From NCBI GenBank assembly GCA_965261485.1, contig CBDHCY010000005.1, positions 1,484,901 through 1,548,900 of the forward strand: a DNA stretch of 64,000 bases. Reading direction: 5' to 3'. The notes below the pieces were generated by a model, which was given only the letters and a program-made list of their open reading frames with translations, ran no database searches and was not told the DNA's origin. A program made the position numbers and the translations under genes. The stretch is from Leptospiria bacterium (GTDB lineage Bacteria; Spirochaetota; Leptospiria; Turneriellales; CBDBES01). This document shows positions 1 through 64,000 of the stretch, piece after piece. Numbering within the stretch: the stretch's first letter is position 1; the number at the start of each line of letters is the position of its first letter.

Positions 1-2055
1 GTCAATATCAAAATCATATTTAACTCCTCCCTTTTTTTGTAAGTATGCCTTTATAATTTGAGTACTTTTAATAAGATTCTCTGTTTTTTTATCTTTAAGA
101 AGAAGTTGATAGCGATACTCATCTTTTATTTTTTCGATACTCGCTGGCATGGGGCCACAAACAGACTCAACACATATCGGGGGTTCATCTTTATCAAATA
201 TTGTTTTTTGAGAAGAGTTAAATTGAATAAATTCTTCTAAGTGATTACAAAATAAACGTAACTTCTCTAAGCTCTCACACCTCAAAAGAATTCTTACAAA
301 TCTTGAATAAGGTGGAAAGTTGGCGTATTTTCTCAATAGAAGCTCCTCCTTCAAAAATTCTTCATATTGATATGAAGATACTTTTTTCATAAGATCACTT
401 TCATTTTGCATCGTCTGCATAATAACCTCACCCATACTATACCTACCCGCTCTGCCAGATGCTTGAATTAAAAGCTGAGCGACTCTCTCAACAGCTCGAA
501 AATCAGGTAAGTTTAAACCAATATCGGCGTTAAGAATACCCACTAAAGTTACATTAGGTAAATCGAAGCCCTTGGCGATCATTTGTGTGCCAATTAAAAT
601 TTTAATTTTATTTTGCCTCATTGCCTCCAATACATCCACCACATAACCTTTACTTCTTGCATTATCTTGATCTAAACGAGCATACTCAACTTTAGGGAAG
701 TGAGCTTCAAGGGCATCTTCTACTTTTTGAATTCCCTTGCCCATCATGCTCAACGGTTTTTGACAAACAGCACAGTTTTTTTCAAATTGTGCTTCGTAAC
801 CACATAAATGGCATTTTACATAAAAATTTTTATGATTATGCTTGTTAAGGTTCGATCGGTGATATGTTAATGTTATTGAACATTTTTGACAAGAGATATT
901 TTTTTTGCAAGTCTCACAATATAAAAAATTACTATACCCTCGACGATTCAACAAAAGGAGAACCTGCTTATCATTTTTTAAATGTTCATCTATTTTAACT
1001 AATAGTGCCGGTGAGAAAATAGAGATACCTTCTGAGAAAATATTATGTGAGACTAAATGAATTTTAGGGAGTGGAAGTGCTGTTGCTCTTTTTTTAAGAT
1101 AGTAAATATAAATCGTTTTTTTTAATACACGTGCATAACTCTCTGCAGAAGGAGTTGCTGAGCCTAAAATTAATGTGTTGGGCTGTTTATTTTTTTTTGC
1201 GGCTTCTTTCAAACGAAACCATGCCACTGTTCGAGCATGATATTTAGGTGAGTGATTCTCTTTATAAGATATATCGTGCTCTTCATCAAGAATAATGAGC
1301 CCCAAATTCTGTACAGGGGCAAAAACTGCTGATCGAGTTCCTACGGCGAGCAAGGCTTCTCCATTTTGAAGTTTACGATACTCTCTTAATCGTTCACTTT
1401 TAGCTAAATTAGAATGTAAAACAACCATTTTTTCGCCATAATATGGCTTAAGCATCGTGACAAATTGATAAGTGAGGGCTATCTCAGGGAGTAAGAAGAT
1501 GCTCCCCACCTTTTTTTTTAAATTTTCATTAATAAGCTCTAGATAAATTCTCGTTTTACCTGAGCCAGTAATACCAAAGATTAGATGAGTAACAGGAGAT
1601 TGTTCAACGGAGACTTGTCTGGCTTGTAAAAGATTGATAATTTCTTTTTGTTCTTTAAGTAAAGGTTGCACCTTCATTTTTTCTATTGTGTTTTTTGATT
1701 CAGAGATATAGACACTTTCTCGCTTACCCGCGGGAATCATTTTAAATATCGCCTGCCCTATACTTGCGAGATAATATCGAGAGATAAATTCAGCGATAGA
1801 GAATTGTTCTTGATTTAAAATAGATTGTTGATCTATTATTTTTAATATTTCTTTTAATTGAACAACCCGAGCACCACTCTTACTTTTAAGATTGATTCGG
1901 TCTTTACTTAGTTTAAGTATTATACCTACTGTTTTAGTCTCTACTAATTCTACGTATACTCGTTGAAAAACTTGAATGGTGCTCTGCCATTTCTCAGGGA
2001 CAGCATAAGTAAAGCAGCACGGGTCTTTTTTATTAAATACAATCGTTGCCCACAT
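1..2055 (-). CDS. priA: primosomal replication protein N' (PriA helicase); the C-terminus runs off the window start
   Basis: Absent from the ORF track because there is no stop inside the window. Hand translation of the minus strand from the ATG at 2055-2053 gives MWATIVFNKKDP... It shows Walker A FGITGSGKT (about 1552-1579), helicase box LIILDEEHD (about 1273-1299), a Cys-rich zinc-binding block (CETCKK..CQKC..CHLCGY..CAVC) and a GRAGR motif. Confidence 0.85.
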   Translation of the reverse strand, partial: MWATIVFNKKDPCCFTYAVPEKWQSTIQVFQRVYVELVETKTVGIILKLSKDRINLKSKSGARVVQLKEILKIIDQQSILNQEQFSIAEFISRYYLASIGQAIFKMIPAGKRESVYISESKNTIEKMKVQPLLKEQKEIINLLQARQVSVEQSPVTHLIFGITGSGKTRIYLELINENLKKKVGSIFLLPEIALTYQFVTMLKPYYGEKMVVLHSNLAKSERLREYRKLQNGEALLAVGTRSAVFAPVQNLGLIILDEEHDISYKENHSPKYHARTVAWFRLKEAAKKNKQPNTLILGSATPSAESYARVLKKTIYIYYLKKRATALPLPKIHLVSHNIFSEGISIFSPALLVKIDEHLKNDKQVLLLLNRRGYSNFLYCETCKKNISCQKCSITLTYHRSNLNKHNHKNFYVKCHLCGYEAQFEKNCAVCQKPLSMMGKGIQKVEDALEAHFPKVEYARLDQDNARSKGYVVDVLEAMRQNKIKILIGTQMIAKGFDLPNVTLVGILNADIGLNLPDFRAVERVAQLLIQASGRAGRYSMGEVIMQTMQNESDLMKKVSSYQYEEFLKEELLLRKYANFPPYSRFVRILLRCESLEKLRLFCNHLEEFIQFNSSQKTIFDKDEPPICVESVCGPMPASIEKIKDEYRYQLLLKDKKTENLIKSTQIIKAYLQKKGGVKYDFDID

Positions 2056-2090
2056 ATTACATTTTTTTAAAGATAAAAGATAGACCTCCT

Positions 2091-2114
2091 AAAAAATTGA
2101 GTAACGATTACTCA
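2091..2114 (-). terminator. candidate intrinsic terminator downstream of paralog P1 and its tail array
   Basis: 7-bp inverted repeat TGAGTAA-cga-TTACTCA at 2098-2114. On the minus strand it is followed by a T6 run (A6 at 2091-2096 on the plus strand). The stem is short and AT-rich, so this is tentative. Confidence 0.4.
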
Positions 2115-2203
2115 TCCTATTAATAAATTTATGGATATACTGACAATGGGTTGCTAAAAATTCTTTTTGAGCGTTATCTTGCTCAAATTACCACGAACAA
2201 AGC

Positions 2204-2448
2204 CACCCATCAAATTGAAAATTCAAAGTTAAATTGAGGTTCAGCCTACTTTTTATTGTTATAGTGGCGGCATTGGCTGAGCTTCATAAGCACCCACTAA
2301 ATTCAAATTCAAATTCAAATTGAAAGTTGAAAGTGGAAAATTGAGGTTCAGCCCACCTTTTTATTGTGATAGTGGCGGCATTGGCTGAGCTTCATAAGCA
2401 CCTATCAAATTGAAAGTGGAAAATTGAGGTTCAGCCTACTTTTTATTG
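2204..2448 (-). repeat. 3'-tail cassette array A1 (a partial unit plus 2 full extra units) downstream of P1
   Basis: The motif TAGTGGCGGCATTGGCTGAGCTTCATAAGCACC recurs at about 2269 and 2369 and again as the true P1 gene end at 2449. Units are separated by CAAATT/GAAAGT-type hexamers. Confidence 0.85.
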
Positions 2449-4475
2449 TTATAGTGGCGGCATTGGCTGATACTCATAAGCACCCATGTCAATGAGAGGG
2501 CCTGCACTAGCAGACTTGCCCTTTACAATACGAGGCTTGCCGGCTAGGTCTAGGGCACCTGCTGGGAATAAAGGCGTCCCAGTAGGCCCATTACTACCCG
2601 CATCAATCGCAGGTGAACCCATCATTAAACTTAAATCATCATCGAGCGTGCCAAAAACATTATCAACACCATCGGCGTCTGCAAACAGAAGGTCATCATC
2701 AGCAGCGTCAATGTTATTACCAGTATTACCAGAAGCACAACTATTAGACCCCGTCCACCAATCGGTACTCACAGTACTATCACTACAATCTTGAATCAGG
2801 CTGTGTGAAATAGTAACTGTATCAGCAGAATCTCGATTACAAAAATTCATATTACCTTGGGGACTGCCTCCAGTACAAGCCGTCGCTGTATTGTCCCACA
2901 TAATGACATTGATCAAAATAAGACCAGAAGCGGTATTTACCATACCGCCACCGCCACCATTACTAGTGGCTGTATTGCCTGAAAAAATAACATTATTCAA
3001 AGTTACATCAGTACCATTATTACGCATACCGCCACTAGAAAAATCAGCCTTATTACCTGAGAAAATAACATTACTCAAAATAAAACGAAGACCAGTAATA
3101 ATAAATAGACCGCCTCCAGCATCATTAGACTTATTACCTGAGAAAATAACATTACTCAATGTTAAATCATCACTAGCACTACTAAACATACCGCCGCCAC
3201 CAGTAGCACTGCCAGCACTCAAACCAGCAGCACGATTACCTGAGAAAATAATATTACTTAATATTAAATTATTACCCTGTAAATTATAAAGACCGCCGCC
3301 ATTCGATCTCACTTGACCAGTACCATTTGATTGACCAGCTGTAATCGTAAACCCGTCTAAAGTTGTATTAGCCGCCCCTGTAACAACCGTATAAACATTG
3401 TTACCCTTAATATCGCTAGTAACTGTGGTGCTACCAGTCATAACTCGATTGGTCGTTTCTGTAACGCCATCAGCATTAACCGTGTCATTATTATCAATGT
3501 CACCGCTGAGAATAGTTTTATTCACCCGCCAGTTACGCTCACTTAATAAAGTATCTGCGACATCAAAACCACCATAGACCTTGACATTTGATTTCAATTG
3601 AAAAGTAGCATCTCTTCTATCAGAAGTTGTAGACGTAGGCTTATAAATACCTTTAGCCACCACAATCTTATTAGTGCCTGCAGAAGATGTTAACGCTAAG
3701 TTTAGAGAGCTATAAGCATTCGACCAACTCGTGCCATCATCCGTGCCATTCGCAGCAGCATTCACAAAAATAATTTTATCAGAGCTTTTCGTTGCTTCGA
3801 TCTCAACACCCGCGGCGTAATTATGGCTTGCATCATAAGCGAAGATTTTATAATAGTAGGCGGTGTTTACCGTTGCGGCACTAACGCCGAAATCAGAAGA
3901 ATTAGCACTCTGCACCACCTCTGAGCCACCAATATCACCACCAACCGTATATTCTTCACCAGCACTAGGCACGTCTACTATTGAGCTTGTATTTCTTAAG
4001 ATTAAAACACCAGAGAAATCAGCATCTGTCGGGTTTGCCCAAACAATCACGTTTAAGTCTCCAAAAGTAGCACCACTCACCACGGCTGGTGCCTCTGTAT
4101 CTGTTGGATCAGAATTTGTTCCACCGGGATTTGTTCCGCCGGGATTCTTGCCACCGGGATCTGTTGGGTCAGGATTTTTCCCGCCGGGCTCTATTGGCAC
4201 AGCCGGATCTTTAGCATCGTCGGAGCAAGAGACGTTAAAGGCAAAAAAAATAAGGATTAATAATAAACCTTGAGTAACCTTGAGTAACCTTGAGTAACCT
4301 TGAGTAACCTTGAGTAACCTTGAGTAACCTTGAGTAACCTTGAGTAACCTTGAGTAACCTTGAGTAACCTTGAGTAACCTTGAGTAACCTTGAGTAACCT
4401 TGAGTAACCTTGAGTAACCTTGAGTAACCTTGAGTAACCTTTGTGAGTTGATTTAAGTGCTTTTAATAGTTTCAT
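2449..4475 (-). CDS. P1: phase-variable Pmp-like / choice-of-anchor-Q-like beta-helix surface lipoprotein; leader and body currently out of frame (OFF)
   Basis: Body ORF 2449-4200 (583 aa) plus leader ORF 4257-4475 (MKLLKALKSTHK followed by repeat-encoded GYSRLLKVTQ...). Body features: lipobox segment GLLLILIFFAFNVSC|SDDAKDP readable upstream in the body frame; Pro/Gly linker PGGKNPDPTDPGG; Fn3-like block (ADFSGVLILRNT...YYYKIFAYDASHNY); repeated LSNVIFSGNxA...GGG[LM] beta-helix units; C-terminal DADGVDN..SPAIDAGS..DLAGKPRIV..IDMGAYE. The frame breaks only at the 17-unit decamer tract. Confidence 0.8.
4268..4441 (-). repeat. decamer tract, 17 perfect copies of CCTTGAGTAA (coding strand TTACTCAAGG)
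   Basis: Counted directly: units run from 4268 to 4437, then a partial CCTT. The tract lies between the ATG (4475) and the lipobox codons. Confidence 0.95.
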
Positions 4476-4479
4476 GTCT

Positions 4480-4508
4480 TCTTATCGTACACAAGGATAA
4501 TCTGTCAA
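4480..4508 (-). promoter_or_regulatory. candidate sigma70-type promoter of P1 (TTGACA-17 nt-ATAAGA, then 4 nt to the ATG)
   Basis: Minus strand reads TTGACAgattatccttgtgtacgATAAGAagacATG. The -35 is at 4508-4503 and the -10 at 4485-4480. The same architecture is conserved upstream of all five decamer-bearing paralogs. No Shine-Dalgarno sequence is visible. Confidence 0.35.
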
Positions 4509-4563
4509 TAAAAAAATGTTTTTTATAATTTATGAATACTTTGGAATTTAAAGACGTCTAATG

Positions 4564-5522
4564 AAATTCAAAGTTAAATTGAGGTTCGGCCTACTTTTTT
4601 ATTGTGATAGTGGCGGCATTGGCTGAAACCCATAAACACCCATCAAATTCAAATTCAAATTGACAATTGAAAATAGAAAATGGAAAATTGAGGTTCAGCC
4701 TACTTTTTTATTGTGATAGTGGCGGCATTGGCTGAAACCCATAAACACCCATCAAATTCAAATTCAAATTGACAATTGAAAATAGAAAATTGAGGTTCAG
4801 CCTACCTTTTTATTGTTATAGTGGCGGCATTGGCTGATACTCATAAGCACCCATCAAATAGAAAATGGAAAATTGAGGTTCAGCCTACTTTTTTATTGTG
4901 ATAGTGGCGGCATTGGCTGAGCTTCATAAGCACCCACCAAATTGACAATTGAAAATAGAAAATGGAAAATTGAGGTTCAGCCTACTTTTTTATTGTGATA
5001 GTGGCGGCATTGGCTGAGCTTCATAAGCACCCACCAAATTGACAATTGAAAATTGAGGTTCAGCCTACTTTTTTATTGTGATAGTGGCGGCATTGGCTGA
5101 GCTTCATAAGCACCCACCAAATAGAAAATGGAAAATTGAGGTTCGGCCTACCTTTTATTGTGATAGTGGCGGCATTGGCTGAGCTTCATAAGCACCCATC
5201 AAATTCAAATTCAAATTCAAATTCAAATTGAAAGTTGAAAATGGAAAATTAAAAGTTCAGCCTACTTTTTTATTGTTATAGTGGCGGCATTGCCTGAAAC
5301 CCATAAACACCCACCAAATTGAAAATTGAAAATTGAGGTTCGGCCTACCTTTTATTGTGATAGTGGCGGCATTGGCTGAGCTTCATAAGCACCCACCAAA
5401 TTGAAAATGGAAAATTGAGGTTCGGCCTACTTTTTATTGTGATAGTGGCGGCATTGCCTGAAACCCATAAACACCCACCAAATTGACAATTGAAAATTGA
5501 GGTTCAGCCTACTTTTTTATTG
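4564..5522 (-). repeat. 3'-tail cassette array A2 (10 extra units) between the P2 stop and the P1 promoter
   Basis: TAGTGGCGGCATTG starts at 4608, 4717, 4819, 4902, 4999, 5082, 5164, 5279, 5361 and 5443, and at the true gene end 5526. Unit lengths are 109, 102, 83, 97, 83, 82, 115, 82, 82 and 83 bp. Confidence 0.9.
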
Positions 5523-7446
5523 TTATAGTGGCGGCATTGGCTGAAACTCGTAAGCACCCATGTCAATGAGAGGGCCTGAACTAGCAGACTTGCCCTTTAC
5601 AATACGAGCCTTGCCGGCTAGGTCTAGGGCACCTGCTGGGAATAAAGGCGTCCCACTAGACCCATTACTACCCGCATCAATCGCAGGTGAAGTCGCCGTT
5701 AAACGTAAATCATCATCGAGCGTGCCAGCAACATTATCAACACCATCGGCGTCTGCAAACAGAGGGTCAGCGTCAATATTATTACCAGTATTACCAGAAG
5801 CACAACTATTAGCATGCCCTGATGCCCACCAATTGGTATCCGTGCTACAACCTTGAATCAGGCTGTGTGAAATAGTAACTATTCCAGAAGAACTGCCGTT
5901 GCAAAAATTAATATTACCTTTTGCTGTCCCTACAGGACAAGCTAGGGACATATTATCTGAAAAAATAACATTACTCAGTTTTAAACCAGTACCACTATTG
6001 AACAGACCGCCACCAACAGAATCAGACTTATTGCCTGAAAAAATAACGTTACTCAAAGTTGCATTAGTACTAGAATTAAAGAAACCGCCGCCAACAGTAA
6101 CAGCCCAATTGCCTGAGAAAATAACATTACTCAGTTTTAAACCAGTACCACCATTGAACAGACCGCCACCACCAAAACCGCCAGAACTATGATTACTGGC
6201 TGTATTGCCTGAGAAGATAACATTACTCAAAGTTAAATCCCCAGCAGCAGTATACATACCGCCGCCAGAATCGGCACTATTGCCTGAGAAGATAATATTA
6301 CTCAAAGTTAAATTATCACCACTACTATTATTATATATACCGCCACCAGAACTTCTACCACCACTAGAACCATTTGATAGACCAGCTGTAATCGTAAAGC
6401 CCTCTAAAGTTGTACCAGCCGCCCCTGTAACAACCGTATAAACATTGTTACCCTTAATATCGCTAGTAACTGTGGTGCTACCAGTCATAACTCGATTGGT
6501 CGTTTCTGTAACGCCATCAGCATTAACGATGTCATTATTATCAATGTCACCGCTGAGAATAGTTTTATTCACCAGCCAGTTACGCTCACTTAACGAGGCA
6601 TCTGCGACATCAAAACCACCATAGACCTTGACATTTGATTTCAATTGAAAAGTAGCACTTCTATCAGAAGTTGTAGACGTAGGCTTATAAACACCTTTAG
6701 CCACCACAATCTTATTAGTGACTGCAGAAGATGTTAACGCTGAGTTTAGAGAGCTATAAGCATTCGACCAACTCGTGCCATCACCCGTGCCACTCGCAGC
6801 AGCATTCACAAAAATAGTCTTATCAGAGCTTCTCGTTGCAGATATCTCAACACCCGCGGCGTAATTATGGCTTGCATCATAAGCGAAGATTTTATAATAG
6901 TAGGCGGTGTTTACCGTTGCGGCACTAACGCCGAAATCAGAAGAATTTGCACTCTGCACCACCTCTGAGCTACCAATATCACCACCAACCGTATATTCTT
7001 CACCAGCACTAGGCACGTCTACTATTGAGCTTGTATTTCTTAAGATTAAAACACCAGAGAAATCAGCATCTGTCGGGTTTGCCCAAACAATCACGTTTAA
7101 GTCTCCAAAAGTAGCACCACTCACCACGGCTGGTGCCTCTGTATCTGTTGAGACAGGAGTCGTTGGCATATTCGGATTTGTTCCGCCGGGATCTGTTGGG
7201 TCAGGGTTCTTTCCGCCGGGCTCTATTGGCACAGCCGGATCTTTAGCATCGTCAGAGCAAGAGACGTTAAAGGCAAAAAAAATAAGGATTAATAATAAAC
7301 CTTGAGTAACCTTGAGTAACCTTGAGTAACCTTGAGTAACCTTGAGTAACCTTGAGTAACCTTGAGTAACCTTGAGTAACCTTGAGTAACCTTGAGTAAC
7401 CTTGAGTAACCTTTTGAGTTGATTTAAGTGCTTTTAATAGTTTCAT
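5523..7446 (-). CDS. P2: phase-variable beta-helix surface lipoprotein paralog, currently OFF
   Basis: Body ORF 5523-7232 (569 aa) has the same architecture as P1. The ATG at 7446-7444 (MKLLKALKSTQK) is separated from the lipobox by an 11-unit decamer tract and is out of frame with the body. Confidence 0.8.
7300..7413 (-). repeat. decamer tract, 11 perfect copies of CCTTGAGTAA
   Basis: Counted directly: units run from 7300 to 7409, followed by CCTTTTGAG. Confidence 0.95.
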
Positions 7447-7450
7447 GTCT

Positions 7451-7479
7451 TCTTATCGTACACAAGGATAATCTGTCAA
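7451..7479 (-). promoter_or_regulatory. candidate promoter of P2 (TTGACA-17-ATAAGA)
   Basis: Identical sequence and spacing to the P1 promoter. The -10 is at 7456-7451 and the -35 at 7479-7474. Confidence 0.35.
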
Positions 7480-7534
7480 TAAAAAAATGTTTTTTATAAT
7501 TTATGAATACCTTGGAATCTAAAGACGTCTAATG

Positions 7535-8469
7535 AAATTCAAAGTTAAATTGAGGTTCAGCCTACTTTTTTATTGTGATAGTGGCGGCATTGCCTGAAAC
7601 CCATAAACACCCATCAAATTCAAATTCAAATTGACAATTAAAAATGGAAAATTAAAAGTTCAGCCTACTTTTTTATTGTTATAGTGGCGGCATTGCCTGA
7701 AACCCATAAACACCCATCAAATTCAAATTCAAATTGACAATTGAAAATAGAAAATTGAGGTTCAGCCTACCTTTTTATTATGATAGTGGCGGCATTGCCT
7801 GAAACCCATAAACACCCATCAAATTCAAATTCAAATTGACAATTGAAAATAGAAAATTGAGGTTCAGCCTACCTTTTTATTATGATAGTGGCGGCATTGG
7901 CTGAGCTTCATAAGCACCCATCAAATTGAAAGTTGAAATTGACAATTGAAAGTGGAAAATTAAAAATTCAGCCTACCTTTTTATTGTTATAGTGGCGGCA
8001 TTGCCTGAAACCCATAAACACCCATCAAATTCAAATTCAAATTCAAATTCAAATTGAAAGTTGAAAATGGAAAATTAAAAGTTCAGCCTACTTTTTTATT
8101 GTGATAGTGGCGGCATTGCCTGAAACCCATAAACACCCATCAAATTCAAATTAAAATTGACAATTGAAAGTGGAAAATTGAGGTTCAGCCTACCTTTTTA
8201 TTGTGATAGTGGCGGCATTGGCTGAGCTTCATAAGCACCTATCAAATTGAAAGTTGAAAGTGGAAAATTGAGGTTCAGCCTACTTTTTTATTGTTATAGT
8301 GGCGGCATTGGCTGAGCTTCATAAACACCCATCAAATTCAAATTCAAATTCAAATTGAAAATGGAAAATTGAGGTTCAGCCTACTTTTTATTGTTATAGT
8401 GGCGGCATTGGCTGAGCTTCATAAGCACCCACCAAATTGACAATTGAGGTTCAGCCTACCTTTTTATTG
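7535..8469 (-). repeat. 3'-tail cassette array A3 (9 extra units) between the P3 stop and the P2 promoter
   Basis: Nine copies of ATAGTGGCGGCATTG[GC]CTGA... precede the true P3 end at 8470. There are two tail alleles (GAGCTTCATAAGCACCC and GAAACCCATAAACACCC) and one hybrid (GAGCTTCATAAACACCC, about 8310). Confidence 0.9.
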
Positions 8470-10471
8470 TTATAGTGGCGGCATTGGCTGAAACTCGTAA
8501 GCACCCATGTCAATGAGAGGGCCTGCACTAGCAGACTTGCCCTTTACAATACGAGGCTTGCCGGCTAGGTCTAGGGCACCTGCTGGGAATAAAGGCGTCC
8601 CACTAGACCCATTACTACCCGCATCAATCGCAGGTGAACCCATCATTAAACTTAAATCATCATCGAGCGTGCCAAAAACATTATCAACACCATCAGCGTC
8701 TGCAAACAGAGGGTCAGCGTCAATGTTATTACCAGTATTACCAGAAGCACAACTATTAGCATGCGTTGATGCCCACCAATTGGTATCCGTGCTACAACCT
8801 TGAATCAGGCTGTGTGAAATAGTAACTGTTCCAGTAGAACTGCTGTTGCAAAAATTCATATTACCTTTTGTTGTCCCTACAGGACAATCTGAGGACATAT
8901 TATCTGAAAAAATAACATTACTCAGTTTTAAACCAGCACCACCATTAAACAGACCGCCACCAGCAGAATCAGACTTATTGCCTAAAAAAGTAACGTTACT
9001 CAAAGTTACATCCTCACCACCATTACGCATACCCCCACCAACAATCTTAGACTTATTGCCTGAGAAAATAACATTACTCAAAATTAAATCCTCACCACCA
9101 TTATTAGAGAACCCGCCGCCGCCCAAAAGGCCAGAACCATGATTACTGGCTGTATTGCCTGAAAAAATAACATTACTCAAAGTCATATTCATACCACCAC
9201 TATTATACATACCGCCGCCAGAATCGGCTAGATTGCCTGAGAAGATAATATTACTCAAAGTTACATTAGCACTACTACCACCATCATTATACAGACCGCC
9301 GCCAGCTGCAGCACTACTACTAGAACCATTTGATAGACCAGCTGTAATCGTAAAGCCCTCTAAAGTTGTATTAGACGCCCCTGTAACAACCGTATAAACA
9401 TTGTTACCCTTAATATCGCTAGTAACTGTGGTGCTACCAGTCATAACTCGATTGGTCGTTTCTGTAACGCCATCAGCATTAACCGTGTCATTATTATCAA
9501 TGTCACCGCTGAGAATAGTTTTATTCACCAGCCAGTTACGCTCACTTAATAAAGTATCTGCGACATCAAAACCACCATAGACCTTGACATTTGATTTCAA
9601 TTGAAAAGTAGCATTTCTCCCAGGAGTTGAAGACGTAGGCGTAGGCTTATAAATACCTTTAGCCACCACAATCTTATTAGTACCTGCAGAAGATGTTAAC
9701 GCTAAGTTTAGAGAGCTATAAGCATTCGACCAACTCGTGCCATCACCTGTACCACTCGCAGCAGCATTCACAAAAATAGTCTTATCAGAACTTTCTCTCG
9801 TTGCTTCGATCTCAACACCCGCGGCATAATTATGGCTTGCATCATAAGCGAAGATTTTATAATAGTAGGCGGTGCCTGCCGTTGTGGCACTAACGCCGAA
9901 ATCAGAAGAATTAGCACTCTGCACCACCTCTGAGCTACCAATATCACCACCAACCGTATATTCTACACCAGCACTAGGCACGTCTGCTATTGAGACTGTG
10001 TTTCTTAAGATTAAAACCCCAGAGAAATCAGCATCTGTCGGGTTTGCCCAAACAATCACGTTTAAGTCTCCAAAAGTAGCACCACTCACCCCAGCTGGTG
10101 CCTCTGTATCTGTTGGATCAGGAATCAACCCGCCGGGATTTTTCCCACTGGGATCTGTTGGGTCAGGGTTCTTTCCGCCGGGCTCTATTGGCACAGCCGG
10201 ATCTTTAGCATCGTCAGAGCAAGAGACGTTAAAGGCAAAAAAAATAAGGATTAATAATAAACCTTGAGTAACCTTGAGTAACCTTGAGTAACCTTGAGTA
10301 ACCTTGAGTAACCTTGAGTAACCTTGAGTAACCTTGAGTAACCTTGAGTAACCTTGAGTAACCTTGAGTAACCTTGAGTAACCTTGAGTAACCTTGAGTA
10401 ACCTTGAGTAACCTTTGAGTAACCTTTGAGTAACCTTTGTGAGTTGATTTAAGTGCTTTTAATAGTTTCAT
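8470..10471 (-). CDS. P3: phase-variable beta-helix surface lipoprotein paralog, currently OFF
   Basis: Body ORF 8470-10194 (574 aa) plus leader ORF 10229-10471 (MKLLKALKSTHKGYSKVTQRLLKV...). The leader frame ends in ...FIINPYFFCL*, which is the lipobox region read in the wrong frame. Confidence 0.8.
10262..10436 (-). repeat. decamer tract, 15 perfect copies plus two 11-bp variants (CCTTTGAGTAA)
   Basis: Counted directly: perfect units run from 10262 to 10411, with variant units at 10412-10433. Confidence 0.95.
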
Positions 10472-10475
10472 GTCT

Positions 10476-10504
10476 TCTTATCGTACACAAGGATAATCTG
10501 TCAA
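10476..10504 (-). promoter_or_regulatory. candidate promoter of P3 (TTGACA-17-ATAAGA)
   Basis: Same sequence and spacing as P1 and P2. The -10 is at 10481-10476 and the -35 at 10504-10499. Confidence 0.35.
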
Positions 10505-10756
10505 TAAAAAAATGTTTTTTATAATTTATGAATAAATGAAATGAGTAAAAAAATCAAATATAATAAAATTATATTTGATAAATTCCATGCATAAAATAAA
10601 ATGACTCGCATTATATATACTCATCTAAAATTAATCGTAAGAAAAGAGTATTTATAAAAGGAGTTAATAAAAGCGATAAAATTATCGCTTCATTAAAACT
10701 AAATTGACATAGTATTGTGATCATATTAGTTTTAATGAAGAAATAAAAGTAAATAG

Positions 10757-12787
10757 ATGCCCACTTTAAAAAAAACTAAAGAATCGTTACTCCCATGGAA
10801 AAAAGAATTTTTTAAAAATATTGGTGTTTTTGAATCATTGGGGTTGCCAAAAGAAAAAGCTCAAGAGCTTCTAAATGGTTTTTTACAACTAATCAATAAA
10901 AGAGGAATACCTAAAGTTTTAGACGTTCTTCATGATGTTTCTAAATTATCAAAATTAGGAACATATACAGAGCACGAAAAGGAAGTTAGAGGGTTTATGA
11001 GTAAATTTCTTTCGCCTTTTTTATCTAAATTTAAACTCAAAGGAGAAAAGAATCTTGAAATATTAGCACAACTGATTGGAAAATTTCCCATTACGATTGT
11101 AGCGAATCATATTAGTCATTTTGATGCTGGTGTACTATTTATGGTGCTTTATAAAGAAGGAGGTTTAGCCCGTAAATTAGCGGAAAATATGGTATTCATT
11201 GCTGGTAGGCCTGTTTTTCAAACACATTTTACCCGTGCTGCTTTAGGAATGCTTAATAGCCTTTTGGTTTGTTCTCGTAAAGATCTTGTAGATAATATGG
11301 GCGCTGCTGATATCATGACAAAAGTCAATATACATTCTTTTAGACATTCAAATAGACTCCAAAAAGAAGGCAAGATCATTGTCATATTTCCAGAAGGAAC
11401 AAGAAGTAGAACAGGTCAGTTGCTTAAATTTGTAGATACTGTTTATCATTATGTCGCCAATAAAATTGTGATTCCTATCTCTTTATCTGGAACCGATGAT
11501 GTTTTACCTCCAAATTCTTTTATCTTTAATTCAGTAGCTGGCAGTATCACGATCGATAAACCTGTTTTTATATCTAGTTCAAAAAATAAGATCCCTCCTG
11601 AATTACCTGATACAATTCATCAGATTTTCCCTACAGAAGATAAAAATAAAAAAACTTACTGTCTTGATTCTCTTGCAACGCTTATTGGAAAAAACCTAGA
11701 GATTCATCGTCATGGTGCGTATCGAAATTTATACCAAGATGACCTTAATGTAAGTGAAAAAAATGTTCTTATTCGGGTTAATAAAAAATCTAGCCAAAAT
11801 ATTGTAGTAATTGGGCATTCAAATTTTTCTACAGCGATTGCTTCTGTGCTTGCAAATAAAAAAAATGTTAATATTAAAATATTTATTCATGATAAAAAAA
11901 AGATAAATTCTTTTAATGCTGATCAGTATGATCTTGAAAACTATCCTTTTTTTAAATTACCTCCTAATATTAAATTTACTTCTGATATTGAGGCAATCAA
12001 AAAAGGAACAATTTTTATTCAAGCGGTTCAGCCATGGATGTTAGATATTTATTATGACAACTTAGTGCCTATTTTAAAAAATACTGAAGGAGCTATTATC
12101 AATGTTATGAAAGGCTTTACAAAATCTCAGTACGGACTCATTTTGTCTGATCTTGAAAAAATATATGGGTTAAAACGTAATAGATTGGTTGCTTTAGCGG
12201 GTTCTAATTATCCTGATCAAATTATGGAGAGAAAAATTACGGGTTTTGAATTAGCTGCTGGTGAGCCGAAGTTACTAAACGATTTAATTTATCTTTTTAA
12301 TACTGGTTATATCTCCACTCATCGAGCAGCTATTTCCAATGATATCAAAGGAGTTCAAATTGGTGGTTCTCTTCGCACTATTTATGCCATGTTAATTGGA
12401 ATGCTTGATGCTTATTACGAAAAAAGATTAGGCGGAAATAACGACAGCACTTTATTTCATTTATCAAATAAAATGTTTTTAGAGATGGTCACACTTGGAG
12501 TTAAAATGGGAGGTAAACGTGAAACTTTTTACGGGCTATCCGGATTAACCGACTTAATGCTTACTTGCTTTGGTTTTGATACACGAGATCGTCATTATGG
12601 CCATGAGTTTATTTTTGGTAGAGCAAATTCTCTCAAAAAATCTTCGGGAATAAGGAATCTTCAAACTTTAACACGTCTTCTAGAAACTGATATAAAAGAA
12701 TATCCCCTTTTATCGATTATCACTCAAATAATCTTAAATAAAGCAACTCCTGAGAAAGTCTTAAAAAGGATTCTTCTTTCGTACTGA
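10757..12787 (+). CDS. fusion protein: N-terminal lysophospholipid (PlsC-type) acyltransferase and C-terminal glycerol-3-phosphate dehydrogenase (GpsA)-like domain
   Basis: Acyltransferase HX4D motif NHISHFD and FPEGTRS in the N-terminal half. The C-terminal half aligns by eye with GpsA (DIKGVQIGGSLRTIYAM and GLSGLTDLMLTC..DTRDRHYG). Confidence 0.7.
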   Translation: MPTLKKTKESLLPWKKEFFKNIGVFESLGLPKEKAQELLNGFLQLINKRGIPKVLDVLHDVSKLSKLGTYTEHEKEVRGFMSKFLSPFLSKFKLKGEKNLEILAQLIGKFPITIVANHISHFDAGVLFMVLYKEGGLARKLAENMVFIAGRPVFQTHFTRAALGMLNSLLVCSRKDLVDNMGAADIMTKVNIHSFRHSNRLQKEGKIIVIFPEGTRSRTGQLLKFVDTVYHYVANKIVIPISLSGTDDVLPPNSFIFNSVAGSITIDKPVFISSSKNKIPPELPDTIHQIFPTEDKNKKTYCLDSLATLIGKNLEIHRHGAYRNLYQDDLNVSEKNVLIRVNKKSSQNIVVIGHSNFSTAIASVLANKKNVNIKIFIHDKKKINSFNADQYDLENYPFFKLPPNIKFTSDIEAIKKGTIFIQAVQPWMLDIYYDNLVPILKNTEGAIINVMKGFTKSQYGLILSDLEKIYGLKRNRLVALAGSNYPDQIMERKITGFELAAGEPKLLNDLIYLFNTGYISTHRAAISNDIKGVQIGGSLRTIYAMLIGMLDAYYEKRLGGNNDSTLFHLSNKMFLEMVTLGVKMGGKRETFYGLSGLTDLMLTCFGFDTRDRHYGHEFIFGRANSLKKSSGIRNLQTLTRLLETDIKEYPLLSIITQIILNKATPEKVLKRILLSY

Positions 12788-12804
12788 TATTTTAAAGATA
12801 AAGA

Positions 12805-13680
12805 ATGATGAGTTTAACTGGTACATTTACTGCACTTGTGACTCCCTTTAAAAAATCAGGGGATATTGATTGGAGCAGTTTTGAAAGATTAGTAAAAATT
12901 CAAGTGGAAAGTGGTATAGATGGTCTTGTTCCTTGTGGTACAACAGGAGAAAGCCCCACTTTAACTCATGATGAACACCGTGAAGTCATCGCTAAAGTAA
13001 CTACATGGGCAAAAAAAAGTAATTCAGATGTGATTATTATTGCAGGTACAGGTTCTAATTCTACGCTTGAGGCCATTGAACTCACTGAGTCGGCATCTAC
13101 CGAGGGTGCCGATTATTCACTTCAAGTAAATCCATATTATAATAAACCAACTCAGGAAGGGCTTTATCAACATTTTAAAAAAATTGCAGATGAATCAAAA
13201 ATTCCTATTGTTTTATATAATATTCCAGGAAGAACATCTGTAAAGATTGAATTTGAAACAATTAAAAATTTATCAAAACATAAAAAAATTGTTGGAATTA
13301 AAGAAGCTACAGGAGATTTGAACCTCATGACTGAAATTATAAATAATACAGAAAAAAATTTTACATTATTGTCAGGTGATGATAATTTACTTTTACCAAT
13401 TTTATCAATTGGCGGACAAGGCATCGTGAGTGTATGCTCCAATATCTTTCCAAAACAAATATGTCAAATTACACGTGATTGCCTTACTGGTAATTATAAA
13501 CGGGCTCAAGAGTCCTTTCATAAAATCTTCAATTTTTGCCAAAGTCTATTTTGTGAAACTAATCCAATACCTGTAAAATACGCACTGTCTGAAATGGGTG
13601 TTTGTGAGAATATTTTAAGATTACCACTCACACCTCTCTCAAAAAAATATGAAGATCTAATTAAAAGCCAACTTTCATGA
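12805..13680 (+). CDS. dapA: 4-hydroxy-tetrahydrodipicolinate synthase
   Basis: Typical DapA motifs: LVPCGTTGESPTLTHDEH, YNKPTQEGLYQHF and NIPGRT. Length 291 aa. Confidence 0.93.
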   Translation: MMSLTGTFTALVTPFKKSGDIDWSSFERLVKIQVESGIDGLVPCGTTGESPTLTHDEHREVIAKVTTWAKKSNSDVIIIAGTGSNSTLEAIELTESASTEGADYSLQVNPYYNKPTQEGLYQHFKKIADESKIPIVLYNIPGRTSVKIEFETIKNLSKHKKIVGIKEATGDLNLMTEIINNTEKNFTLLSGDDNLLLPILSIGGQGIVSVCSNIFPKQICQITRDCLTGNYKRAQESFHKIFNFCQSLFCETNPIPVKYALSEMGVCENILRLPLTPLSKKYEDLIKSQLS

Positions 13681-14477
13681 ATTTTGGTTTAGTAGGAGCT
13701 ATGGGAAAGATGGGGAGAACGATTTCCCATCTTTCCCACAGCTCAAAAGAACTACAATTAAATGCTGCTATAGAAAGATCAGATAATCCTTATATCGGTG
13801 AAAAATATGGTTCTTTGATTAACATTCAGCAATATGACTTCTCATTGATAACATCTGAGGAGCTTAACAAAGTTAATATTGAAGGTTTAATTGATTTTTC
13901 ATTCCCTACGTCAACATTGGTTATCCTCGAAAAAGCTTTAGAAAAGAAAATTCCTATTGTAATTGGTACAACGGGGTTCAAGCAGGAAGAAATAAAAAAA
14001 ATTAACGAGGCATCTAAACAAATTCCAATTTTACTCTCATCAAATATGTCATTAGGAGTAAATTTAATTTTCTGGCTAGTTAAAAAGGCAAGTCAAGTTT
14101 TAAAAAATTATTCATTTGATCCTGAACTTATTGAAATTCATCACAATCAAAAAAAAGATGCTCCTTCTGGAACAGCTAAAACATTAGAAGAAATTATTCT
14201 TAAAGAATATGGGTGGGATGAGAAAAGTTTATTACGTGGGAGATCAGGTCTACTGAAAGCTCGATCTGAAAAAGAATTGGGCTCACATTCTCTTAGAGGA
14301 GGAGATGTTGTTGGAGAGCACTCCACTTATTTTTTTGGTGAAGGAGAACGAATCACTCTTTCACATCAAGCAACAGATCGTAATATTTTTGCTTCAGGTG
14401 CATTAAATGCACTGATTTTTTTATCATCAAAGAATGCAGGGCTCTATAATATGCAAGATGTATTGTCTCTAACCTAA
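13677..14477 (+). CDS. dapB: 4-hydroxy-tetrahydrodipicolinate reductase
   Basis: EIHHNQKKDAPSGTA signature. ATGA start/stop overlap with dapA. Confidence 0.9.
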   Translation: MNFGLVGAMGKMGRTISHLSHSSKELQLNAAIERSDNPYIGEKYGSLINIQQYDFSLITSEELNKVNIEGLIDFSFPTSTLVILEKALEKKIPIVIGTTGFKQEEIKKINEASKQIPILLSSNMSLGVNLIFWLVKKASQVLKNYSFDPELIEIHHNQKKDAPSGTAKTLEEIILKEYGWDEKSLLRGRSGLLKARSEKELGSHSLRGGDVVGEHSTYFFGEGERITLSHQATDRNIFASGALNALIFLSSKNAGLYNMQDVLSLT

Positions 14478-14504
14478 TTTTTTCGAGTTTTAAAATATAT
14501 TTGT

Positions 14505-15824
14505 ATGAATCAGACAACATCTAGAGAGCACTTCATTATTGAAGGGAAAAATCAGATATCAGGTATCATTGAGCCTCAAGGCAATAAAAATGAAGCTCTT
14601 CCCATTTTATGTTGTAGTTTACTCAATAAAAATCAATTGAGTATATATAACATCCCCCTAATTACAGATATTCAACAATTACTTAAAATACTTAAATTTT
14701 TAGGAGCAGAGATTAAAATAATATCGAAGGAAAAGCCTTCTGAAATACAAATTAATACCTCTAATGTTCATTACTCAGATCTTCCGGCCGAATTAGTTCA
14801 GCTACTGAGAGGCTCAATTACTTTAATCGCTCCGATGCTGGCTAGATTTAAAAGAGTTGTTTTACCTAGGCCCGGTGGAGATAAAATTGGTCGCAGAAGG
14901 ATAGATACCCATCTATTAGCACTAAAAGCTTTAGGGGCTTCTGTTGAAGTTCTAAAAAATTCTTATCATCTGAAAGCAGAAAGGTTGATTGGTACATCAA
15001 TTTTATTAGATGAATGCTCTGTAACCGCTACTGAAAATACAATTATGGCCGCGGCTGTAGCGTGCGGAGAAACTATTATAGAAAATGCTGCATCAGAGCC
15101 ACATGTTCAAGGGCTTTGTAAGTTCCTTCAGAATCAGGGTGTGGATATTCGGGGTATTGGAAGTAATCAGCTTAAAATAACAGGTGTTGAAGATTATAAA
15201 AATCTGACCCCCGCAAAACATACTATTGCTCCAGATTATCTGGAGATTGGTGGTTTTATCTCTATGGCAGCTTTAACAAATGGTGAGCTTCTTATTAAGA
15301 ATGTCGTCAAACGCGACCTAAGAATGATTCAATTTGTATATCAAAAGTTAGGTATTGAAATAGAATATCGTAATTCAGATGTTTGGATTGGTAAAAATCA
15401 GATGTTAAAAATAAAATCTGATATTCATGGGGATATTCCTAAAATTGATGATGCCCCTTGGCCTGGGTTTCCTGCCGACCTAATTTCAAATGTACTCGTT
15501 ACTGCAACACAATGCCATGGTACTATGCTAATCTATGAAAAACTTTTTGAAAGTCGTCTTTTTTTTACAGATAGACTAATTAGTATGGGAGGGCGGCTGG
15601 TTCTCTGTGATCCACATCGTGTGATCACAATTGGTCCTTCAGAACTAAGTGGTTCTCGTATGGTATCGCCTGATATTAGAGCTGGAATGGCTCTGGTGAT
15701 TGCTGCCTTATGTGCAGAAGGTAAATCAGAGATTCACAATATTTTACAAATTGATCGTGGTTATGAAAATGTTGATAAAAGACTCTGTGGAATAGGAGCT
15801 AATATTCAAAGGATAAAAGAATAA
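14505..15824 (+). CDS. murA: UDP-N-acetylglucosamine 1-carboxyvinyltransferase
   Basis: GNKNEALP near the N-terminus and active-site loop LPRPGGDKIGRRRIDTH. Length 439 aa. Asp126 occupies the position of the catalytic Cys. Confidence 0.93.
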   Translation: MNQTTSREHFIIEGKNQISGIIEPQGNKNEALPILCCSLLNKNQLSIYNIPLITDIQQLLKILKFLGAEIKIISKEKPSEIQINTSNVHYSDLPAELVQLLRGSITLIAPMLARFKRVVLPRPGGDKIGRRRIDTHLLALKALGASVEVLKNSYHLKAERLIGTSILLDECSVTATENTIMAAAVACGETIIENAASEPHVQGLCKFLQNQGVDIRGIGSNQLKITGVEDYKNLTPAKHTIAPDYLEIGGFISMAALTNGELLIKNVVKRDLRMIQFVYQKLGIEIEYRNSDVWIGKNQMLKIKSDIHGDIPKIDDAPWPGFPADLISNVLVTATQCHGTMLIYEKLFESRLFFTDRLISMGGRLVLCDPHRVITIGPSELSGSRMVSPDIRAGMALVIAALCAEGKSEIHNILQIDRGYENVDKRLCGIGANIQRIKE

Positions 15825-15873
15825 ATAAAATACTTGCTTTGGGGTAATTGTTGTCGCTACCTCTACCCAACAA

Positions 15874-16315
15874 GCAAGGCACCACTCGTAACTGGCGGTC
15901 AACCACTCTCGCCCAAGCGAGCAAGGCACCACTCGTAACTGTTGGTCAACCACTCTCGCCCAGCGAGCAAGGCACCACTCGTAACTGGCGGTCAACCACT
16001 CTCGCCCAAGCGAGCAAGGCACCACTCGTAACTGGCGGTCAACCACTCTCGCCCAAGCGAGCAAGGCACCACTCGTAACTGTTGGTCAACCACTCTCGCC
16101 CAGCGAGCAAGGCACCACTCGTAACTGGCGGTCAACCACTCTCGCCCAAGCGAGCAAGGCACCACTCGCAACTGGCGGTCAACCACTCTCGCCCAGCGAG
16201 CAAGGTACCACTCGTAACTGGCGGTCAACCACTCTCGCCCAAGCGAGCAAGGCACCACTCGCAACTGGCGGTCAACCACTCTCGCCCAGCGAGCAAGGCA
16301 CCACTCGTAACTGTT
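15874..16315. repeat. GC-rich 46/47-bp tandem minisatellite (9 full units plus a partial unit)
   Basis: The unit is GCAAGGCACCACTCGTAACTGGCGGTCAACCACTCTCGCCCAAGCGA. Unit starts are at 15874, 15921, 15967, 16014, 16061, 16107, 16154, 16200, 16247 and 16293, giving lengths 47, 46, 47, 47, 46, 47, 46, 47 and 46. The array fills the convergent gap between murA and the 1150-aa surface protein gene. Confidence 0.9.
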
Positions 16316-16325
16316 GATTGTCCGT

Positions 16326-19300
16326 CTATCGTTGTTGCCCAGCGATCAGATCGCCGTATGACCCACACAAATCAGTGATGGATAGGGTGCTCGTATCAAC
16401 GGTTGAGACGCAAAGCTTAACCGCAGGCAACTGCTCGTCGGTTCCTAGCTCCCAAGCTTTTGTGTCATCCTCCATCATATCGTTAGGAGTCATATCATGA
16501 GGCAAACCATCAGGATGCATGCCACTTATGGCTTTTAGTTGCATTAACGTAAGGCCCGTCGCACCTGATACGTCCGTCACCATCACAACACCTCCCATTT
16601 CTGAAACCGCAGCATTACCCTGTGCCCGCTTGGGGCTTTGGGGAGTCACAGTCATTCCATTAGTTATTTCTTGAGATACCTCTGTATTCCAATAACTATC
16701 TGTAACTGTTAAAGAAGTCAAAGGATTATCAAAATAACCCACTAAACCGCCAGAATAAAGATTGGAGGATCCAGATCCAGACTCGGATTCAGACTCAGAT
16801 TCAGACTCAGATTCAGACTCAGATTCAGATTCAGAGGACCCAAAGGAATTAGAGGAAGAAATTTCAGCAGAACATGCCATCATGGAGGGGGGGCTGCTCA
16901 TAGAAGGGGGGCTGCTCACAGGAGGACAATCAAGCCCACCAAAATAACTATTCTCAATTGTCAAAAATTTAGAATAACCCACTAATCCACCAGAAGCAGC
17001 TTTAGAAGAAGAAGAAGAAGAGATTTTACCAAGACCAGTAAAATAACTATTCTCAATTGTCAAATTAGCACGCATGCCCGTTTCACCTACAATACCACCA
17101 GAATAAGAAGAAGAGGAAGAAGAGGAAAGAGGCTGAAAAGAAGAAGAAGATAAAATATTAATATCTCCACTAAAATAACTATTTTGAATTATTAAATCAG
17201 TTTCAGCATACCCAACGAGACCTCCAGAAGCAGAAAATCTATTAGTATTAAAAGATAATTTAGAAGAAGAGATTTCACTTTCATCACTACCAGAGAAAGA
17301 ACTATAACTATTGATAATTGTTATGGCAATATCAGCATCAGTCATTCTAGAGATTAATGTCTTACCCACCAGACCGCCAGCAGTAGAAGAAAAAGAAGAA
17401 GCAAGAGAAGTGATTTTATTGTTACCACTACCAGAGAAAGAACTATAACTATTGATAATTGTTATAGCAAAATTAGAGGTATTAGAATTATCCAATCCAG
17501 CTTGACCGATTAGCCCGCCAGATGAAGAACGAGAAGCAGAAGAAGAAATTTTTTTCTCACCATTACCAGAAAAAAAACTACGACTATTGTCAATTGTGAG
17601 ATTAATATTGACAGGGTTATCAGAACTGCAATCAGAGTTATCAGAATTGCAATCAGACATAAGTATTTGACCCATCAACCCACCAGATGAAGAACGAGAA
17701 ACAGAAGTGCTAGAAGAAGCAGAAGTGATTTTATGAGCATAATTACCAGAAAAAGAACTAAAACTATTCTTAATCATTATATCAGCATTCGTATTTGATA
17801 CCTCAGTGTGCCCTATTAAACCACCAGAAAAAGAAAGCTCTAAAGAGAAAGAAGAGATTTTATCATCATCATCACCAATACGAATACCAGAGAAAGAACT
17901 AGAACTGTTCTTAATCATTATATTGTTAGCCTTTCCCATAATCTTCAAAGATTTCACATTGCCCACCAAGCCACCGGAAAAAGAAGAGGAAGAAGAAGAA
18001 GAAATGATTTCATTACCAGAGAAAGAACTACCCGTTATCGTCAATGAACCAATTATACGACCTGCTAAACCACCTGAGTAAGCGAAAGATCGATCACGAC
18101 CAGCCATTACAACAGGAGCATAAGATAAGGCTCCGCCACCAGAAAAACTACTATTTGTGATCATCAAATTAACGAAAGCCCCCCCCACTAAACCGCCCGA
18201 ATAAGAATAAGAACAATTACCGTTAAAAGTAGAGATCAAACAAGCATCAACAGAAGACGAATAAGAAGAAACTTCATTAAATCCACTAAAAGTACAATTT
18301 TCGATCGCCAAAGAAGATTTAGCATAACCGACCAAACCACCTGAATAAGCAACACCAGAACTGAAAGCACGGGAATATATCGAACCCAAACTGACCTCCA
18401 CGTTGCGTATTTCAGATTCTCCACCATCGGTAGCACCAAACAGACCAGCGTAAACTTCATCTGACTGAGAACGAATATTCACCCATAGGTTGGTTATGGT
18501 ATGTCTATTACCTTCAAAAATACCCGTGAAGGGATTATTACCATCACCAATAGGTATCCAACTAATGTCTTTGTTTGTATCAATGACACTTACTTGATCA
18601 TTTGAGTCAGAAGTATTACTATTACCATTTTTATCAATGTCAACCATCGTTGTATCAATACCCCTACTTTTATTTGCATCAAGCAAACTCAAAAGATCAA
18701 TGTTCGTTGTCAACTCATAGCCTTTACAGACACCCGATGGGCAACCACCTGAAATACCAGGATCACTACTCGAAGTTTTATAGCTAGCACCCGATAAATC
18801 GTAGCGAATGTTGTGGAGCATTATATCATTATCAATTTCGATGAGACCATCGTGATCCATGTCAACCTCATCATTATTGATCAAAGAAAATGCAACCTCT
18901 TCAAGATTTGAAAAACTAACTTGGTTAAAATTTGAATCAGTCGTGGTTACACGATGTTTAAGAGTATAAAAAAAATCATAGCTCTTTTCAGAATCTTCGA
19001 GATAGCAAATTTCAATCTCTTTAGATATATTAAAATTTGTGGAATCAAAAGTAATACTTGTTGGGTCTATGCTTGGCATCACTCTAAAAGGTAGAATTGT
19101 CTCTGAATAAATCTCGATGGTGAGGTTAGTAATAGGTCTTTTATCCACCAAAGTTGATCTTGTTCTTGAATCAATCTCTATTGTGAAATCAGTATTCGTT
19201 TCTTCTAACAAACGTATTGAATAATGTCCGCAAGTTCCTCCTTCATTAAGGTTAATATTCCGTGCAGTTATTGTTACTCCTTTAAGTTTAAGTGAAGTAT

Positions 19301-19778
19301 TATTGATAAAATGAGCGATAAGGTTCGGAAAACGAGCAAAAGTCATTTGATTAAAGCTTGGCTGATTGCTTGCTATACGATGCTTTATGATATAATAAAA
19401 ATCATCATTTCTCACAGTATCTTCAGGGTAACCGATTACAACTGTTTGAGCTTTATTAAAATTGGTGACATTAAAAGTAATGCTTGTTGGGTTTATTCTT
19501 GGTATTACTCCAAAAGGTGGGGATGTATCTGAATAAATTTCAACAGTGAGGTCAGTACTAGGTTTTTTTGACAAACGTATTGAATAACCAACCTCAGTTC
19601 CCTTTTTGACGGTAATCTCTTGCATATTTAGTATCAGCCTGAGAGTAGTGCCCTTTTTAGCAATTTCGGGAGGTGGTACTACATTTGAACACCGAAGAAA
19701 AAAAAGACAAGTAAGGATAATAATAATAAATATCTGCTTTAGGTGAATAAGAATGAGATTTTTAATCGTCTGTTTCAT
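16326..19778 (-). CDS. large Ser-rich secreted/surface protein with GLUG-motif beta-helix repeats
   Basis: N-terminal hydrophobic signal; three ~100-aa related Ig/Calx-like modules (TVEIYSDTSPPFGVIPRINPTSITF, TIEIYSETILPFRVMPSIDPTSITF); a GLUG-type entry segment (WIPIGDGNNPFTGIFEGNRHTITNLWV...YAGLFG); many SGGL[VIM]G repeats separated by Ser-rich SSFSG modules; and an (SE)n run. Confidence 0.7.
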   Translation of the reverse strand: MKQTIKNLILIHLKQIFIIIILTCLFFLRCSNVVPPPEIAKKGTTLRLILNMQEITVKKGTEVGYSIRLSKKPSTDLTVEIYSDTSPPFGVIPRINPTSITFNVTNFNKAQTVVIGYPEDTVRNDDFYYIIKHRIASNQPSFNQMTFARFPNLIAHFINNTSLKLKGVTITARNINLNEGGTCGHYSIRLLEETNTDFTIEIDSRTRSTLVDKRPITNLTIEIYSETILPFRVMPSIDPTSITFDSTNFNISKEIEICYLEDSEKSYDFFYTLKHRVTTTDSNFNQVSFSNLEEVAFSLINNDEVDMDHDGLIEIDNDIMLHNIRYDLSGASYKTSSSDPGISGGCPSGVCKGYELTTNIDLLSLLDANKSRGIDTTMVDIDKNGNSNTSDSNDQVSVIDTNKDISWIPIGDGNNPFTGIFEGNRHTITNLWVNIRSQSDEVYAGLFGATDGGESEIRNVEVSLGSIYSRAFSSGVAYSGGLVGYAKSSLAIENCTFSGFNEVSSYSSSVDACLISTFNGNCSYSYSGGLVGGAFVNLMITNSSFSGGGALSYAPVVMAGRDRSFAYSGGLAGRIIGSLTITGSSFSGNEIISSSSSSSFSGGLVGNVKSLKIMGKANNIMIKNSSSSFSGIRIGDDDDKISSFSLELSFSGGLIGHTEVSNTNADIMIKNSFSSFSGNYAHKITSASSSTSVSRSSSGGLMGQILMSDCNSDNSDCSSDNPVNINLTIDNSRSFFSGNGEKKISSSASRSSSGGLIGQAGLDNSNTSNFAITIINSYSSFSGSGNNKITSLASSFSSTAGGLVGKTLISRMTDADIAITIINSYSSFSGSDESEISSSKLSFNTNRFSASGGLVGYAETDLIIQNSYFSGDINILSSSSFQPLSSSSSSSYSGGIVGETGMRANLTIENSYFTGLGKISSSSSSKAASGGLVGYSKFLTIENSYFGGLDCPPVSSPPSMSSPPSMMACSAEISSSNSFGSSESESESESESESESESESGSGSSNLYSGGLVGYFDNPLTSLTVTDSYWNTEVSQEITNGMTVTPQSPKRAQGNAAVSEMGGVVMVTDVSGATGLTLMQLKAISGMHPDGLPHDMTPNDMMEDDTKAWELGTDEQLPAVKLCVSTVDTSTLSITDLCGSYGDLIAGQQR
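16766..16838 (-). repeat. in-frame hexa/dodecanucleotide repeat encoding (SE)n-GSGS
   Basis: Iterations of TCAGACTCAGAT encode SESESESESESESESESGSGSS. Confidence 0.85.
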
Positions 19779-20008
19779 ATTTCAAATCGAGATAAATAGT
19801 CTTTTCATGAAAAAAGACTATTTTCTACTGCAATGCTAATGTAAATAATCAAAATTGCAAGAAAAAAATAAATAAAAATATATATTAGATGTGCAAGCCA
19901 AAGGATACCAGCGGGGGTAAATTATTAGATTTAGTTTAAATTTTTAAATTAAAGTAGAAAATATATTTTTTTACTTTACCTTAACTAAGGTAAAATAACT
20001 TTGCACTT

Positions 20009-21181
20009 ATGATGACTGAAAAAAAAATAACCACACCTAATATTTTCAATTTTGCAACCTCTGAGTTGTCACAAAATGCCATGATTGCCTATATTTTGGC
20101 ATGGGCTGATCCTAATACATACAGTGCTTACACCGCCGAGCACAAGTTAGGTAAAGCGTTATTAGATGCACTATTATCTCAGGCGATTAAAAATGATGAT
20201 AATGATAAAGCCATAAAAAAAGTCATAAAAAAACTTGAAATTAAGGAACTGCGAGTTGAAACACAAATTGATAGAATTGATATTTCTGTTATCATTAATG
20301 AATCTATATTTCTAATTATTGAAGACAAAGTAAACACTAAAGAACACTCCGATCAGATGGCTCGTTGCACAAAAGCAGTCGAAACCATGAAAAATAAAGA
20401 AGATGAACCTTTTAAACATATTTTGGTTGTCTATGTCAAAACTCGCAATGAATCAAAAAAATTTCGTCCAAAAAAAGACGACGGAAATCTTTATGCATGT
20501 TTCTATCGAAAAGATTTTCTTCTCGTGCTTAACAAAAATCTCTGCCCTGATAACAACATTATAGAGCAATTCAGCAACCATTTGCAGAAATGGGAAGAGG
20601 GTACCCAGAGTTTCAAAACCACACCGTCCGATGAATGGACTCGGCTCGAGTATGAGGGCTATTATTGTGCTTTGGAAAATGAGTTTTCGGAAGATGATCT
20701 CAGTGATTTGGAAATGAACTGGCATAAATTATCGAACCGTTCTGGTGGTGCTCACATTCTTTGGTGGTGGCCAAACAAAAAATATTTCCCCAAAAATAGA
20801 AAATATAAATTCTATAAAGATTGTAATTGTATATTCTACCTGCAAATTGATCAGGACAGAGGGTTGTTTATCCGTCTCGATGAAAGAAAGGACAATAATG
20901 GTAATTTAATCAAGATAAATACAGATCTCCTGTGGAAGGTATTGGAAGAAACACAAAAACACGCTAAAAAAATTGGTGGAGACATACAGGTCAAAAAACC
21001 TTCCTCTTATAGCCCCGGTTGGACAGCAAATGCCGCTCAAATTTACTTCAGCACAGAAAAAGATGACAAAGATCATTCCTACATAGCCACCAATCAGGAT
21101 GGCATAATTAATTTAAAAGCCACCGTAAAACGCCTTAAACTGGCAATAGAACTTTTAGGTCGTTTGTACGGCAAAAGTTAA
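20009..21181 (+). CDS. PD-(D/E)XK nuclease superfamily protein (orphan)
   Basis: N-terminal NIFNFATSELSQNAMIAYILAWADPN and core RIDISVIINESIFLIIEDKVNTKEHSDQ match the D...E-x-K pattern of this family as I recall it. No partner genes are adjacent. Confidence 0.5.
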   Translation: MMTEKKITTPNIFNFATSELSQNAMIAYILAWADPNTYSAYTAEHKLGKALLDALLSQAIKNDDNDKAIKKVIKKLEIKELRVETQIDRIDISVIINESIFLIIEDKVNTKEHSDQMARCTKAVETMKNKEDEPFKHILVVYVKTRNESKKFRPKKDDGNLYACFYRKDFLLVLNKNLCPDNNIIEQFSNHLQKWEEGTQSFKTTPSDEWTRLEYEGYYCALENEFSEDDLSDLEMNWHKLSNRSGGAHILWWWPNKKYFPKNRKYKFYKDCNCIFYLQIDQDRGLFIRLDERKDNNGNLIKINTDLLWKVLEETQKHAKKIGGDIQVKKPSSYSPGWTANAAQIYFSTEKDDKDHSYIATNQDGIINLKATVKRLKLAIELLGRLYGKS

Positions 21182-21365
21182 GAGTCCTGTAGGCGTGGCA
21201 CTGAGGTAACGAAGGTCACAAATCTTACTGTTGGTCGTAATTCAAGCAAGGTGGCTCGAATATAAAAAAACCTTACTGATAGAGATCTTCTACAAAACTT
21301 GTAATTTTAAAAAATATAAGTGGTGTCTTAACAAAATACAAATTTTGAATTAATAAATATTCTGT

Positions 21366-23141
21366 TCAACCCTCATACGATTCTAAACGTGAAAGTATTT
21401 TCTCTAAGGGAAGATGCTCTTTACTCATATTTTTTCTATTTTTAAGCTCCAATTCTCCTGATTCTAAAAATTTTTTACCAGAAATTATTTGCCAAGGAAA
21501 CCCAACTAAGTCTGCATCATTAAACTTGACCCCAACTCTTTCTTTTCTATCATCAAAATAAACATTAAATCCTTTTTTTTTGAGTATATGATAAACTTTC
21601 TCATGTTTTTTTAAATCTTCTTCTGTATTAAAAATTGGAATAAAATAAATACTGTAAGGAGATAAAGTCTCTGACCAAATAATACCATGTTTATCATAAT
21701 TCTGCTCTACATAGGCCTGAAGAGTTCTGTCAATACCAATACCATAACAACCCATTGTGGGGATAATATTTCTCCCACTTTGATTTAATACTGAAAAATT
21801 CATTTTCTTTGAATATTTTTGACCAATTTTAAAAATATGACCCAATTCAATACCTTTTTTTTCAACCAACGTTTGTCTTGTGTCGAGAGGACAAATGTCC
21901 CCCTCTTTAGCTTCTACTAAATCAACTCCTTCAGAGTCTTCATGAATCATAAAATCACGACCTTCTTCTAAATGAATACAATGTAGATCTTTCTGGTTTC
22001 CACCAGCAATCAGCTCTCCCCTCCCTTTCAAATTTCGATCATAATAAATAAGAATTTCTTTATTTATGGTTATTTCAGGAGAAGAAATCTTTAATTTTTG
22101 AGTGTGAGAAACTGGCAAATTATGTGGACCAATAAAACCAGGAGGAACTTGAACACCTTGACAAATTGTTTCATTTGATGCCATTTTAAGATTGAGTGAA
22201 CCAGAAATTTTATTAAGTTTTGTCAAAGAAAGATTACGATCTCCAGGAATAAATGCAATAACTATATTATAATCATCTTCATGAACAAGTGTTTTGATAA
22301 ACTGAGATTCTTTTTTATCAAGTAGTTTAGCCACATCCTCTACCGAAGAAACATTAGGAGTATCAACATATTTAACTGGAGAGGAAGATTTAACAACTGA
22401 ATATTTTACCGCTGGGATAAATTCCGTCTTCTCTTGATTAGCCTGATAAGAGCATAATTTCAAATCTTTAGCAAAAAGTAATGTAGATTCACCAATCTCA
22501 CTGGTAACCATAAATTCTTCCGAATGTGCACCTCCCATACCAGCTGAATCTGCCTGAACAGAGATAGTAGAAATACCACAGCGATTAAAAATAGACCGAT
22601 AGCACTCTCTCATCTTTTCATAAGTCTCATTTAAGGATATTTCGGTTTCATGAAAAGAATAGGCATCTTTCATTATAAACTCACGACAACGAATGAGTCC
22701 ATATCTAGGACGTATTTCATCTCGATATTTTGTGCCAATTTGGTATAAATTAATTGGAAGTTGTTTGTACGACTTCAAATAAGCTTTTGCAAATTGAGTA
22801 ATCGCTTCTTCGTGCGTAGGTGCTAAACAATAATCTTTTTCGTGGCGATCTTTTAAACGCATCATTTCATGACCCATCTCTGACCATCTACCTGATTTTT
22901 TCCAAACCTCCGCTTGTGTAAGAATCGGAAGTTTGATTTCAATCGCCCCAAATTTATTCATCTCTTCTTTAACGATCTGCTCTATTTTTTGATGCGTCAA
23001 TAAACCAAAAGGTAAATATGAATAAAGTCCAGATGCATGTTTATGAATATAACCTGCTTTTAAAAGTAATTGATGAGATTTAACCTGAGCCTCTTTAGAT
23101 ATTTCTTTACTTGTAAACAAAGGTATTTGTGAAGCTTTCAT
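21366..23141 (-). CDS. proS: proline--tRNA ligase (bacterial type with an insertion/editing domain)
   Basis: KSGRWSEMGHEMMRLKDRHEKDYCLAPTHEE, class II synthetase motifs, 591 aa. Confidence 0.93.
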   Translation of the reverse strand: MKASQIPLFTSKEISKEAQVKSHQLLLKAGYIHKHASGLYSYLPFGLLTHQKIEQIVKEEMNKFGAIEIKLPILTQAEVWKKSGRWSEMGHEMMRLKDRHEKDYCLAPTHEEAITQFAKAYLKSYKQLPINLYQIGTKYRDEIRPRYGLIRCREFIMKDAYSFHETEISLNETYEKMRECYRSIFNRCGISTISVQADSAGMGGAHSEEFMVTSEIGESTLLFAKDLKLCSYQANQEKTEFIPAVKYSVVKSSSPVKYVDTPNVSSVEDVAKLLDKKESQFIKTLVHEDDYNIVIAFIPGDRNLSLTKLNKISGSLNLKMASNETICQGVQVPPGFIGPHNLPVSHTQKLKISSPEITINKEILIYYDRNLKGRGELIAGGNQKDLHCIHLEEGRDFMIHEDSEGVDLVEAKEGDICPLDTRQTLVEKKGIELGHIFKIGQKYSKKMNFSVLNQSGRNIIPTMGCYGIGIDRTLQAYVEQNYDKHGIIWSETLSPYSIYFIPIFNTEEDLKKHEKVYHILKKKGFNVYFDDRKERVGVKFNDADLVGFPWQIISGKKFLESGELELKNRKNMSKEHLPLEKILSRLESYEG

Positions 23142-23148
23142 AATTCAA

Positions 23149-24342
23149 TTAAATTAATTTCTGAATAATTTCTCGTACCATTTTTATAACATAACTCTGT
23201 TGCTCAAGAGAAAAGCATTCATTATAAGAAAAACGAATAACTTCTAAAGCTTCTGTTTCACTTAAGCCAAGTGCTAATAAACCTGGTGAAGGTATCCTTG
23301 ATTTTGACTTACAAGAGGTGCCAGTTGATACAACAATATTAGCTTCATCAAGCCCAATTAAGAAAAAATCAATTGGAAGATTTTTAAAAATAACCATTGT
23401 AGTACCAGCAAGCCGAAGTAAATTTGTACCAATAATTTTAATATTGATTATATCTCTTAAAGCAACAATAAGAGAAGTTTCAAATGCCTGTGTAAGAAAA
23501 ATTAATTTATTATAATTTTTTTTTTTTACCCTTTCAGACAAAACTTTCTCAAAAGCAAGAATTGAAACAAGATTATGACTGCCTGGTCGAAGAGCATATT
23601 CTTGTCCACTTTCATAAAATGGAGTCAATGCACTTTGTTTTTGATCAGCAAACTCTAAAGGCATAATCATAATTCCTGCACCAAATCCTGCTCCTATTTT
23701 GTGCCCAGACATGGTAAAAAAAATAGATATCTTTTTAGAGACTGCAAATATGTCATATCTCAGATTAGAAGAAGCAACATTATTTTGTAAGCGAGAAACA
23801 ACTTGTACTACATCACAAATTAAAGGTATAGAAAATTTACTTAAAAGATTAAAAAATATTTCCCAAGGTTGGATGATACCTGTTTCATTATGGGCTAATG
23901 TACAAACCAAAAAATCAAACATTTTATTTTGAAAAGCATCTTCCAAATAAACTAAGTCAAGCTGCCCATTTTTATTTAAAGGTAAAATTATTATATCAAT
24001 TGCTATTTTTTTTTTCAATACTTCAATCGTAGAAGGATGTTCAAATGGAGAGACACCAACTAATAGCCGATCTTTTGCTTTAATTTTTTTTAAATAATTG
24101 TAAAGAAGGTGAATGGCTAAAAAATTAGCTTCCGTTGCCGATGATGTGAAAATAATTTGATGCTCTGAAACAGAAAAGATATTTCCTATTTTTTTTCTCG
24201 ATTTTTCAATCAGAGATTCACTTTTTTGTGAAAATGCAGATCGACCACTGGAGTTTCCATAACTTGAAATATAGGCCTTATGAGCGGATTCTATAATCTT
24301 TGCAAAAGGGGGGTGAGTCGCATTATAATCTAAATAAATCAT
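23149..24342 (-). CDS. cysteine desulfurase family protein (class V aminotransferase, NifS/IscS-like)
   Basis: N-terminal IYLDYNATHP, PLP-lysine context SGHKIGAG, and a C-terminal catalytic-Cys loop STGTSCKS. Confidence 0.8.
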   Translation of the reverse strand: MIYLDYNATHPPFAKIIESAHKAYISSYGNSSGRSAFSQKSESLIEKSRKKIGNIFSVSEHQIIFTSSATEANFLAIHLLYNYLKKIKAKDRLLVGVSPFEHPSTIEVLKKKIAIDIIILPLNKNGQLDLVYLEDAFQNKMFDFLVCTLAHNETGIIQPWEIFFNLLSKFSIPLICDVVQVVSRLQNNVASSNLRYDIFAVSKKISIFFTMSGHKIGAGFGAGIMIMPLEFADQKQSALTPFYESGQEYALRPGSHNLVSILAFEKVLSERVKKKNYNKLIFLTQAFETSLIVALRDIINIKIIGTNLLRLAGTTMVIFKNLPIDFFLIGLDEANIVVSTGTSCKSKSRIPSPGLLALGLSETEALEVIRFSYNECFSLEQQSYVIKMVREIIQKLI

Positions 24343-24364
24343 TGTCTTTTTAAAAATTAAAAGA

Positions 24365-25516
24365 TTATTCGTAAATAGATAATGTATTCATTAAACGTTC
24401 TGCTTGCTTCTTGTATAAGGGGTCAATTTTTTTTAAAGTCAAAACATCTTTGATCAAATTTTCCGCTATATTATACTCCTTTGATCTAAAAGCAGCCTCA
24501 GCTAATGAATAGAGATAAACTGGATTTGAGTTAACATTTTTAAATTTAAGTTTATAAAGAGAATGATACACAATACGACAATCATCAGGCCCAGATACTC
24601 GACAGCGATCTAACATTGCCTCACAATAATTATTAAGACTTTTCATATCTTGCTGAATAAGAAAATTTTTCCAACTTAGTTTTATTTTAGAGTTAACCTC
24701 ATGCGTAGAAGGAAAAGATCTTAAAAAAAACTGATGCAAAATTTTTGCGTAGTGCTTATCATTCTCTAAATTTTGCCTTGTCTTATTTTCTAATATGTCC
24801 GCTGGCATACCTTTGATATAGGTGTTTTTTTCTGCTAGATATTCTAAATAATTAATAGCCTTATACCATACTCCAATTACACGTAAAGGCATACAAGATG
24901 CTTGAAGAATATCTTCTCTCAACGTAATTACAGCATAATGATCAGGCTTTTTTTCCATCGAAAGCTCATAATAACTTTTATCAAGAAGCATAATCCATCT
25001 TCTTAATTCTTCAATAACTGAAGAGCTTATTTTTGGATATTTTCTATTTTTTTGAAGAACTTCAAAAGATTGATTTTTAGACCATTCGCTATATTTTATA
25101 TCTTTAATACGAGGTTTTTTACAAAGTAATCGCATGTCTCTTATGAGTGTCAGAGTCGCCTCAAGAAATACAGGATTAACATGATTTTGCCATTTAATAT
25201 TTTCTAAAATCTTGTGAGTTAATAATTTATGATTACCCTCGTTAACTGAGTAAAGATGAATCGCCTTTTCAATGAGTTTTTTTAAGCCTCTTTTATAGAT
25301 ATCTGTTGATTGAGATAAATTTTCTTCAAAACCATAGGGCCCCTTTGGCCATGTTGAGTGATTCGTGTATATTGGTCCAATATTTAAATATTGCACTAAA
25401 TTATAAATTTTATAGCGTGTACTATAAATTAAAAAAAATAAAAAAATTGCAAAAAATAAAAAAATTAAACCACGGAAAAATAAATTACCCCAAAGCTGTG
25501 AAAAAAGATATTTCAA
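24365..25516 (-). CDS. hypothetical membrane-anchored protein
   Basis: 383-aa ORF with an N-terminal TM helix (LIFLFFAIFLFFLIY). No recognisable motif. Confidence 0.5.
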   Translation of the reverse strand: MKYLFSQLWGNLFFRGLIFLFFAIFLFFLIYSTRYKIYNLVQYLNIGPIYTNHSTWPKGPYGFEENLSQSTDIYKRGLKKLIEKAIHLYSVNEGNHKLLTHKILENIKWQNHVNPVFLEATLTLIRDMRLLCKKPRIKDIKYSEWSKNQSFEVLQKNRKYPKISSSVIEELRRWIMLLDKSYYELSMEKKPDHYAVITLREDILQASCMPLRVIGVWYKAINYLEYLAEKNTYIKGMPADILENKTRQNLENDKHYAKILHQFFLRSFPSTHEVNSKIKLSWKNFLIQQDMKSLNNYCEAMLDRCRVSGPDDCRIVYHSLYKLKFKNVNSNPVYLYSLAEAAFRSKEYNIAENLIKDVLTLKKIDPLYKKQAERLMNTLSIYE

Positions 25517-25624
25517 GTTGGCGATTACATCCTATTATAATATTTAAAGTCAAGCAATTTTAGTTAGTATCAAAAATTATATCAATAGACTCAGCGATAA
25601 AAAATTTGATACCATAAATACTCC

Positions 25625-26812
25625 CTACTTGATAATATTTAAACGAGCACATATTTTATATAAATACATACTTCCGCAAATGAGATGAGCATACTTAAAT
25701 ATTTTTAAAAGATTACAAAATTCTTGTTCCGTTTTAACTGAAATTAAACTTAATTGAATATCATTCTCTAACTGATTAAACTTATAAAAATTACCTTTAC
25801 TATGAAAACAATCTAAAAAATAGATTCTTTCAATTTTATCTTTAGCGTAAAAATTTAAGTTAGCTAAAATACCTCTGAGTGATTTACTTTTAAGTGTATT
25901 CAAATACAGTATCCACTTTTGATCATTTTTTTGATCAGATAACCAAAATGAAAGCTCCCTTGCAGCAGGTTCATTATGTGCACTATCAAACACGATGTGC
26001 GGAAATTTTAGTAAGACCTCCAATCGGCCTTTAAAATGAGGTTTTATTATAGGAGGAGTTTTTTTAAAATATTCAGAATATATCCAATAACAAACATCTA
26101 AATTTTTTTCAATATAATTTTTTTTAATATATTTTTCATTTGGTGAATAAAATTTTAGTGAACCTTTATATTTAAGAGATTCTTGAATAAGAATCTCTGC
26201 CGCTTCGTTTTTCTGAGGGTAAGAAAAAACAATTTGAGAATTAATAATACCAGCCTTAGCAAAAGCAATTTTTTCAAGACTTTTCCCTAATATTTGTTGA
26301 TGATCTAATCCGATAGGAGTAATCACCGAAAAGCAAGTTTTCAGATTATTTGTTGAATCTTTTCTTCCACCAAGACCTGTTTCAATAACTGCCCAGTCAA
26401 CTTGCTTTTCTTTAAAATAAAGAAAAGCCATAACGCAGATGCAATCAAAAAAACTTAATGTTTTTAAATTACAATTTTTTTTCATAAATTGCCATAATTT
26501 TGATAAAGCATTATCTGATATTTCCTGATGATTAAGTTGAATTCGTTCATTAATTCGCAAAAGATGAGGAGAATAAAAACTTCCTACGCGAAAACCATCA
26601 ATCATTAACATTTGACTTAAGAATTTTACCGTACTTCCCTTAGCCACAGTACCTGCTACATGAATTGTCTTATAAAAATCTTGAGGTTTTAAAAAATTAT
26701 TCAAAACTTTTCTTACTGGTTCAGGAGAATATTCATATAAAAACTTATGTGACTTTTCAAAATTTTTCACTTCAAAATATTCTAAAATTTCTTGTTCAAG
26801 TACAGAAGCCAT
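25625..26812 (-). CDS. folC: bifunctional folylpolyglutamate synthase / dihydrofolate synthase
   Basis: P-loop-like HVAGTVAKGST and ETGLGGRKDSTN (Mur ligase family). Confidence 0.8.
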   Translation of the reverse strand: MASVLEQEILEYFEVKNFEKSHKFLYEYSPEPVRKVLNNFLKPQDFYKTIHVAGTVAKGSTVKFLSQMLMIDGFRVGSFYSPHLLRINERIQLNHQEISDNALSKLWQFMKKNCNLKTLSFFDCICVMAFLYFKEKQVDWAVIETGLGGRKDSTNNLKTCFSVITPIGLDHQQILGKSLEKIAFAKAGIINSQIVFSYPQKNEAAEILIQESLKYKGSLKFYSPNEKYIKKNYIEKNLDVCYWIYSEYFKKTPPIIKPHFKGRLEVLLKFPHIVFDSAHNEPAARELSFWLSDQKNDQKWILYLNTLKSKSLRGILANLNFYAKDKIERIYFLDCFHSKGNFYKFNQLENDIQLSLISVKTEQEFCNLLKIFKYAHLICGSMYLYKICARLNIIK

Positions 26813-26819
26813 GATATAT

Positions 26820-28577
26820 CTATTTAATAAGTTTTTTTTCTAATTTTTCCAATTGCCTTCGAATATTTTTTAATCGAATCACATTATTTTTATTTTTGAT
26901 CACTTTTTTTTTAAGTTCTTCTAAACTTACTCTAATCGTATCTGCATTAGGATCTATGTGTTCAACATTTGGATCATACGGTTTAATTGAAAAAGGTATA
27001 TGTAATACAGTGCTTTTCTTTTTACTTTTAGGATCTCTCGCTTGAATATGCAAATAATACCAACCTATTTTTAAATTAATCTTTAAGCTAATAATTCCAG
27101 TTTGAACAGCCAGCATTTTTCTTGGTTCATATTCAGACCTTTGGTTAATATTAACATAATAGTCAATGGGCAGTTGATTTTTAATATATAGCTTAATCAA
27201 ACCAGGGAGAAATGTTGATGGAGAAACTGTATTTAAAAAAATTACTTGAGGCTCAGGTGGCTCATAAAGCCAAAAAATTGGAATATGATATAAATATGAT
27301 TTTTTTTTAGTAATTGGATCAATTGCCTGCAGGTGAAATATATGATATCCATCTCGAACATTCATTATTTTAATTTTTTTACGAGGAAAAGAGATTAATT
27401 CTCCAACAGGTTCAGAATTATCATTATTATCTAACAAGTATTGATATAAATATTGTTTTTGATTATGTGTCTTCCATGAAACATTTAAAGAAGGCGGACT
27501 TTTTAAGTTAACTCTCCATTTAAAGTTATATAAATGTAATTTTTGACTATTCCAACTTTGTAAGTATAAATGATTTTTACTTATTTCCATCAGTATATGC
27601 AATTTATTTTTATGGCTTAATAAATTGATTCGCCTACTCAATAATACAGTATTACTGCGAAGATTACCAATTTTGATATTTCTAAAAAAATTACTAAATT
27701 TAATTCTCCATACTTTATTTAAAACATGACTTGATACAAAAAGATTAAATATTTTTTTATGTACGACTGGTATAATTTGATGAGCGTAGCGAAATCTACG
27801 GTTCGAAATAAGCTTAGCACTAAATAATTTATCGTGGGTTATATTAAATCTCCAAAGTACACCAGACAAATCAATACCCAATAAAAATGTTTTACGACCT
27901 ATCGCAAAAAAACGAGGAGCTAAAATATGAAAGGGTAATTTTAGTTGATAGTAATATCCCTTACTCCAAACTGACCAATAATAGTGGTTCCCAAGTTGGT
28001 GGAGCATATGTATTCTTTTATTTTTCCACTGAAAAAACATATAATCAATAGGATTTTCAATACGATAAATATCTTTAAGGACACCATCTTTCCATAATCC
28101 AATTGTATAATTATATTTTTCGTGGTAGTATAATAAACATAGTGGCTTTCCTTCTTCATTGACTCGAATATCCGCTAATTCAATATTAACTCCTACATTA
28201 AAAATTGTATCATAAATTTTTTTACCTCTTAGACTAAAAGCATTCAAACGTATTTTCTTACTTTTTTTAAAGATTGCGACAAAAAGATCACCCGACTTTA
28301 AAGTAAAGTGTTTAATAATATCAGGAGCTTTTGAATAATCATATATTTTATTTTTTTTAAGTTTATCTTTAGGAAAGCTCAATTTTATAAGTTCACCTTT
28401 ATCACTAATCGCAAAAAAATTTTTCTTCCAATAATAACGATGAGTATCAATAACCTTATAGCCATAAAGAGGCCATTCAATGGACTCTAAACCTATTGAT
28501 TTATTCGACAAAATTGGATATGCAAAAAAAATAGGTACGAGAATAAAAAGAACAAGGAAGGTAAGCTTTTGCATCAT
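26820..28577 (-). CDS. hypothetical secreted protein with Y_Y_Y-like Ig domains
   Basis: N-terminal signal sequence. Two C-terminal segments resemble the Y_Y_Y motif (GYHIFHLQAIDPITKKKS and GWYYLHIQARDPKSKKKS). 4-bp overlap with the upstream gene. Confidence 0.5.
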   Translation of the reverse strand: MMQKLTFLVLFILVPIFFAYPILSNKSIGLESIEWPLYGYKVIDTHRYYWKKNFFAISDKGELIKLSFPKDKLKKNKIYDYSKAPDIIKHFTLKSGDLFVAIFKKSKKIRLNAFSLRGKKIYDTIFNVGVNIELADIRVNEEGKPLCLLYYHEKYNYTIGLWKDGVLKDIYRIENPIDYMFFQWKNKRIHMLHQLGNHYYWSVWSKGYYYQLKLPFHILAPRFFAIGRKTFLLGIDLSGVLWRFNITHDKLFSAKLISNRRFRYAHQIIPVVHKKIFNLFVSSHVLNKVWRIKFSNFFRNIKIGNLRSNTVLLSRRINLLSHKNKLHILMEISKNHLYLQSWNSQKLHLYNFKWRVNLKSPPSLNVSWKTHNQKQYLYQYLLDNNDNSEPVGELISFPRKKIKIMNVRDGYHIFHLQAIDPITKKKSYLYHIPIFWLYEPPEPQVIFLNTVSPSTFLPGLIKLYIKNQLPIDYYVNINQRSEYEPRKMLAVQTGIISLKINLKIGWYYLHIQARDPKSKKKSTVLHIPFSIKPYDPNVEHIDPNADTIRVSLEELKKKVIKNKNNVIRLKNIRRQLEKLEKKLIK

Positions 28578-31147
28578 GATTTTAAAAAAGAATTTATATA
28601 AAAAGCAATGCGTCTATATTGTGAGATTCCAAAACCTAAAAAAAACAAGCCCAGCAAGCCTCCTCCATAAATTAATAATCGCCCTTCAAGAAAATACTTT
28701 TCTTCCACCAAAATTCGTTTATAGGCATAATCAGCTTTTTTACTCAATACCTTATTTTTAAATATAGGAAGAACAGTTAGATAGTAAACTCCAGGATTTA
28801 ATTGATAAACATATTCAGGCCCCCCTGTTGAATTGATTTCATCCAAATCAGGTATCTCTGGTTTACCTGTTAAGTGCCAACTATAACCTTTAAGTTTATT
28901 TTTATATTTTTTGTTACTGATCGAAAAAAATATTTCATATAAATTATTATTATAATCTAAAAGTTTTGCAGAAATTTTAGCTGTCAAAAAATTCTCTCGA
29001 ATAAATTTTGACTTTGGCTTAGATGAAATAATGTCTCTGATTCTTTTTTTAATTTCAGACTTTTTTTTTATAGTATGTGCACCCAAGTATTCAAATGAAT
29101 AGACTCTTGGCCTTCCCTTACGACCATTAACATAGTCAAAACCAAAAGAAATCGTATACAAACGCCTTTTTTTATAAGTCAACATGGGAATAAGTAAACG
29201 CTGCCCTTCTGATGTCTCCTCAGGAATAATAACTTTTCCTCGTTTGTAAGGGTCAACTTTTTTTGAATCCACAACGTAGTAAACCTGTTTTAATTTAGCT
29301 CCCGGTTCTGAATATAGATACTCTAATATAAAAAAAGAATCTCTCAGTTGTTGTGAGTTTAAATTAGTATATAAGCTAATATTATCTTCAGGATATATAA
29401 TTTCGATTCGATACGTCCCTATCTTGGAATAATTTCCAACTAAATCAACAGCTCGCACTTTGAAGAAATAAATATTTGGTGTAACATTAGTAAAAACAAG
29501 ATTTGATGATGATACTTTTTTTTTAAATTTATCCGCTCGATTTGTTGAAAATACATATTCATAATATGCAATAGCATTATCATCATATGCTTGAAATTGC
29601 AATGAAATATTTCTATTAATAGATTGGGCTTTTTCTTTATGAGTGCTTGAACTGATAATCGGAACACTTGGTTTTTCGCTATCTATATTAAAATTATAGT
29701 GTGTAACCTCTGACTCATTTTCAATATTATCTTTATAGCGAGCATGCAAATAATAATTACCACTTTTTAAATTATTTAAGGTAATTACTCTGTTTAAACC
29801 AGAAAAATTATACACTTCAGGAATACTGTGTGGAGATTGATCTTGAATCCAAGCAATTTTACTGACACCTGATGGGTCTCTAGGTATATTAAGCTTGAAT
29901 ACTCCTTTTGTATTTTTTGATGACTTATTTTGAAGATGCGTTTTTGATCGAATAGTTATTTTACTTGTATCAGAATCAATTTTCTTAAAATATAACTGAC
30001 CACCTGTTAAATAAAATAAGTAACCAGATTTTTTCCACTTGATAAGTTTGGGTATCTTTGCCAATCTTTTCTCTTTGGTTACATTATGTGATTTATTGAT
30101 TGTATCAATATTCTGCTTATCTAAAAAAATTGCATATATTTGAGAAGGATTTTCTCTAAAATCATGCCAAGTTACTACTCTTCCAAATTTTTTGATATAA
30201 ATAAGATTAGGAGAGTATGAATTAGTGCTAACATTTGTCAATTTTTTGGATTGACCTCCCGCAGAATGATAAATCGACCAAATATTATTTAAGCGTGCTT
30301 GCCAGACAAATTCAATTTTATTTTGGGTGAAAAACGCAAAAGGAGAAAAATCATTATGCATATTATTTGTCAGCCGCGTAGGAGTTGAAAATGATTGACC
30401 ATTATTAGTTGATCGAATATAAAAAATCTCGTCTTTATCTAAATTTATTGGTCTATTTTGATAAAATACTTCAATTTGATTATTATGCATAACAACAGAA
30501 GGAAAAAAAACACCATGTCCGATATCTTTGATACCATCAACCACCTCAGTAATATTGGAAAAAGAATTTCCATCTCCAGACGAATGAAACATTGTAAATT
30601 TTTTTGAATTAGTCTCTTTTTGATAAAAAAGATGAAATTTACCACGCTGATCAATAATGACCCTAGGTAAAATTGCTGTTTTGGAACCTTTGCTATCATC
30701 TAACTCACGAATAGCTAAAAAATTTTTACGCCCATTGGGGCTATAGAGCAATTTAATTCGGCTGCCAATTTGTGCTCCTAAATTTGTTTCTTGCCAAACG
30801 ATTAAAATTTTATTTTGATAAGATCCGATACTTAGATTAATAGGGAATAAAATTTTGGAAGGCTCCAATTTAATTCTAGTAACTTTGGTGCTTGTTATTG
30901 ACAAACCATTAAAACTGTGTAATTTTAATATAATTGTTGTTGCTTTATCTTTTTGCCATTTATGTTTCAAATGTGCTGTAATAATATAAAGCGTACTTTT
31001 TGATGAAAGATTGTTTTCGGTGACAGCATAATCAAGAACATTCTTAGCTACTTTCTTTTTTTGATACCAACCAAGAGGATTTGAAAAGGTTTGATATGAA
31101 AATAAAATAATAAGAAAATACGGACAAAAGAAAGGAATACCTTTCAT
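28574..31147 (-). CDS. BNR/Asp-box (sialidase-like beta-propeller) protein with Y_Y_Y-like domains and a C-terminal TM anchor
   Basis: Asp-box-like SSGDGNSFS and STNNGQSFS; GNYYLHARYKD and PNIYFFKVRAVDLVGNYS; C-terminal hydrophobic LLIYGGGLLGLFFLGFGI. Confidence 0.5.
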   Translation of the reverse strand: MKGIPFFCPYFLIILFSYQTFSNPLGWYQKKKVAKNVLDYAVTENNLSSKSTLYIITAHLKHKWQKDKATTIILKLHSFNGLSITSTKVTRIKLEPSKILFPINLSIGSYQNKILIVWQETNLGAQIGSRIKLLYSPNGRKNFLAIRELDDSKGSKTAILPRVIIDQRGKFHLFYQKETNSKKFTMFHSSGDGNSFSNITEVVDGIKDIGHGVFFPSVVMHNNQIEVFYQNRPINLDKDEIFYIRSTNNGQSFSTPTRLTNNMHNDFSPFAFFTQNKIEFVWQARLNNIWSIYHSAGGQSKKLTNVSTNSYSPNLIYIKKFGRVVTWHDFRENPSQIYAIFLDKQNIDTINKSHNVTKEKRLAKIPKLIKWKKSGYLFYLTGGQLYFKKIDSDTSKITIRSKTHLQNKSSKNTKGVFKLNIPRDPSGVSKIAWIQDQSPHSIPEVYNFSGLNRVITLNNLKSGNYYLHARYKDNIENESEVTHYNFNIDSEKPSVPIISSSTHKEKAQSINRNISLQFQAYDDNAIAYYEYVFSTNRADKFKKKVSSSNLVFTNVTPNIYFFKVRAVDLVGNYSKIGTYRIEIIYPEDNISLYTNLNSQQLRDSFFILEYLYSEPGAKLKQVYYVVDSKKVDPYKRGKVIIPEETSEGQRLLIPMLTYKKRRLYTISFGFDYVNGRKGRPRVYSFEYLGAHTIKKKSEIKKRIRDIISSKPKSKFIRENFLTAKISAKLLDYNNNLYEIFFSISNKKYKNKLKGYSWHLTGKPEIPDLDEINSTGGPEYVYQLNPGVYYLTVLPIFKNKVLSKKADYAYKRILVEEKYFLEGRLLIYGGGLLGLFFLGFGISQYRRIAFYINSFLKS

Positions 31148-32109
31148 AGTTTTAATTCTAAGCCCTCATATGCAGGTATAATTTTTAAATCTTGTTTAGG
31201 AGCCGTTATATCTTTATATCTAAGAGCTTGCAAAATTACTTCATCCATCTGTTCATCATCATAAGAGGGTTCGTGATGAAATAAAATGAGTTGTTTAACA
31301 TTACTTTTAACAGCAATATCAGTCGCAATAGAAGATGAACTATGGCCCCAATCAATTTTTTGCAATAATTCAACAAAAGTATATTGAGTATCAAAAACAA
31401 GTACATCAGCATCTTTAAAAAAATTGATATAGTCATTAATATTGTTTAAAGAATCTAAAGTAAATTCGGCATCTGAACAAAAAACAAATATTTTTTCTTT
31501 ACCATCAACGATCTCTTTAAATTTAAAAGTATAATTACCTCCAGGATGTCGAACTGATTTACTAATAAGTTCGACATTATTTACAATTAAAGGTTTTCCC
31601 TCTTCAAAGTGGTTAAATATAATATCTGCTGAAAATTCATCAAAAGTAATAGGAAAATGAGTTCTTTTTTGTTGATATCTCAAACGCTCTTCAATGTCAG
31701 GAAAGGTTGAATGAATGGTAATTTTATTACCTGAAATAAAAAGTGGTAAAAAAAACAAAAATCCTTGAATATGATCCCAATGTGAGTGTGTAAAGAATAA
31801 ATTCAAATTAGCCTTCCCTTTCATTCGCTCTTCAGTCATCAAAAATTTTCCTAAGCTTCGTATTCCACTACCAGCATCAATGATAAAAATGTCATTATTT
31901 TCGTTTCGCATCTCTAAACAAGTTGTATTTCCTCCATAAGTACCCCGCATGGACAGCGGTAGCCTTGAAATAAATTTATCAATAGACGCTTCAGTAAGAA
32001 TATCGCTAGGGCTTGCTTCACTAAGTACCCTACGAATTTTTTTTTCAATATCTTTAGCAGTAATCGCTGAAGAAACAGAACCTCGAACACCCCAAAAACG
32101 GACTAACAT
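31144..32109 (-). CDS. MBL-fold metallo-hydrolase
   Basis: HxHxDH motif FTHSHWDHIQG and IIDAGSG. Confidence 0.8.
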   Translation of the reverse strand: MLVRFWGVRGSVSSAITAKDIEKKIRRVLSEASPSDILTEASIDKFISRLPLSMRGTYGGNTTCLEMRNENNDIFIIDAGSGIRSLGKFLMTEERMKGKANLNLFFTHSHWDHIQGFLFFLPLFISGNKITIHSTFPDIEERLRYQQKRTHFPITFDEFSADIIFNHFEEGKPLIVNNVELISKSVRHPGGNYTFKFKEIVDGKEKIFVFCSDAEFTLDSLNNINDYINFFKDADVLVFDTQYTFVELLQKIDWGHSSSSIATDIAVKSNVKQLILFHHEPSYDDEQMDEVILQALRYKDITAPKQDLKIIPAYEGLELKL

Positions 32110-32201
32110 AACAGAATACGCATATTATAACTAAAACAAAATCAGTACAGAACTTTTTATTTCATGGGAGGAATATTTAAAATAGACAGGGCATACTATA
32201 T

Positions 32202-33200
32202 TTAAGACATATTGAATATAAGATTTACTTTATTTTTTTGACGTAATAATTTCTGAATACCTTTAGGAAGCTCAAAGAGCTCTCGACATTCGTTGGAGCA
32301 ACATTTTTTATATTTTTCTGCACATTTAGAACATTGTATCATTAAACAGTGGCATTGTTCATTTGCACAATTGGTATAATCATCTGATAGTTCATTGCAT
32401 TGATGGCAATATGAAATAGTTCCTTTTGAAATTTTTTCACCAAGCCTTTGATCAAATACAAAATTCTTACCAATAAATAAAGAAGGTAAATTATTTTCGA
32501 TAACTTCTCGAAAGTAATTAATAATACCTCCGCGAAGTTGGTATACTTTTGAAAAACCTTGATCTTTCAGGTAAATATTTGCCTTCTCACAACGAATGCC
32601 TCCCGTACAATAAAGTAGTATTGTTTTATCTTGTTTATTATCCAAAGCTAAAGGAAGTTCTTTGAGGGCTTCTCGATAAGTTTTTACAGGCAAGCAAATT
32701 GCTTTCTTAAAATGGCCAATTTCTGATTCATAATTATTCCGAAGGTCTATGACAACAGTATCATCTAAAGTAAGTAAGCGATTAAATTCTTCGGGAACTA
32801 CGTAATCATTTTGTTCTATACGACTAATATCAAATTTTTTAAAATCATCATTGACAATTTTTTTTCGATATTTAATTTTAAGCTTTAGAAAAGCATCATC
32901 CCTCCCTATTACAGAACGATTAAAATAAATAGATTTCAAAGATTCAAAAGAATCAATAACCTTTCGAAGAAGACCATAACAATTTTCAGGAATACTTATT
33001 TGAGCATTAATTCCTTCATTTGCGATATAAATACGACCCAGAGTTTTTATATTGAATAAACTTTTATAAAGTTCATCTCTAAATTGTTTAGGGTATTTAA
33101 TTGTGATATAACGATAAAAAGACAAGATAATTCTAGTATAAGCTTCCTCCCGAAGTTTATTTTCCAAAATAGAGCTAGAATAAATATTATGAAGATGCAT
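32202..33200 (-). CDS. trhO: rhodanese-domain protein of the UPF0176 / TrhO (tRNA U34 hydroxylase) family
   Basis: Rhodanese active-site loop LLYCTGGIRCEKA and a C-terminal Cys-rich tail. Confidence 0.8.
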   Translation of the reverse strand: MHLHNIYSSSILENKLREEAYTRIILSFYRYITIKYPKQFRDELYKSLFNIKTLGRIYIANEGINAQISIPENCYGLLRKVIDSFESLKSIYFNRSVIGRDDAFLKLKIKYRKKIVNDDFKKFDISRIEQNDYVVPEEFNRLLTLDDTVVIDLRNNYESEIGHFKKAICLPVKTYREALKELPLALDNKQDKTILLYCTGGIRCEKANIYLKDQGFSKVYQLRGGIINYFREVIENNLPSLFIGKNFVFDQRLGEKISKGTISYCHQCNELSDDYTNCANEQCHCLMIQCSKCAEKYKKCCSNECRELFELPKGIQKLLRQKNKVNLIFNMS

Positions 33201-33324
33201 TATTTACTTACCTTTTTCTATTATTCAGATACCTTTTATTCGATAAATTTAGTGATAGTATTATACATAAAGATAAATAGGAATAACTAAAATAACGATT
33301 TAAAAAATTCTGTTTATATATCAT

Positions 33325-34101
33325 TTAAACCTGACACCGCTTTATTATAGTAGATATCCTATGTTTATAATATTTTTTTCTTTTGGGGAAAATAGTAACA
33401 AATGTCGAATAAAGCATCTTCTCCCAATTCAAAATTTTCAGTAAAATGTCTGTTGCTCTTTTTTGAACCACAGTGTTATTGTTGAATATAATATGTCGAG
33501 TATTCAAATAATCAGTCTCTACCTCATTTACAATATTTTGAATATTGATAAGAGAAAGACCACCTCCTAAAGAAATAATCTTTTTCTTTTTTTTTATTTT
33601 TTTCGTAGATTCTTGAACAACCTTCATCACTTCTTTATCATTAATATCAAGCTGCATACTTTTAGAAAGGTCATCTCGACCAATCGTTACTTGTTGAATT
33701 TTTGCAAAAGCATTTACTTCAATAAGGCGATCTAATATTTGAGCTGCTGAAATTGTCTCCAAATTAAAAGCCAAACTTAATGGTTGATTATGCTCAATTT
33801 GTATCTCATCGACTGTTTCAACGAATTTATTTAGAGCATAAACAGATTCAATCATGGGAGCAAGTATACAGTCAATTTTTAAGGAAAGTGCAAAGCGAAT
33901 ATCTTGTCGTGCTTCGGCTCCTCCAATTTTAAGAATAAAAGGCATGACACCTAATGATATTTCACGCATTATTTTAATCTCGTGAGTATCCATATCTTCA
34001 ATCTCAGTACCTGTTTTGAGGCCGACGACACTATATCGATCTCTCAAATCAATGAGATCTTTTTTTAAATATGATAATTTTTTCTTTACATCAGAACACA
34101 T
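33325..34101 (-). CDS. putative HpcH/HpaI aldolase / citrate-lyase-beta-like TIM-barrel protein
   Basis: APMIES, NLETI and GRDDLS spacing resembles that family. This is a weak assignment. Confidence 0.4.
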   Translation of the reverse strand: MCSDVKKKLSYLKKDLIDLRDRYSVVGLKTGTEIEDMDTHEIKIMREISLGVMPFILKIGGAEARQDIRFALSLKIDCILAPMIESVYALNKFVETVDEIQIEHNQPLSLAFNLETISAAQILDRLIEVNAFAKIQQVTIGRDDLSKSMQLDINDKEVMKVVQESTKKIKKKKKIISLGGGLSLINIQNIVNEVETDYLNTRHIIFNNNTVVQKRATDILLKILNWEKMLYSTFVTIFPKRKKYYKHRISTIIKRCQV

Positions 34102-34139
34102 TTTTTTATACTACTACTGTATAATATATATTATTTCAT

Positions 34140-34298
34140 ATGAGGGAAATCATTAAATTAGAATCAACCGCTGGTACAGGTACTTTTTATACCACGACTA
34201 AAAATAAAAAGACTCAGACAAAAAAGTTTGAATTTAAGAAATATGATCATAAAATTCGAAAACACGTCATTTTTGTTGAAAAAAAGCTGACAAAATAG
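34140..34298 (+). CDS. rpmG: 50S ribosomal protein L33
   Basis: Hand translation: [52 protein letters not shown] (52 aa). Missing from the ORF track because it is under 60 aa. Confidence 0.9.
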
Positions 34299-34314
34299 CA
34301 AACGTTTAAAACTA

Positions 34315-34773
34315 TTATTGCTGACATTGTGAGCATAGCCCATATATTTCAAAAATATGACTCACGATCTGAAAACCTTTGTCTTTCGTCGGTTTCTTAG
34401 GTAATTCTTGAGAGAGGCAGTCTTCAATACAAAATGCACTTTCACAAGTAATGCATATAGCATGATGATGATGTTGATTATGTTGATGCTCAAAAAGAGA
34501 ATTTGCTTTAGTCTGAAACCTCAACTGACTAATAAAGCCTTGCTCTGCGAGCATAGAGAGATTTCGATATATCGTATCAAGACTAACAGGAGGATATTTT
34601 CTTTTGACTTCTTTATAGACCTCTTGAGCAGTTAGCGGACTTTGACTCTTCAGCATGACTTTATAAATGTCTGCTCTTTGTCGAGTTACTTTTTTTGAGC
34701 TTTTTCGTAGTAATTCAATTACTTCCATATTGGACCCAGATATTGAATACCTGTTTGAACTCTCATTTGTCAA
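34315..34773 (-). CDS. Fur family transcriptional regulator (Fur/Zur/PerR not distinguishable)
   Basis: Winged-helix segment LTAQEVYKEV...SLDTIYRNLSMLAEQGFI, a His-rich HQHNQHHHH stretch and CxxC pairs. Confidence 0.85.
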   Translation of the reverse strand: MTNESSNRYSISGSNMEVIELLRKSSKKVTRQRADIYKVMLKSQSPLTAQEVYKEVKRKYPPVSLDTIYRNLSMLAEQGFISQLRFQTKANSLFEHQHNQHHHHAICITCESAFCIEDCLSQELPKKPTKDKGFQIVSHIFEIYGLCSQCQQ

Positions 34774-34791
34774 TAATATTTTATATATAGC

Positions 34792-37488
34792 ATGAAAATT
34801 TATTTTATAAAGAATATCATATTAGCGGCAATTTATTATTTTTTAATTGTCCTAACTTCTTTATTTGTTTATGATAATCAACTTGATTCTTCTTATCAAA
34901 ACTACATTGGGAAAAAGATTACTCGTATTGATTTTTCTGGTAATAAATTTACATCAAATTTAGACCTGCTTGACTTGATCTACGCTCGTCCTGGGCTTAT
35001 TTTAACCAAAAAGATGGTCAATGAAGATATCAAAAAAATTTATGCAAATGGAGCATTTTCTAATGTATATCTAATTGCACAAAATTATAAGAGAGGTGTT
35101 AAAATTAAATTTGTGATAAATGAGAGATTATATATCAAATCAATTGAATTTAAGGGTTTAGATGAATTAATTGAAAAAGATGTTAAAGAAGCTATTTTAT
35201 TTGAAGAAGAAAGTATTTATGATGAAAAACTTATTTCAGAATCAATCGAAATATTAAAATTAAAATATGAAGAAAAAGGATTTTTTAATGCAATTATTAA
35301 AACAAAAGTAAAATTTATTAAAAATAATACTGCTCTTAATCTTATATTTTTAGTTGATGAAGGAGAAGAAATTAAAATTAGTAAAATTAAAGTCTTAGGT
35401 ACCAAGACACTTGATCCTGAAAAAATTATTGATAGCATAGAATTGGAAGAAGATGGTATCATTTCAGATGGTAAATTTCAAAGAAATCTATTTGAAGCAG
35501 ATAAAAGACAAATAATTGATTATATGCGTAGTGAAGGCTATTTAGATGCCGAACTAATTAAAGCTTCTTGGCTAATTAAATGGGCGGATAAAAAGAAGGA
35601 TGTACGTGGAATTGAAATCACTTTTGAAATTAAAGAAGGCGATCAATATTTTTTTGATGGTTATGAAATTGAATGGAATAAAGAAAGACTTAACCAAGAT
35701 ATTAAAAAGCCACTTTACAATAAAAATCAATTCTATAAGATTTTTGAATACACAGATAGTGATATTGGGGATATTTACAACCATAGTAAAATAAAAAATG
35801 ATAGTAACGTAATTAATCAACTTTATTCAAGAGAGGGCTACATTTTTACGAGAGTGCAACCTATTACAACTACAATTATTTTAAATAAAAAAGAACTTGC
35901 CAAGTGGAAAAATTCTGCTATACAAAAAAAAAATATACAAAAAGGAATTGATTATTATCGTCTTAAGATATTAGAAAATATTCTTAAGACAGAGCCTAAA
36001 ACAGAAGGTAGAAAATATATTCATACAAAATTTATCATCTCTGAAGGGGACAAGGGTTATATCGAAAATATTATAATCAAGGGTAATGAAAAAACTCATA
36101 CAGAAGTAATTCGAAGAGAGATACTTCTTACCGAAGGAGATCTTTTTAATGCCGCTCTCGTACAACGATCAAGAGAAAGAATTTTCAATCTTGGATTTTT
36201 TAAGGAAGTCGGTCTAGATATTCGACCAGGATCTGGCCCTAAAAAATTAGATCTAGTAATTGACATAAAAGAACAGCCAACCGGAAATATTAGTTTAGGA
36301 GGTGGTTATGGAACGCAAGCCGGTTTCACAATTTTTACGGAGCTCGCTGAAAACAACTTGAATGGTAAAGGTCAAAGGATTTCCGGTAAACTTGATTTGG
36401 GTCCTAGCCGAATTCTTATAAATACCTCATGGAGAGAGCCATGGTTATTTAATCGACCATGGTCTCTGTCTCTTTCACTCGCTTATAGTGATGATACATT
36501 GACTTCAAGAATTTCGACAATAGGCATTCAGGATAAAAACGAGACTTATCAAATTGAAAGCTTTGGATTTGCGACACAAGTCAATCATCAATTTGCAATT
36601 TTTTGGGGTCATTTTCATGGCTGGTTGCCCAGTATACAAAGAACTCACAACCCTTCTAGTTTAGCTAGCGACAGTCTCTACGCTCTAGTCAATCAAGGAT
36701 GGCGTTTTTCAAATAAAGTACGCAATGGTATTTTTTATGATGATCGTGATAATATAAGAAACCCTACTTCTGGTATGCGGGCAGAATTTCACATAACTAT
36801 GGTTGGGAGTATTTTTGCTGGTAATGATCATTTTATTCAATATCAACCAACCTATCTTTTATATTGGTGGCCTGCTGATTTTACTTTTGGGGGTCTTTTT
36901 AGAAAGTCAACTTTACGTAGATGGCGTTTTGTATTTGAACATCGAATTTCCTTAGGATTTACTCAAATTACGGGGCCCATTTATAATAAGCAACTTCGTA
37001 CTGAAGATCCCTATATTCAACCAGCCAATAATTTTTATCTTGGAGGTTATGAATCACTCAGAGGATGGTCTCCAAATGATTCTGACTATGAAATAGCTTG
37101 GCGAGATCGAGCAAGCCATCGCATTATTTTTGGGAGTGAATTAAGAATTCCAATTTTACCTAATATTTTATCATTTGTATTCTTTTTTGAAGGAGGAGCT
37201 CTTTTTGAAGATGTTAAAAATGCACTTATTGATTATAGGCCAATTGGCGATTTTGGTACAAAAGAGACACTAAACAGTATTCGCAACTCAGGCTTGGTTG
37301 CTGAAAATTTTAGAGCAGATTATTTTAAATATAGCTGGGGGTTTGGTTTTCGCCTTCAAATACCTATTTTCCCCATACGATTCTACCTTGCTAAAAAAGT
37401 AATTTGGGATACTAATTTAAACTTTTTTAGAGAAATACCAAATCAAAGTTTTCAAATAGTTTTTGGTATTGGAGATCAGCGTTTTTAA
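34792..37488 (+). CDS. bamA: outer membrane protein assembly factor BamA
   Basis: 898 aa. POTRA-like repeats are followed by a beta-barrel with RGW/GGY motifs (LGGYESLRGW) and a C-terminal Phe. Confidence 0.85.
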   Translation: MKIYFIKNIILAAIYYFLIVLTSLFVYDNQLDSSYQNYIGKKITRIDFSGNKFTSNLDLLDLIYARPGLILTKKMVNEDIKKIYANGAFSNVYLIAQNYKRGVKIKFVINERLYIKSIEFKGLDELIEKDVKEAILFEEESIYDEKLISESIEILKLKYEEKGFFNAIIKTKVKFIKNNTALNLIFLVDEGEEIKISKIKVLGTKTLDPEKIIDSIELEEDGIISDGKFQRNLFEADKRQIIDYMRSEGYLDAELIKASWLIKWADKKKDVRGIEITFEIKEGDQYFFDGYEIEWNKERLNQDIKKPLYNKNQFYKIFEYTDSDIGDIYNHSKIKNDSNVINQLYSREGYIFTRVQPITTTIILNKKELAKWKNSAIQKKNIQKGIDYYRLKILENILKTEPKTEGRKYIHTKFIISEGDKGYIENIIIKGNEKTHTEVIRREILLTEGDLFNAALVQRSRERIFNLGFFKEVGLDIRPGSGPKKLDLVIDIKEQPTGNISLGGGYGTQAGFTIFTELAENNLNGKGQRISGKLDLGPSRILINTSWREPWLFNRPWSLSLSLAYSDDTLTSRISTIGIQDKNETYQIESFGFATQVNHQFAIFWGHFHGWLPSIQRTHNPSSLASDSLYALVNQGWRFSNKVRNGIFYDDRDNIRNPTSGMRAEFHITMVGSIFAGNDHFIQYQPTYLLYWWPADFTFGGLFRKSTLRRWRFVFEHRISLGFTQITGPIYNKQLRTEDPYIQPANNFYLGGYESLRGWSPNDSDYEIAWRDRASHRIIFGSELRIPILPNILSFVFFFEGGALFEDVKNALIDYRPIGDFGTKETLNSIRNSGLVAENFRADYFKYSWGFGFRLQIPIFPIRFYLAKKVIWDTNLNFFREIPNQSFQIVFGIGDQRF

Positions 37489-38688
37489 TTGATGATAAAA
37501 AGTGGTAAAATTCTTATTCATGTAACGGGTTCAGATTATCCAGGTATACTTGCTCGACTTACTGATTTATTTGAGATGAATCATGTCACTATTTTAGATG
37601 TACAACAAACAACCACCTTAAAACAATTAAATCTATCCTTACTTTTAAGTATACCAAAAAATTATATCTTGGCAATTTTGAGAAAAGTTCACCAAATTAT
37701 GCGAGAAGAAGATCTTACTATACGTACAACGATCTTAAATAAAGAGCAAATCTTTCATAGAGAATCTAGATATAAATTTGCTTTGACCATCCTTTCTAAA
37801 GATATTAGAATTAATAATTTGAATTCACTAGTACAAATTATTGCTCAACACAATATCAATATTATAAAAATAAATCAGCTCGCTAAAGGCAAACTTCAGT
37901 GTATTGAGTTAATTATTTCAATGCATGAAAAAATATTCAAAAATTTTGAAGTACTGAGTCAATTTTTTTTCAAAAAAGCATTAGAGCAAGATTTTGACCT
38001 TGCTATTCAGCCAGAAAATTTCTTACGAAACTCAAAAAGGTTAATTGTCATGGACATGGATTCAACCCTCATTCAGCAAGAAGTTATTGATGAGCTAGCC
38101 GATATTGCTCAGGTAAAAGATCAAGTAGCTTCCATTACAAAAAAAACAATGGAAGGAGATATGTGCTTTAACAAATCATTAAGTCAAAGAGTGGCCCTTC
38201 TCAAGGGTTTAGAACAAGATGCCCTAGAAATTGTTAAAAATAGAATTACCTTAACTTCAGGTGCAGAGTTTTTGATTATTTTTTTAAAAAAGATGGGTTT
38301 TCGAATAGGGGTGATTTCAGGAGGTTTTACCTATTTTACTTCATTTTTACAAAAAAAACTTGATCTAGACTATAGTTTTGCAAATGAATTAGAAATAAAA
38401 GAAGGTAAACTAACAGGTAAAATTAATGGCGAAATTGTTGACCGTCAAAAAAAAGCTGAAATATTAAAAAAATTAGCTTCTCATGAAAAGATAAGACTAG
38501 ATCAAACTATCGCAATTGGAGATGGTGCCAACGACCTAGACATGCTTTCAATCGCTGGCTTAGGTATCGCTTTCAACGCAAAATTGAAAGTAAGAACAAA
38601 GGCAAAAGCTTCTTTGAGCTTGCCCGATTTAGTTTCTGTTTTATTTTTATTAGGTATTTCAGAAGAAGAAATTTTGGCGAATCAATAA
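37489..38688 (+). CDS. serB: phosphoserine phosphatase with N-terminal ACT-like domains
   Basis: HAD motifs VMDMDSTLIQQEVIDELA and GDGANDL. Confidence 0.88.
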   Translation: MMIKSGKILIHVTGSDYPGILARLTDLFEMNHVTILDVQQTTTLKQLNLSLLLSIPKNYILAILRKVHQIMREEDLTIRTTILNKEQIFHRESRYKFALTILSKDIRINNLNSLVQIIAQHNINIIKINQLAKGKLQCIELIISMHEKIFKNFEVLSQFFFKKALEQDFDLAIQPENFLRNSKRLIVMDMDSTLIQQEVIDELADIAQVKDQVASITKKTMEGDMCFNKSLSQRVALLKGLEQDALEIVKNRITLTSGAEFLIIFLKKMGFRIGVISGGFTYFTSFLQKKLDLDYSFANELEIKEGKLTGKINGEIVDRQKKAEILKKLASHEKIRLDQTIAIGDGANDLDMLSIAGLGIAFNAKLKVRTKAKASLSLPDLVSVLFLLGISEEEILANQ

Positions 38689-38690
38689 AA

Positions 38691-39455
38691 ATGGAAACAA
38701 ACACATTAGCTAAACGAATTATACCCTGCTTAGATATTAAAGATGGTAGAGTTGTTAAAGGCATTCAATTTTTAGATATGATAGATGCTGGTGACCCAGT
38801 TGAACACGCCCTCACTTATGAAAAGCAGGGTGCTGATGAGCTAATTTTTCTTGATATCACAGCTTCTTCAGATAAAAGAAAAATTATTCTTTCTTTAGTT
38901 AAACATGTATCTGAAAAAATTTTTATACCATATACAGTGGGAGGAGGGATACGCACTCTAGAGGATATCCGTGTGATTCTTCATGAAGGAGCAGATAAGG
39001 TCGCCATCAATACTGCTGGCTTTGAGAACCCTAAAATATTTGAAAAAGCCTCACGAATATTTGGGAGCCAATGTTTAGTTTGTGCAATTGATGCAAAATT
39101 TAATGGAAAGTTTTATGAAGTTTATCTCCATGGAGGAAGAACTCCAACAGGGAAAGATGCTAGCCTTTGGGCTAAAGAAGTTGAATCTTTGGGAGCAGGA
39201 GAAATACTACTAACCAGTATGAATCGTGATGGAACAAAACAAGGATATGAATTGGAACTTACACAAAAAATAATAGATCACGCTAATATACCAGTAATCG
39301 CCTCAGGTGGAGCAGGTTGTATAAATGATTTTGAAAAAATTTTTAAAATTGGTACAAGTGCCGCCTTGGCTGCATCTATTTTTCATTTTAATGAGATCAA
39401 TATCCAAAAATTAAAATCTCACCTCACACAAAAAGGAATTTTAATACGTAATTAA
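38691..39455 (+). CDS. hisF: imidazole glycerol phosphate synthase, cyclase subunit
   Basis: [23 protein letters not shown], and 254 aa length. Confidence 0.93.
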
Positions 39456-39475
39456 TAACCTTGATTTTTAAAATT

Positions 39476-41554
39476 TTAAGAGCAAGATTCTAAATACAGT
39501 CTAGCCGGAAGATCTTTTTTATTTATTTTGAGGACCTTCTCAAAATACTTTTTTGCAGATTTTTTGGCAGAATCTTTGAAAAGCTGAATACCTTTTTCAA
39601 AAGGCTCTAAAGTTTCCAAAAATAACTCTTTATTCTCTAGGTAACAATCTAAAATTTCATAAATAAGGATTACTTTTGATTTCCCTTTTGCCTGAAAATA
39701 GGCGATACGACGAAAAGAAAATTGATCCTTATCAGAAATTGCATTATAAGTAGCTTCAGATATCAATGCACGAGCTCCATAAGTTTTTGTCGCAGATTCA
39801 AGACGCGAGGCCAAATTTACTGCATCTGAAATGACCGTCGTATCTATTCGTTCAGACTCACCTATTGTGCCCATCGTTAATTGACCTAAATGTATTCCTA
39901 CACCAATTTGAATTGGCTGATCACCTTGTTCAATCACTCGATATTCATTATATTTCATCAATTGTTTATAAAAATCAATAGTTGCTCGAACCGCATCATC
40001 AGGTAAAATAGGAAAAAGAGCCATAATAGAATCACCAATATATTTATCAATAAATCCATTATTTTTTCGAATATATGGACCCATATTTTGCAAATAATTA
40101 TTAATAAAATCAAAATTTTCTCGAGAGGTCATTTTTTCTGAAAGTGTAGTAAAATTTCGGATATCAGAAAAAAATACTGTCATATTTCGCTCAATATGAT
40201 CTCCTAAATTAACCTCCATAATATCTTTTTTGTTAAGCAAAGATATAAATTGCTGAGGAATAAAACGGCGAAAAGAAATATTAAGTCTCTCTGATTTAGA
40301 AAGGTTTCTGGCAAATCGTTCCAATAATAGTAAATTATGAGCAATAATAATACCTAAAAATGCATATTTTCCAGAATAAAATGTATTGATAATAAGCCTA
40401 CTATGAAGAAGATCATTAATAAAACTTATAATTAAAAGAAAAAAGCTACCCATTATAATATATTTTCCTGATACCTCTCCCTCATTACTTGAGTGAAAAA
40501 TGGCAATAATTTGATAAATAAACAAAGCAAGAATTAGCGATTGATAATAAGTAATCAATGAAGTCATCTCAAACAATGGAAGTATAAAAGACAAAATAGA
40601 AAAGATGAAAGCAACTCCATAACTAGCATAAAGTATAAACTTATTAATTTTATTTTTGATGAGTATTGTGAAAAAATGAAAACCTACAGGTAGTGTCCAA
40701 AAAAAAGAAATATATTCCAACAAACGATATTGTTTATATTGAATGTTATGAAAAATATTTGTAATAATTTCTATATTAACAGCTAACTCTCTTAATAAAA
40801 AAAACATCGTAAAAAGTGAAAATATAACATAAATTTTATTTTTTCGATTAGACATAAAAATTAAAAGATTAGAGAGAATAACTAACAATAAAATTCCCAT
40901 GATAAAGCTATCAGCTAAATTCTCTCTAATGGTATAATTCAGTAAATCTTCATAAACACCAAGATAAATAGGTTTAACGAAACCGCCATCTCTATGTTTA
41001 AAGTTTGCTATTTGAACAATTAAATCAAAACTCTTATCAATCTCTGGTAGCGATAGAAGTGAATTTTTGAGACTGGCCTGATATTTACTTGCTTCGCTTG
41101 AGACTACTCCAGTTTCACCAATTATTTTATCATTAATAAATATTTTTGCAGAAGTATTCTGGCCTTTAAAAAAAAGAGCCAAAGGATTTTTTTTAATAAA
41201 ATTAATAAATTTTTTATCACTTGGAAGTATCACAGTAAGGGCAAAAGTAGCATATCCCTTTCCTCCTTTTTGATTAGCTAAATTCCACTTATTAGGCACA
41301 TTCAAATAGACATTTGTTTTACTTTGTTGAATTTCATTTTTAGAGCTCCAAAGTTTTTTCCAATAAAACTTCCAGTCACCTGTCAATGGTATCATTTTAT
41401 GACTTTTATAATTCCACGAAGAAAGATCGACTGTCCCATTTTTTGCATAATTTTGAATCCTCATGAAATCGCTAGAATGACAACTATTCATGATAAAGAG
41501 AAAGTACAAAATATGATAATATTTCATCTTCATCTTCATCTTCATCAAAGTCAA
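39476..41554 (-). CDS. 7TM-DISM receptor fused to a class III adenylate/guanylate cyclase
   Basis: Periplasmic domain, about 7 TM helices, and a cyclase core (MTVFFSDIRNFTTLSE...GDSIMALF...VNLASRLE). Confidence 0.85.
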   Translation of the reverse strand: MTLMKMKMKMKYYHILYFLFIMNSCHSSDFMRIQNYAKNGTVDLSSWNYKSHKMIPLTGDWKFYWKKLWSSKNEIQQSKTNVYLNVPNKWNLANQKGGKGYATFALTVILPSDKKFINFIKKNPLALFFKGQNTSAKIFINDKIIGETGVVSSEASKYQASLKNSLLSLPEIDKSFDLIVQIANFKHRDGGFVKPIYLGVYEDLLNYTIRENLADSFIMGILLLVILSNLLIFMSNRKNKIYVIFSLFTMFFLLRELAVNIEIITNIFHNIQYKQYRLLEYISFFWTLPVGFHFFTILIKNKINKFILYASYGVAFIFSILSFILPLFEMTSLITYYQSLILALFIYQIIAIFHSSNEGEVSGKYIIMGSFFLLIISFINDLLHSRLIINTFYSGKYAFLGIIIAHNLLLLERFARNLSKSERLNISFRRFIPQQFISLLNKKDIMEVNLGDHIERNMTVFFSDIRNFTTLSEKMTSRENFDFINNYLQNMGPYIRKNNGFIDKYIGDSIMALFPILPDDAVRATIDFYKQLMKYNEYRVIEQGDQPIQIGVGIHLGQLTMGTIGESERIDTTVISDAVNLASRLESATKTYGARALISEATYNAISDKDQFSFRRIAYFQAKGKSKVILIYEILDCYLENKELFLETLEPFEKGIQLFKDSAKKSAKKYFEKVLKINKKDLPARLYLESCS

Positions 41555-42276
41555 GATTCCACTGAAATTATTTTATGAGATAAGCCTTTGGCAAAAGACT
41601 CTATCGTACTCTGTTTTGCCACATAATAAAGTGCCAGACCTTTATTTAAGAATAAAGAAGCGGTAGTATTCCCCAAACAACATAAACGGTGTGAGATTCT
41701 ATTTAGTTTTTGATCAAGATAGCTTTTAACAGTAAGTGGAGAAGTGAACATCCATACCGACTCTTTAGCTAAAAATTCACCTAAACTACTCGCTTCTTTT
41801 TTCCAAACTGATGTTGAATTCTCAATAAGTAGAGAATATGATTGATAAGGCTGATGAAGATGTACGTCAAAACCCAAAGAACTTAGTTTGTTCACTCCCG
41901 TCATAACCCCACCTTTAGCACCTAACCATAAAATCGAACCTGATTTTATATATTTCATAAGTATACCAGCAACTGAAAGTGCATTATATACACTAGGCAC
42001 ATGCACACATGATAGTTGCCAAGCAGTCTTCATAAGAGCGGCTGTTTCAGGACCCACTGCAAACCATTTTTTTGTTTTAATTTTAGAGATATTGGGCAAA
42101 TGCCGTATCACACTCTGGGAGGCACATACAACAGCCGCATAATCTTTTTCCGTATCTATATTAATAGACAAAGGCTTTGTTGCAATAAGTGGTAAATGAT
42201 AAAAGCGATCATTAGGTTGTAAATTTATCTTTGAATCAATCTTTCTAGTAGAATGTCCGCAAAAGATATATCTCAT
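41551..42276 (-). CDS. putative uroporphyrinogen-III synthase (HemD-like)
   Basis: The two-lobe pattern (PLIATKPL..., WFAVGPETAALM) resembles HemD. Weak assignment. 4-bp overlaps with both neighbours. Confidence 0.45.
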   Translation of the reverse strand: MRYIFCGHSTRKIDSKINLQPNDRFYHLPLIATKPLSINIDTEKDYAAVVCASQSVIRHLPNISKIKTKKWFAVGPETAALMKTAWQLSCVHVPSVYNALSVAGILMKYIKSGSILWLGAKGGVMTGVNKLSSLGFDVHLHQPYQSYSLLIENSTSVWKKEASSLGEFLAKESVWMFTSPLTVKSYLDQKLNRISHRLCCLGNTTASLFLNKGLALYYVAKQSTIESFAKGLSHKIISVES

Positions 42277-42551
42277 GATGAAAGTTTATTTTTAGAATGT
42301 ATTTTTATTTGATACTTCTCCATAACTGGGTTATGAAGAAGAGACTCTGTTATTTTTTTTGATTCTTCAATGGCTTCTTTTTCAGAGGAAGCTTCAATTT
42401 GAAGAAGAATATGTTTACCCACTCTAATATTTTTAATTATATTTTTATTACTCTGAATTGCACTTCGTTGATAGCTTAGAATAATTGCCTGACCTTGTGG
42501 TTCTAAAACAGATTCTTTATAGGTAACAATGACTTCTACCGTAAATTTCAC
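42273..42551 (-). CDS. purS: phosphoribosylformylglycinamidine synthase subunit PurS
   Basis: 92 aa. VEVIVTYKESVLEPQGQAI is typical of PurS. Confidence 0.8.
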   Translation of the reverse strand: MKFTVEVIVTYKESVLEPQGQAIILSYQRSAIQSNKNIIKNIRVGKHILLQIEASSEKEAIEESKKITESLLHNPVMEKYQIKIHSKNKLSS

Positions 42552-42564
42552 TTTTTGTTATTAT

Positions 42565-43452
42565 TTAAGAGAGTTGCAATATTTTTCTTTGAATATTTTC
42601 ATAATTAATTTTAGTTTCTTCTAAAATATCTATAGGAAGTTTGGGTAAAGGAGGCTTTTTATTCCAATTAATTTTTTCAAGATAATTACGAATGATCTGT
42701 TTATCCATACTAGGTGGAGGCTGACCTTTTATAAACGAGAGTTCATATTTTTCTTTTTCGCAAAAACGTGAGGAATCAGGTGTAAGAACTTCATCAATTA
42801 AAATGAGTTCTTTTTTATAAAATCCAAATTCAAATTTTGTATCTAAAAGAATTATCCCTGTTTCTTTAAGTTTTTCATTAGCCCAATCATAAATTTTTAG
42901 TGAGACATCTCTTAATTGACAGGCGATTTTAGCTCCCAGTGATTTTTTTATTTCTTCTAAAGAAACAATTTCATCAGCACCAATATCACTTTTTGTAGTA
43001 GGAGTAAAAATTGCCTCTGGTAATTTTTCACCAAATTTAATATTTGGCGGTAACGAAATATCACAGACACTGCCTTTTTCTTGATACTCTTTATAACCAG
43101 ACCCAAGTAAATAACCCCTCACTACACATTCAAAATTAATTCTTTCAGCTTTATTCACCCAAACACTGTTCCCACAAAAATCTAAATCTTCACAAAACGG
43201 TTTTGGAAATTTTTTATAATCAATTTCAAGGAGATGATTTTTTATATTTTTGATGATTGAAAACCAATGATTTGAAATATTTGTAAGTATTTGACCCTTG
43301 CCAAGAATATTTTCTTTAAATACATGATCAAACGCAGAAACGCGATCGGATGTTTGTATGATCAGACTATCATGAAGATCATAGATATTTCGAATTTTAC
43401 CTCTAGATGAAGGCTTAATTCTTTTTTTATTTCTTTGAGATAAATTCAACAA
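42565..43452 (-). CDS. purC: phosphoribosylaminoimidazole-succinocarboxamide (SAICAR) synthase
   Basis: GKIRNIYD, DRVSAFD and LLDTKFEFG motifs. Confidence 0.9.
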   Translation of the reverse strand: MLNLSQRNKKRIKPSSRGKIRNIYDLHDSLIIQTSDRVSAFDHVFKENILGKGQILTNISNHWFSIIKNIKNHLLEIDYKKFPKPFCEDLDFCGNSVWVNKAERINFECVVRGYLLGSGYKEYQEKGSVCDISLPPNIKFGEKLPEAIFTPTTKSDIGADEIVSLEEIKKSLGAKIACQLRDVSLKIYDWANEKLKETGIILLDTKFEFGFYKKELILIDEVLTPDSSRFCEKEKYELSFIKGQPPPSMDKQIIRNYLEKINWNKKPPLPKLPIDILEETKINYENIQRKILQLS

Positions 43453-43478
43453 TTATTACACACCAATAAATTCTATTT

Positions 43479-44426
43479 TTAAAGATTCTTTACTCTTAAT
43501 TTTTTGTGCTGCCCTAATTTATCTAATAAGAACGCAATAATTGCACCCAGTATAATAAGTGCTACAATATAAATATGTAACGTATTAGGCAAAGTCTCTG
43601 AAGTCACATAAGAATAAGGCCAGATTTTCTTTAGACCACCCAACATAATACCAATCATTGAAGCGATAAGCATTGATCTATGATTATCGAGAAAATATTT
43701 CAAAACCCTCAAGAAGAAATAAAGACCAACTCCCATGCCAAGCATAAATATCAGAATAATAAAAAAATTTTTATTATGAAGTGCTTCCAAGATTATCTTA
43801 TATTCACCTAAAATAATTAGTATGTAAGCACCTGAAATTCCAGGAAGTATCATGGCACATATCCCTAAAGCTCCTGATAAAAAGATATAAAAAGGTTGAG
43901 TGCTACCCTCTAAATTTACACCACTAAAAAGAAGCATTAACATAAGGGAGGCAAAAAATACAATAATAAAAAAATTTTTAAAATCTCGATTGACTTCTCG
44001 AAAAAGGGGTGGCAACGAAAAAGTAATCAAGCCAAAGAAAAAAGAAAAACAATATTCGGGATAATGCTCTAATAAAGTAGACACAAATGTAGACATAAGT
44101 AAAATTGCTCCTCCAACCCCTCCGAATAGAAAAATTAGAAAAAACCAATTCACCTCTAATAAATTTTGCTTTGCTTTTTCTTTTTTAATTTTTTCGACAA
44201 AGGGATTAAAAAAATAATAGGCATCCACAATTTTAGAAACCTTGCATTGACTTAATGATTGAATTAAGTCATTATAAATTCCAGTAATCAAAGCAATGGT
44301 GCCACCAGAGACACCGGGTATGACATCAGCAACCCCCATACTAAAGCCTCGTAGAAAAATAAACAAAAATTTCAATACTTTTTGAAGCATATTGCGAATG
44401 CTTATAAATTGAATTTGTCTTGTCAA
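43479..44426 (-). CDS. DUF368-family integral membrane protein
   Basis: GVADVIPGVSGGTIALITGIY and a second PGISGAYILIILG repeat. Polytopic. Confidence 0.75.
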   Translation of the reverse strand: MTRQIQFISIRNMLQKVLKFLFIFLRGFSMGVADVIPGVSGGTIALITGIYNDLIQSLSQCKVSKIVDAYYFFNPFVEKIKKEKAKQNLLEVNWFFLIFLFGGVGGAILLMSTFVSTLLEHYPEYCFSFFFGLITFSLPPLFREVNRDFKNFFIIVFFASLMLMLLFSGVNLEGSTQPFYIFLSGALGICAMILPGISGAYILIILGEYKIILEALHNKNFFIILIFMLGMGVGLYFFLRVLKYFLDNHRSMLIASMIGIMLGGLKKIWPYSYVTSETLPNTLHIYIVALIILGAIIAFLLDKLGQHKKLRVKNL

Positions 44427-44442
44427 GTAACCTTATCTTTTT

Positions 44443-44922
44443 ATGTTTGGTCTGCTTATGGATAAAATTATTATTTCATCTTTTGAAGAATTTAAACAAT
44501 ATGAAGGCAAAGAGATCGGGGTTTCTGATTATATAACGATTGATCAAGATAGAATCAATAAATTTGCTGATGCGACATCAGATCATCAGTGGATTCATGT
44601 TGATCAAGAGAAAGCTAAAAAAGAATCTCCATTTGGGGTTACAATTGCACATGGTTATCTGACAATGTGTATGGCACCATATTTTTTATACGAGATGTTT
44701 GATTTTCCGGGCATAAAGTTACTGGTCAACTACGGTCTTGATAAAATGAAACTTATGCAGCCAGTGAAAGTAAATAGTAAAATTCGCCTTCGAGCAGAAC
44801 TTTTAAGCCTCAAGAACCTAAGAGGAACCATTAAATCAACAATGAAGCTTACCTTTGAGATTAAAGGGATTGATAAACCGGCATGTCAAGCCGAGGTTAC
44901 TTACTTATATCAATTTTCATAA
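44443..44922 (+). CDS. MaoC-like (R)-specific enoyl-CoA hydratase / dehydratase
   Basis: Hot-dog hydratase motif FADATSDHQWIHVDQEKA. Confidence 0.8.
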   Translation: MFGLLMDKIIISSFEEFKQYEGKEIGVSDYITIDQDRINKFADATSDHQWIHVDQEKAKKESPFGVTIAHGYLTMCMAPYFLYEMFDFPGIKLLVNYGLDKMKLMQPVKVNSKIRLRAELLSLKNLRGTIKSTMKLTFEIKGIDKPACQAEVTYLYQFS

Positions 44923-45127
44923 ATTTAAAAAGTTTTGTTTTAGCTTTTACATAAAAATAAAAAATTGTTTTCTTGTTATATTTTTTGTAGATTGGGTATA
45001 GATATCCTCAAAAATTTATAAAAAATCAATAGAATGCTGTCAGAGATATATCTCAAACATCTAAAAACCTAAATTATATATAATTTTTTTGAATTATAAT
45101 TGACAGATTTCAATATTTTTTTACTTA

Positions 45128-45721
45128 TTGCAAATGATTCTTAGTACCAATCAATATAGCTGTAAAGTTAATTATTTTAGCTTCACTTATGTTTTAATTT
45201 TTTGGCAAATTTTATTATTTCTTCCCTTTGTAGTGGATGCTCGACAATTGATATCACTCAAAGATGCTTTAAATTCAGCTTTTAAGAATTCTAAAAATTT
45301 CGAGAGAGAGGTTATCTATCTTAGCGAGAAGGAGTTAGAACAAATTCAAAGTATGAATAGCTCAAAAACTTTTAAAATTAAAAGTCAACTTGTAATTCGA
45401 TATAAAGCCATTCAAAAAGGCAATGTTATTGGTTATTCTTACATTGATACTCACCAAGTACGTACATTATCTGAGACAATTTTAGTCTCTGTTAACAAAA
45501 GTGGGCATGTCACCAGAATTGAAGTTCTTAATTTTAATGAACCAAGTGAATATTTGGCACCAAAGAAGTGGCTTGAACAATTTAGACAACAAAAAGTTCT
45601 TAATACAAAAATTATAAAAAGAGATATATACGGTATTACTGGTGCAAGCTTAACTGCAGAGGCTATAAAAAGAGCAGTTCTCAGAGTTTCAGTTTTACAC
45701 CACTTTATTCAAAATTTATGA
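45128..45721 (+). CDS. secreted FMN-binding domain protein (predicted ApbE flavinylation substrate)
   Basis: N-terminal signal/TM segment. C-terminal GITGASLTAEAIKRAV contains the [ST]GA[ST] flavinylation motif (about 45632-45660). Confidence 0.6.
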   Translation: MQMILSTNQYSCKVNYFSFTYVLIFWQILLFLPFVVDARQLISLKDALNSAFKNSKNFEREVIYLSEKELEQIQSMNSSKTFKIKSQLVIRYKAIQKGNVIGYSYIDTHQVRTLSETILVSVNKSGHVTRIEVLNFNEPSEYLAPKKWLEQFRQQKVLNTKIIKRDIYGITGASLTAEAIKRAVLRVSVLHHFIQNL

Positions 45722-47139
45722 AATTTAAAGATAAGTGGCAATACCACTTTCTTTGGATTTCAATTTTTTTTACCTCCATTACTGGAACTCTACTTTTGAT
45801 TATGAAGTATATTTTATCACCTATGGATATGTTTTCTGTTATTAATCATCCATGGCAGAGTATTACATTAAAACTTCATATTTTATTCGCACCATTTATG
45901 ATTTTTGGGCTTGGTTACACAACCGTCTTACACGTAATTCCCTATATAAAAGAGAATATGCGAAAATCTTTAAAAACAGGGCTTAGTGCTTTCATCATGC
46001 TTTGCCCTATGATACTCTCTGGATATTTTATTCAATGTTTAACGAACCAAAATTGGAATAAAATTGCATCAATTTTACATATTGCAACAAGTTTTGTTTT
46101 TCTTATTTCTTTTATAATTCATCAACTGATCTCTCATCGAGAAAAATTAATTATACATACTTGTATAATTTTTATTTTTTTATTCTTTTCATCTTTCCCC
46201 CTTTGGCCTATAAAGAAAACTCTTTCAACCAACAAACAACAAGATCAATTCTCTTCTAATCAAATTGAAAGAAGCTGGGTATTAATGGGCACTCTACTTT
46301 TAGTTCAGATTGAAACCAAGAATAAAGAGCTCGCAAAAGAGAAAGCAGAGATTATTTGGAAAGTAGTGAATGACCTAGATCAAAAGATGAGCACTCATAA
46401 AACAAATAGCGATATTTCGAGAATAAATCGACTTGCTGCCTTCAAAGAAATTTCTGTTGATAAGGACATATTTGAGGCTATTCAATTATCAAAACTTATT
46501 AGCGAACAAAGTCTCTTAGCTTTTGATATTACAACATCACCTCTAATTAAATTATGGAAAAAAGCTCAAAAAGAAAATCACTTGCCTTTAAAAACGAGTA
46601 ACCAAATGGCAAGAGGATATGTTGGTTCGTTCAATATTCAAATTAATCATAAAAAAAATTCAATATACTTTCTTAAAAAAGGTATGTCTATTAACATGGG
46701 TGCTATAGGGAAAGGCTTTGCTCTAGAAAAAGCGATCAATCAAATTAATGATGACACTCTATTTTGTGCTACTCTCAACTTTGGTGGTCAAATTGTCTAT
46801 ATCAAAAATCGACCTCATTGTAAAAGTAAAAGTTTTGCAGTGCAAAGAGTTAATCATAACCATAGACCAATTATATTTAAACTAGACTCGACACGCTCGT
46901 TAGCAACATCAAGTAATTCTGAACACTATTTTATTTACAAAGGGATGAGTTATGGTCACATACTAGACCCACGAACAGGTTTTCCCGCAAATAAGGTACT
47001 TTCGGTAACAGTTGCCCATCCATCACCCACACTCGCTGATGCATGGGCAACCGCACTTTTTGTTTTGGGGCCATCTCACGAAAAAAGAATTTTAAAACTG
47101 CATCCAAAAATGAAGGTTCGTTGGGTTTTAAATGATTAA
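45718..47139 (+). CDS. apbE: polytopic membrane domain fused to FAD:protein FMN transferase (ApbE)
   Basis: About 170 aa with 5 predicted TM helices, then an ApbE core (VLMGT..., GAIGKGFALEKA, HILDPRTG, ADAWATALFV). Confidence 0.8.
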   Translation: MKFKDKWQYHFLWISIFFTSITGTLLLIMKYILSPMDMFSVINHPWQSITLKLHILFAPFMIFGLGYTTVLHVIPYIKENMRKSLKTGLSAFIMLCPMILSGYFIQCLTNQNWNKIASILHIATSFVFLISFIIHQLISHREKLIIHTCIIFIFLFFSSFPLWPIKKTLSTNKQQDQFSSNQIERSWVLMGTLLLVQIETKNKELAKEKAEIIWKVVNDLDQKMSTHKTNSDISRINRLAAFKEISVDKDIFEAIQLSKLISEQSLLAFDITTSPLIKLWKKAQKENHLPLKTSNQMARGYVGSFNIQINHKKNSIYFLKKGMSINMGAIGKGFALEKAINQINDDTLFCATLNFGGQIVYIKNRPHCKSKSFAVQRVNHNHRPIIFKLDSTRSLATSSNSEHYFIYKGMSYGHILDPRTGFPANKVLSVTVAHPSPTLADAWATALFVLGPSHEKRILKLHPKMKVRWVLND

Positions 47140-49860
47140 TTATTCAAGTGCTCTCTGAATAATATCTTGTTGTTCTCTACTATGAATTTTAGCGAGACCA
47201 GCCGCAGGACTGGCTGAAGTTGGGCGGGAGATGCATTTAATATTAATATTTTTCTGTAAAAGCTCTTTTAGTTGAGTTTCTAAGAATAGCCAAGCCCCCA
47301 TATTAGCTGGCTCTTCTTGGAGCCAATAACACTCCTTGAGGTTTGAATATAATTTCAGGAGTTCTTTAATTTTATTCTCCGGAAAAGGATACAATTGTTC
47401 AACACGTACTAAAATAATATTAGTAATTTTTTTATCTTTGAGCATTTTATAAATTTCATAATAAATTTTTCCGCTCATGAGAATTAATCTCGTTACTTGT
47501 TTAGGAGTTTTACTTGAATCAATAATTATTTTTTCAAAACGACCATGAGTAATTTCTTTCATGCTCGATGAGGCCTCTGGGAGCCTTAATAAACTTTTTG
47601 GGCTCATTATGATCAAAGGTTTTTTAGATTTTCTTAAAATTTGTCTTCGTAGTAGGTGAAATATTTGAGCTGGAGTTGTAGGGTAACACACTTGCAAATT
47701 TTGTTCAGCACACATATGTAAAAAACGTTCTAAACGAGCACTTGAATGTTCGGGACCTTGCCCCTCATAACCATGGGGAAGTAACATGGTAAGACCACTC
47801 ATACGTAGCCATTTAACCTCAGAGCTACTCAAAAATTGATCAATAATAACTTGGGCACCATTTGCAAAGTCACCAAATTGTGCTTCCCATACGACTAGAG
47901 CATCAGGATCTGCAAGAGAATAGCCATATTCAAAACCCAAAACAGAGAACTCAGAGAGTGGAGAATTAACAATCTCTAATTTACTTTGATTCTCTGAAAT
48001 ATGATTAAGAGGAAACCATTTTTCTTCTGTTTCTCTGTCAACAAAACCAGCATGTCGGTGAGAAAAAGTACCACGAATACTATCTTGACCAACAAAACGT
48101 ATTTTATGTTGACTGTCTAAAATAGAACCCATCGCAAGAGCTTCGGCAAAACCCCAGTCAATTTCTATTTCTCCTTCATACATTTTTTTTCGATTTTCAA
48201 TCAATTTAATTAACTTCGGATGAATATTAAAAGAATCAGGTATCGAAAAAAGTGCATTCGCTACTTTCTTGAGTTGTTTTTTTAAAAGATTAGTATCAGG
48301 CTCTCCGGTCTCTTCTCTCGAATAAGAGGACCAACGATCTTTAAGGGTTTCAGCGACCATGTGTGTACGACCTTCTTTAACCTGTTTAAATGAATCGTCT
48401 AAGGTTTTTGTGGCATTAATTTTTATTTTTTCGATCTCTTCTTTTTTAATCTCAAGGTTTTGAATAATTTTTTCTTCATAGAGATCAACCACTGGTTTAT
48501 GTTTTCTAATTTTTTTATACATAGAAGGTTGTGTGAAGGCGGGTTCATCTGTTTCGTTATGACCTAGCTTGCGATAACAAACTAGGTCAAGTATTACATC
48601 TTTTTTAAATTTCTTTCGATAACTCATAGCAAGTTGTACAACACGAAAAACAGATTCTGGATCATCACCATTTACGTGAAAAATAGGAATTTGAAAACCT
48701 TTTGCTAAATCAGTCGCATAAAGAGTCGAGCGTGATTCCATGGGTAGGGTGGTAAAACCAATTTGATTATTAAATACAACGTGTAAAACACCTCCTGTGC
48801 TAAAGCTTTCTAAGTTCACAAGATTAAGACTCTCAGCAACAATACCTTGCCCAGCAAAAGCGGCATCACCATGAATTAAAAGAGCCATAAACTTATCTCG
48901 TTGATGATCTTTAGCCATTGTTTGACGGGCACGAACAGAACCCATCACAACCGGATTTACAGCCTCAAGATGACTCGGATTAAAAGCCAAAGAAAGTTTA
49001 ATTTTTTTTCCTGAACGTGTTATAACATGATTTGAATAGCCTAGATGATATTTAACATCCGCATAATCGAGAGTTTGAGGATCATAGTTTTCTTCAAACT
49101 CAGCAAAAATTTGACTAGCTGGTTTTTGTAAAGAGTTCACTAAAACATTTAATCGCCCTCGATGAGCCATACCCATTACAATACATTCTAAACCATCATC
49201 TGCCCCCTTCTCAATTATAGAGCTTAGTAAAGGAATAAATGATTCACCACCTTCAAGGGAAAAACGTTTTTTACCAATATATTTTTTAGCGAGAAAGTGC
49301 TCAAAAAAATCAGCATGCACGAGATTATCATAAAGTTCTAATTTAATATTTTTTGATAAATCTTGATTATGTTCAAAAGACTCAATTTGTGTTTGGAGCC
49401 ATAATCGTTCTTTTTCATTTACGATATAGTGATGCTCATAACCAATATTTCCACAGTAAATTTTTTCAAACCATGGTATAATATCTTTTAATTGTTTAGC
49501 TTTGAATCTAGAATCAAGAATAGAGAATTCAAGTAATAATTCTTTCTCTCCAATTAAGGCAAGTTTTTCTTCAATGATCTCTCTGGTAGGTTCATGAATA
49601 TTTAGCGGGTCTAGAGAAGCAGCGAGATGCCCATGGGCTCGATATGTGTTCAGAAGATTTTCGATGCCCATTGTCTTAAGTGTCATCGTATTTTGTAGCC
49701 TATCAATACGAGGCGGAAGGTTTGAATTATTATCAATAGTGGTAAAAAAATCAAGCCAAGCTTGATCTAATGCACTAGGGTTTGTTTCATATGTTTTATG
49801 AAGGTCTTCTAATATAGCAAGATTAGCACCACTTAAAGCAGAGTAAGTCAGTTGGTTCAT
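47140..49860 (-). CDS. sucA: 2-oxoglutarate dehydrogenase E1 component
   Basis: 906 aa with RGHL..A.LDPL, GHNETDEPAFTQP and LPHGYEGQGPEHSSARLERFL. Confidence 0.95.
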   Translation of the reverse strand: MNQLTYSALSGANLAILEDLHKTYETNPSALDQAWLDFFTTIDNNSNLPPRIDRLQNTMTLKTMGIENLLNTYRAHGHLAASLDPLNIHEPTREIIEEKLALIGEKELLLEFSILDSRFKAKQLKDIIPWFEKIYCGNIGYEHHYIVNEKERLWLQTQIESFEHNQDLSKNIKLELYDNLVHADFFEHFLAKKYIGKKRFSLEGGESFIPLLSSIIEKGADDGLECIVMGMAHRGRLNVLVNSLQKPASQIFAEFEENYDPQTLDYADVKYHLGYSNHVITRSGKKIKLSLAFNPSHLEAVNPVVMGSVRARQTMAKDHQRDKFMALLIHGDAAFAGQGIVAESLNLVNLESFSTGGVLHVVFNNQIGFTTLPMESRSTLYATDLAKGFQIPIFHVNGDDPESVFRVVQLAMSYRKKFKKDVILDLVCYRKLGHNETDEPAFTQPSMYKKIRKHKPVVDLYEEKIIQNLEIKKEEIEKIKINATKTLDDSFKQVKEGRTHMVAETLKDRWSSYSREETGEPDTNLLKKQLKKVANALFSIPDSFNIHPKLIKLIENRKKMYEGEIEIDWGFAEALAMGSILDSQHKIRFVGQDSIRGTFSHRHAGFVDRETEEKWFPLNHISENQSKLEIVNSPLSEFSVLGFEYGYSLADPDALVVWEAQFGDFANGAQVIIDQFLSSSEVKWLRMSGLTMLLPHGYEGQGPEHSSARLERFLHMCAEQNLQVCYPTTPAQIFHLLRRQILRKSKKPLIIMSPKSLLRLPEASSSMKEITHGRFEKIIIDSSKTPKQVTRLILMSGKIYYEIYKMLKDKKITNIILVRVEQLYPFPENKIKELLKLYSNLKECYWLQEEPANMGAWLFLETQLKELLQKNINIKCISRPTSASPAAGLAKIHSREQQDIIQRALE

Positions 49861-49982
49861 TTTTATTATCTTAATCTCTAAAAAATTATGGTAAGAATCT
49901 ATAAACTCTCTTTGACAAGTCTATTTTTTATTTTTTTATGAAAATAAATTTTTGAGTGAACCTTAAACTCTTAAGGAGCTCT

Positions 49983-50192
49983 CAAATGGAGGTTCAGCCT
50001 ACCTTTTTATTGTTATAGCGGTGGCATTGCCTGAAACTCATAAACACCCATCAAATTCAAATTGAAAGTTGAAAATGGAAAATTGAGGTTCAGCCTACTT
50101 TTTATTGTTATAGCGGCGGCATTGGCTGAGCTTCATAAGCACCCATCAAATTGAAAGTTGAAAATGGAAAATTGAAGGTTCAGATTACTTTT
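49983..50192 (-). repeat. 3'-tail cassette array A4 (2 units) downstream of P4
   Basis: Units at about 50012 (TATAGCGGTGGCATTGCCTGAAACTCATAAACACCC) and about 50108 (TATAGCGGCGGCATTGGCTGAGCTTCATAAGCACCC). Confidence 0.85.
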
Positions 50193-52122
50193 TTATTGAC
50201 TTTCGTAAGCACCCATATCTATGCTACTGCCTACAATACGAGCCTTGCCTGCTAGGTCGGTGGCACCTGCTGGGAATAAAGGCATCCCAGGAGGCCCATT
50301 ACTACCCGCATCAATCGCAGGTGAAGTCGCCATTAAACGTAAATCGTCATCAAACAGAGGGTCAGCGTCAATATTATTACCACCATCGCCATTATTGCCA
50401 GTGCTATCATCACCGTCATTATCGTCGCCACAACTACTAGTGCCCATTGCCCAAGTGGAACCACTAGCACCACAACCTTGAATCAAGCTGTGTGAAATAT
50501 TAATTATCCTATTATTAGTAGACGATCTGTTACTGCAAATATTCTGATTACCTCGGAAACTCCCTCCAGTACAAGTGCCCGCTGTATTGCCCCACATAAT
50601 GACATTAGTCAAGGTGACGGTATTTTCATTTTGAAAAAAAGCAGCTCCCCCAGCATCAGTAGCCGTATTATTTGAAAAGACAACATTATTTAAAGTGAAA
50701 TTAACAGCCGCCCTATCACTCTGCAGACCGCCACCATTAACATCAGACGTATTATCTGAAAAGACAACATTCTCTAAAATTCCATCATACCCCTCATTAT
50801 ACAGACCGCCGCCGCCCAGCCTAAAGCCGTTTGGGTCAACGCTTGCATTGCCTGAAAAAAAAACATTACTTAAATTAATAGTACTACCAACACTAGAAGA
50901 TAGTAATAGACCACCGCCACCATTAGCCGTATTACCGAAGAAAATAATATTACTCAAAGTTACATTATCATTATTTACATTACGCATACCGCCACCAAAA
51001 GCATTCCTTGGCACATTAATATCAGAACCATTTGATTGACCAGCTGTAATCGTAAAGCCCTCTAAAGTTGTATTAGACGCCCCTATAACAACCGTATAAC
51101 TATTACTACCCACAATGTGACTAGCATTTTCTATAATGCCATCATCATTAGAATCAGTATCGTCACCACCAATGTCACCGCTGAGAATAGTTTTATTCAC
51201 CCGCCAGTTACGCTGACTCAATGAATGCTCTGTACCCACGAAACCACCATAGACCTTGACCTTTGATACCAATTGAAAAGTAGCATTTCTATCAGAAGTT
51301 GTAGACGTAGGCTTATAAACACCTTTAGCCACCACAATCTTATTAGTGGCTACAGAAGATGTTAACGCTGAGTTTAGAGAGCTATAAGCATTCGACCAAC
51401 TCGTGCCATCACCCGTACCACTAGCAGCAGCATTCACAAAAATAATTTTACCTGATCGTCTTGTTGCTTCAATCTCAACACCCGCAGCGTAATTATGGCT
51501 TGCATCATAAGCAAAAATTTTATAATAGTAAGAAGTGCCTACCGTTGCGGTACTAACGCCGAAATCAGAAGAATTTGCACTCTGCACCACCTCTGAGCTA
51601 TCAATATCATCACCAACCGTATATTCTGTACCAGCACTAGGGGCGTCTACTATTGAGACTGTGTTTCTTAAGATTAAAACACCAGAGAAATCAGCATCCG
51701 CTGGGTTCATCCAAGTGATTACATTTAATAAGTCTCCAAAAGCAACGCCACTCACCACAGCTGGTGGCTCTGTATCTGTTGGATCAGGAATCGTTGGCAT
51801 ATTCGGATTTGTTCCGCCGGGATTCTTTCCACCGGGATTTGTTGGGTCAGGATTTTTCCCACTGGGCTCTATTGGCACAGCCGGACCTTTAGCATCGTCA
51901 GAGCAAGAGACGTTAAAGGCAAAAAAAATAAGGATTAATAATAAACCTTGAGTAACCTTGAGTAACCTTGAGTAACCTTGAGTAACCTTGAGTAACCTTG
52001 AGTAACCTTGAGTAACCTTGAGTAACCTTGAGTAACCTTGAGTAACCTTGAGTAACCTTGAGTAACCTTGAGTAACCTTGAGTAACCTTTTGAGTTGATT
52101 TAAGTGCTTTTAATAGTTTCAT
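50193..52122 (-). CDS. P4: phase-variable beta-helix surface lipoprotein paralog, currently OFF
   Basis: Body ORF 50193-51878 (561 aa, ends IDMGAYESQ*) plus leader ORF 51913-52122 (MKLLKALKSTQKVTQGYSRLLKV...FIINPYFFCL*). Confidence 0.8.
51946..52089 (-). repeat. decamer tract, 14 perfect copies of CCTTGAGTAA
   Basis: Counted directly: units run from 51946 to 52085, followed by CCTTTTGAG. Confidence 0.95.
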
Positions 52123-52126
52123 GTCT

Positions 52127-52155
52127 TCTTATCGTACACTAAAACAGTCTGTCAA
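52127..52155 (-). promoter_or_regulatory. candidate promoter of P4 (TTGACA-17-ATAAGA)
   Basis: Minus strand reads TTGACAgactgttttagtgtacgATAAGAagacATG. The -10 is at 52132-52127 and the -35 at 52155-52150. Confidence 0.35.
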
Positions 52156-52212
52156 TAAAAAAATGTTTTTTTGATAATTTCTGAATACTTTGAAATTTAA
52201 AGACATCTAATT

Positions 52213-52422
52213 AAATTCAAATGGAGGTTCAGCCTACTTTTTTATTGTTATAGTGGCGGCATTGGCAGAGCTTCATAAAGCATCCACCAAATTCAAATCG
52301 AAAGTGGAAAATTGAGAGTTCAGCCTACTTTTTTATTGTTATAGCGGTGGCATTGGCTGAGCTTCATAAGCACCCATCAAATTCAAATTGAAAATTGAAA
52401 ATGGAAGGTTCAGATTACTTTT
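52213..52422 (-). repeat. 3'-tail cassette array A5 (2 units) downstream of P5
   Basis: Units at about 52248 and about 52342 (TATAGTGGCGGCATTGGCAGAGCTTCATAAAGCATCC and TATAGCGGTGGCATTGGCTGAGCTTCATAAGCACCC). Confidence 0.85.
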
Positions 52423-54315
52423 TTATTGACTTTCGTAAGCACCCATATCTATGCTATTGCCTACAATACGAGCCTTGCCTGCTAGGTCTAGGGCACCAGT
52501 TGCGAATAAAGGCATTCCAGTAGGCCCATTACTACCCGCATCAATCGCGGGTGAACCCGCCTTTAAACGTAAACCATCATCGGCCGTACCAAAAATATTA
52601 TCAGCACCATTGGGGTCATCAGCGTCTGCAAACAGAGGGTTATTACTATCAATATTATTACCAGTATTACCAGAAGCACAACTATTAGCATGCGTTGATG
52701 CCCACCAATTGGTATCCGTGCTACAACCTTGAATCAGGCTGTGTGAAATAGTAACTGCAACAAGCATACCGCCGCTACAAAAATTAGCATTACCTTTGGC
52801 ACTGTTTCCAGTACAAGCCATCGCCGTATTGCCCCACATAATGACATTAGTCAAAGTAAGATCAGCAGAAGCATTTGACAGACCGCCACCAGTAGTACCA
52901 GACTCATTGCCTGAGAAAATAACATTACTCAAAGTTAAACGAGGACTAGCATTACGCATACCGCCACCAAAAACAGCAGACTTATTGTCTGAGAAAATAA
53001 TATTACTCAAAGTTAAACTGAAATCAGAACTAGACAAACCGCCGCCACCAAAAGAGCTAACACGCTGATTACTGGCTGTATTGCCCGAGAAAATAATATT
53101 ACTCAAAATTAAATTCCTACCAACATTGTACATACCGCCGCCAGAATCGGCTGTATTGCCTGAGAAAATAATATTACTCAAAATTAAATTATCACTAGAA
53201 CTATGCATACCGCCCCCCAGAATAACGACACCAATACCCCTACTGGCATTTGATTGACCAGCTGTAATCGTAAAGCCCTCTAAAGTTGTATCACCCGCCC
53301 CTGTAACAACCGTATAACTATTACTACCATTAATATCGCTAGTAGCTGTGGTGCTACCAGAACTAACTCGATTGGTCGTTTCTGTAACGCCATCAGCATT
53401 AACCGTGTCATTATTATCAATGTCACCGCTGAGAATAGTTTTATTCATCCGCCAGTTACGCTCACTTAATAAAGTATCTGCGACATCAAAACCACCATAG
53501 ACCTTGACCCCTGATATCAATTGAAAAGTAGCACTTCTATCAGAAACTGAAGGTGGAGACACTAAAGGCATCGCAAGTGTAGTAGGCTTATAAACACCTT
53601 TAGCCACCACAATTTTATCACCAGTGGTGGCGACGACTCCTTCAGCAGGAGGTTTTAACACCGACCGTAGATCGCTATAAGCATTCGACCAACTCGTGCC
53701 ATCACCCGTACCACTAGCAGCAGCATTCACAAAAATAGTCTTATCAGAACTTTTTGTTGCTTCGATCTCAACACCCGCGGCGTAATTATGGCTTGCATCA
53801 TATGCGAAGATTTTATAATAGTAAGAAGTGCCCATCGTTGCGGCACTAACGCCGAAATCAGAAGAATTTGCACTCTGCACCACCTCTGAGCTACCAATAT
53901 CACCACCAACCGTATATTCTTTACCAACACTAGGAGCGTCGTCTGTTATTGAGACTGTATTTCTTAAGATTAAAACCCCAGAGAAATCAGCATCTGTCGG
54001 GTTTGCCCAAACAATCACGTTTAAGTCTCCAAAAGTAGCACCACTCACCACAGCTGGTGGCTCTGTATCTGTTGGATCAGGAATCGTTGGCATATTCGGA
54101 TTTGTTCCGCCGGGATTCTTTCCACCGGGATCTGTTGGGTCAGGGTTCTTTCCGCCGGGCTGTGTTGGCACAGCCGGATCTTTAGCATCGTCAGAGCAAG
54201 AGACGTTAAAGGCAAAAAAAATAAGGATTAATAATAAACCTTGAGTAACCTTGAGTAACCTTGAGTAACCTTGAGTAACCTTTTGAGTTGATTTAAGTGC
54301 TTTTAATAGTTTCAT
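52423..54315 (-). CDS. P5: beta-helix surface lipoprotein paralog, intact and in frame (ON)
   Basis: Single 630-aa ORF: MKLLKALKSTQKVTQGYSRLLKVTQG-LLLILIFFAFNVSC|SDDAKDPAVPTQPGGKNPDP..., followed by the Fn3-like block, FSGN/GGG repeats and a C-terminal ...IDMGAYESQ*. The decamer tract has 4 units. Confidence 0.88.
   Translation of the reverse strand: MKLLKALKSTQKVTQGYSRLLKVTQGLLLILIFFAFNVSCSDDAKDPAVPTQPGGKNPDPTDPGGKNPGGTNPNMPTIPDPTDTEPPAVVSGATFGDLNVIVWANPTDADFSGVLILRNTVSITDDAPSVGKEYTVGGDIGSSEVVQSANSSDFGVSAATMGTSYYYKIFAYDASHNYAAGVEIEATKSSDKTIFVNAAASGTGDGTSWSNAYSDLRSVLKPPAEGVVATTGDKIVVAKGVYKPTTLAMPLVSPPSVSDRSATFQLISGVKVYGGFDVADTLLSERNWRMNKTILSGDIDNNDTVNADGVTETTNRVSSGSTTATSDINGSNSYTVVTGAGDTTLEGFTITAGQSNASRGIGVVILGGGMHSSSDNLILSNIIFSGNTADSGGGMYNVGRNLILSNIIFSGNTASNQRVSSFGGGGLSSSDFSLTLSNIIFSDNKSAVFGGGMRNASPRLTLSNVIFSGNESGTTGGGLSNASADLTLTNVIMWGNTAMACTGNSAKGNANFCSGGMLVAVTISHSLIQGCSTDTNWWASTHANSCASGNTGNNIDSNNPLFADADDPNGADNIFGTADDGLRLKAGSPAIDAGSNGPTGMPLFATGALDLAGKARIVGNSIDMGAYESQ
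54239..54282 (-). repeat. decamer tract, 4 perfect copies of CCTTGAGTAA
   Basis: Counted directly: units run from 54239 to 54278, followed by CCTTTTGAG. Confidence 0.95.
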
Positions 54316-54319
54316 GTCT

Positions 54320-54348
54320 TCTTATCGTACACTAAAACAGTCTGTCAA
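54320..54348 (-). promoter_or_regulatory. candidate promoter of P5 (TTGACA-17-ATAAGA)
   Basis: Same sequence as the P4 promoter. The -10 is at 54325-54320 and the -35 at 54348-54343. Confidence 0.35.
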
Positions 54349-54404
54349 TAAAAAAATGTTTTTTTGATAATTTCTGAATACTTTGAAATTTAAAGACATC
54401 TAAT

Positions 54405-54547
54405 TAAATTCAAATGGAGGTTCAGCCTACTTTTTATTGTGATAGTGGCGGCACATTGGCTGAGCTTCATAAAGCATCCACCAAATTCAAATTGAAAGTT
54501 CAAAATGGAAAATTGAAAGTTGAGAGTTCAGAGTTCAGATTACTTTT
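54405..54547 (-). repeat. 3'-tail cassette array A6 (1 unit) downstream of P6
   Basis: One unit at about 54441 (GATAGTGGCGGCACATTGGCTGAGCTTCATAAAGCATCC), followed by hexamer-rich spacer. Confidence 0.8.
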
Positions 54548-56656
54548 TTATTGACTTTCGTAAGCACCCATATCTATGCTACTGCCTACAATACGAGGGT
54601 TGCCGGCTAGGTCTAGGGCACCAGTTACGAATAAAACTTTCGTATTATCACTAGGATCAACATTACTACCCGCATCAATCGCGGGTGAACCCGCCCTTAA
54701 ACGTAAATCGTCATCAAACAGAGGGTCAGCGTCAATGTTATTACCACCATCAGTGCCGCATCTACTGAGATTAGTTGCTGAGCTCCAAATGGAAGAACCA
54801 CTAACACCACAATCTTGAATCAAGCTATGTGAAATAGTAGGCTGTACATTGAAGGTGCAAAAATTAACATTACCCTTAAAATTGTCTCCAGTACAAGCAG
54901 CCCCTGTATTGCCCCACATAATGACATTGGTCAAGATAGCAACAGCACTTCCAGTATTTTTGCGAATTTGACTTCCTCCACCTACATTAGTAGCTGTATT
55001 GTTTGAAAAAACAACATTAGTCAAGGTTAAATTAGCATCAACACTTTGTATACCGCCACCAAAACTGGCCATATTGCCTGAAAAAGCAACATTGGTTAAA
55101 ATAGCACCACCACCACGAATAGTAAGACCACCTCCACCCAAAATAGTAGCTGTATTGTTTGAAAAAACAATATTAGTTAAGGTTAAATTATCACTACCCT
55201 TAGCATAAAAACCGCCACCAACATTGGCTGCATTGCCTGAAAAAGTAATATTAGTTAAAGTTAAATTATGATTATCTATATTATACACGCCACCACCCCT
55301 ATTAATATAATTACCGGTACCTGCAGGAGCATTTGATTGACCAGCTGTAATCGTAAAACCGTCTAGAATGGCATCGCTCGCCCCTGTAACAACTGTATAA
55401 CTATTATTAGCGATTACAGTCATCATACCACCAGCATCCACCATTTCGGTACCCTTAATGTCATCAGCATTTTCTATAATGCCATCACGATTAGAATCAG
55501 TATCGTCACCACCAATGTCACCGCTGAGAATAGTTTTATTCACCCGCCAGTTACGCTCACTTAACGAGGCATCTGCGACATCAAAACCACCATAGACCTT
55601 GACATTTGATATCAATTGAAAGGTAGCATTTCTCCCAAGAGTTGAAAGTGTAGACCTAGGCTTATAAATACCTTTAGCCACCACAATCTGAACTGGTAGA
55701 GTCTCAGTCGCATCATCAGCTATTTTAGATTCTAACGCTGAGTTTAGGGAGCTGTAAGCATTCGACCAACTCGTGCCATCACCCGTGCCACTCGCAGCAA
55801 CATTCACAAAAATAATTTTATCAGAGATTTTCGTTGCAGAGATCTCAAAACCTGTGGCATAGTTACGGTTTGTATCATAAGTGAAGATTTTATAATAATA
55901 CTTTTTATAACGGTAAGGAATATTTTCTCCATCCTGTTCCCTTATATCTGTGAGGTCAAAGTCAAGAGATTTTGCATCGTGCACCACCTCTGAGGCACCA
56001 ATTGAAACACCAACCGTATATTCTTTACCAGCACTAGGGGCGTCTACTATTGAGCTTGTATTTCTTAAAATTAAAACTTTAGAGAAATCAGCATCTGTTG
56101 GGTTTAACCAAGTGATTTTGTTCGTGAAATCACTAAAAGTAACATCGCTCACCTCAGCTGGTGGCACTGTATCTGTCGGATTGGTTTTTGTCGAACCAGG
56201 TGTTTTGTAGTCAGCCAGTGCTGGTATATATTTATTAACCTTAGTCTGAACACCGTTGTTGTAGTAGAGATAAGTGTCACAGACAAAGATTTTATAAAAA
56301 TAAACGACATCCTCTACAACTTCTGTGTCTCTAAAAGTTGGTGCGGCTGCGTTATAGGCTACCCGTGAGGCTCCCATTGCGGTGAAGACAGGATAATCTC
56401 GCCAAGGTCTAGGAAAACCTTGGATAGCACTTGTATTCTTTAAGATTAGAACCTTATTGTAGATGTTACGGCCTCTACTCGCAGGATTCTTCCATGCTAG
56501 GGTTATCCCGCTTGAATTACGATTAACGGTAAGATCTGTGACTTCTGGTAGAGGGTCATCCAACCCATTCAAAAAATATGCACGACCAATTTTAGTGCAA
56601 TGCAGGAAAATCAGTAGGAAAAAAAAACTTATAAAAAATAGAAATCTTGAGTTCAT
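54548..56656 (-). CDS. P6: beta-helix surface protein paralog, long form with a duplicated Fn3-like domain and no decamer switch
   Basis: 702-aa intact ORF. It has a different signal peptide (MNSRFLFFISFFFLLIFLHC), two Fn3-like modules (…VYFYKIFVCDTYLYY and …YYYKIFTYDTNRNY), TLTN[IV]xFSxNxA..GGG repeats, and ends IDMGAYESQ*. Confidence 0.85.
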   Translation of the reverse strand: MNSRFLFFISFFFLLIFLHCTKIGRAYFLNGLDDPLPEVTDLTVNRNSSGITLAWKNPASRGRNIYNKVLILKNTSAIQGFPRPWRDYPVFTAMGASRVAYNAAAPTFRDTEVVEDVVYFYKIFVCDTYLYYNNGVQTKVNKYIPALADYKTPGSTKTNPTDTVPPAEVSDVTFSDFTNKITWLNPTDADFSKVLILRNTSSIVDAPSAGKEYTVGVSIGASEVVHDAKSLDFDLTDIREQDGENIPYRYKKYYYKIFTYDTNRNYATGFEISATKISDKIIFVNVAASGTGDGTSWSNAYSSLNSALESKIADDATETLPVQIVVAKGIYKPRSTLSTLGRNATFQLISNVKVYGGFDVADASLSERNWRVNKTILSGDIGGDDTDSNRDGIIENADDIKGTEMVDAGGMMTVIANNSYTVVTGASDAILDGFTITAGQSNAPAGTGNYINRGGGVYNIDNHNLTLTNITFSGNAANVGGGFYAKGSDNLTLTNIVFSNNTATILGGGGLTIRGGGAILTNVAFSGNMASFGGGIQSVDANLTLTNVVFSNNTATNVGGGSQIRKNTGSAVAILTNVIMWGNTGAACTGDNFKGNVNFCTFNVQPTISHSLIQDCGVSGSSIWSSATNLSRCGTDGGNNIDADPLFDDDLRLRAGSPAIDAGSNVDPSDNTKVLFVTGALDLAGNPRIVGSSIDMGAYESQ

Positions 56657-56846
56657 TTAAAGTTTTTAATAGACTTATACTCTCTATAAGCACAATCATC
56701 GTAGACTAAAATAGCCGGTCAAGAAAAAATATTTTTTTGATAATTTATGAATACCTTGGAATTTAAAGACATCTAATTAAAATAGTAATACCATTACTGG
56801 TTTATATAATAAAAAAATTATCTAAATCTACAGTTTGGTGGTATTA

Positions 56847-58979
56847 TTAATTCTCTAAGTGAAAGACTAATTGCATATTATCCCAATCAGATTTAATGTA
56901 TTGAACGTTGAGATCTTCACCAAACATGACCGTTTTACTATACTTTGTTAAAACAACCTGATATTCACTAGGACAAATCATCTTTGATCTGCCGTTAAAA
57001 CTACCCACGGGGATAAATCCTTCGATAAAAGGCGTATTTAACATAATAAATAAACCAGCTTGATTAAAACCAGTGAAACGAGCGATAAAAGACCTGCCTA
57101 TTTTATTTTTTAATAGATTGATCGATAATAATTTAAACATATCACGCTCTGCCTCCAAAGCTAATCGCTCTTTTTTAGATGCATGAAGCGAAATTTCTTT
57201 TAATTCACTCTCTTTATAAGAGAACTTTCTATTTTTTTGCCAAGTTAAAATTTGTCTGTGTAATACGAGATCAGAATATCTGCGGATGGGAGAAGTAAAA
57301 TGTGCATAATCTAAGAACCCTAAACCCCAGTGTCCTCTAGGCTTAGACTCGTAATTAGCCTGCATAAAAGAACGTAAAAGAGCATAAGAGAATATTTCTT
57401 TAAACTTTTGAGTTGTGAATGAATGCATTGCATCATTTAACGCACTATAATTTATATCTTTTAATTGAAAGCGGTTACCCAAAAGTTTGAGTAATTGATT
57501 AAGGCTAGATAACTTCGCTTTATCCATAGATTCATGCACTCTATAAATTGAAGAGATCTTACTAAATCGACATAATCTTGCAGCAGCAATATTAGCTATT
57601 AACATAAATTCTTCGATAAGCTGATGTGATTTCAATTGTTCCTTTTGTTCCACGGTAATAGGCTTATCTTGGCGATCAAAAACCATTTCAGAATCAGAAA
57701 TATTAAGGTTAATTCCGCCTTTTTTTAAACGAGCCGATCTTAATCTTTGGGCAAAATCCCAAAATATTTTAAGAGGTTTACTCTTACGCTTAATCTCTTT
57801 TTCCGCCTCGGAGTAAGTAAATCGCTGATCTATATAAACAATAGACCTATAGAAGGTTGAATTAATTACTTGAAGATTGCTATTGAAATTTATCTCACAA
57901 GTTAAAGTGAGACGTTTTGTTTTTGGTTTAAGGCTACAATATTCTTCTGAAAGTATATTAGGGAGCATAGGGAGTACAAAGGGTTTAAGATAATAAGAAT
58001 TACTTCGTTCAAAAGCCATAGTATCAAGCTCAGAACCCTTTTCTAAAAAATAAGAAACATCAGCAATGTGAACATATACTCGCGTATGACTCCCCTCTTT
58101 TTCTATAGAAATAGCATCGTCAAAGTCTTTAGCATCATCACCATCAATCGTACAAGTATAAAGTTTTTTTAGGTCTCTTCTCTCTTTATCTTTTAGCCCT
58201 GATTGAAATCGCTGACGGAGAGTTTTTTTAGTGGGGATTCCATTCTTTGAATAATTTAATTGGAGAGCATACTTTAAAGCGATTCTTCGCAAAGCAAGGC
58301 TGCTATGTTTAGAAGATAATTTTTCAACTAAAGAACAAGTGTGAATTTTTTGAATACGTGGACCAAAATCCATAGGTATAGGTGTAGAAACCATGTCATG
58401 TTCGACATATACTTCAAGATAATCTCCCTCTGTAAGCTTTACTTTTGGATTTATTTTTAAAGCTGAAAATGGTTGATCAGGCATATCGATCAAAGTTATA
58501 AGATAAAACTTTGCTGTTTTTTTAAAAACCTTACCTATAAAATTATTTGTAAAACTTTTAATAATTTTAACTACTTCACCTTCATAGCGATTTCTACTCT
58601 TATTTGTAATCTTGACCATGATTTGATCTCGTGCCTTCGCTCCGCCTCTTTTAAAATTTGAAATAAAAATATCAGAAATCCCATTGCTTAAACCAAAACC
58701 GGAGCCCGACCTAGAAACAGCCAGACTCGTTTGAACAAGAAAAGGTTTTTTAATTAAAAACTTTTTGGATCTTTTATCTACTAATTTAAAACTCATCAAC
58801 TCAGACATTAATATATTCAGATTGAAATCTTGAGATGAAGAATGTCTACTAAATTTAACTCTTTTTTTTCTTCTAAAAGAATATTCTTTTTCTAAACTTT
58901 GTTTGATCTCATGATAAGTTAGCTCCTCCCCTTGATGATTAGCCAGATAGTCTAAAACAAACTTATAACTCAAACTCAC
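56847..58979 (-). CDS. rnr: ribonuclease R
   Basis: RNB domain signature HFTSPIRRYSDLVLHR, an N-terminal winged-helix/CSD-like region and a C-terminal S1-like region. Length 710 aa. Confidence 0.9.
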   Translation of the reverse strand: MSLSYKFVLDYLANHQGEELTYHEIKQSLEKEYSFRRKKRVKFSRHSSSQDFNLNILMSELMSFKLVDKRSKKFLIKKPFLVQTSLAVSRSGSGFGLSNGISDIFISNFKRGGAKARDQIMVKITNKSRNRYEGEVVKIIKSFTNNFIGKVFKKTAKFYLITLIDMPDQPFSALKINPKVKLTEGDYLEVYVEHDMVSTPIPMDFGPRIQKIHTCSLVEKLSSKHSSLALRRIALKYALQLNYSKNGIPTKKTLRQRFQSGLKDKERRDLKKLYTCTIDGDDAKDFDDAISIEKEGSHTRVYVHIADVSYFLEKGSELDTMAFERSNSYYLKPFVLPMLPNILSEEYCSLKPKTKRLTLTCEINFNSNLQVINSTFYRSIVYIDQRFTYSEAEKEIKRKSKPLKIFWDFAQRLRSARLKKGGINLNISDSEMVFDRQDKPITVEQKEQLKSHQLIEEFMLIANIAAARLCRFSKISSIYRVHESMDKAKLSSLNQLLKLLGNRFQLKDINYSALNDAMHSFTTQKFKEIFSYALLRSFMQANYESKPRGHWGLGFLDYAHFTSPIRRYSDLVLHRQILTWQKNRKFSYKESELKEISLHASKKERLALEAERDMFKLLSINLLKNKIGRSFIARFTGFNQAGLFIMLNTPFIEGFIPVGSFNGRSKMICPSEYQVVLTKYSKTVMFGEDLNVQYIKSDWDNMQLVFHLEN

Positions 58980-58991
58980 AAAATCTAACCT

Positions 58992-61721
58992 TTAGGGATT
59001 ACTTTTCTTCAAAAGAAACTCTACTCTCCTGTTTCTACTGCGTTTATACCAATTTTTATTTGGTACAAGCGGAGAAACTTCACCAATCCCTTGATAGTCT
59101 AGACGCTCAGGCTCTGTGCCCAATTGAATTAAATAATCAACCACTGCCTTTGCTCTCTTCTCAGAAAGCAAAAGGTTAAAACTTTCTCCTCCGAGATCAT
59201 CAGTATGACCTTCCACTTTTATATTATAATGACTATATCGTTCTAACAGACGATGAATCTTTTTAATCAAAGCTCTAGTTTTATATTTTAACTTGGCTTT
59301 TCCTAAGTCAAACTCTATATTTGATATCCTTATTTTTAACCCTCTTTCGCTAACTAGAACCAAAATATCAGTATCAAATTGACCTTCCTTTGACTTCGCC
59401 TGATTACCATAACTATCGGTGGCTGTCAGATAGTATCTATACTCAGTAGCAGACTCTACGAGGCTCCCCTTATCAGATTTACCACTCCAATAAATTTCTT
59501 TAGGGTACTTAGCACCCCCTTTAAATTTTTTAAACAGAACTGTATGAGTTTTACCTTTATCATTTGAACTCACTTCTTTAATATAAAGTTGATAGCTCGT
59601 TATAGGGGAATAATCTTGAATAGATAAGCTAAAAACTTCTTCTTCGTCTTTACCATCACCATCAGGAGAGAAAATAGAAAGACTTGCCTTGACATTAACT
59701 TTTGGTTTTTGAGTATCAAGAATAATTTTTTTGAAGAGTGAATGTGGATGATTACCTGACGCATATTTTACAGAAAATTGAGCATAATAAATACCATCTT
59801 TTAAAGATTTACCATCTTTTTTTGTTCCATTCCATTTAATGGATGGAGGAATTTTACCCCCCCCCCATTTGACGAGAGCGTTTTTTGCATTTTTTATAGG
59901 CTCATCATAAACATCCTTACCTATGGTAAGCTTCCAGCTTATAATATTTTTTTGATTTGAGACCACGGGAGTCATCATCAATGTATCAAATTTTTTGTCA
60001 TGATTAGGGCTTAACCCTGTATTAGAAAGTTTCACATCAACAACATCAATACTTCTGATTAAAGAGATTGCCTGTGTTTCAGTTTGAGATTGGTTTCCCG
60101 ATAAATCATTAGCCGTAATTTTGTATGTATATAAACCTTCACTTACAGGCTTCCCTTTATCATCTTTTCCATCCCAAATTATTTTTTGAGGTATCGCTTT
60201 ACCATTCCATTTATAAGTTTTTACCACCTCGCCAGTAGAGTTAACAAAACTAGCTCTCCATCTATCATTTTTTGTAGCATTAAACTCTTGTAAAATGGTA
60301 ATTGTTTCTAAAATACCGTCACCATTTGGGCTAAAGAAAGAAGAAAGAGCACTAATTTTAATATCAGGTGATGTTGTATCAATTTCAAAAACTCCTGTGG
60401 AGGGTCTACTTACATTACCCCATTCGTCTGTAGCAACAAACTTATAAGAGTAAATACCATCTGACAAATTTTTATGAGCAATAGAATCAGCTTTCTCTAA
60501 TGCAATGGGGTCGACTGTTCCATCCCACCGAATTTGAGAAGGAACCGATAAATATTCTTGTTTTTTGAAGAAATAAATAAAAAAATCTTTGAAACCAAAC
60601 TCTTTTTCAAAGTCTCGTGTATCACTAGCGAATTTACGCACCACCCGACGCCTGCTGTTTAGTATAGAAAAATTCCAATCTTTTACTAAACTTGCATCTT
60701 CAACAAATATTTTAAAATTAATATAATCTTTTTCTCCATCCCAATTTGGAGAGAAATAATTTAAATCTTGCTTAATATGAACACGAGGTGGGGTCTTGTC
60801 AGCGTAGTCAATATCAAACCTTAGAAAAACAGTATGTAAATCACTATCAATATTTATACCAGTTTGAGCGAAAGCATAATTTAGAGAGACAGAAAGCTGC
60901 TTAACATTTAAGTTGACTCCTACTCCAAGTGTGAGACCATTAAGCAAGTCAGCCTCCTCACTCAGAGCGTAACCTATCCCAAAATTTAAAAATTTATACT
61001 GAAGAGTTAGCCCAAAACGAGCAGGTAAAGACGCATAAGTGCCAATGCCAATAATCTCTCCATTTACACCTACTCTAAAACCATAGTTTTTGTAAAAGAA
61101 AAATTGAGTTCCCAAATGAAGTGAGACGCGTGGACCTACTCCATTGGGATTAAAAATATTCACACCTAAATTATGAGATAGAAAATAAAAACTTAAATCA
61201 TAGAGCCCTAAACCAATTTTTGTACTAAACTCGCTCTTTGTATTATATAAAAATGCAGGCTCAATGGCTAACGAAAAAAAAGATACTGTATTTTCAACAG
61301 TAGCTAAGGCAGGTTTTAAATAGATCCCGAATGAAAATCGACTAGTAAATTGTCTGGCATAACCTACCGATAAAAAATAATATTCTTGAAATTGATTTGA
61401 CGGAATCTCTTTTGTTTTATCACCTAAAAAGCCACCATTGATACTCACGGTACCTACCGGACTAGGGATAAATGCTTGAGCCCAAAAAGCATCAACGAGC
61501 GCAACTTTTGCATACCCAAACCCACCACCTTGAATAGCAAGGCCTCCCATTAATGCAGCGTTTGAAATGCTTGATTCATTTGGAAGTAGCATATTTGTAG
61601 AACTTCCCCCCGAACCTAAGTTCGCCGGAATATGCGTTGACTCTAACAAACCACGGATCGAGCCAAAAGAAATTTCACTAAAAAGTAATAGTAATAAAAA
61701 AAATCGAAACTTGATCATCAT
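58992..61721 (-). CDS. OmpA-family outer membrane protein with an N-terminal beta-barrel-like region and multiple FlgD-Ig-like repeats
   Basis: Signal peptide; Gly/aromatic-rich barrel-like N-terminal 300 aa; four FSPN[GW]DG(x)D/E modules; C-terminal OmpA domain (VEGHTDDLGGESFNLLLSEKRAKAVVDYL...NRRVEF). Confidence 0.8.
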   Translation of the reverse strand: MMIKFRFFLLLLLFSEISFGSIRGLLESTHIPANLGSGGSSTNMLLPNESSISNAALMGGLAIQGGGFGYAKVALVDAFWAQAFIPSPVGTVSINGGFLGDKTKEIPSNQFQEYYFLSVGYARQFTSRFSFGIYLKPALATVENTVSFFSLAIEPAFLYNTKSEFSTKIGLGLYDLSFYFLSHNLGVNIFNPNGVGPRVSLHLGTQFFFYKNYGFRVGVNGEIIGIGTYASLPARFGLTLQYKFLNFGIGYALSEEADLLNGLTLGVGVNLNVKQLSVSLNYAFAQTGINIDSDLHTVFLRFDIDYADKTPPRVHIKQDLNYFSPNWDGEKDYINFKIFVEDASLVKDWNFSILNSRRRVVRKFASDTRDFEKEFGFKDFFIYFFKKQEYLSVPSQIRWDGTVDPIALEKADSIAHKNLSDGIYSYKFVATDEWGNVSRPSTGVFEIDTTSPDIKISALSSFFSPNGDGILETITILQEFNATKNDRWRASFVNSTGEVVKTYKWNGKAIPQKIIWDGKDDKGKPVSEGLYTYKITANDLSGNQSQTETQAISLIRSIDVVDVKLSNTGLSPNHDKKFDTLMMTPVVSNQKNIISWKLTIGKDVYDEPIKNAKNALVKWGGGKIPPSIKWNGTKKDGKSLKDGIYYAQFSVKYASGNHPHSLFKKIILDTQKPKVNVKASLSIFSPDGDGKDEEEVFSLSIQDYSPITSYQLYIKEVSSNDKGKTHTVLFKKFKGGAKYPKEIYWSGKSDKGSLVESATEYRYYLTATDSYGNQAKSKEGQFDTDILVLVSERGLKIRISNIEFDLGKAKLKYKTRALIKKIHRLLERYSHYNIKVEGHTDDLGGESFNLLLSEKRAKAVVDYLIQLGTEPERLDYQGIGEVSPLVPNKNWYKRSRNRRVEFLLKKSNP

Positions 61722-61877
61722 TCTTTTTTACCAGTGTATTTTTTAGCGAAAAAGTGCTCAAAAGAATAAAGCCAAGCTTGATCTGATGCACCAGGGTTTA
61801 TTTCATATTTTTTAGGAATATCTGCTAATATAGAAAGATTAGCACCACTTAAAGTAAGGTAGGTCAATTGATTCATT
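61718..61877 (-). pseudogene. decayed, internally deleted 5' fragment of sucA (duplicate of 49284-49860)
   Basis: Minus-strand translation is MNQLTYLTLSGANLSILADIPKKYEINPGASDQAWLYSFEHFFAKKYTGKKE*, compared with SucA MNQLTYSALSGANLAILEDLHKTYETNPSALDQAWLDFF...FFEHFLAKKYIGKKRF. The adjacent 61878-61990 matches the sucA upstream region 49861-49975. Confidence 0.85.
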
Positions 61878-61993
61878 AAAAAATTACGGTAAAATCCTAA
61901 TTATAGTAGAAATCTATAAACTCTCTTGACAAGTCTATTTTTTATTTTTTTATAAAAATAAACTTTTGAGTGAATCTCAAATTTTTTAATTAA

Positions 61994-62084
61994 ACTATTT
62001 TTTATTGTTATAGTGGCGACATTGGCTGAAACTCATAAACACCCATTAAATTGAAAGTTGAAAATTGAAAGTTCAGACTATTTT
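61994..62084 (-). repeat. 3'-tail cassette array A7 (1 unit) downstream of P7
   Basis: TATAGTGGCGACATTGGCTGAAACTCATAAACACCC at about 62008, followed by hexamer spacer. Confidence 0.8.
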
Positions 62085-64000
62085 TTATTGGCCTTCATAA
62101 GCACCCATATCTATGCGATCGTTTACAATACGAGGGTTGCCGGCTAGGTCGGTGGTTATCTCAGCGGGTAGCCCACCATTGTCGGCCGTACTACCCACAT
62201 CAATCGCAGGTGAACCCGTATTTAAACGTAAATTGTCATCAAGCGTACCAACAACATTATCAGCACCATCGGCGTCTACAAACATTGGATAATTAGCATA
62301 ACCAGCAGCTGTCGGGTCACCATCAATATTATTACCACCATCGCCATTATTGCCAGTGCTATCATCACCATCATTATCGTCGCCACAACTGCTAACACCC
62401 GTTGCCCAAGTGGAACCACTAACACCACAACCTTGAATCAAGCTGTGTGAAATATTAATTGTCCTGGTATCACCAGACAATTTGCTACTGCAAATATTCT
62501 GATTACCTCGGGAATTCGCTCCAGTACAAGTGCCCGCTGTATTGCCCCACATAATGACATTGATCAAGATAATACTTCCAGCTCCATAAATACTACTTCC
62601 TCCACCTCCATCAGCAGTAGCTGTATTGTTTGAAAAAACAACATTAGTCAAGGTTAAATTAGCATGAGTACTCCGTGTACCGCCACCAAAAGGGGCCATA
62701 TTGCCTGAAAAAGCAACATTGGTTAAAATAGCACTACTACGAAAATTAGTAAGACCACCACCACCTAGATTGGAAGCAGTGTTCCCAAAAAAAAGAATAT
62801 TAGTTAATATTAAATTATTACTATTTCTACTATACACACCGCCGCCACCACCGGCTGCATTGCCTGAAAAAGTAATATTAGTTAAGGTTAAATTATGATT
62901 ATCTATATTATACACGCCACCACCCCTATTAGTATGGTTAAAGGTACCAGTAGGACCATTTGATTGACCAGCTGTAATCGTAAAACCATCTAAAATGGCA
63001 TCACTCGCCCCTGTAACAACTGTATAACTATTATTAGCGATTACAGTCATCATACCACCAGCATCCGCCATTTCGGTACCCTTAATGTCATCAGCATTTT
63101 CTGTAACGCCGGCAGCATTAACAGTGTCGTCACCACCAAGATCACCGCTTAAAATGGGTTTGTTCACCCGCCAGTTACGCTCACTTAATGAGGTCTCTGT
63201 ACCACTAAAACCACCATAGACCCTGACATGTGATATCAATTGAAAAGTAGCATCTCGATCAGAAACTAAAGACGTAGGCTTGTAAACACCTGCAGCCACC
63301 ACAATTTGAACTGGTAGAGCCGAGGTCGCGGCAGTGGCTGTAGAAGATGTTAACGCTGAGCTTAAATCGCTAAAAGCATTCGACCAACTCGTGCCATCAC
63401 TCGAACCACTCGCACCACCCGCAGCATTAACAAAAATAGTCTTATTAGTATTTTTCGTTGCAGAGATTTCAACACCCGCGGCATAATTACGGCTTGCATC
63501 ATAAGCGAAGATTTTATAAAAATAAAGAGTGCCCGCCGTTGCCGCTCTAACGCTGAAATCAGGAGAATTGGCATTGTACACCACCCGTGAAGTACCAATT
63601 GAAGCATCAACTATATATTCTTCACCAGCACTAGGGCCATCTATTATTGAGATTGTATCTCTTAAGATTAAAACCTTAGAGAAATCAGCATCCGCTGGGT
63701 TTATCCAAGTAATTACATTTAATAAGTCTCTAAAAGTAACATCGCTCACCTCAGCTGGTGATTGTGTATCAGCTGGTGGTGGTATATATTTATTAACCTT
63801 AGTCTGAACGCCGAAATTGTAATAAAGATAAGTGTCAGAGACAAAGACTTTATAAAAATAAACGACATCCTCTACAACTTCTGTGTCTCTAAAAGTTGGT
63901 GCGGCTGCGTTATAGACTACCCGTGAGACTCCCATTGTGGTGGAGACAGGATAATCTCGCCAATGTTTAGGAAAATCTTGGATAGCACTTGTATTCTTTA
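62085..64000 (-). CDS. P7: beta-helix surface protein paralog (long form like P6); the N-terminus lies beyond the window end
   Basis: ORF track 62085-63935. The frame stays open to 64000: hand translation gives ...KNTSAIQDFPKHWRDYPVSTTMGVS, parallel to P6 KNTSAIQGFPRPWRDYPVFTAMGAS. Ends IDMGAYEGQ*. Confidence 0.85.
   Translation of the reverse strand, partial: KNTSAIQDFPKHWRDYPVSTTMGVSRVVYNAAAPTFRDTEVVEDVVYFYKVFVSDTYLYYNFGVQTKVNKYIPPPADTQSPAEVSDVTFRDLLNVITWINPADADFSKVLILRDTISIIDGPSAGEEYIVDASIGTSRVVYNANSPDFSVRAATAGTLYFYKIFAYDASRNYAAGVEISATKNTNKTIFVNAAGGASGSSDGTSWSNAFSDLSSALTSSTATAATSALPVQIVVAAGVYKPTSLVSDRDATFQLISHVRVYGGFSGTETSLSERNWRVNKPILSGDLGGDDTVNAAGVTENADDIKGTEMADAGGMMTVIANNSYTVVTGASDAILDGFTITAGQSNGPTGTFNHTNRGGGVYNIDNHNLTLTNITFSGNAAGGGGGVYSRNSNNLILTNILFFGNTASNLGGGGLTNFRSSAILTNVAFSGNMAPFGGGTRSTHANLTLTNVVFSNNTATADGGGGSSIYGAGSIILINVIMWGNTAGTCTGANSRGNQNICSSKLSGDTRTINISHSLIQGCGVSGSTWATGVSSCGDDNDGDDSTGNNGDGGNNIDGDPTAAGYANYPMFVDADGADNVVGTLDDNLRLNTGSPAIDVGSTADNGGLPAEITTDLAGNPRIVNDRIDMGAYEGQ

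Follow-up and report, generated by a model that had tools for sequence, protein, structure and literature searches.

Decanucleotide repeats in the leaders of a predicted surface-lipoprotein gene family of an uncultured spirochaete: probable slipped-strand reading-frame switches

Five paralogous genes in the 64,000-nucleotide stretch of DNA analysed here (the window) share an array of a 10-nt unit within their leaders, with 17 units in P1, 11 in P2, 15 (plus two variant units) in P3, 14 in P4 and 4 in P5. Only one of these five tract-bearing copies, P5, is in frame. The sequence evidence makes it highly probable that each array is an Opa-type slipped-strand contingency switch, one per gene, in a family of predicted surface lipoproteins. 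The initial annotation had proposed such a frame switch for P1, and all the sequence-level predictions of this reading that were examined were borne out: it is supported by the presence of the array in five paralogs, by the tract lengths found in related strains and by the constraint on the gene bodies.

The ATG of P1 (4475-4473, minus strand) opens a 38-nt prefix (4438-4475) encoding MKLLKALKSTHK. Between this prefix and the lipobox stand 17 perfect head-to-tail copies of TTACTCAAGG (4268-4437), coordinates that the initial annotation had given correctly to the base; TRF reports 17.6 copies with a 100% match at 4266-4441. The decamer occurs 61 times in the window, always on the minus strand and always inside the five arrays, which cannot have arisen by chance. 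The frame of the ATG is closed after 72 codons by a TAA (4257-4259), giving a 72-aa product. The body is read in a different frame, of which the first codon is GGT (4269-4267): it reads GLLLILIFFAFNVSC, comprises the hydrophobic core and lipobox (GLLLILIFFAFNVS-C, 4225-4269, minus strand, with the Cys codon at 4227-4225) and remains open for 606 codons up to the stop at 2451-2449, leaving an intact body (2449-4269, minus strand). The previously described TAA and 583-aa ORF (2449-4200) are thus both present as reported, the latter being the mechanical ORF, which begins at the first in-frame GTG.

The ATG and the first body codon are 206 nt apart in P1, i.e. 2 modulo 3, and 75 nt apart in the in-frame paralog P5, which has a 37-nt prefix and a 40-nt tract. 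These values bear out an earlier hand count (38+170 against 37+40) and its conclusion that one additional unit restores the frame of P1. By the same frame arithmetic, P1, currently OFF, would be ON at 18 units or, after the loss of two, at 15. P2, P4 and P5 have a 37-nt prefix; those of P1 and P3 contain one C more. The tract is devoid of stop codons in all three frames, as had been claimed, and is also devoid of ATG, GTG and TTG. The absence of stops was rejected as evidence by itself, because about 40% of random decamers of equal base composition share this property. As the unit length of 10 is not divisible by three, and as the tract is open in every frame and contains no start codon, the number of units sets the reading frame and nothing else. 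An alternative start codon for the body was sought and rejected: there is none in the tract, and the body frame of P1 contains no ATG, GTG or TTG from the stop upstream as far as the GTG at 4200, so that the OFF state cannot yield a protein bearing the signal peptide. A plus-strand gene crossing the tract was likewise rejected, as the reverse complement contains a TAA and a TGA in each unit. Folding of the tract as single-stranded DNA gave no secondary structure, and hairpin-assisted slippage is consequently unsupported.

The other window copies are also on the minus strand. P2 (5523-7446, ATG 7446, 11 units at 7300-7409), P3 (8470-10471, ATG 10471) and P4 (50193-52122, ATG 52122, 14 units at 51946-52085) are OFF and have intact bodies of 592, 597 and 584 codons, respectively; the tract of P3 consists of two 11-nt variant units (10412-10433) followed by 15 perfect ones (10262-10411). 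P5 (52423-54315, ATG 54315, 4 units at 54239-54278) is ON; its ORF, of 630 aa, is continuous and has the leader MKLLKALKSTQKVTQGYSRLLKVTQGLLLILIFFAFNVSC. A further member of the family (54548-56656, minus strand, 702 aa) is tract-less; its lipoprotein-like leader is a different one, and degenerate sequence is found where the former leader stood. Elsewhere in the genome, the gene calls of the paralogs P0007, P0010, P0013 and P0014 begin past the leader, and these starts suggest that the four genes are OFF as well. Scanning the window for Rfam families and tRNAs gave no matches.

Related contigs were found in a metagenome containing strains of the same species, with flanks 96.5-98.9% identical. 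The initial annotation had recommended comparing tract lengths among related isolates, and they do vary: the counts at orthologous loci of these strains are 1, 8 and 10 units. The paralog at the RNase R-sucA locus has 10 units in L001 and a single one in L035, in frame in both cases, and L036 has 8 units at the locus orthologous to P3. The Pro-rich linker of the L036 paralog contains additional frame breaks, due either to real decay or to read error. All tract lengths were taken from consensus assemblies, and the related contigs are at 3-4x coverage with probable homopolymer errors. Among paralogs and strains alike the number of units changes in whole units while the flanks are conserved; the number of paralogs also differs between strains. 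The single-unit and tract-less leaders (MKLLKTLKFTQGLLLIL... and MNLLKTLKSTQGYLLIL...) contain a proto-repeat, ACTCAAGGTTACT, in which ACT recurs 10 nt apart. Judged from these sequences, such leaders represent the ancestral state, and the tract arose from a single-copy leader. No match was obtained when 185,579 GTDB species genomes were scanned for three tandem units. A two-unit scan of JGI metagenomes returned 33 loci, all of them chance two-unit matches or unrelated repeats and none with the leader; a scan of GTDB with the family profile found distant homologues only (at most 34% identity, in other phyla), none of which has the leader repeat, and a protein search with the OFF-state peptide had no match.

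The eight aligned copies hardly differ in promoter and leader. In P1, a -35-like hexamer TTGACA can be read at 4503-4508 (minus strand); it is kept in seven of the eight paralog upstream regions, L001 having TTGACC. The best -10-like hexamer, GATAAG (4481-4486, minus strand), lies between TTGACA and the ATG, 16 nt from the former and 5 nt from the latter, and it belongs to a block, GTGTACGA(T/C)A(A/G)G, that is invariant or nearly so in 8/8 copies. The consensus scanner did not list GATAAG because the T that it requires at position 6 of the hexamer is missing. The position of this hexamer, 5 nt from the ATG, suggests that the P1 mRNA is leaderless or nearly so. By inspection, the leader peptide reads MKLLKALKSTQK...GLLLILIFFAF-NVS-C followed by SDDAKDP, and it looks like a lipoprotein signal peptide. 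The lipobox FNVS-C deviates from the Escherichia coli consensus, L-[AS]-[GA]-C, and is presumably compatible with the looser lipobox of spirochaetes. P5 and the paralogs of L001 and L035 carry the same leader in frame.

The body of P1 runs from a Pro-rich linker through a conserved N-terminal domain and a right-handed beta-helix to a choice-of-anchor Q C-terminus. The NCBIfam model NF041518 (choice-of-anchor Q, cut-off 25 bits) matches P5 with 38.2 bits, P1 with 29.3 and the 702-aa paralog with 38.4, while a Pfam scan gave no match for either P1 or P5. The predicted structure has a right-handed beta-helix core and is confident for residues 190-540 only; the matches in the PDB, all weak (E 3.5e-3 or worse), point to a fold class only, not to an enzymatic function. 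Homology to Neisseria Opa was not found, as Pfam gave no Opa or OMP match and the model is a beta-helix, not an eight-stranded beta-barrel. Identity with the chlamydial polymorphic membrane proteins was considered and rejected: Chlam_PMP (PF02415) scores 16.6 bits in the 702-aa paralog, under its cut-off of 20.6, and is otherwise precomputed for P0008 and distant homologues only, and the C-terminus of the family proteins (GAYE...) is without a barrel domain. We infer from these features a family of beta-helix, choice-of-anchor-Q lipoproteins, processed as such and predicted to be located at the surface. They would be candidate variable surface antigens or adhesins of the lineage.

The switch would operate as follows. 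In the host, an uncultured Leptospirales-like spirochaete, each gene of the family would be under the control of its own simple-sequence switch, units being gained or lost by slipped-strand mispairing at replication and possibly by unequal exchange between copies. Slippage as the mechanism, and its rate, we infer; the tracts are pure, made of perfect units, and pure repeats represent the most mutable state (PMC3899988). In the ON state, ribosomes starting at the ATG would reach the lipobox and the body and produce a lipoprotein, to whose positively charged n-region the repeat would contribute copies of KVTQGYSRLL. Since signal peptidase II would cut the n-region off, the mature protein would be identical at any tract length. 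In the OFF state, translation would meet a stop 3-10 codons past the tract and give a peptide of 59-80 aa. Switching of each paralog could then be reversible and independent of the others, so that many combinations of variable beta-helix proteins would be displayed within a population.

The initial annotation had named additional inactivating lesions as the sign of a dead pseudogene, and the body of P1 has none. In nucleotide alignments of the five bodies, each pair has 6-17 gaps, all of them multiples of three, and 152-389 mismatches that create no stop codon; about 2.85% of random substitutions would create one, and the probability of observing zero under neutrality ranges from about 0.012 down to about 1e-5. 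The dN/dS ratio is 0.33 for leader and linker and 0.52 for the N-terminal domain, and reaches 0.8-1.07 in the variable beta-helix, the central region. These data support selection on the out-of-frame bodies to keep their ORF, as opposed to decay.

It could be argued that the OFF copies, including P1, are pseudogenes of a recently expanded family and that the array, as a selfish or neutral satellite expanded by accident in the leader, switches nothing, a view that we consider improbable. It draws on the four of five tract-bearing window copies that are out of frame, on the four additional paralogs that look N-terminally truncated in the gene calls, on the extra frame breaks of the L036 copy and on a copy number that varies between strains, as expected of dispensable genes. 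The central-region dN/dS also fits relaxed constraint, and a mostly silent family, with one of five window copies ON, fits slow decay. Against this, body indels come exclusively in multiples of three, hundreds of substitutions have produced no stop, dN/dS is 0.33-0.52 in the N-terminal part, and every copy has kept its promoter, start codon and leader. Frame-breaking differences among the copies are confined to the tract or its degenerate 5' edge, and the tract is in frame in P5, L001 and L035.

Still less probable, in our opinion, is misassembly of the tract lengths by collapse, expansion or mixed consensus, which would make the ON/OFF pattern an artefact and could mean that all the genes are in frame in vivo. 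Tandem arrays are prone to assembly error, the low coverage and probable homopolymer errors of the related contigs add to this concern, and any consensus of a heterogeneous population is a snapshot. However, a single long read easily spans arrays of 40-170 bp, and those of the window show perfect regularity between clean unique flanks in a contig of 2.13 Mb. A miscount would have to affect all five independent arrays, each time by a number of units not divisible by three, and a consensus of mixed lengths would in fact speak for the switch. The repeat might also be an in-frame tuner of signal-peptide length that adjusts the efficiency or timing of export, a rheostat in place of a binary switch. 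The existence of in-frame alleles of 1, 4 and 10 units, corresponding to signal peptides of 26, 40 and 60 residues, agrees with such a function, as does the tendency of in-frame alleles to be shorter than out-of-frame ones (8-17 units; one-sided Mann-Whitney p=0.036, n=3 vs 5). An ON allele of P1, with 15 or 18 units, would have an n-region of approximately 60-70 residues, and very long tracts, though in frame, may export poorly. Nevertheless, a 10-nt unit makes two-thirds of length changes frame-breaking, whereas in a selected tuner one would expect a unit length divisible by three, and the majority of the alleles observed are out of frame. Such tuning could supplement an ON/OFF switch and is very unlikely to substitute for it.

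The proposed contingency switch has its closest counterpart in the opa genes, which contain CTCTT repeats in the region coding for the leader peptide and switch at about 1e-3 per generation (PMC3960869), so that the comparison made in the initial annotation is apt. In both systems a pure repeat whose unit length does not divide by three separates the start codon from the signal-peptide cleavage site, and both are multigene families with variable mosaic mature parts and an independent switch for each copy, a proposed one in the P1 family (PMC3960869, PMC3899988). In opa the repeat-encoded residues leave with the signal peptide, as is predicted for the P1 family. The opa unit is 5 nt long vs 10 nt here, and Opa is an 8-stranded beta-barrel without homology to the beta-helix lipoproteins of the P1 family, for which the host is an uncultured spirochaete and switching is predicted. 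Furthermore, the opa repeat encodes the hydrophobic core, whereas that of the P1 family encodes the charged n-region.

Helicobacter pylori oipA, hopZ, sabA and babB have CT dinucleotide repeats in the signal-peptide region. They resemble the P1 family in frame switching within the 5' coding region, in encoding paralogous surface proteins and in strain-dependent ON/OFF states, and differ from it in the dinucleotide unit (see PMC4081817 for the sabA repeat), in encoding beta-barrel OMPs and in belonging to a well-studied pathogen. The heptanucleotide repeats in ORFs of Haemophilus influenzae, such as (AATTTTG)14 in hmw1a and (AACAACC)8-13 in the HI1369 homologue, likewise lie in coding regions of surface proteins, where their strain-variable number sets the frame (PMC2651432). 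Unlike the P1 arrays, they are single loci with 7-nt units, and the hmw1a tract is located 3.5 kb into the ORF; as with the P1 family, their switching is deduced from genome comparison. To our knowledge, the only well-documented phase variation by simple sequence repeats (SSRs) in a spirochaete is that of the G tracts of Treponema pallidum tpr (see PMC7864442), which also concern a paralogous family of surface antigens. These homopolymeric tracts sit upstream and affect transcription rather than the reading frame, and the proteins are unrelated and the spirochaete order is different. The pmp genes of Chlamydia pneumoniae encode beta-helix surface proteins with repeats of the GGxx/FxxN type, and some are frame-switched by poly-G. 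They share with the P1 family paralogous beta-helix surface proteins and, in some members, an SSR frameshift switch, but the proteins are autotransporters with a C-terminal barrel and the SSR is a homopolymer, while the P1 family ends in a choice-of-anchor Q region.

We know of SSR contingency loci almost exclusively from cultured host-adapted pathogens, with units of 1-5 nt and rarely 7-8 nt. The design is known, and specialists would find nothing surprising in the mechanism itself; the novelty lies in the 10-nt unit, in the lineage and in the protein family. The same design would have arisen independently in an uncultured spirochaete lineage without described phase variation, and its evolutionary origin is visible because leaders with the single-copy proto-repeat survive in sister genes and strains. 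A decamer is, as had been remarked, unusual: reviews attribute phase variation to units of 1-5 nt and describe those of 6-9 nt as rarely reported (PMC4692102), and a full-text literature search for decanucleotide phase variation returned one screening criterion only and no precedent. Ten nucleotides is at the upper limit of what is termed a simple sequence repeat. Long-read metagenomes could be mined for switches of the P1 kind. Annotation pipelines will misread such genes as N-terminally truncated or as pseudogenes; here they were called from an internal GTG.

Tentatively, and with a rather low expectation that it is right, we also raise a broader proposal: the conserved 5' leaders and the arrays of gene 3' ends (up to 10 copies) found in the window might serve as anchors for the shuffling of hypervariable beta-helix cassettes, in what would be the first contingency family of the Leptospirales branch and the first with a 10-nt unit, with a probably leaderless mRNA and a unit probably invisible to mismatch repair. 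If true, the organism would join combinatorial phase variation with antigenic variation, and a spirochaete with a small genome (2.13 Mb) would be under strong fluctuating selection directed at its surface by a host, phages or predators. One 3'-end array, a tandem of approximately 10 copies of a paralog 3' end (the ...QPMPPL* tail and its flank), lies between P2 and P1 (4576-5560, minus strand), and similar arrays are located at 2210-2484, 7547-8507, 49984-50198 and 52219-52428.

The gene that the initial annotation proposed as a slipped-strand frame switch, P1, was read directly in the sequence. Its start codon (ATG, 4475–4473, minus strand) is followed on the same strand by a 38-nt prefix coding for MKLLKALKSTHK, by 17 perfect units of TTACTCAAGG (4437–4268; 100% identity over 17.6 copies in Tandem Repeats Finder) and then by GGT TTA TTA TTA ATC ..., which codes for GLLLILIFFAFNVSC with the Cys codon at 4227–4225. 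The ATG frame runs through this decamer tract to TAA 4259–4257, yielding a 72-aa peptide, and in another frame the body of the gene stays open over 606 codons (4269 to the stop codon, 2451–2449). In a mechanical ORF list P1 begins only at GTG 4200 (583 aa), with no ATG, GTG or TTG in the body frame 5′ of that codon. The anatomy initially proposed (17 perfect units, the TAA, an intact body in a different frame) is thus borne out in every detail. The gain of one unit was also expected to restore the frame, and this is correct: the ATG lies 206 nt from the first body codon, which is 2 mod 3, and 18 or 15 units are therefore in frame. The tract is, as claimed, open in all three frames, and it holds no start codon in any of them; on the opposite strand every unit includes TAA and TGA. 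The lack of stops is unremarkable in itself, since about 40% of random decamers of the same composition share it.

Five paralogous lipoprotein-like genes in the window carry a tract at the equivalent position. P1, P2 (ATG 7446, 11 units, body of 592 codons), P3 (ATG 10471, two 11-nt variant units and then 15 units, 597 codons) and P4 (ATG 52122, 14 units, 584 codons) are OFF, their ATG frame not reaching the lipobox and body, whereas P5 (ATG 54315, 4 units) is ON, with an uninterrupted 630-aa ORF. The prefix is 38 nt long in P1 and P3, owing to one additional C, versus 37 nt in P2, P4 and P5. The window contains 61 copies of the decamer, every one of them on the minus strand and within these arrays. 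A 702-aa family member (54548–56656) and a second one, starting at 62085 and extending past the window end, are tract-less. A protein search detected at least six additional paralogs on the same 2.13-Mb contig. Paralog P0011 has an ordinary 26-residue leader without the repeat, and at the protein level the gene calls of P0007, P0010, P0013 and P0014 begin internally, right after the leader, as do those of the OFF copies. The 702-aa paralog (54548–56790) retains a degenerate family promoter and leader (…CTATTAAAAACTTTAAATGAACTCAAG…), with a new ATG inside the former leader followed by a different signal peptide, MNSRFLFFISFFFLLIFLHC; this paralog resembles a derivative locked in the ON state.

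Tract length differs by whole units between paralogs and between close strains, the counts being 1, 4, 8, 10, 11, 14, 15 and 17. Strains were compared using four contigs of one ENA metagenome (ERZ26693861), conspecific with the window. The flanks of L001, L035 and L036 are 96.5–98.9% identical to it, and the matches of L037 are confined to paralog genes. At the RNase R–sucA locus, where the window has three family genes (tract-less, 4 units ON and 14 units OFF), L001 carries a single in-frame gene (675 aa) with 10 units, and L035 a single in-frame gene with 1 unit and the leader MKLLKTLKFTQGLLLILIFFAFNVSC. The gpsA–priA locus, which holds P3, P2 and P1 in the window, has one gene in L036, with 8 units, out of frame, and a 5′ flank clearly orthologous to that of P3. 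Family copy number also varies among these strains with 97–99% identical flanks (3 versus 1 at both loci; window 50193–56656 and 2449–10471 against L001, L035 and L036), and the paralogs are mosaic: the L001 gene matches P5 at 96% identity in its first 700 nt and diverges beyond.

The best-supported model for this family is a contingency switch of the Opa type. Slipped-strand mispairing would alter the number of units, which would fix the reading frame of all sequence 3′ of the tract. When a gene is ON, its repeat would insert KVTQGYSRLL modules, each with a charge of +2, into the signal-peptide n-region; this part would be cut away at the lipobox Cys, and the mature protein would therefore be independent of tract length. 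In the OFF state, the product would be a peptide of 59–80 aa. DNA folding predicted no secondary structure for the single-stranded tract, and slippage of such an unstructured tract would simply involve pairing out of register. A loop of 10 nt exceeds the sizes that bacterial MutS is known to recognise; consequently, mismatch repair is unlikely to suppress slippage. The best −10-like hexamer, GATAAG (4486–4481), lies 16 nt past TTGACA and ends 5 nt 5′ of the ATG; it was found by inspection and by alignment of the paralog upstream regions, and was missed by a consensus promoter scanner. No Shine–Dalgarno sequence at suitable spacing precedes the P1 ATG, and this absence, with the hexamer position, suggests a probably leaderless, or nearly leaderless, mRNA. 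In-frame alleles are shorter (1, 4 and 10 units) than out-of-frame ones (8–17 units; one-sided p=0.036, 3 versus 5 alleles), a hint that leaders of great length may be tolerated chiefly while silent.

Three rival explanations, namely a pseudogene family, an assembly artefact and a tuner of export working in frame, are unlikely even when taken jointly. Further inactivating lesions, which the initial annotation regarded as the mark of a dead pseudogene, were looked for in P1 and none was found, the body being intact. Pairwise nucleotide alignment of the five bodies, without codon constraint, gave 6–17 gaps per pair, 100% of them multiples of three; pairs differ at 152–389 positions, and no copy contains a stop. 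In these bodies, about 2.85% of substitutions made at random would introduce one; with neutral evolution, stop-free copies would be expected with a probability of about 0.012 in the closest pair and of about 1e-5 in the most distant. Between copies, differences that break the frame are confined to the tract, its degenerate 5′ edge included. The TTGACA-like promoter, the GTGTACGA(T/C)A(A/G)G block, the ATG and the leader are kept in 8/8 copies, ON and OFF alike. The dN/dS ratio rises from 0.33 (leader and linker) to 0.52 (conserved N-terminal domain) and 0.8–1.07 (hypervariable beta-helix). These values point to purifying selection on the N-terminus and relaxed or diversifying selection in the centre, and are not those of uniform neutral decay. 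On the side of decay or artefact, the L036 copy (640–720) seems to have 1-nt insertions in the Pro-rich linker, within a 15-nt repeat, that break the body frame; they may represent either real decay or read error at 3x coverage.

The origin of the array can be traced in the tract-less leaders, which read ...TCA ACT CAA GGT TAC TTA TTA... and include ACTCAAGGTTACT, in which ACT recurs at a distance of ten bases. A single slippage event between these microhomologies would give rise to the first decamer duplication, and it is through them that the origin is visible. Among spirochaetes, the documented SSR-dependent phase variation is, to our knowledge, that of the T. pallidum tpr genes under poly-G control (PMC7864442). 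The poly-G tracts act on transcription. The decamer tract has the same leader-repeat design as Neisseria opa CTCTT, and one like that of H. pylori OMP genes with 5′ dinucleotide repeats; the likeness to opa initially drawn holds for the design (PMC3960869), but the proteins are not homologous. In opa, the CTCTT repeats lie in the part of the gene that codes for the leader peptide, and the switching rate is about 1e-3 per generation (PMC3960869; PMC3899988). Phase variation has been attributed to units of 1–5 nt, reports of 6–9 nt being rare (PMC4692102). H. influenzae has candidate heptanucleotide switches within ORFs, and octa- and nonanucleotide repeats 5′ of the hmw genes (PMC2651432); according to the summary in PMC4679880 of work from 2007, long SSRs with 5–11-nt units are scattered among bacteria. 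A full-text search for ‘decanucleotide’ with ‘phase variation’ returned only a screening criterion, and neither Leptospira with phase variation nor choice-of-anchor Q gave relevant hits in literature searches. The frame-switch reading is thus supported at the sequence level. What it proposes is a classical leader-repeat frame switch, not a new mechanism; the phylum-level setting and the protein family are new, and we found no precedent for the 10-nt unit length in the literature searched. As an example of this design, the case is clean and well documented, and its origin can be seen.

The window is chromosomal (BamA, ProS, MurA, DapA, DapB, HisF, RNase R and SucA are among its gene products), with a G+C content of about 30% versus about 40% in the paralogs. 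The best named relatives of ProS are Spirochaetia, Leptospiraceae and Turneriella MAGs (50–56% identity), other relatives reaching 70%; the source is therefore an uncultured spirochaete and probably a member of the order Leptospirales. Family proteins carry GGG.../NVIFSGN repeats and a C-terminal choice-of-anchor Q domain (NF041518, above cut-off). An AlphaFold model, confident over residues 190–540, is a right-handed parallel beta-helix whose best PDB matches, all weak, are tailspikes, pectin methylesterases and polygalacturonases. Relatives at 47% identity or more come from this species only; remoter beta-helix homologues are widespread across other phyla. Homology to Opa was ruled out by the Pfam search and the beta-helix model, and membership of the Pmp autotransporters by the Pfam search and the protein C-terminus.

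Other repeats were also noted. The paralog 3′ end (about the last 40 nt of the CDS, ...GAYEYQPMPPL*) and about 50 nt of flank are tandemly amplified 3′ of every paralog, on the minus strand (2210–2484, 4576–5560, 7547–8507, 49984–50198, 52219–52428 and about 62010). The CAGCCAATGCCGCCACTAT motif occurs 29 times: 3 occurrences mark true ends of genes and the other 26 are extragenic, and between P2 and P1 up to 10 tail copies follow one another. Such arrays, also present in L001 and L036 and, derived from its own ...GAYESQ* tail, in L037, could be recombination anchors, REP-like elements or terminators. A G+C-rich 47-bp unit in 9.6 tandem copies (15866–16313), in a genome of about 30% G+C, separates convergent murA and the gene of a 1150-aa GLUG-motif protein; it had no match in Rfam and appears non-coding because all frames hold stops. 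In L037, two neighbouring paralogs of the tract-less subfamily have an eight-G run (GATAGGGGGGGGTATG; 1527–1542 and 3632–3647) between the −10-like element and the ATG, which could act as a homopolymer switch like that of the T. pallidum tpr genes; alternatively, at 4x coverage, it could be a read error. Finally, a Ferruginibacter sp. MAG (Bacteroidota, JASGIL010000001.1) contains (ATTGTCC)16 at 2675–2786 of L055. The gene of a distant beta-helix homologue has its start codon about 130 nt 3′ of this array, which may be an independent, promoter-level repeat switch acting on the same protein superfamily.

Follow-up and report, generated by a model that had tools for sequence, protein, structure and literature searches.

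The window that was analysed, a stretch of 64 kb, carries seven paralogous genes of an uncultured Leptospiraceae-like spirochaete, which encode choice-of-anchor-Q lipoproteins. The contig of the source genome comprises only about 2.1 Mb. The family assignment is based on the choice-of-anchor-Q model of NCBIfam (NF041518), which matched three of the paralogs with 30.4–38.4 bits at a curated cut-off of 25 bits, and the match covers the C-terminal ...IDMGAYE motif. The source genome contains at least 16 such paralogs, most of them with a decanucleotide frameshift switch. The 10-nt repeat AAGGTTACTC is located in the signal-peptide coding region of five of the seven window paralogs, with 4, 11, 14, 17 and 17 copies, and 0, 8, 10 and 26 copies were found in related contigs. 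The reading frame is open only when the copy number equals 1 modulo 3; this holds for one of the five genes (ON), and the other four are OFF. Judged from its sequence, the tract is an Opa-like phase-variation switch, i.e., a predicted contingency locus of the simple-sequence-repeat type. No report on phase variation in this lineage was found in the literature. All 13 family genes that were aligned have their own upstream block and ATG (eight have a decamer tract), and a conserved promoter and leader block is present at the 5′ side of the genes family-wide. The modules of P1, P2 and P3 are 93–100% identical at both ends (more than 1.2 kb 5′, about 250 bp 3′) and 40–80% identical in the middle. 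The features of P2, its 3′ region and the start of P1 are as follows:

5523–7446, minus strand: P2, choice-of-anchor-Q lipoprotein gene, ATG at 7446–7444, frame OFF
7298–7413, minus strand: decamer tract of P2, 11 copies
5523–7232, minus strand: ORF of 569 aa, the out-of-frame body of P2
5479–5561, minus strand: own tail unit of P2 (unit zero of the array), with the last 12 codons (MGAYEFQPMPPL), the stop codon (5525–5523), 3′ flank and microsatellite
4581–5478, minus strand: P2 array, non-coding, ten detached units (from sequence, Tandem Repeats Finder and parse)
5478–5397, minus strand: unit 1, 82 bp
5396–5315, minus strand: unit 2, 82 bp
5314–5200, minus strand: unit 3, 115 bp
5199–5118, minus strand: unit 4, 82 bp
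5117–5035, minus strand: unit 5, 83 bp
5034–4938, minus strand: unit 6, 97 bp
4937–4855, minus strand: unit 7, 83 bp
4854–4753, minus strand: unit 8, 102 bp
4752–4644, minus strand: unit 9, 109 bp
4643 to about 4581, minus strand: unit 10, running into about 70 bp of junction sequence
4473–4580, minus strand: junction sequence, family-conserved upstream block (TTGACA at 4508–4503) and ATG of P1 (4475–4473)
4266–4441, minus strand: decamer tract of P1, AAGGTTACTC x 17, signal-peptide coding region, frame OFF

The array behind P2 is a real, fast-changing, non-coding tandem repeat of the surface-lipoprotein gene's own end. An initial annotation of the sequence had described ten copies of the gene's tail, 82–115 bp each, behind the stop codon of P2, and this was confirmed by the sequence itself, by Tandem Repeats Finder (TRF), which had been proposed as a check, and by a unit-by-unit parse; all units lie on the minus strand. 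A unit starts with the last 13–14 codons and the stop codon; these are followed by about 30 bp of family-conserved 3′ flank and by a T-rich microsatellite with a 6–7-nt repeat (GAATTT/CAATTT, CCATTTT, CTATTTT, CAACTTT), which causes the variation in unit length. The real C-terminus of P2, ...IDMGAYEFQPMPPL-stop, is encoded by its own tail unit (5561–5479). The detached units would encode (M/V)GAYEAQPMPPLSQ-stop, (M/V)GVYGFQ(A/P)MPPL(SQ)-stop and, in a single case, MGAYEYQPMPPL-stop, and these translations agree with the peptides that had been listed. A 29-nt core of the unit matched 28 times in the 64-kb window when up to three mismatches were allowed, in comparison to 0 matches in 100 shuffled sequences. 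All 28 matches are on the minus strand, each directly 3′ of a paralog. The units are thus arranged head to tail far beyond chance, with TRF periods of 82–115 bp and additional higher-order periods, as is characteristic for a minisatellite.

The location between P2 and P1, as originally described, was correct but too narrow in scope, because the same type of array was found behind every family member in the window. The seven paralogs are followed by 9, 10, 2, 1, 2, 2 and 1 extra copies of the tail element:

8433–8508, minus strand: own tail unit of P3, stop codon at 8472–8470
7545 (approximate)–8432, minus strand: sister array of P3, nine detached tail units of 90–115 bp
2204–2487, minus strand: tail region of P1, with its own unit (2487–2406), two detached units (2405–2298 and 2297 to about 2211) and a stub (2210–2204)
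49985–50146, minus strand: two detached tail units of the long type behind the short-tail gene 50193–51878; one in related strains
52222–52377, minus strand: two detached tail units behind gene 52423–54315, the second degenerate with a 1-nt insertion
54415–54481, minus strand: one degenerate detached tail unit behind gene 54548–56656
61990–62046, minus strand: one detached tail unit behind gene 62085–63935; absent here in the related strains L001 and L002

The P1 array ends in the 7-nt stub ATGGGTG (2210–2204), which abuts the priA-side flank. Such a closing stub, identical to the first 7–8 nt of a unit (ATGGGTG(C)), was present in each array whose continuation into non-family sequence could be followed at the priA locus, and also at one gene without an extra unit. 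As the stub closes the array, a short direct repeat would bracket the tail and could represent a built-in substrate for slippage. In L137, however, the closing stub ATGGGTGC is followed by another repeated 3′ module, which is present in L001 and L002 as well, and because this sequence is repeated and not unique, the stub argument carries less weight. A possible degenerate tail relic, too weak to serve as evidence, lies ahead of the singleton gene of L137. For a second subfamily (L066), separate tail units of 48 bp and about 100 bp were found, which are joined at the microhomology GGTGC. The unit element occurs in two subfamily-specific versions, at several loci.

The coding potential of the arrays was analysed with a six-frame ORF list, and the longest ORF was found to have only 34 aa. 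An ATG or GTG at the beginning and a stop codon at the end are found in most units, which could formally be translated into peptides of 13–14 aa or let ribosomes reinitiate stepwise and so remain on the mRNA. The start codon, however, is nothing but the methionine codon within the IDMGAYE motif. It is preceded by a T-rich sequence (CAATTTG), and a purine-rich ribosome-binding site was not found ahead of the starts, as had already been stated in the initial annotation. ATA is the first triplet of two extra units, at 8242 (P3 array) and at 2405 (P1 array), and neither the position of the stop codon nor the peptide sequence is conserved. In addition, GVYGF is encoded by 9 of the 19 units behind P2 and P3; compared with an alignment of 18 family proteins, this peptide replaces both the invariant E628 and A626, which is conserved to at least 90%. 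Translation of the units is thus hardly credible.

The units could alternatively be a programmed store for the C-terminus, with silent donors being copied into the real gene end and varying the last 5–8 residues. The real tails indeed differ (EFQPMPPL, EYQPMPPL, ESQ, EGQ and EFQAE, each followed by the stop codon), and one of them, GAYEFQAE-stop, is a hybrid of two tail types. Furthermore, the unit at 4854–4753 in the P2 array and the real tail of P1 share the same variant sites in the coding part and in the stop region. Nevertheless, the peptides most often encoded by the units (GAYEAQPMPPLSQ and GVYGFQA) occur in none of the 18 family proteins, and the B-type units break conserved residues. 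The diversity that could be gained is tiny, and it is located at the end of a conserved domain motif, outside of the variable beta-helix region, so that this explanation was regarded as very unlikely.

It had also been proposed that the array is an insulator, a terminator or an upstream regulatory array for the next gene, and blocking or attenuation of read-through from the upstream paralog or tuning of the next promoter would enable an independent expression of phase-variable genes. The array fills the gap between stop codon and promoter, and the tandem genes have no canonical terminator between them. The real tails of P2 and P3 and some units contain an imperfect 11-bp inverted repeat (GAGTTTCAGCC and GGCTGAACCTC, 29 nt apart), with a T-rich run behind it. 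The loop of terminators usually comprises 3–8 nt, in contrast to 29 nt here, and the common variants CAGGC, GGCCG and GAAGCT disrupt the stem without compensation. A consensus scan revealed no terminator-like site in any array and an overall count not above that of shuffled sequences; a G+C-rich stem with short loop and U-run is thus missing from the arrays. The only terminator-like hairpins were located in the flanking sequence beyond a cluster's last unit, at 2187–2166 (by the scan) and after 49985 (by eye, at about 49980–49950). The folding of six units and junctions yielded z-scores of −0.9 to +0.8, and comparison with Rfam gave no match with E≤1 in positions 1–11000 and none at the gathering score in the whole window. 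The C/G ratio is about 1.0 in the array RNA versus 0.7 in the genes, but this excess of C over G is far too small for a typical Rho-loading site, and a strongly C-rich, G-poor signature was not found. The distance from the end of the last unit to the downstream −35 box is about 70 bp in every module, irrespective of the unit number, which therefore leaves the promoter geometry unchanged. With all these analyses being negative or weak, a role as insulator, terminator or regulatory spacer is quite unlikely. Taken together, the arrays are free of constraints by protein sequence, RNA structure or termination.

The units are mosaics of few variant sites, and the arrays differ in their composition: seven of ten units in the P2 array start with GTG, but only one of nine in the P3 array; the GGCCG variant is found in 4/10 versus 0/9 units, and the TATCAT variant in 0/10 versus 2/9. 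TRF revealed higher-order periods of 180, 197 and 279 bp in the P2 array and of 321 and 423 bp in the P3 array. Exact tracts shared by units have 101 bp inside the P2 array and 84 bp across the two arrays, which can be aligned over 549 bp with 89% identity. The mean distances of units within an array were not significantly smaller than those between arrays (permutation test, p=0.22), indicating that local homogenisation is weak.

The initial annotation had suggested a comparison of the copy number between isolates, and this was performed with contigs of the same species that are 98–99% identical in the flanking genes. These contigs have a long-read coverage of only 2–4x, at which small indels are unreliable, but differences by whole units are not plausibly read errors. 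The number of units was found to be polymorphic at three loci, as is typical for a VNTR: two versus three extra units at the priA locus, two versus one at the sucA locus, and presence (1) versus absence (0) of the unit at the 62-kb locus. The arrays grow, shrink and shuffle, with blocks of several units being duplicated, mosaic units being formed and unit numbers differing between strains. The higher-order repeats of 180–423 bp, the mosaic units, the exact tracts of 84–101 bp and the strain polymorphism agree well with the earlier suggestion that the array originated as a by-product of unequal crossing-over, and mis-aligned recombination is the most likely origin. Units would be gained and lost via slipped-strand mispairing and RecA-type unequal exchange between units.

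The strain comparison also revealed changes of whole genes. Between L001 and L002 whole gene cassettes have been replaced, and the sequences become nearly 100% identical again within the terminal tail unit. At the sucA locus the flank is 100% identical from ATTTGAGAGCTCC onward, and the 5′ half of the terminal unit is different in all three strains. These boundaries give circumstantial support to the view that the array may mark the downstream edge of gene swapping between strains. A replaced gene always has some boundary, and a boundary within the tail unit is therefore suggestive, but it is no proof. At two loci the gene number is three versus one between strains. The single-gene allele in L065 resembles a chimera of the 5′ part of P3 and the 3′ part of P1 with a patch from a third paralog, and thus at least this three-versus-one change is best explained by crossovers in the coding sequence and not in the arrays. 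The earlier proposal that the arrays are homology anchors for recombination among paralogs was therefore borne out in part: the resumption of cassette identity in the terminal unit and the hybrid tail GAYEFQAE-stop are in favour of it, but the one gene-number change that could be traced is best explained by crossovers in coding regions.

It is possible, though on the unlikely side, that the arrays are a neutral by-product, i.e., junk minisatellites that arise from a slippage-prone gene end, while the exchange between paralogs runs on the long similarities of coding and promoter regions only. Intragenic crossovers account for the L065 allele, and the similarity of P1 to P3 at both module ends would be sufficient for exchange without arrays. 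The units contain protein-damaging changes, and their number varies from 0 to 10 without an obvious optimum. However, the tail and the 3′ flank are among the few stretches common to the divergent subfamilies, of which the last 300 coding nucleotides are only about 62–64% identical; the motif A4-6(G)TAGNCTGAAY was found by inspection in all 15 real gene ends that were compared. The cassette boundaries in the terminal unit and the existence of a hybrid real tail also speak against a purely neutral by-product.

The arrays are probably both, a minisatellite produced by slippage and unequal recombination that doubles as the 3′ homology block of the family. The tail units would provide homology at the 3′ side family-wide, and with the promoter and leader block as their 5′ counterpart each gene would be framed as a cassette that can be exchanged. 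When amplified to about 1 kb, the arrays could make mis-aligned pairing between neighbouring or distant paralogs likelier. The outcome would be a turnover of the repertoire by gene gain, loss and replacement and an occasional change of C-terminal residues, and a dedicated recombinase would not be needed.

A recombinase, an integrase or a reverse transcriptase was indeed not found in the 64-kb window with Pfam and NCBIfam, which were applied to every ORF of 150 aa or more apart from the dapB-like ORF at 13677–14477. The sole find of this type was a gene for a PD-(D/E)XK nuclease (20009–21181). Several known classes of elements were considered and rejected. A diversity-generating retroelement does not fit, because there is no reverse-transcriptase domain and the unit differences include C/T, G/A and TT/GC and are not adenine-specific. 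Integron attC sites or other site-specific sites were discarded due to the missing recombinase in the window, the lack of a palindromic architecture and the varying 5′ module boundaries, and a shufflon or transposon because the scanned window ORFs of at least 150 aa encode no recombinase. The array is also not a CRISPR array, as the units abut, the variable part is a microsatellite instead of unique spacers, and cas domains were not found in the scanned ORFs.

Pattern scans of viral contigs and JGI metagenomes gave no indication of a mobile or phage origin of the unit. The unit motif was found in only three contigs among 138 examined loci, all three from the same species. In a control that carries little weight because of its small size, only ten genes in the examined loci have a GAYE-like end, and those with tail copies all belong to this species. 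When 185,579 species genomes and the JGI metagenomes were scanned with protein patterns, the only hits were in other phyla, with at most 35% identity over most of the protein (about 50% in the shorter best segments), indicating that the source genome and its genus are absent from the collections scanned. L063 and L064, relatives with 72% amino-acid identity, have no family gene at the plsC locus. A more distant relative that carries the family was not found in the scans.

A more far-reaching reading is that the arrays are a selected docking system for homologous recombination, in which self-derived, amplified 3′ blocks and the promoter and leader block turn the genes into portable phase-variable cassettes. 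This is doubtful. Excision of a cassette as a loop between two arrays could be followed by its entry into any other array, and the local exchange rate would be set by the array length. The repertoire of a free-living or environmental lineage of the Leptospiraceae would then show integron-like or VSG-like dynamics, with no integrase involved. Irrespective of this, the arrays are a natural test of how the recombination rate depends on the length of repeated homology, and they are of modest practical value as markers for strain typing and assembly quality. In addition, a previously undescribed family of predicted contingency genes has been flagged, the choice-of-anchor-Q lipoproteins with a decanucleotide switch.

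Families of variable surface proteins usually depend on conserved elements at the gene flanks for the movement of whole genes or gene segments. The tail units in combination with the promoter and leader block are most readily compared with the UHS and DHS elements that flank the vmp genes of Borrelia hermsii and are the crossover points for whole-gene exchange (PMC6011951). Both cases concern a multigene family of spirochaete surface lipoproteins with a conserved block at the 5′ start or leader and a repeated 3′ element, which is present behind every paralog of the window, and in both cases exchange would be by general recombination, without a dedicated recombinase nearby. The mapping of crossovers is only partly of the DHS type, with identity resuming in the terminal unit and a hybrid tail, but with the three-versus-one change mapping to coding sequence. 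The DHS has 214 bp, is wholly extragenic with a variable distance to the stop codon, contains an essential 31-bp inverted repeat, and serves one expression site that is fed by silent archives (PMC6011951). In contrast, the element described here is made from the last codons and the stop codon of the gene and is tandemly amplified up to ten times, its 11-bp imperfect inverted repeat with the 29-nt spacer is weak and non-conserved, and each gene has its own promoter-like block, most of them together with a frameshift switch. There is no sequence relationship between the DHS and the tail unit.

The Sma/Cla repeat of Neisseria, to which the array had been likened, has 66 bp, is located at the 3′ end of the pilE and pilS loci and has been reported to enhance gene conversion; it has been proposed to act by protein binding, in a system with an expression locus and silent cassettes that needs a G4 element (PMC4023411). 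It resembles the tail unit, with a core of 60–65 bp, as a short conserved 3′ element of a variable surface-protein family, but the analogy is only positional; in contrast to the tail units, Sma/Cla is not derived from a coding end and has not been reported to form long tandem arrays. The Opa genes of Neisseria contain CTCTT repeats in the region that encodes the leader peptide (PMC3960869). As in the lipoprotein family, the Opa paralogs each have their own promoter, a repeat with a length that is not a multiple of three sets the frame in the signal-peptide region, and paralogs recombine with one another. The unit has 5 nt in Opa and 10 nt here (AAGGTTACTC, 0–26 copies). Opa genes are not known to have tail-derived tandem arrays at their 3′ side.

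In Trypanosoma brucei, arrays of 70-bp repeats and conserved 3′ ends bound the gene conversion of VSG genes. Like these, the arrays described here are imperfect, have units of about 70–100 bp with an unstable AT-rich microsatellite, are located between variant surface-protein genes and may act as recombination boundaries. The trypanosome system is eukaryotic, its repeats precede the genes and have no coding origin, and breaks in the expression site drive the exchange, whereas the bacterial arrays lie 3′ of the genes and are coding-derived. Bacterial minisatellites (VNTRs) have head-to-tail units of tens of base pairs, a copy number that is polymorphic between strains, and an origin by slippage or unequal exchange. 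The arrays differ from an ordinary VNTR in that the unit contains terminal codons and a stop codon, recurs behind every family member and exists in two subfamily versions. A 3′ element that is visibly built from the gene's own end and is amplifying now offers a simple picture of how recombination boundaries could arise by slippage, without any dedicated machinery.

The gene-tail array follows P2, the middle one of three tandem minus-strand paralogs (P3-P2-P1 on the transcript strand) that encode choice-of-anchor-Q lipoproteins. P2 (5523-7232, minus strand) ends with ...IDMGAYEFQPMPPL*, and its stop codon is located at 5525-5523. Its own tail unit (5561-5479) comprises the last 12 codons, the stop codon, about 30 bp of 3′ flank (CAATAAAAAAGTAGGCTGAACCTCAATTTTC) and T-rich repeats of 6-7 nt. 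Ten further copies follow, ending at about 4581. In order, the detached units measure 82, 82, 115, 82, 83, 97, 83, 102 and 109 bp, and the tenth runs into a junction of about 70 bp, which is followed by the TTGACA (4508-4503) and the ATG (4475-4473) of the next gene. The same array was recovered by Tandem Repeats Finder, with higher-order periods of 180, 197 and 279 bp. A 29-nt unit core (up to 3 mismatches) had 28 matches in the window versus none in 100 shuffles, and all 28 were on the minus strand, each directly behind a family member. The unit parse, the Tandem Repeats Finder array and the core-match scan thus verified what the initial annotation says of 4564-5522 as regards coordinates, unit sequence, the peptides encoded and the length variation caused by the microsatellite. 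Extra units are not confined to P2 and were found behind every family member in the window.

Extra tail units (copies beyond the gene's own) in the window
P3, 8470-10194, minus strand: 9 extra tail units
P2, 5523-7232, minus strand: 10 extra tail units
P1, 2449-4200, minus strand: 2 extra tail units and a 7-nt stub
Gene 54548-56656, minus strand: 1 extra tail unit
Gene 52423-54315, minus strand: 2 extra tail units
Gene 50193-51878, minus strand: 2 extra tail units
Gene 62085-63935, minus strand: 1 extra tail unit

The paralogs match the choice-of-anchor-Q model NF041518 with 30-38 bits (cut-off 25) and also, weakly, the Chlamydia PMP repeat, which fits beta-helix surface proteins. At least 16 family paralogs in the database stem from the same 2.13-Mb contig. 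Most paralogs (5 of 7 in the window) share a conserved upstream block with TTGACA and a MKLLKALKST... start followed by a lipoprotein-type signal peptide (...FFAFNVSC). Within the region encoding this signal peptide, five of the seven window paralogs contain a perfect tract of the decamer AAGGTTACTC.

Decamer tracts in the window
4266-4441, minus strand: 17 copies
7298-7413, minus strand: 11 copies
10260-10437, minus strand: 17 copies
51944-52089, minus strand: 14 copies
54237-54282, minus strand: 4 copies

A decamer gene is in frame from its ATG (ON) when the copy number is 1 mod 3; among the five tract genes of the window this holds only for the 4-copy gene (52423-54315, 630 aa). In related strains 0, 8, 10 and 26 copies were found, 10 being ON and 8 and 26 OFF (out of frame), and the tract is missing in some paralogs. 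To judge from these frames, the tract represents a phase-variation switch of the Opa-like frameshift kind, here in a Leptospiraceae-like bacterium. The Neisseria opa genes follow the same logic: CTCTT repeats within the sequence encoding their leader peptide determine the frame (PMC3960869). Slippage-prone DNA thus abounds in the contingency-gene family to which the tail arrays belong.

Two tail types exist, a short one ending with GAYESQ* and a long one ending with GAYE[FY]QPMPPL*, the difference being a 21-nt insert in the latter; long-type detached units were found behind short-tail genes too. The identity of P1-P3 is 93-100% over the first 1.25 kb (approximately) and the last 250 bp or so, compared with 40-80% in the beta-helix repeat region. 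The last 300 coding nucleotides of 15 real gene ends have a mean identity of only about 64%, and the non-coding motif A4-6(G)TAGNCTGAAY was readable by inspection in all 15. The paralogs also contain intragenic repeats of 75-81 bp (2973-3199, 5957-6178, 8907-9305, 52840-53223 and 54975-55259, the last with a period of 156 bp and two units), which encode beta-helix turns of about 26 residues (...LTLSNVIFSGN.A...GGG...). This turn region is the most divergent part of the paralogs, and its repeat number differs among them.

Two main unit haplotypes, A (GCTTATGAAGCTCAGCC) and B (GTTTATGGGTTTCAGGC), are interleaved in the P2 and P3 arrays alike, and recombinant haplotypes are also present. The stop region (TATAAC, TATCAC, TATCAT), the A-run, GGCTG/GGCCG and CCTCAA/CTTTTAA assort semi-independently among the units. 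Certain variants are confined to, or concentrated in, one of the two arrays.

Distribution of unit variants
GTG start: 7 of 10 units in the P2 array, 1 of 9 in the P3 array
GGCCG: 4 of 10 in the P2 array, 0 of 9 in the P3 array
TATCAT: 0 of 10 in the P2 array, 2 of 9 in the P3 array

The mean unit distance within the P2 and P3 arrays was not below that between them (p=0.22). A distinctive 115-bp unit is common to both, with 2 differing positions; the longest exact tracts are 101 bp inside the P2 array and 84 bp between the two arrays, which align over 549 bp at 89%. RecA-type recombination needs a few tens of bp, and the shared tracts are well above that. The unit mosaics and shared tracts fit arrays that grew and shrank through mis-aligned homologous exchange or replication slippage once gene plus array had been duplicated.

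Because each unit is formally a mini-ORF, translation had been considered in the initial annotation. No ORF of more than 34 aa exists in any of the six frames of 4564-5522, no purine-rich sequence precedes the starts of the 13-14-codon mini-ORFs, and two extra units start with ATA (8242 in the P3 array, 2405 in the P1 array). Furthermore, 9 of the 19 extra units of the P2 and P3 arrays encode GVYGF, which replaces two residues conserved among 18 family proteins, the invariant E628 and A626 (at least 90%). By these features the array is non-coding, and the mini-ORF idea was not supported.

A role as terminator or regulatory array had also been proposed. A consensus terminator scan revealed no terminator-like site in any array, the nearest one being at 2187-2166 in the flank beyond the last P1 unit. 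Six units and junctions folded no better than shuffles (z-scores -0.9 to +0.8). The sole inverted repeat (GAGTTTCAGCC, 29-nt gap, GGCTGAACCTC) is found in the real tails of P2 and P3 and in a small number of units; CAGGC, GGCCG and GAAGCT, all of them common variants, break it without compensation. No Rfam match was obtained at E<=1 (1-11000) or at the gathering score (whole window). Taken together, these results gave no support to a terminator or structured RNA. The C/G ratio of the array sense RNA is about 1.0, versus 0.7 in genes, which is far from a typical Rho loading region, and the array has no Rho-loading signature. The last tail unit ends about 70 bp ahead of the -35 box in all modules, so that the unit number cannot retune the promoter geometry, and the regulatory role was likewise not supported. 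DGR, integron and shufflon-type mechanisms were ruled out at the array locus, because the window lacks genes for a recombinase, integrase or reverse transcriptase (Pfam and NCBIfam, ORFs of at least 150 aa, 13677-14477 excepted) and units do not differ from one another specifically at adenines. A single gene of the nuclease or recombination type was noticed there (20009-21181); it encodes a 390-aa protein with a PD-(D/E)XK nuclease domain (PF14281), and nothing ties it to the arrays.

The remainder of the window is ordinary chromosome (priA, plsC-gpsA, dapA, aroA, proS, bamA, sucA, RNase R), and the PlsC-GpsA fusion protein has its closest named homologues in Leptospiraceae, at about 50% identity. 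In two relatives at 72% amino-acid identity, plsC-gpsA is directly preceded on its own strand by an aminotransferase gene, proS and a sigma-70 gene, in this order. In the window this place is taken by the P3-P2-P1 cluster, and proS and the aminotransferase gene lie about 10 kb off on the other strand; thus, a rearrangement breakpoint coincides with the cluster (comparison of 10757-15824 and 21366-24342). Each gene module carries a plus-strand sigma-70-like match (4502-4529, 7473-7500, 10498-10525; CTGTCA, 16 nt, TATAAT; 10 of 12 positions) directed back into the upstream tail array. The match at 10498-10525 points towards plsC-gpsA and could be its putative promoter; as the total of such matches is not above shuffles, they may be chance products of AT-richness. 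Two stretches that immediately follow the last tail unit of their respective loci, 49735-49972 (preceding sucA) and 61750-61989 (preceding a small ORF and an OmpA-family gene), are about 80% similar; each contains a hairpin-plus-T-run and then TTGTCA...CATAAT, and they look like a shared terminator-plus-promoter module closing the clusters. A second, unrelated gene-end array (15866-16313) is G+C-rich, with a period of 47 bp, 9.6 copies and 94% matches. It begins a few bases past the stop of a 1150-aa GLUG-motif gene (16326-19778, minus strand), and its degenerate first unit overlaps the last codons of this gene. On the minus strand, three units of this array gave better folds than shuffles (z = -2.3), and the array has no Rfam match.

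Neither the source genome nor its genus is represented in the genome and JGI metagenome collections scanned, and the sole close relatives available were long-read contigs (2-4x coverage) of one ENA metagenome (ERZ26693861). In their flanking housekeeping genes these contigs match the window at 98-99% identity, and they thus represent other strains of the same species. At the plsC-priA locus, contig L065 has one family gene instead of three (P3, P2, P1) and 3 extra tail units versus 2 behind P1, with flanks about 99% identical. At the RNase R-sucA locus, contigs L001 and L002 each have one gene and 1 detached unit, versus three genes and 2 units in the window. At the 62-kb locus, the detached unit of the window is replaced by unrelated sequence in L001 and L002. 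The comparison between isolates suggested in the initial annotation therefore revealed differing unit numbers (2 versus 3, 2 versus 1, 1 versus 0) in contigs of 2-4x coverage.

The resident genes of L001 and L002 are different paralogs (675 and 616 aa; 40-100% identity in patches). Near-perfect identity of the two contigs ends in the promoter/leader region and restarts within the detached tail unit. At the RNase R-sucA locus, the terminal unit is distinct in its 5′ half in each strain (GAGTTT-CAGGC, GAGTAT-CAGCC, GAAGCT-CAGCC), and from ATTTGAGAGCTCC onward the window, L001 and L002 are identical over about 110 shared nt, L001 and L002 remaining near-identical through the end of their alignment. 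Between-strain cassette differences thus end in the array. In the L001 gene P0004 (contig coverage 3x) the real tail at 11993-12030, GAYEFQAE*, consists of a long-type 5′ part (GAGTTTCAGGCA) fused directly to a short-type 3′ part (GAATAAAAAAGTGATCTGAAC); by its composition, this tail is a natural recombinant of both types.

A second subfamily, with the short tail GAYESQ*, has intergenic tail arrays in contig L066 (1240-1480 and 3340-3580). These contain short-tail units of 48 bp and longer ones of about 100 bp, which include the preceding codons ...DLAGNPRVVG.IDMGAYESQ* and are joined at the 5-nt microhomology GGTGC, present twice in the gene end. At the priA locus of both strains, the last element of the tail region is the beginning of a further unit (7-8 nt, ATGGGTG(C)), and the same stub was found in contig L137 behind a gene without extra unit. 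The tail is therefore flanked by a short direct repeat, an arrangement that is both the classical substrate of slipped-strand duplication and its footprint. This argument was weighted lightly, because the sequence beyond the L137 stub is another repeated 3′ module, TAGAAG(G/A)TGG(T/C)GAATCTTG(C/T)CTT(C/T)AAGTTT, with a small AAGAT/ATCTT hairpin. This module (L137, 9161-9230; L001, about 4580-4620; equivalent stretch of L002) follows some family genes, replacing tail units or after them.

Taken together, the array repeats the end of its own gene in tandem; it is non-coding and unstructured, and it varies between strains. Its origin by unequal crossing-over, one of the initial proposals, is supported by the mosaic units, the higher-order periods and the strain-variable unit number. 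Tail units would be gained and lost through slippage and unequal exchange, and they may constitute a 3′ homology block of the family, the counterpart of the conserved promoter/leader block. Both blocks would allow duplication, deletion or replacement of whole genes, a long array being a larger target for such pairing. This anchor role, likewise proposed initially, is plausible: the cassette identity that resumes in the tail unit and the hybrid tail speak for it, and L065 sets a limit to it. The single gene of L065 has a P3-like 5′ half, a patch matching another paralog and a P1-like 3′ half (90-100%), so that at least one three-to-one gene change appears to have used crossovers inside the coding sequence. 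Arrays are thus not required for exchange between very similar neighbors; if they matter, they would do so for divergent paralogs. A stricter view, that the arrays are nothing but a neutral by-product, agrees with the L065 change and is rather unlikely in the light of the resumed identity and the hybrid tail. We infer the array function from anatomy and four strain-level comparisons, and it is probable, with some reservation, that a non-coding minisatellite arising from slippage and unequal exchange also serves as a 3′ homology block for gene exchange.

Searches of one literature library yielded no mention of choice-of-anchor-Q proteins and nothing relevant on phase variation in Leptospira. 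Formally, the array is a minisatellite, and its design, tandem and with a microsatellite inside, is reminiscent of the 70-bp repeats at VSG loci of trypanosomes. The analogy to the Neisseria Sma/Cla repeat (PMC4023411) is limited to position. The closest functional analogue is the UHS/DHS pair of the Borrelia hermsii vmp genes, in which the partly intragenic UHS (61-62 bp, at the start codon) is a crossover point and the DHS is a 214-bp extragenic downstream crossover element with an essential 31-bp inverted repeat (PMC6011951). The tail element would share with the DHS the proposed role, the position and the spirochaete lipoprotein setting, but it lacks the extragenic location, the inverted repeat and the single expression site. 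What seems unusual is that the unit contains the stop and terminal codons of the adjacent gene and is amplified up to ten times, and that subfamily-specific unit versions coexist with an Opa-like decamer switch in most paralogs.

Follow-up and report, generated by a model that had tools for sequence, protein, structure and literature searches.

A decanucleotide tract as a probable slipped-strand translational switch in a family of putative spirochaetal surface lipoproteins

When a start codon and an otherwise open gene body are held out of frame by a tandem repeat, it is not obvious whether the gene is broken or merely switched off. We faced this question at P2, a gene in a 64,000-nucleotide stretch of DNA (hereafter the window) from an uncultured Leptospirales-like spirochaete, in which an array of 10-nt units lies just after the ATG. 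An earlier note on this DNA had read P2 as a switch that is now OFF and a single unit loss away from ON, and this reading agrees with every in-silico test that we ran. We consider it likely that P2 is a slipped-strand translational switch and one of at least five independently switchable surface-lipoprotein genes, and we infer high-frequency reversible switching of these genes within a population.

The repeat itself is simple. TRF placed the P2 tract at 7298-7413, with a period of 10, 11.6 copies and 100% matches, and our recount shows every unit to be perfect and bears out the 11 reported in the earlier note (whose 37-nt prefix plus 110 nt, at 7300-7446, describe the same sequence as our 7298-7407 register, shifted by 2 nt). 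A probe of two ACTCAAGGTT units matches the window at 56 places, where 100 shuffles give an expectation of 0.00. Read from ATG 7446, the P2 prefix is ATGAAACTATTAAAAGCACTTAAATCAACTCAAAAGGTT, followed by the 11 units and then by TATTATTAATCCTTATTTTTTTTGCCTTTAACGTCTCTTGC; the tract joins GLLLILIFFAFNVSC, which opens a body of 590 codons that runs to the stop at 5523. As had been claimed of the flanks, both the prefix and the junction TATTATTAATCCTTATTTTTTTTGCC (GLLLILIFFAF...) are the same, without any difference, in P2 and in P5, and ATGAAACTATTAAAAGCACTTAAATCAAC constitutes the leader sequence of the tract-bearing paralogue family. The unit contains no stops in any of the three sense frames, in which it encodes (VTQGYSRLLK)n, and has stops in the antisense direction.

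Table 1 Coordinates of the tract-bearing genes, the parts of the P2 switch and the 3'-end arrays (window positions unless another contig is named).
Feature	Position	Strand	Description
P1 switch	4266..4475	minus	ATG 4475, one extra prefix base, 17 units, OFF; body 2449-4265
P2	ATG 7446	minus	11 units, OFF
P2 conserved upstream control region	7447..7521	minus	TTGACA box; purine-rich SD-like AAGAAGAC shortly before the ATG
P2 ATG and 39-nt prefix	7408..7446	minus	ATG 7444-7446; positively charged n-region MKLLKALKSTQKV; same as P5
P2 switch tract	7298..7407	minus	11 perfect tandem ACTCAAGGTT units
P2 hydrophobic core and lipobox-like motif (G)LLLILIFFAFNVS-C	7257..7297	minus	Cys codon 7257-7259; lipobox read by eye
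P2 premature TAA	7267..7269	minus	Closes the present OFF-frame product at 59 codons
P2 mature body	5523..7256	minus	Pro/Gly-rich linker, N-terminal domain, predicted right-handed beta-helix, choice-of-anchor Q C-terminus; stop 5523-5525
P3 switch	10260..10471	minus	ATG 10471, two degenerate units of 11 nt ahead of 15 perfect ones, OFF; body 8470-10259
P4 switch	51944..52122	minus	ATG 52122, 14 units, OFF; body 50193-51943
P5	52423..54315	minus	ATG 54315, 4 units at 54237-54276, 630-aa ORF, ON
3'-end arrays in the window	2210-2484, 4576-5560, 7547-8507, 49984-50198, 52219-52428		
3'-end arrays in related contigs	L013 2437-2664; L014 1190-1473, 3280-3576		

Counted from ATG to junction, the P2 leader is 149 nt long (mod 3 = 2) and the P5 leader 79 nt (mod 3 = 1), a gap of 70 nt that equals 1 mod 3 and confirms the frame offset of 1 given previously. 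Removing one unit from P2 in silico yields a 637-aa ORF and adding two yields 647 aa, as had been predicted, while the remaining changes between -3 and +3 units give products of only 45-69 aa. The body frame is closed upstream by a TAA at 7436-7434, and its first ATG, GTG or TTG is GTG 7232, located 8 codons downstream of the lipobox Cys. Since no start codon precedes this Cys in the body frame, P2 is expected to make no exported product unless the tract changes. The 569-aa body described earlier as having no other lesion corresponds to the ORF from this GTG (5523-7232), the start-codon-limited part of the 590 codons, and is indeed free of further damage. P2 thus shows the features of a translational contingency locus: a perfect non-triplet tandem repeat stands within the ORF and begins 39 nt past the ATG; a change in unit number is enough to open or close a gene that is otherwise intact and has no alternative start; and unit number is polymorphic among close relatives with conserved flanks.

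These features suggest a mechanism in which slipped-strand mispairing during replication or repair would gain or lose whole 10-nt units. As 10 leaves a remainder of 1 on division by 3, every unit moves the ATG among the three phases relative to the body, and with the 39-nt prefix only n = 1 mod 3 (1, 4, 7, 10, 13...) joins MKLLKALKSTQK(VTQGYSRLLK)m VTQG to LLLILIFFAFNVSC and the body, whereas the other two phases meet a stop 3 or 10 codons past the tract and give no exported lipoprotein. With n = 11, P2 is OFF and would turn ON on the loss of one unit or the gain of two. P3 and P4 are each one deletion short of ON and P1 is one insertion (or two deletions) short, in keeping with the in-silico edits that restored their frames (-1 unit in P3 and in P4, +1 or -2 units in P1). 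Independent switching of the copies would yield a population with mixed surface-protein repertoires. We also considered secondary structure of the tract as a driver of slippage and rejected it, as the single strand has no fold (MFE 0, z = +3.1).

The window contains five tract-bearing copies, every one on the minus strand, of which only P5 is ON (Table 1). P5 is 100% identical to the database protein P0001, encoded on a 2,133,161-bp contig with about eleven paralogues. Four of these paralogues (P0007, P0010, P0013 and P0014) have called starts at the internal position that the OFF copies of the window also use, and their genes probably carry out-of-frame tracts too. The database entries P0002, P0003, P0005 and P0008 are the bodies of P2, P3, P1 and P4, respectively; the public gene calls of the OFF copies begin at an internal GTG (e.g. 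7232), have no signal peptide and are annotated at lengths of 561-583 aa.

What the tract interrupts appears to be a lipoprotein signal peptide. P2 has lipoprotein-type features (MKLLKALK..., LLLILIFFAF and NVS-C), with an N at position -3 of its lipobox (FNVS-C) that fails the PROSITE-style rule; spirochaetal lipoboxes are looser than the strict rule. Two other putative lipoproteins of the window, at 54548-56656 (-) and 16326-19778 (-), carry atypical residues ahead of the cysteine (FLH-C and FLR-C), a pattern which suggests that the lipobox of this organism is loose at position -1. Relatives that have no tract, namely P0006 (contig L002; MKLLKTLKFTQGLLLILIFFAFNVSCSDD), P0012 (contig L014; MNLLKTLKSTQGYLLILVFIVFSVSCSDD) and P0011 (same genome; MKLLKALKINSRLLLILIFFAFNVSCSDD), each combine a short, charged n-region with a hydrophobic core and a cysteine, and in them the same ATG and MKLLK(T/A)LK run directly into GLLLILIFFAFNVSC. 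In DNA with exactly one unit, from L002 (...ACTCAAGGTTTATTATTAATCC) and L014 (ACTCAAGGTTACTTATTA), a proto-repeat ACTCAAGGTT(AC) lies inside a canonical short signal peptide. Judging from these sequences, the single unit of L002 and L014 is the likely seed of the repeat, and the tract looks like an expansion that separates the n-region from the hydrophobic core in an apparent lipoprotein signal peptide. The tract-bearing forms have predicted signal peptides with n-regions of 26-46 residues and, among ON forms (n = 1, 4, 10...), tract length may tune export through the length of this region.

Upstream of the ATG, about 75 nt are near-identical across P1-P5, and the related contigs L001 and L002 conserve them as well, so that the OFF copies keep their control region. 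A consensus sigma-70 promoter scan upstream of the P2 ATG returned no minus-strand site.

Variation in unit number was evident in contigs from ENA sample ERZ26693861, a single metagenome, which are syntenic with the window and whose flanking genes are nearly identical to it (RNB 99.2-99.4%, priA 99.7%). L001 has 10 units, is in frame (ON) and encodes a called protein of 675 aa; L002 has 1 unit and is also ON; and L013, in which the sequence upstream of P3 was matched at 97%, has 8 units and is OFF. All three have the same prefix and junction as the window copies. Coverage of these contigs is apparently ~3-4x (judged from record names), which makes their unit counts less secure than those of the window, and L013 contains two further frame breaks in a 15-nt repeat that are possibly errors. 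With n = 1, 8 and 10 on a ~99% identical background, our data indicate that the tract is hypervariable and that long in-frame alleles exist. At both pairs of orthologous loci (P5/L001/L002 and P3/L013), length differs and phase is equal: leaders with n = 4, 10 and 1 are all ON in the former, and leaders of 212 nt and 119 nt are both OFF in the latter. Sharing of phase at two locus pairs would occur by chance about 1 time in 9, and the sample is too small to separate this from selection on phase.

The same strains carry one family gene where the window has three, in the intervals from the acyltransferase/GPDH gene to priA and from RNB to sucA. The gene on L013 (539-2390) is a mosaic that is 99% P3-like (8470-10259) near its 5' end and 92-99% P1-like (2449-4265) over its 3' half, and the genes on L001 and L002, compared with P4 and P5, are mosaics as well. 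The mosaic structure, together with one copy instead of three, indicates that neither gene number nor the central beta-helix cassette is stable. Tandem arrays of 76-115-bp units lie downstream of each family gene, between tandem copies (Table 1). On the minus strand, the array unit starts with the last ~12 codons of the gene (...DMGAYE[FS]QPMPPL*) and continues with ~40 nt of downstream sequence; the units are mixed with (TCAAAT)n and (AAATTGA)n microsatellites and number up to ~9 upstream of P2. These arrays may be substrates for unequal recombination that alters gene number.

Searches further afield bore on the reach of the tract. The exact two-unit pattern gave 0 matches in the GTDB set of one genome per species, and a search for SucA relatives in the same set gave no confirmed locus, which indicates that the source genome and its close relatives are absent from the GTDB representatives. 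In JGI metagenomes the two-unit pattern hit 10 contigs, all with 46-67% G+C and unrelated flanks, and we rejected these as chance or unrelated matches. For the 59-aa OFF peptide, a word-indexed search produced zero candidates, and HMMER against 1.84 billion representatives produced 388 matches, the ten inspected being unrelated ORFs over other decapeptide repeats.

Could the OFF copies simply be dead? If tract expansions had inactivated redundant paralogues, P1-P4 would be decaying pseudogenes with no reversible switch, and parts of our data are in line with this: just one copy of the five is in frame, the family has been amplified recently and is partly dispensable (given the single gene in conspecific strains), and dN/dS among the bodies is high (0.6-0.9), a range that fits diversifying selection on a surface protein and equally fits relaxed constraint. 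The condition of the bodies argues against decay. They are 68-86% identical in protein (14-32% amino-acid difference; dS 0.10-0.37); along the alignment, identity runs at 86-94% across the first ~320 codon columns, falls to 66-68% for the central beta-helix and climbs to ~90% near the 3' end. None of the five contains a stop codon, whereas placing the substitutions between P2 and its paralogues at random gave means of 3.4-7.8 stops and a stop-free fraction of 0.03 to <0.0005. The 6-19 indel differences per pair of bodies are all multiples of 3 (in a nucleotide alignment that was not codon-aware), and the tract is the sole lesion in each of the four OFF genes. This combination is the signature of a reversible switch and not of pseudogenes. 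The tract has stayed 100% pure across 110 nt while the bodies diverged by 14-32% in amino acids, which points to ongoing slippage instead of an old, decaying repeat; promoter-proximal regions are intact; and in-frame alleles with 4 and 10 units exist. We therefore regard the loss of these genes to decay as improbable.

A faulty unit count is also quite improbable as an explanation. Assemblies are well known to go wrong in tandem repeats of 110-170 nt, and probable errors are present in the related low-coverage contig L013, so the P2 count could be wrong or could represent the majority of a mixture, making its placement one unit from ON unreliable. A 10-nt unit is not prone to errors of the homopolymer type, however, and five tracts on one contig and three elsewhere all have clean whole units and identical flanks. 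A mixed population, moreover, is the signature that the switch itself predicts, so that an artefact of this kind would touch the state of P2 and not the mechanism. It is highly improbable that the tract is untranslated, a variable spacer in the 5' UTR with a start downstream, such that unit number tunes expression and leaves the frame alone. In favour of this, the consensus scan gave no minus-strand promoter site and near-cognate ATC and ATT codons occur in the P2 body frame 3' of the tract, but this frame has no ATG, GTG or TTG from the upstream stop to a position past the lipobox Cys, and a start 3' of the tract would leave no charged n-region. The relatives with no tract have ATG-KLLKxLK reading straight into the hydrophobic core in one frame, and the absence of stops from the three sense frames of the unit, set against their presence in antisense, likewise suggests that the tract is translated. 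A translational switch in the signal peptide remains our preferred reading.

The protein under this putative control resembles a beta-helix surface protein. P2 matches NCBIfam NF041518 (choice-of-anchor Q) at 30.1 bits, above the cutoff of 25, over residues 576-632, and has a predicted parallel beta-helix with GGG...N/FSGN repeats. Neither P2 nor P5 has a significant match in Pfam; PF02415 (Chlam_PMP) is found in P0008 (the P4 body) and many relatives, in which Beta_helix domains also occur. AlphaFold modelled residues 190-530 of P5 as stacked short strands with pLDDT mostly >80, while residues 1-188, where the alignment is shallow, were poorly modelled. Foldseek matched the P5 model to pectate lyase Pel9A (1ru4) and rhombotarget A (9cdu), with E ~1e-4 and a target TM of ~0.5. 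The body is predicted to be a right-handed beta-helix with PMP-like repeats and is presumably surface-exposed. The 702-aa protein at 54548-56656 (-), which is P0016, is a distant family member with no tract and a weak PF02415 match.

Phylogenetic context came from the bacterial-type ProRS of the window, whose best named relatives are MAGs of Spirochaetia, Leptospiraceae and Turneriella at 51-56% identity. Neighbouring genes are ordinary housekeeping and biosynthetic genes, one of them with a CHU_C match that hinted at a Bacteroidota origin, which we rejected because the relatives of the ProRS belong to Spirochaetia/Leptospirales. Rfam and tRNA scans across the window gave no match. Elsewhere in the window, a G+C-rich tandem array of a 46/47-nt unit (15866-16313; 9.6 copies, 94% matches, no Rfam match) stands out in a region of otherwise ~35% G+C. 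It is flanked on one side by an EPSP-synthase gene (14505-15824, +) and on the other by the 3' end of the gene at 16326-19778 (-), which encodes a lipoprotein-like product of 1150 aa.

Repeat-driven phase variation is textbook biology in host-adapted pathogens such as Neisseria, Haemophilus and Campylobacter. In Neisseria, opa comprises ~11 complete genes that switch frame independently through CTCTT repeats in the signal-peptide region and are diversified by recombination (PMC4534519). The window genes likewise form a multi-copy family with a non-triplet tract in the signal-peptide coding sequence and mosaic bodies, but the unit is 10 nt here rather than 5, the product is a putative beta-helix lipoprotein rather than an 8-stranded beta-barrel, and the two share no sequence homology. 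The opa repeat encodes the hydrophobic core of the signal peptide itself, whereas the tract here codes for an extension between the n-region and the core. The hosts also differ, that of opa being a human-adapted proteobacterium and ours an uncultured Leptospirales-like spirochaete, and switching is proven for opa where we infer it for the window genes. P2 and P5 do not belong to the Opa family, given their predicted beta-helix fold and lack of a Pfam match, and the likeness is one of mechanism only.

A tract in a comparable position occurs in autA and autB of Neisseria and Haemophilus, where AAGC repeats follow closely on the start codon, within the signal sequence, and most alleles are OFF yet otherwise intact, with the ORF rebuilt by changing unit number (PMC5118866). 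These resemble the window genes in having the tract close downstream of the ATG in the signal sequence and intact OFF alleles, and differ from them in having a tetranucleotide unit, being single genes rather than a tandem family, and having autotransporter architecture; here, too, the two are not homologous. The Pmp proteins of Chlamydia share with our family a broad repeat class (PF02415 in P0008 and relatives) and a predicted beta-helix, though P2 and P5 fall below Pfam significance, have a putative lipid anchor and no autotransporter beta-barrel, and rely on a decamer instead of a homopolymer tract. Some pmp genes of C. pneumoniae vary through frameshifts in a poly-G tract. Treponema tpr, Borrelia vls/vmp and Mycoplasma Vlp/Vpma are, like the family described here, surface (lipo)protein families with hypermutable or recombinational variation. 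In tpr, homopolymer (poly-G) slippage takes place in promoters.

The switches of tpr, vls/vmp and Vlp/Vpma operate transcriptionally (through poly-G or poly-A spacing), by gene conversion or by site-specific inversion (PMC4534519, PMC2268961). Compared with these families, only the window system would be a translational frame switch in a signal peptide. The literature that we searched contained no decanucleotide phase-variation tract and no SSR frame switch in Leptospira or Leptospirales. The switch mechanism is known; the novelty lies in the unit length of 10 nt, the lineage that hosts it and the protein family.

Our data place the same switch logic, with a unit that at 10 nt is unusually long, in a lineage of uncultured spirochaetes; Turneriella and Leptospiraceae are its closest named relatives, at about 52-56% ProS identity. 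There it would act on a tandemly amplified family of beta-helix lipoproteins and be combined with gene amplification and mosaicism. If the switch is confirmed, it would imply strong fluctuating selection on the cell surface, whether from a host, a predator or phage; the 'hypothetical proteins' of 561-589 aa to which gene callers truncate these genes would be mis-annotated, switchable full-length lipoproteins; and the tracts would provide a simple amplicon assay of population heterogeneity in metagenomes. More tentatively, and with considerable doubt, we suggest that surface variation in this organism may have several tiers, with independent frame switches on probably at least nine paralogues, tandem gain and loss of genes, and mosaic reshuffling of the central beta-helix, in which the arrays of duplicated gene 3' ends could promote both gain or loss and mosaicism. 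If this is true, it would represent a new form of spirochaetal antigenic variation, similar in scope to vls/vmp and differently built, in an apparently non-pathogenic relative of the Leptospirales.

Follow-up and report, generated by a model that had tools for sequence, protein, structure and literature searches.

What is a tandem array of gene ends, about 0.9 kb long, doing between two phase-variable surface-lipoprotein genes, and how did it arise? The question is raised by a 64,000-nt stretch of DNA (hereafter, the window) from an uncultured relative of Leptospira, in which the array and its surroundings are laid out as follows.

8470 to 10471, minus strand: upstream family gene, a lipoprotein with a parallel beta-helix and a C-terminal choice-of-anchor Q domain, ending GAYEFQPMPPL-stop
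10260 to 10437, minus strand: (ACTCAAGGTT)15 tract plus two variant copies, in the upstream gene
8433 to 8508, minus strand: real gene tail and first trailer, the template of the unit, with an 11-nt inverted repeat around the stop codon
7533 to 8432, minus strand: array of nine pseudo-tails; in gene orientation their numbering runs from 9 down to 1
7447 to 7532, minus strand: promoter module of the downstream gene, TTAGACGTCTTTAGATTCCAAGGTATTCATAAATTAT...TTGACAG...GATAAG...ATG
5523 to 7446, minus strand: downstream family gene, ending GAYEFQPMPPL-stop, OFF via its 10-bp tract
7298 to 7413, minus strand: (ACTCAAGGTT)11 tract of the downstream gene, a frameshifting phase-variation tract that separates the lipoprotein signal peptide from the ATG

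The upstream gene is likewise OFF, its 10-bp tract putting the reading frame out. The downstream gene has its own 10-unit array behind it (approximately 4560-5478), and its promoter module is common to the paralogues at 4475, 52122 and 54315. Copy numbers of ACTCAAGGTT in the window's genes are 17, 11, 15, 14 and 4, of which only n = 4 is in frame (four of five are out); elsewhere, L039 has 8 copies and L041 has 10, and protein P0008 of L040 has no tract. Given a tract inside the reading frame with a unit not divisible by three, whose copy number sets the frame and varies between strains, the family genes are predicted to be switched on and off by this 10-bp repeat after the ATG. Four family proteins match the choice-of-anchor Q model NF041518 at 30.1-39 bits, above the cut-off of 25, and the profile ends at the Q of ...GAYExQ. 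The gene bodies are mosaic, with 55-100% identity between genes in segments of 100 nt. Short-tail members of the family end GAYESQ-stop, without the 21-nt tail extension; an origin of this extension as an inverted gene-body fragment was rejected, as no match with up to five mismatches in 22 nt was obtained.

The array at 7533-8432 consists of nine head-to-tail units of 82-115 bp, each a copy of the final 12 codons and 3' trailer of the minus-strand gene upstream, whose stop is at 8470. The first-pass annotation of this DNA had placed a nine-unit array between the two genes, which is borne out by Tandem Repeats Finder (7547-8438, 8.7 copies, 102-bp period, 79% matches, score 952), by the core count and by the nine units placed. 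Longer periods score higher, namely 321 bp (87% matches, 1214) and 423 bp (86%, 1245). The 15-nt core ATAGTGGCGGCATTG has 29 copies in the window at up to two mismatches, against 0.01 expected, all 29 on the plus strand and each just 3' (in gene orientation) of a family gene; none was found in the 64 kb outside the 3' flanks of family genes. In terms of tail cores, the window holds 30 copies in a single orientation, three on real gene ends and 27 gene-less. Inside cluster 1 the 15-nt core is identical in 24 of 24 copies while the flanking columns vary, and it differs between clusters and strains.

Each unit is composed of about 37 nt of the gene's 3' end (M/V-G-A/V-Y-x-x-Q-x-M-P-P-L-stop), followed by CAATAAAAA(G)GTAGGCTGAACCTCAATTTTCC and an A/T-rich spacer with (GAATTT)1-4. 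Every unit has stop codons in all three frames within CAATAAAAAGGTAGGCTGA, hence the array is untranslatable as part of a protein. The GFQA type, GCCTGAAACCCATAAACACCC (minus-strand reading MGVYGFQAMPPL), accounts for five units and the EAQP type, GGCTGAGCTTCATAAGCACC-, for three; unit 8, GGCTGAGCTTCATAAACACCC, is a single base off EAQP. The real gene end is GGCTGAAACTCGTAAGCACCC (YEFQPMPPL-stop). This distribution of units 1, 2, 3, 5 and 6 to GFQA and of units 4, 7 and 9 to EAQP agrees with the earlier assignment.

Unit 9: 8333 to 8432, minus strand, EAQP, GTG for ATG, TAA stop kept, 100 nt
Unit 8: 8243 to 8332, minus strand, the supposed hybrid (VYEAQP), EAQP with one C>T (GCT to GTT), 90 nt
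Unit 7: 8141 to 8242, minus strand, EAQP with an extra CACCT change, ATG to ATA, TAA to TCA, 102 nt
Unit 6: 8026 to 8140, minus strand, GFQA, stop changed to TCA, 115 nt
Unit 5: 7922 to 8025, minus strand, GFQA, TAA kept, 104 nt
Unit 4: 7820 to 7921, minus strand, EAQP, TCA, rare CATAAT variant
Unit 3: 7718 to 7819, minus strand, GFQA, TCA, rare CATAAT trailer as in unit 4
Unit 2: 7615 to 7717, minus strand, GFQA, TAA, 103 nt
Unit 1: 7533 to 7614, minus strand, promoter-proximal, GFQA, TCA

Unit 1 is joined to the shared promoter module at the junction of ...GAATTTCA with TTAGACGTC, and units 4621 and 2275 are its positional homologues.

Judged by their sequence, the units are best read as decaying pseudo-tails outside coding use. 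The would-be start codon is variable (ATG, GTG, ATA, and CTG in L039), and no Shine-Dalgarno-like sequence could be read before the units. TAA has become TCA in 15 of 27 gene-less units, including five of the nine in the 7533-8432 array, and in none of the four real long-tail ends for which DNA is available. Mini-ORF peptides were considered and rejected in view of the unconserved start and stop. In the GFQA type, the choice-of-anchor Q motif G-A-Y-E has become G-V-Y-G, and given that the class substitutions nearly all change amino acids, there is no sign of constraint at the peptide level. As the first-pass annotation had stated, neither class equals the real ends of the adjacent genes. EAQP and GFQA occur on none of the six known long-tail ends, a small sample in which the ends are EFQP or EYQP.

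The terms "cassette" and "allele" used in that annotation imply a function, and were an over-reading of units that look like decayed pseudo-tails, with classes that are absent from real ends. As silent donor cassettes, the units would hold alternative C-terminal tails that gene conversion or deletion could place on the expressed gene, so varying the C-terminus of its protein. The last 12 codons do occur in variant form in the units, and if a gene recombined through its own tail with a unit further downstream, a tail would be transferred automatically. Furthermore, one real end, in strain contig L041, is GAYEFQAE-stop, with an "A" state otherwise confined to gene-less units, which indicates that tails and units swap sequence at least occasionally. 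Yet this EFQAE-stop is only a partial overlap, the abundant types are missing from all six long-tail ends, GFQA breaks the conserved GAYE motif, the first stop codon is lost in more than half of the units, and the class substitutions are almost all amino-acid changing. Variation would also reach only the four extreme C-terminal residues of proteins whose bodies are already massively mosaic, as the units correspond to the conserved domain end and the variable segments are those of the gene body. A donor role is thus very unlikely.

Relationships among the units do not follow from one simple local amplification, as the first-pass annotation had anticipated: the closest whole-unit relative is the immediate neighbour for none of the nine units and lies in another array for seven. 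Unit 6 (8118) and unit 5292 of the neighbouring array present two differences in 115 nt, and other closest pairs across arrays are 7592 with 4621 (unit 1) and 8220 with 2383 (unit 7). Tail and trailer relationships are discordant, e.g., units 4 and 3 (7899 and 7797) have identical trailers and six tail-site differences. Four-gamete failures were found in 63 of 120 informative site pairs in well-aligned columns (22 of 36 in this array alone), and a PHI-type permutation yielded p of about 0.04-0.05. The unit history is reticulate.

Recombination had originally been proposed from the interleaved classes together with the hybrid. The discordance and the four-gamete failures uphold the proposal in part; shifted-register or block duplication explains some of the interleaving, and the copying of modules may explain the cross-array similarity. 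The hybrid status of unit 8 was over-read: given it is one C>T transition away from EAQP, a point mutation is as good an explanation as a crossover, and this change alone makes that site incompatible with the class-defining ones. The interleaving stems in part from ordinary shifted-register tandem duplication and from multi-unit blocks (423-bp period; E|X G|X G pattern, 7899/7797/7695), and the rare CATAAT trailer common to units 3 and 4 appears to be a signature of register-shifted duplication. Since the cross-array matches are roughly colinear (8118 with 5292, 7899 with 5095, 7797 with 4730, 7592 with 4621), duplication of whole gene-plus-array modules is possible beside exchange between arrays.

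The same kind of array with a different unit content is present in L039, an independent metagenome assembly, which excludes an assembly artefact. With flanks 96-97% identical, L039 presents one gene and 3.5 units, against the window's three genes with 2, 10-11 and 9 gene-less units. Terminal units at homologous positions differ in class between strains whose flanking DNA is 97-99% identical, and where L039 and the window share the locus, the last element of either array is the beginning of a unit cut short, TTTGAT(G/A)GGTGG, beyond which lies unique DNA; this is the evidence for a bracketing direct repeat. The two tail flavours are found again in other strain contigs. At least one unit lies behind seven of seven family gene ends in the window and three of six in related contigs, and units also follow genes that end GAYESQ-stop without the 21-nt extension. 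L042 has a second unit type of about 118 nt, comprising the last 22 codons; given it begins at another ATGGGTGC in the gene, microhomology has been used repeatedly. Beside E1 in L043, a more distant relative (48% GC, E1 76% identical), neither a family gene nor units were found.

The distribution of the units also bears on whether they are a mobile or otherwise unrelated repeat (REP/MITE-like, CRISPR-like or a DGR template) or an assembly artefact, a group of explanations we deem extremely unlikely. The unit is short and repeated, and a small inverted repeat with GTAG beside one arm can be read in it. However, all 29 core matches have the same orientation and lie only behind family genes within the 64 kb, whereas REP and MITE elements occupy many unrelated sites, often in both orientations; and there is plain homology between the 5' part of the unit and the end of the gene itself. 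The "spacers" are not unique, as in a CRISPR, but low-complexity (GAATTT)n or CAATTG common to units. The differences between classes (T/C, G/A, T/G, G/C) are not adenine-specific, as a DGR would require, and no reverse transcriptase, recombinase or transposase was found near the array among 20 neighbouring ORFs, the neighbouring genes being housekeeping genes. Scanning for the unit pattern yielded no matches in viral contigs and JGI metagenomes, and 38 single chance matches in 185,579 species genomes, the one inspected (L013) being unrelated. An artefact is further countered by arrays recurring in the independent assembly with other unit content.

The reading we favour, with modest confidence, is that the array is a non-coding minisatellite of pseudo-tails, in which slippage supplied the seed and unequal crossing-over the growth. 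Rather than a set of working cassettes, it has the look of a rapidly shuffled by-product of recombination within a hypervariable gene family. As in minisatellites and VNTRs in general, head-to-tail copies of a 10-150-bp unit exceed chance and are polymorphic between relatives. Short direct repeats bracket the unit, GA(C/T)ATGGGTGC in the gene (codons D-M-G-A) and GATGGGTGG approximately 80-100 nt downstream, and the seed would be slippage or illegitimate exchange between these GATGGGTG repeats. The unit formed would comprise the last 12 codons or so, the stop, and about 45-80 nt of 3' trailer. Growth may then have occurred by unequal crossing-over or slippage in changing registers, aided by the (GAATTT)n of the trailer; multi-unit blocks would also duplicate, and the array would also be copied with whole "tail unit + promoter + gene" modules whenever paralogues duplicate. 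The array would hence be one symptom of a recombination-prone contingency locus that is phase-variable, mosaic and strain-variable in copy number. We infer both this mechanism, from its end-products, and the absence of a selected function. As a counterpoint to the by-product model, units lie behind nearly every family gene and their flavours recur in strains, a persistence that could be due to selection rather than drift. The retention of a hairpin in most units, the invariance of the core in the 24 copies of cluster 1 and the unit-type "A" state on the real GAYEFQAE-stop end of L041 are further counterpoints.

At the real tail, an 11-nt inverted repeat (8446-8456 and 8486-8496, 91% complementary, 29 nt apart) underlies an RNA hairpin at 8433-8508 of -17.6 kcal/mol (z = -4.4). 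EF-type real ends and a few units have this inverted repeat; in most units it is degraded or missing, and in EY-type real ends it is interrupted. Most units keep some form of stop-enclosing hairpin, with a mean of -10.8 kcal/mol against -13.8 at real ends, a weak gap (one-sided p = 0.026, n = 4 versus 29, non-independent copies). Were the units a terminator or 3'-UTR module, the stop-enclosing hairpin and a U-rich tract would end transcription or stabilise the mRNA, and the tandem stack would shield the promoter of each phase-variable gene from read-through. Long-tail real ends have a 10-11-bp stem that outperforms shuffled sequence (z = -4.4, -2.7 and -2.5) and is followed by AAUUUUC-type tracts, and most units retain a weaker stem; the 21-nt extension and the trailer GGCTG co-occur, short-tail genes having neither arm; and there is no other terminator-like site between the tandem genes. 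Nevertheless, instead of the G+C-rich stem, 3-8 nt loop and U run of a Rho-independent terminator, the hairpin has a 29-nt loop and a short, interrupted U-tract, and a terminator consensus scan found no sites in 7200-8700. Significant folding is limited to the real EF and EY gene ends: whole-unit folds are no better than shuffles (z of 0 to -1.2), and the commonest units, GFQA, fold at chance level (z = +0.6). The real-versus-pseudo difference carries little weight for the reason given, and the unit copies are too similar for covariation. This reading is therefore unlikely.

Other candidate signals were rejected. A structured RNA was discarded given the shuffled folds and the absence of any Rfam match at gathering or at E up to 1; no tRNA or tmRNA was found either. 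Promoters or terminators inside the array were dismissed, with seven promoter-like sites against 4.4 +/- 2.5 expected and zero terminators. The candidate Chi-like core GTGGCGG is enriched outside arrays (19 versus 0.67 expected), but on the opposite strand, where these appear to be Gly-Gly-Gly codons of the beta-helix genes, rendering the enrichment uninformative.

Rather than a by-product, the arrays may be selected cis-acting 3' homology blocks, in which the invariant GC-rich core CAATGCCGCCACTAT and a recombinogenic hairpin may play a part, a possibility to which we assign a low but appreciable probability. Units and 5' module (promoter, ATG, tract and signal peptide) would then be homology blocks bounding crossovers between paralogues, and enlarging the 3' block from about 100 bp to about 1 kb would raise gene duplication, deletion and segment exchange. 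Several observations are consistent with such a platform: both gene ends are conserved while the middle is highly mosaic, near-identical strains vary in gene copy number and array length, an extragenic 3' element lies behind nearly every paralogue examined, the largest arrays lie between the three tandem paralogues, and the 11-nt inverted repeat of EF-type real ends recalls the repeat of the Borrelia hermsii downstream homology sequence, DHS (PMC6011951). On the other hand, no crossover was mapped to a unit, the second cluster is equally mosaic with arrays of just one or two units, the inverted repeat is short as well as degraded or interrupted as described above, and arrays that were a consequence of frequent recombination would give an identical pattern. 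If the platform were real, arrays and 5' module would set the site and rate of paralogue duplication, deletion and shuffling, making the locus a chromosomal tandem-repeat counterpart of the B. hermsii DHS in a free-living or uncultured Leptospira relative.

Under the favoured by-product reading, the array alone is a curiosity, in which a stop codon and its trailer have been amplified to a kilobase of "ghost" ends. It is chiefly of use in marking out an unusually dynamic locus, with beta-helix lipoproteins under 10-bp tracts, mosaic bodies and a number of genes that varies between strains whose flanks are 97-99% identical. We know of no description of programmed surface variation in this lineage. 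Should arrays steer recombination, they would provide a simple, sequence-readable handle on the reshuffling of the family. For annotation, the repeated 12-codon "ORFs" should stay uncalled as genes.

Among known systems, bacterial minisatellites and VNTRs, associated with slipped-strand mispairing, unequal crossing-over and contingency loci, are likewise head-to-tail copies, here of 76-115 bp. The likeness extends to copy number and unit order that vary between near-identical strains, local homogenisation, a short bracketing direct repeat, and an internal hexanucleotide microsatellite that explains the variation in unit length. Unlike the usual case, the unit here is neither anonymous DNA nor an in-frame repeat, but the gene's own last 12 codons, stop and trailer, so that a gene is trailed by up to 10 ghost ends outside the reading frame; no described case of this layout was found in a limited literature search.

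The Neisseria pilS, Borrelia vls and Treponema tprK donor sites are silent partial-gene cassettes for gene conversion, which carry the variable exposed region and whose variants turn up in the expressed gene. The array shares with them promoter-less partial copies of a surface gene near that gene, yet here the copies are of the conserved domain end, the main variants do not occur on the available real ends, and many look damaged. The Mycoplasma Vlp and Vsa proteins are phase-variable lipoproteins with translated, in-frame 3' repeat arrays whose copy number alters protein length. Phase variation and 3' repeat arrays that change in copy number are thus shared, although the arrays here are untranslatable.

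The upstream and downstream homology sequences (UHS and DHS) of the B. hermsii vmp genes also belong to a spirochaete surface-lipoprotein family with a conserved, partly intragenic 5' block (PMC6011951). Switching requires the DHS, which is entirely extragenic, 214 bp long and contains an inverted repeat of 31 bp (PMC6011951). As at the present locus, a conserved element lies 3' of each paralogue and gene bodies are exchanged; an inverted repeat is part of the DHS and, here, of EF-type real ends and a few units. In B. hermsii, by contrast, the element lies at a variable distance without tandem amplification, and there is one expression site with silent plasmid archives (PMC6011951). Here, each copy has its own promoter and 10-bp on/off tract, and the unit overlaps the coding end.

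All relevant genes are carried by the minus strand, and the region is described in gene orientation. Between two paralogous ORFs, one ending at 8470 (stop TAA) and the other at 5523, the intergenic DNA from 8469 to 7533 is made up of nine units arranged head to tail. The first-pass annotation's unit count, quoted sequences and class assignment (GFQA for units 1, 2, 3, 5 and 6, EAQP for units 4, 7 and 9, and a "hybrid", VYEAQP, for unit 8) were all confirmed, with one further substitution in unit 7. The features are as follows.

8470-10471, minus strand, family gene preceding the array
7533-8432, minus strand, array of nine gene-less units (pseudo-tail copies)
86 bp directly beyond the array, minus strand, promoter module, followed by the ATG of the next gene at 7446
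5523-7446, minus strand, family gene following the array

Each unit opens with a tail-like part, about 37 nt with homology to the last 12 codons of the gene, (A/G)T(G/A)GGTG(C/T)TTA(T/C)G..(..)TCAG(C/G)CAATGCCGCCACTAT(A/C)A. Next comes CAATAAAAA(G)GTAGGCTGAACCTCAATTTTCC, and the unit closes with an A/T-rich spacer that includes (GAATTT)1-4 and accounts for the unit lengths of 76-115 nt. Tandem Repeats Finder reports a 102-bp period with 8.7 copies (score 952), and higher scores at the longer periods of 321 bp (1214) and 423 bp (1245). The window contains 29 copies of the unit's 15-nt core (0.01 expected), all in one orientation and directly after a gene of the beta-helix lipoprotein family. 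Between 2261 and 8486, all 24 core copies (CAATGCCGCCACTAT) of cluster 1 are identical, although roughly one in three of the columns around them is polymorphic; transitions are present in cluster 2 and in other strains. The invariant core of cluster 1 may reflect either local homogenisation or constraint.

The flanking proteins combine Chlamydia-PMP-like parallel beta-helix repeats with a lipoprotein signal peptide (LLLILIFFAFNVSC), and their C-termini match the choice-of-anchor Q domain NF041518 at 30-39 bits (cut-off 25 bits). Real ends, i.e., tails on full genes, are of two kinds.

Long tail, ...IDMGAYE(F/Y)QPMPPL*, three window genes: 2449, 5523, 8470
Short tail, ...IDMGAYE(S/G)Q*, four window genes, stopping exactly at the end of the domain profile: 50193, 52423, 54548, 62085

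In nucleotide terms, a long end is a short end with 21 nt inserted in frame, CAGCCAATGCCGCCACTATAA, an insertion that supplies its own stop codon, and the trailer beyond the gene end is homologous between the two kinds. Every gene-less unit is of the long kind, including those after short-tail genes.

The evidence suggests that the units are not working tails. Their would-be start codon varies (ATG, GTG, ATA or CTG), and the TAA stop is changed to TCA in 15 of the 27 gene-less units, five of them among the nine studied here, and in none of the real ends. In the abundant GFQA type, the conserved G-A-Y-E has become G-V-Y-G. That the GFQA and EAQP classes differ from real ends, as previously noted, was borne out: none of the six long-tail proteins that the database yielded carries either. 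Because CAATAAAAAGGTAGGCTGA contains stop codons in every frame, the array cannot be read through. An Rfam search gave no family match with E relaxed to 1, and folds of whole units are no better than those of shuffled sequence. As a caveat, a real gene in one strain contig (L041) ends GAYEFQAE*, a state otherwise confined to units, which indicates that sequence passes between units and real ends at least occasionally.

The insertion CAGCCAATGCCGCCACTATAA and the trailer GGCTG together create an inverted repeat around the stop codon; in real EF-type ends it comprises 11-nt arms, 91% complementary and 29 nt apart. As RNA, real ends fold better than shuffles (z = -4.4, -2.7 and -2.5), which would favor reading the units as a stack of weak terminator or 3'-UTR modules. 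This reading is unproven, and it is opposed by the 29-nt loop, the poor U-tract, and a terminator scan of the array region that found no site. The fold z is -1.35 for a representative EAQP unit and +0.6 for a GFQA unit, and the difference in mean energy over all copies, -13.8 kcal/mol for real ends versus -10.8 kcal/mol for units, is modest (one-sided p = 0.026, on copies that are not independent).

A unit alignment and breakpoint analysis, as proposed by the first-pass annotation, was run. The closest whole-unit relative is the adjacent unit in none of the nine units, and lies in another array for seven of them.

8118 and 5292 (2 differences in 115 nt)
7592 and 4621
8220 and 2383
8410 and 4915
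7899 and 5095
7797 and 4730
8310 and 50124

Tail and trailer parts are discordant, e.g., the trailers of units 7899 (EAQP) and 7797 (GFQA) are identical and include a rare CATAAT variant. In the four-gamete test, 63 of 120 informative site pairs in well-aligned columns fail (22 of 36 in the studied array alone), and a PHI-type permutation gives p ~0.04-0.05. The claim that no single nested amplification produced the array thus holds. The accompanying interpretation, repeated recombination within or between arrays, is partly supported. A shifted-register tandem duplication pattern (E|X G|X G at 7899/7797/7695) and a multi-unit block duplication with a 423-bp period ([8220, 8118] ~ [7797, 7695]) explain part of the interleaving without exchange between classes. 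The matches across arrays run in roughly the same order, so an array of several units, its classes already interleaved, was probably copied together with its gene, and exchange between arrays is not required. Unit 8, previously called a hybrid, is not evidence of recombination by itself: a single C>T transition separates it from EAQP, and the incompatibility at that site is due to it alone.

Strains were compared through four contigs from one ENA metagenome, ERZ26693861, all of them strain-level relatives. Contig L039, with flanks 96-97% identical to window 1-10883, has one gene with 3.5 units, versus three genes with arrays of 2, 10 and 9 gene-less units in the window. L040 and L041, with flanks ~99% identical and an E1 protein (2-oxoglutarate dehydrogenase) 100% identical to the window's, carry a single gene in place of the window's three tandem paralogues (50193-56656). 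Family genes are only 80-89% identical between strains and are segmental mosaics, in which 100-nt windows show 55-100% identity to a given paralogue or the L039 gene; conserved parts are the ~600 nt at the 5' end and the final ~100 nt.

Mosaic family genes, minus strand:
2449-4475
5523-7446
8470-10471
50193-52122
52423-54315

Positionally homologous units diverge far more than their flanks between strains. Copies of the 15-nt core agree within a cluster but not between clusters or strains; judged from sequence, this is concerted evolution by frequent exchange. Presence also differs between strains: after the 616-aa gene the window (61722-62084) has one degenerate tail unit (core 62010-62024), where L040 (4539-4972) has an unrelated stretch of ~160 nt and a called ORF of 52 aa.

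At the locus common to the window and L039, the array terminates in both strains in an incomplete unit start, TTTGAT(G/A)GGTGG, with unique DNA beyond it. A direct repeat therefore brackets the array, with GA(C/T)ATGGGTGC lying in the gene and GATGGGTGG lying downstream. Two short direct repeats are a classic substrate for slippage that duplicates the interval between them. Contig L042 (3340-3600) has a second, longer unit type of ~118 nt, the last 22 codons ending GAYESQ* plus trailer, in two copies behind a family gene. Its start, and the microhomology at which it is joined, is a further ATGGGTGC of the gene, so the same microhomology was used more than once; in sequence this unit type is closer to a different paralogue than to the adjacent gene. 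A promoter module of ~70 nt is fused to the promoter-proximal unit at a junction that is identical in both gene clusters, 40 kb apart, so unit, promoter and gene travel as a block. No dedicated recombinase or reverse transcriptase is encoded among the nearby genes. We lean towards regarding the array as a pseudo-tail minisatellite that slippage and unequal crossing-over would have generated as a by-product, in a phase-variable lipoprotein locus that is highly recombinogenic.

In five paralogues a perfect (ACTCAAGGTT)n tract separates the ATG from the lipoprotein signal peptide; of these genes only 52423-54315 is in frame.

4266-4441, minus strand, n=17
7298-7413, minus strand, n=11
10260-10437, minus strand, n=15 (plus 2 variant copies)
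51944-52089, minus strand, n=14
54237-54282, minus strand, n=4

In the strain contigs n is 8 (L039) and 10 (L041), and the tract is absent from L040. As far as the nucleotide layout can tell, this is the arrangement of simple-sequence-repeat phase variation; among frameshifting tracts of this sort, a unit of 10 bp is unusually long. A promoter-like TTGACAG...GATAAG sequence stops ~6 nt before the ATG, without a clear Shine-Dalgarno (7447-7500 and equivalents upstream of 4475, 10471, 52122 and 54315), so family mRNAs may be leaderless or nearly so. Just past the lipobox, 15- and 30-bp coding repeats (PGGKNPDPTD-like, proline/glycine-rich; 4099-4197, 51805-51866, 54105-54159) vary in copy number among paralogues. 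Elsewhere, a 47-bp tandem repeat (15866-16313, 9.6 copies, 94% matches, ~60% G+C) sits between convergent genes for EPSP synthase and a 1150-aa GLUG-motif lipoprotein; its two-unit folds are not significantly stable (z = -0.6, -1.3).

The source has 34% G+C, the proteins are encoded on a contig of 2.13 Mb, and the window's E1 protein is 54-57% identical to Leptospira/Leptospiraceae proteins, the group of all named top matches, which makes the source an uncultured relative of Leptospira. The surrounding locus is more notable than the array, since it combines on/off tracts of 10 bp with mosaic genes and a gene copy number that changes at strain level. Alternatively to a by-product, the units might serve as a 3' homology block promoting exchange between paralogues. 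This reading, by analogy, is unproven; the role would be comparable to that of the B. hermsii downstream homology sequence, a 214-bp extragenic element with a 31-bp inverted repeat required for switching (PMC6011951).
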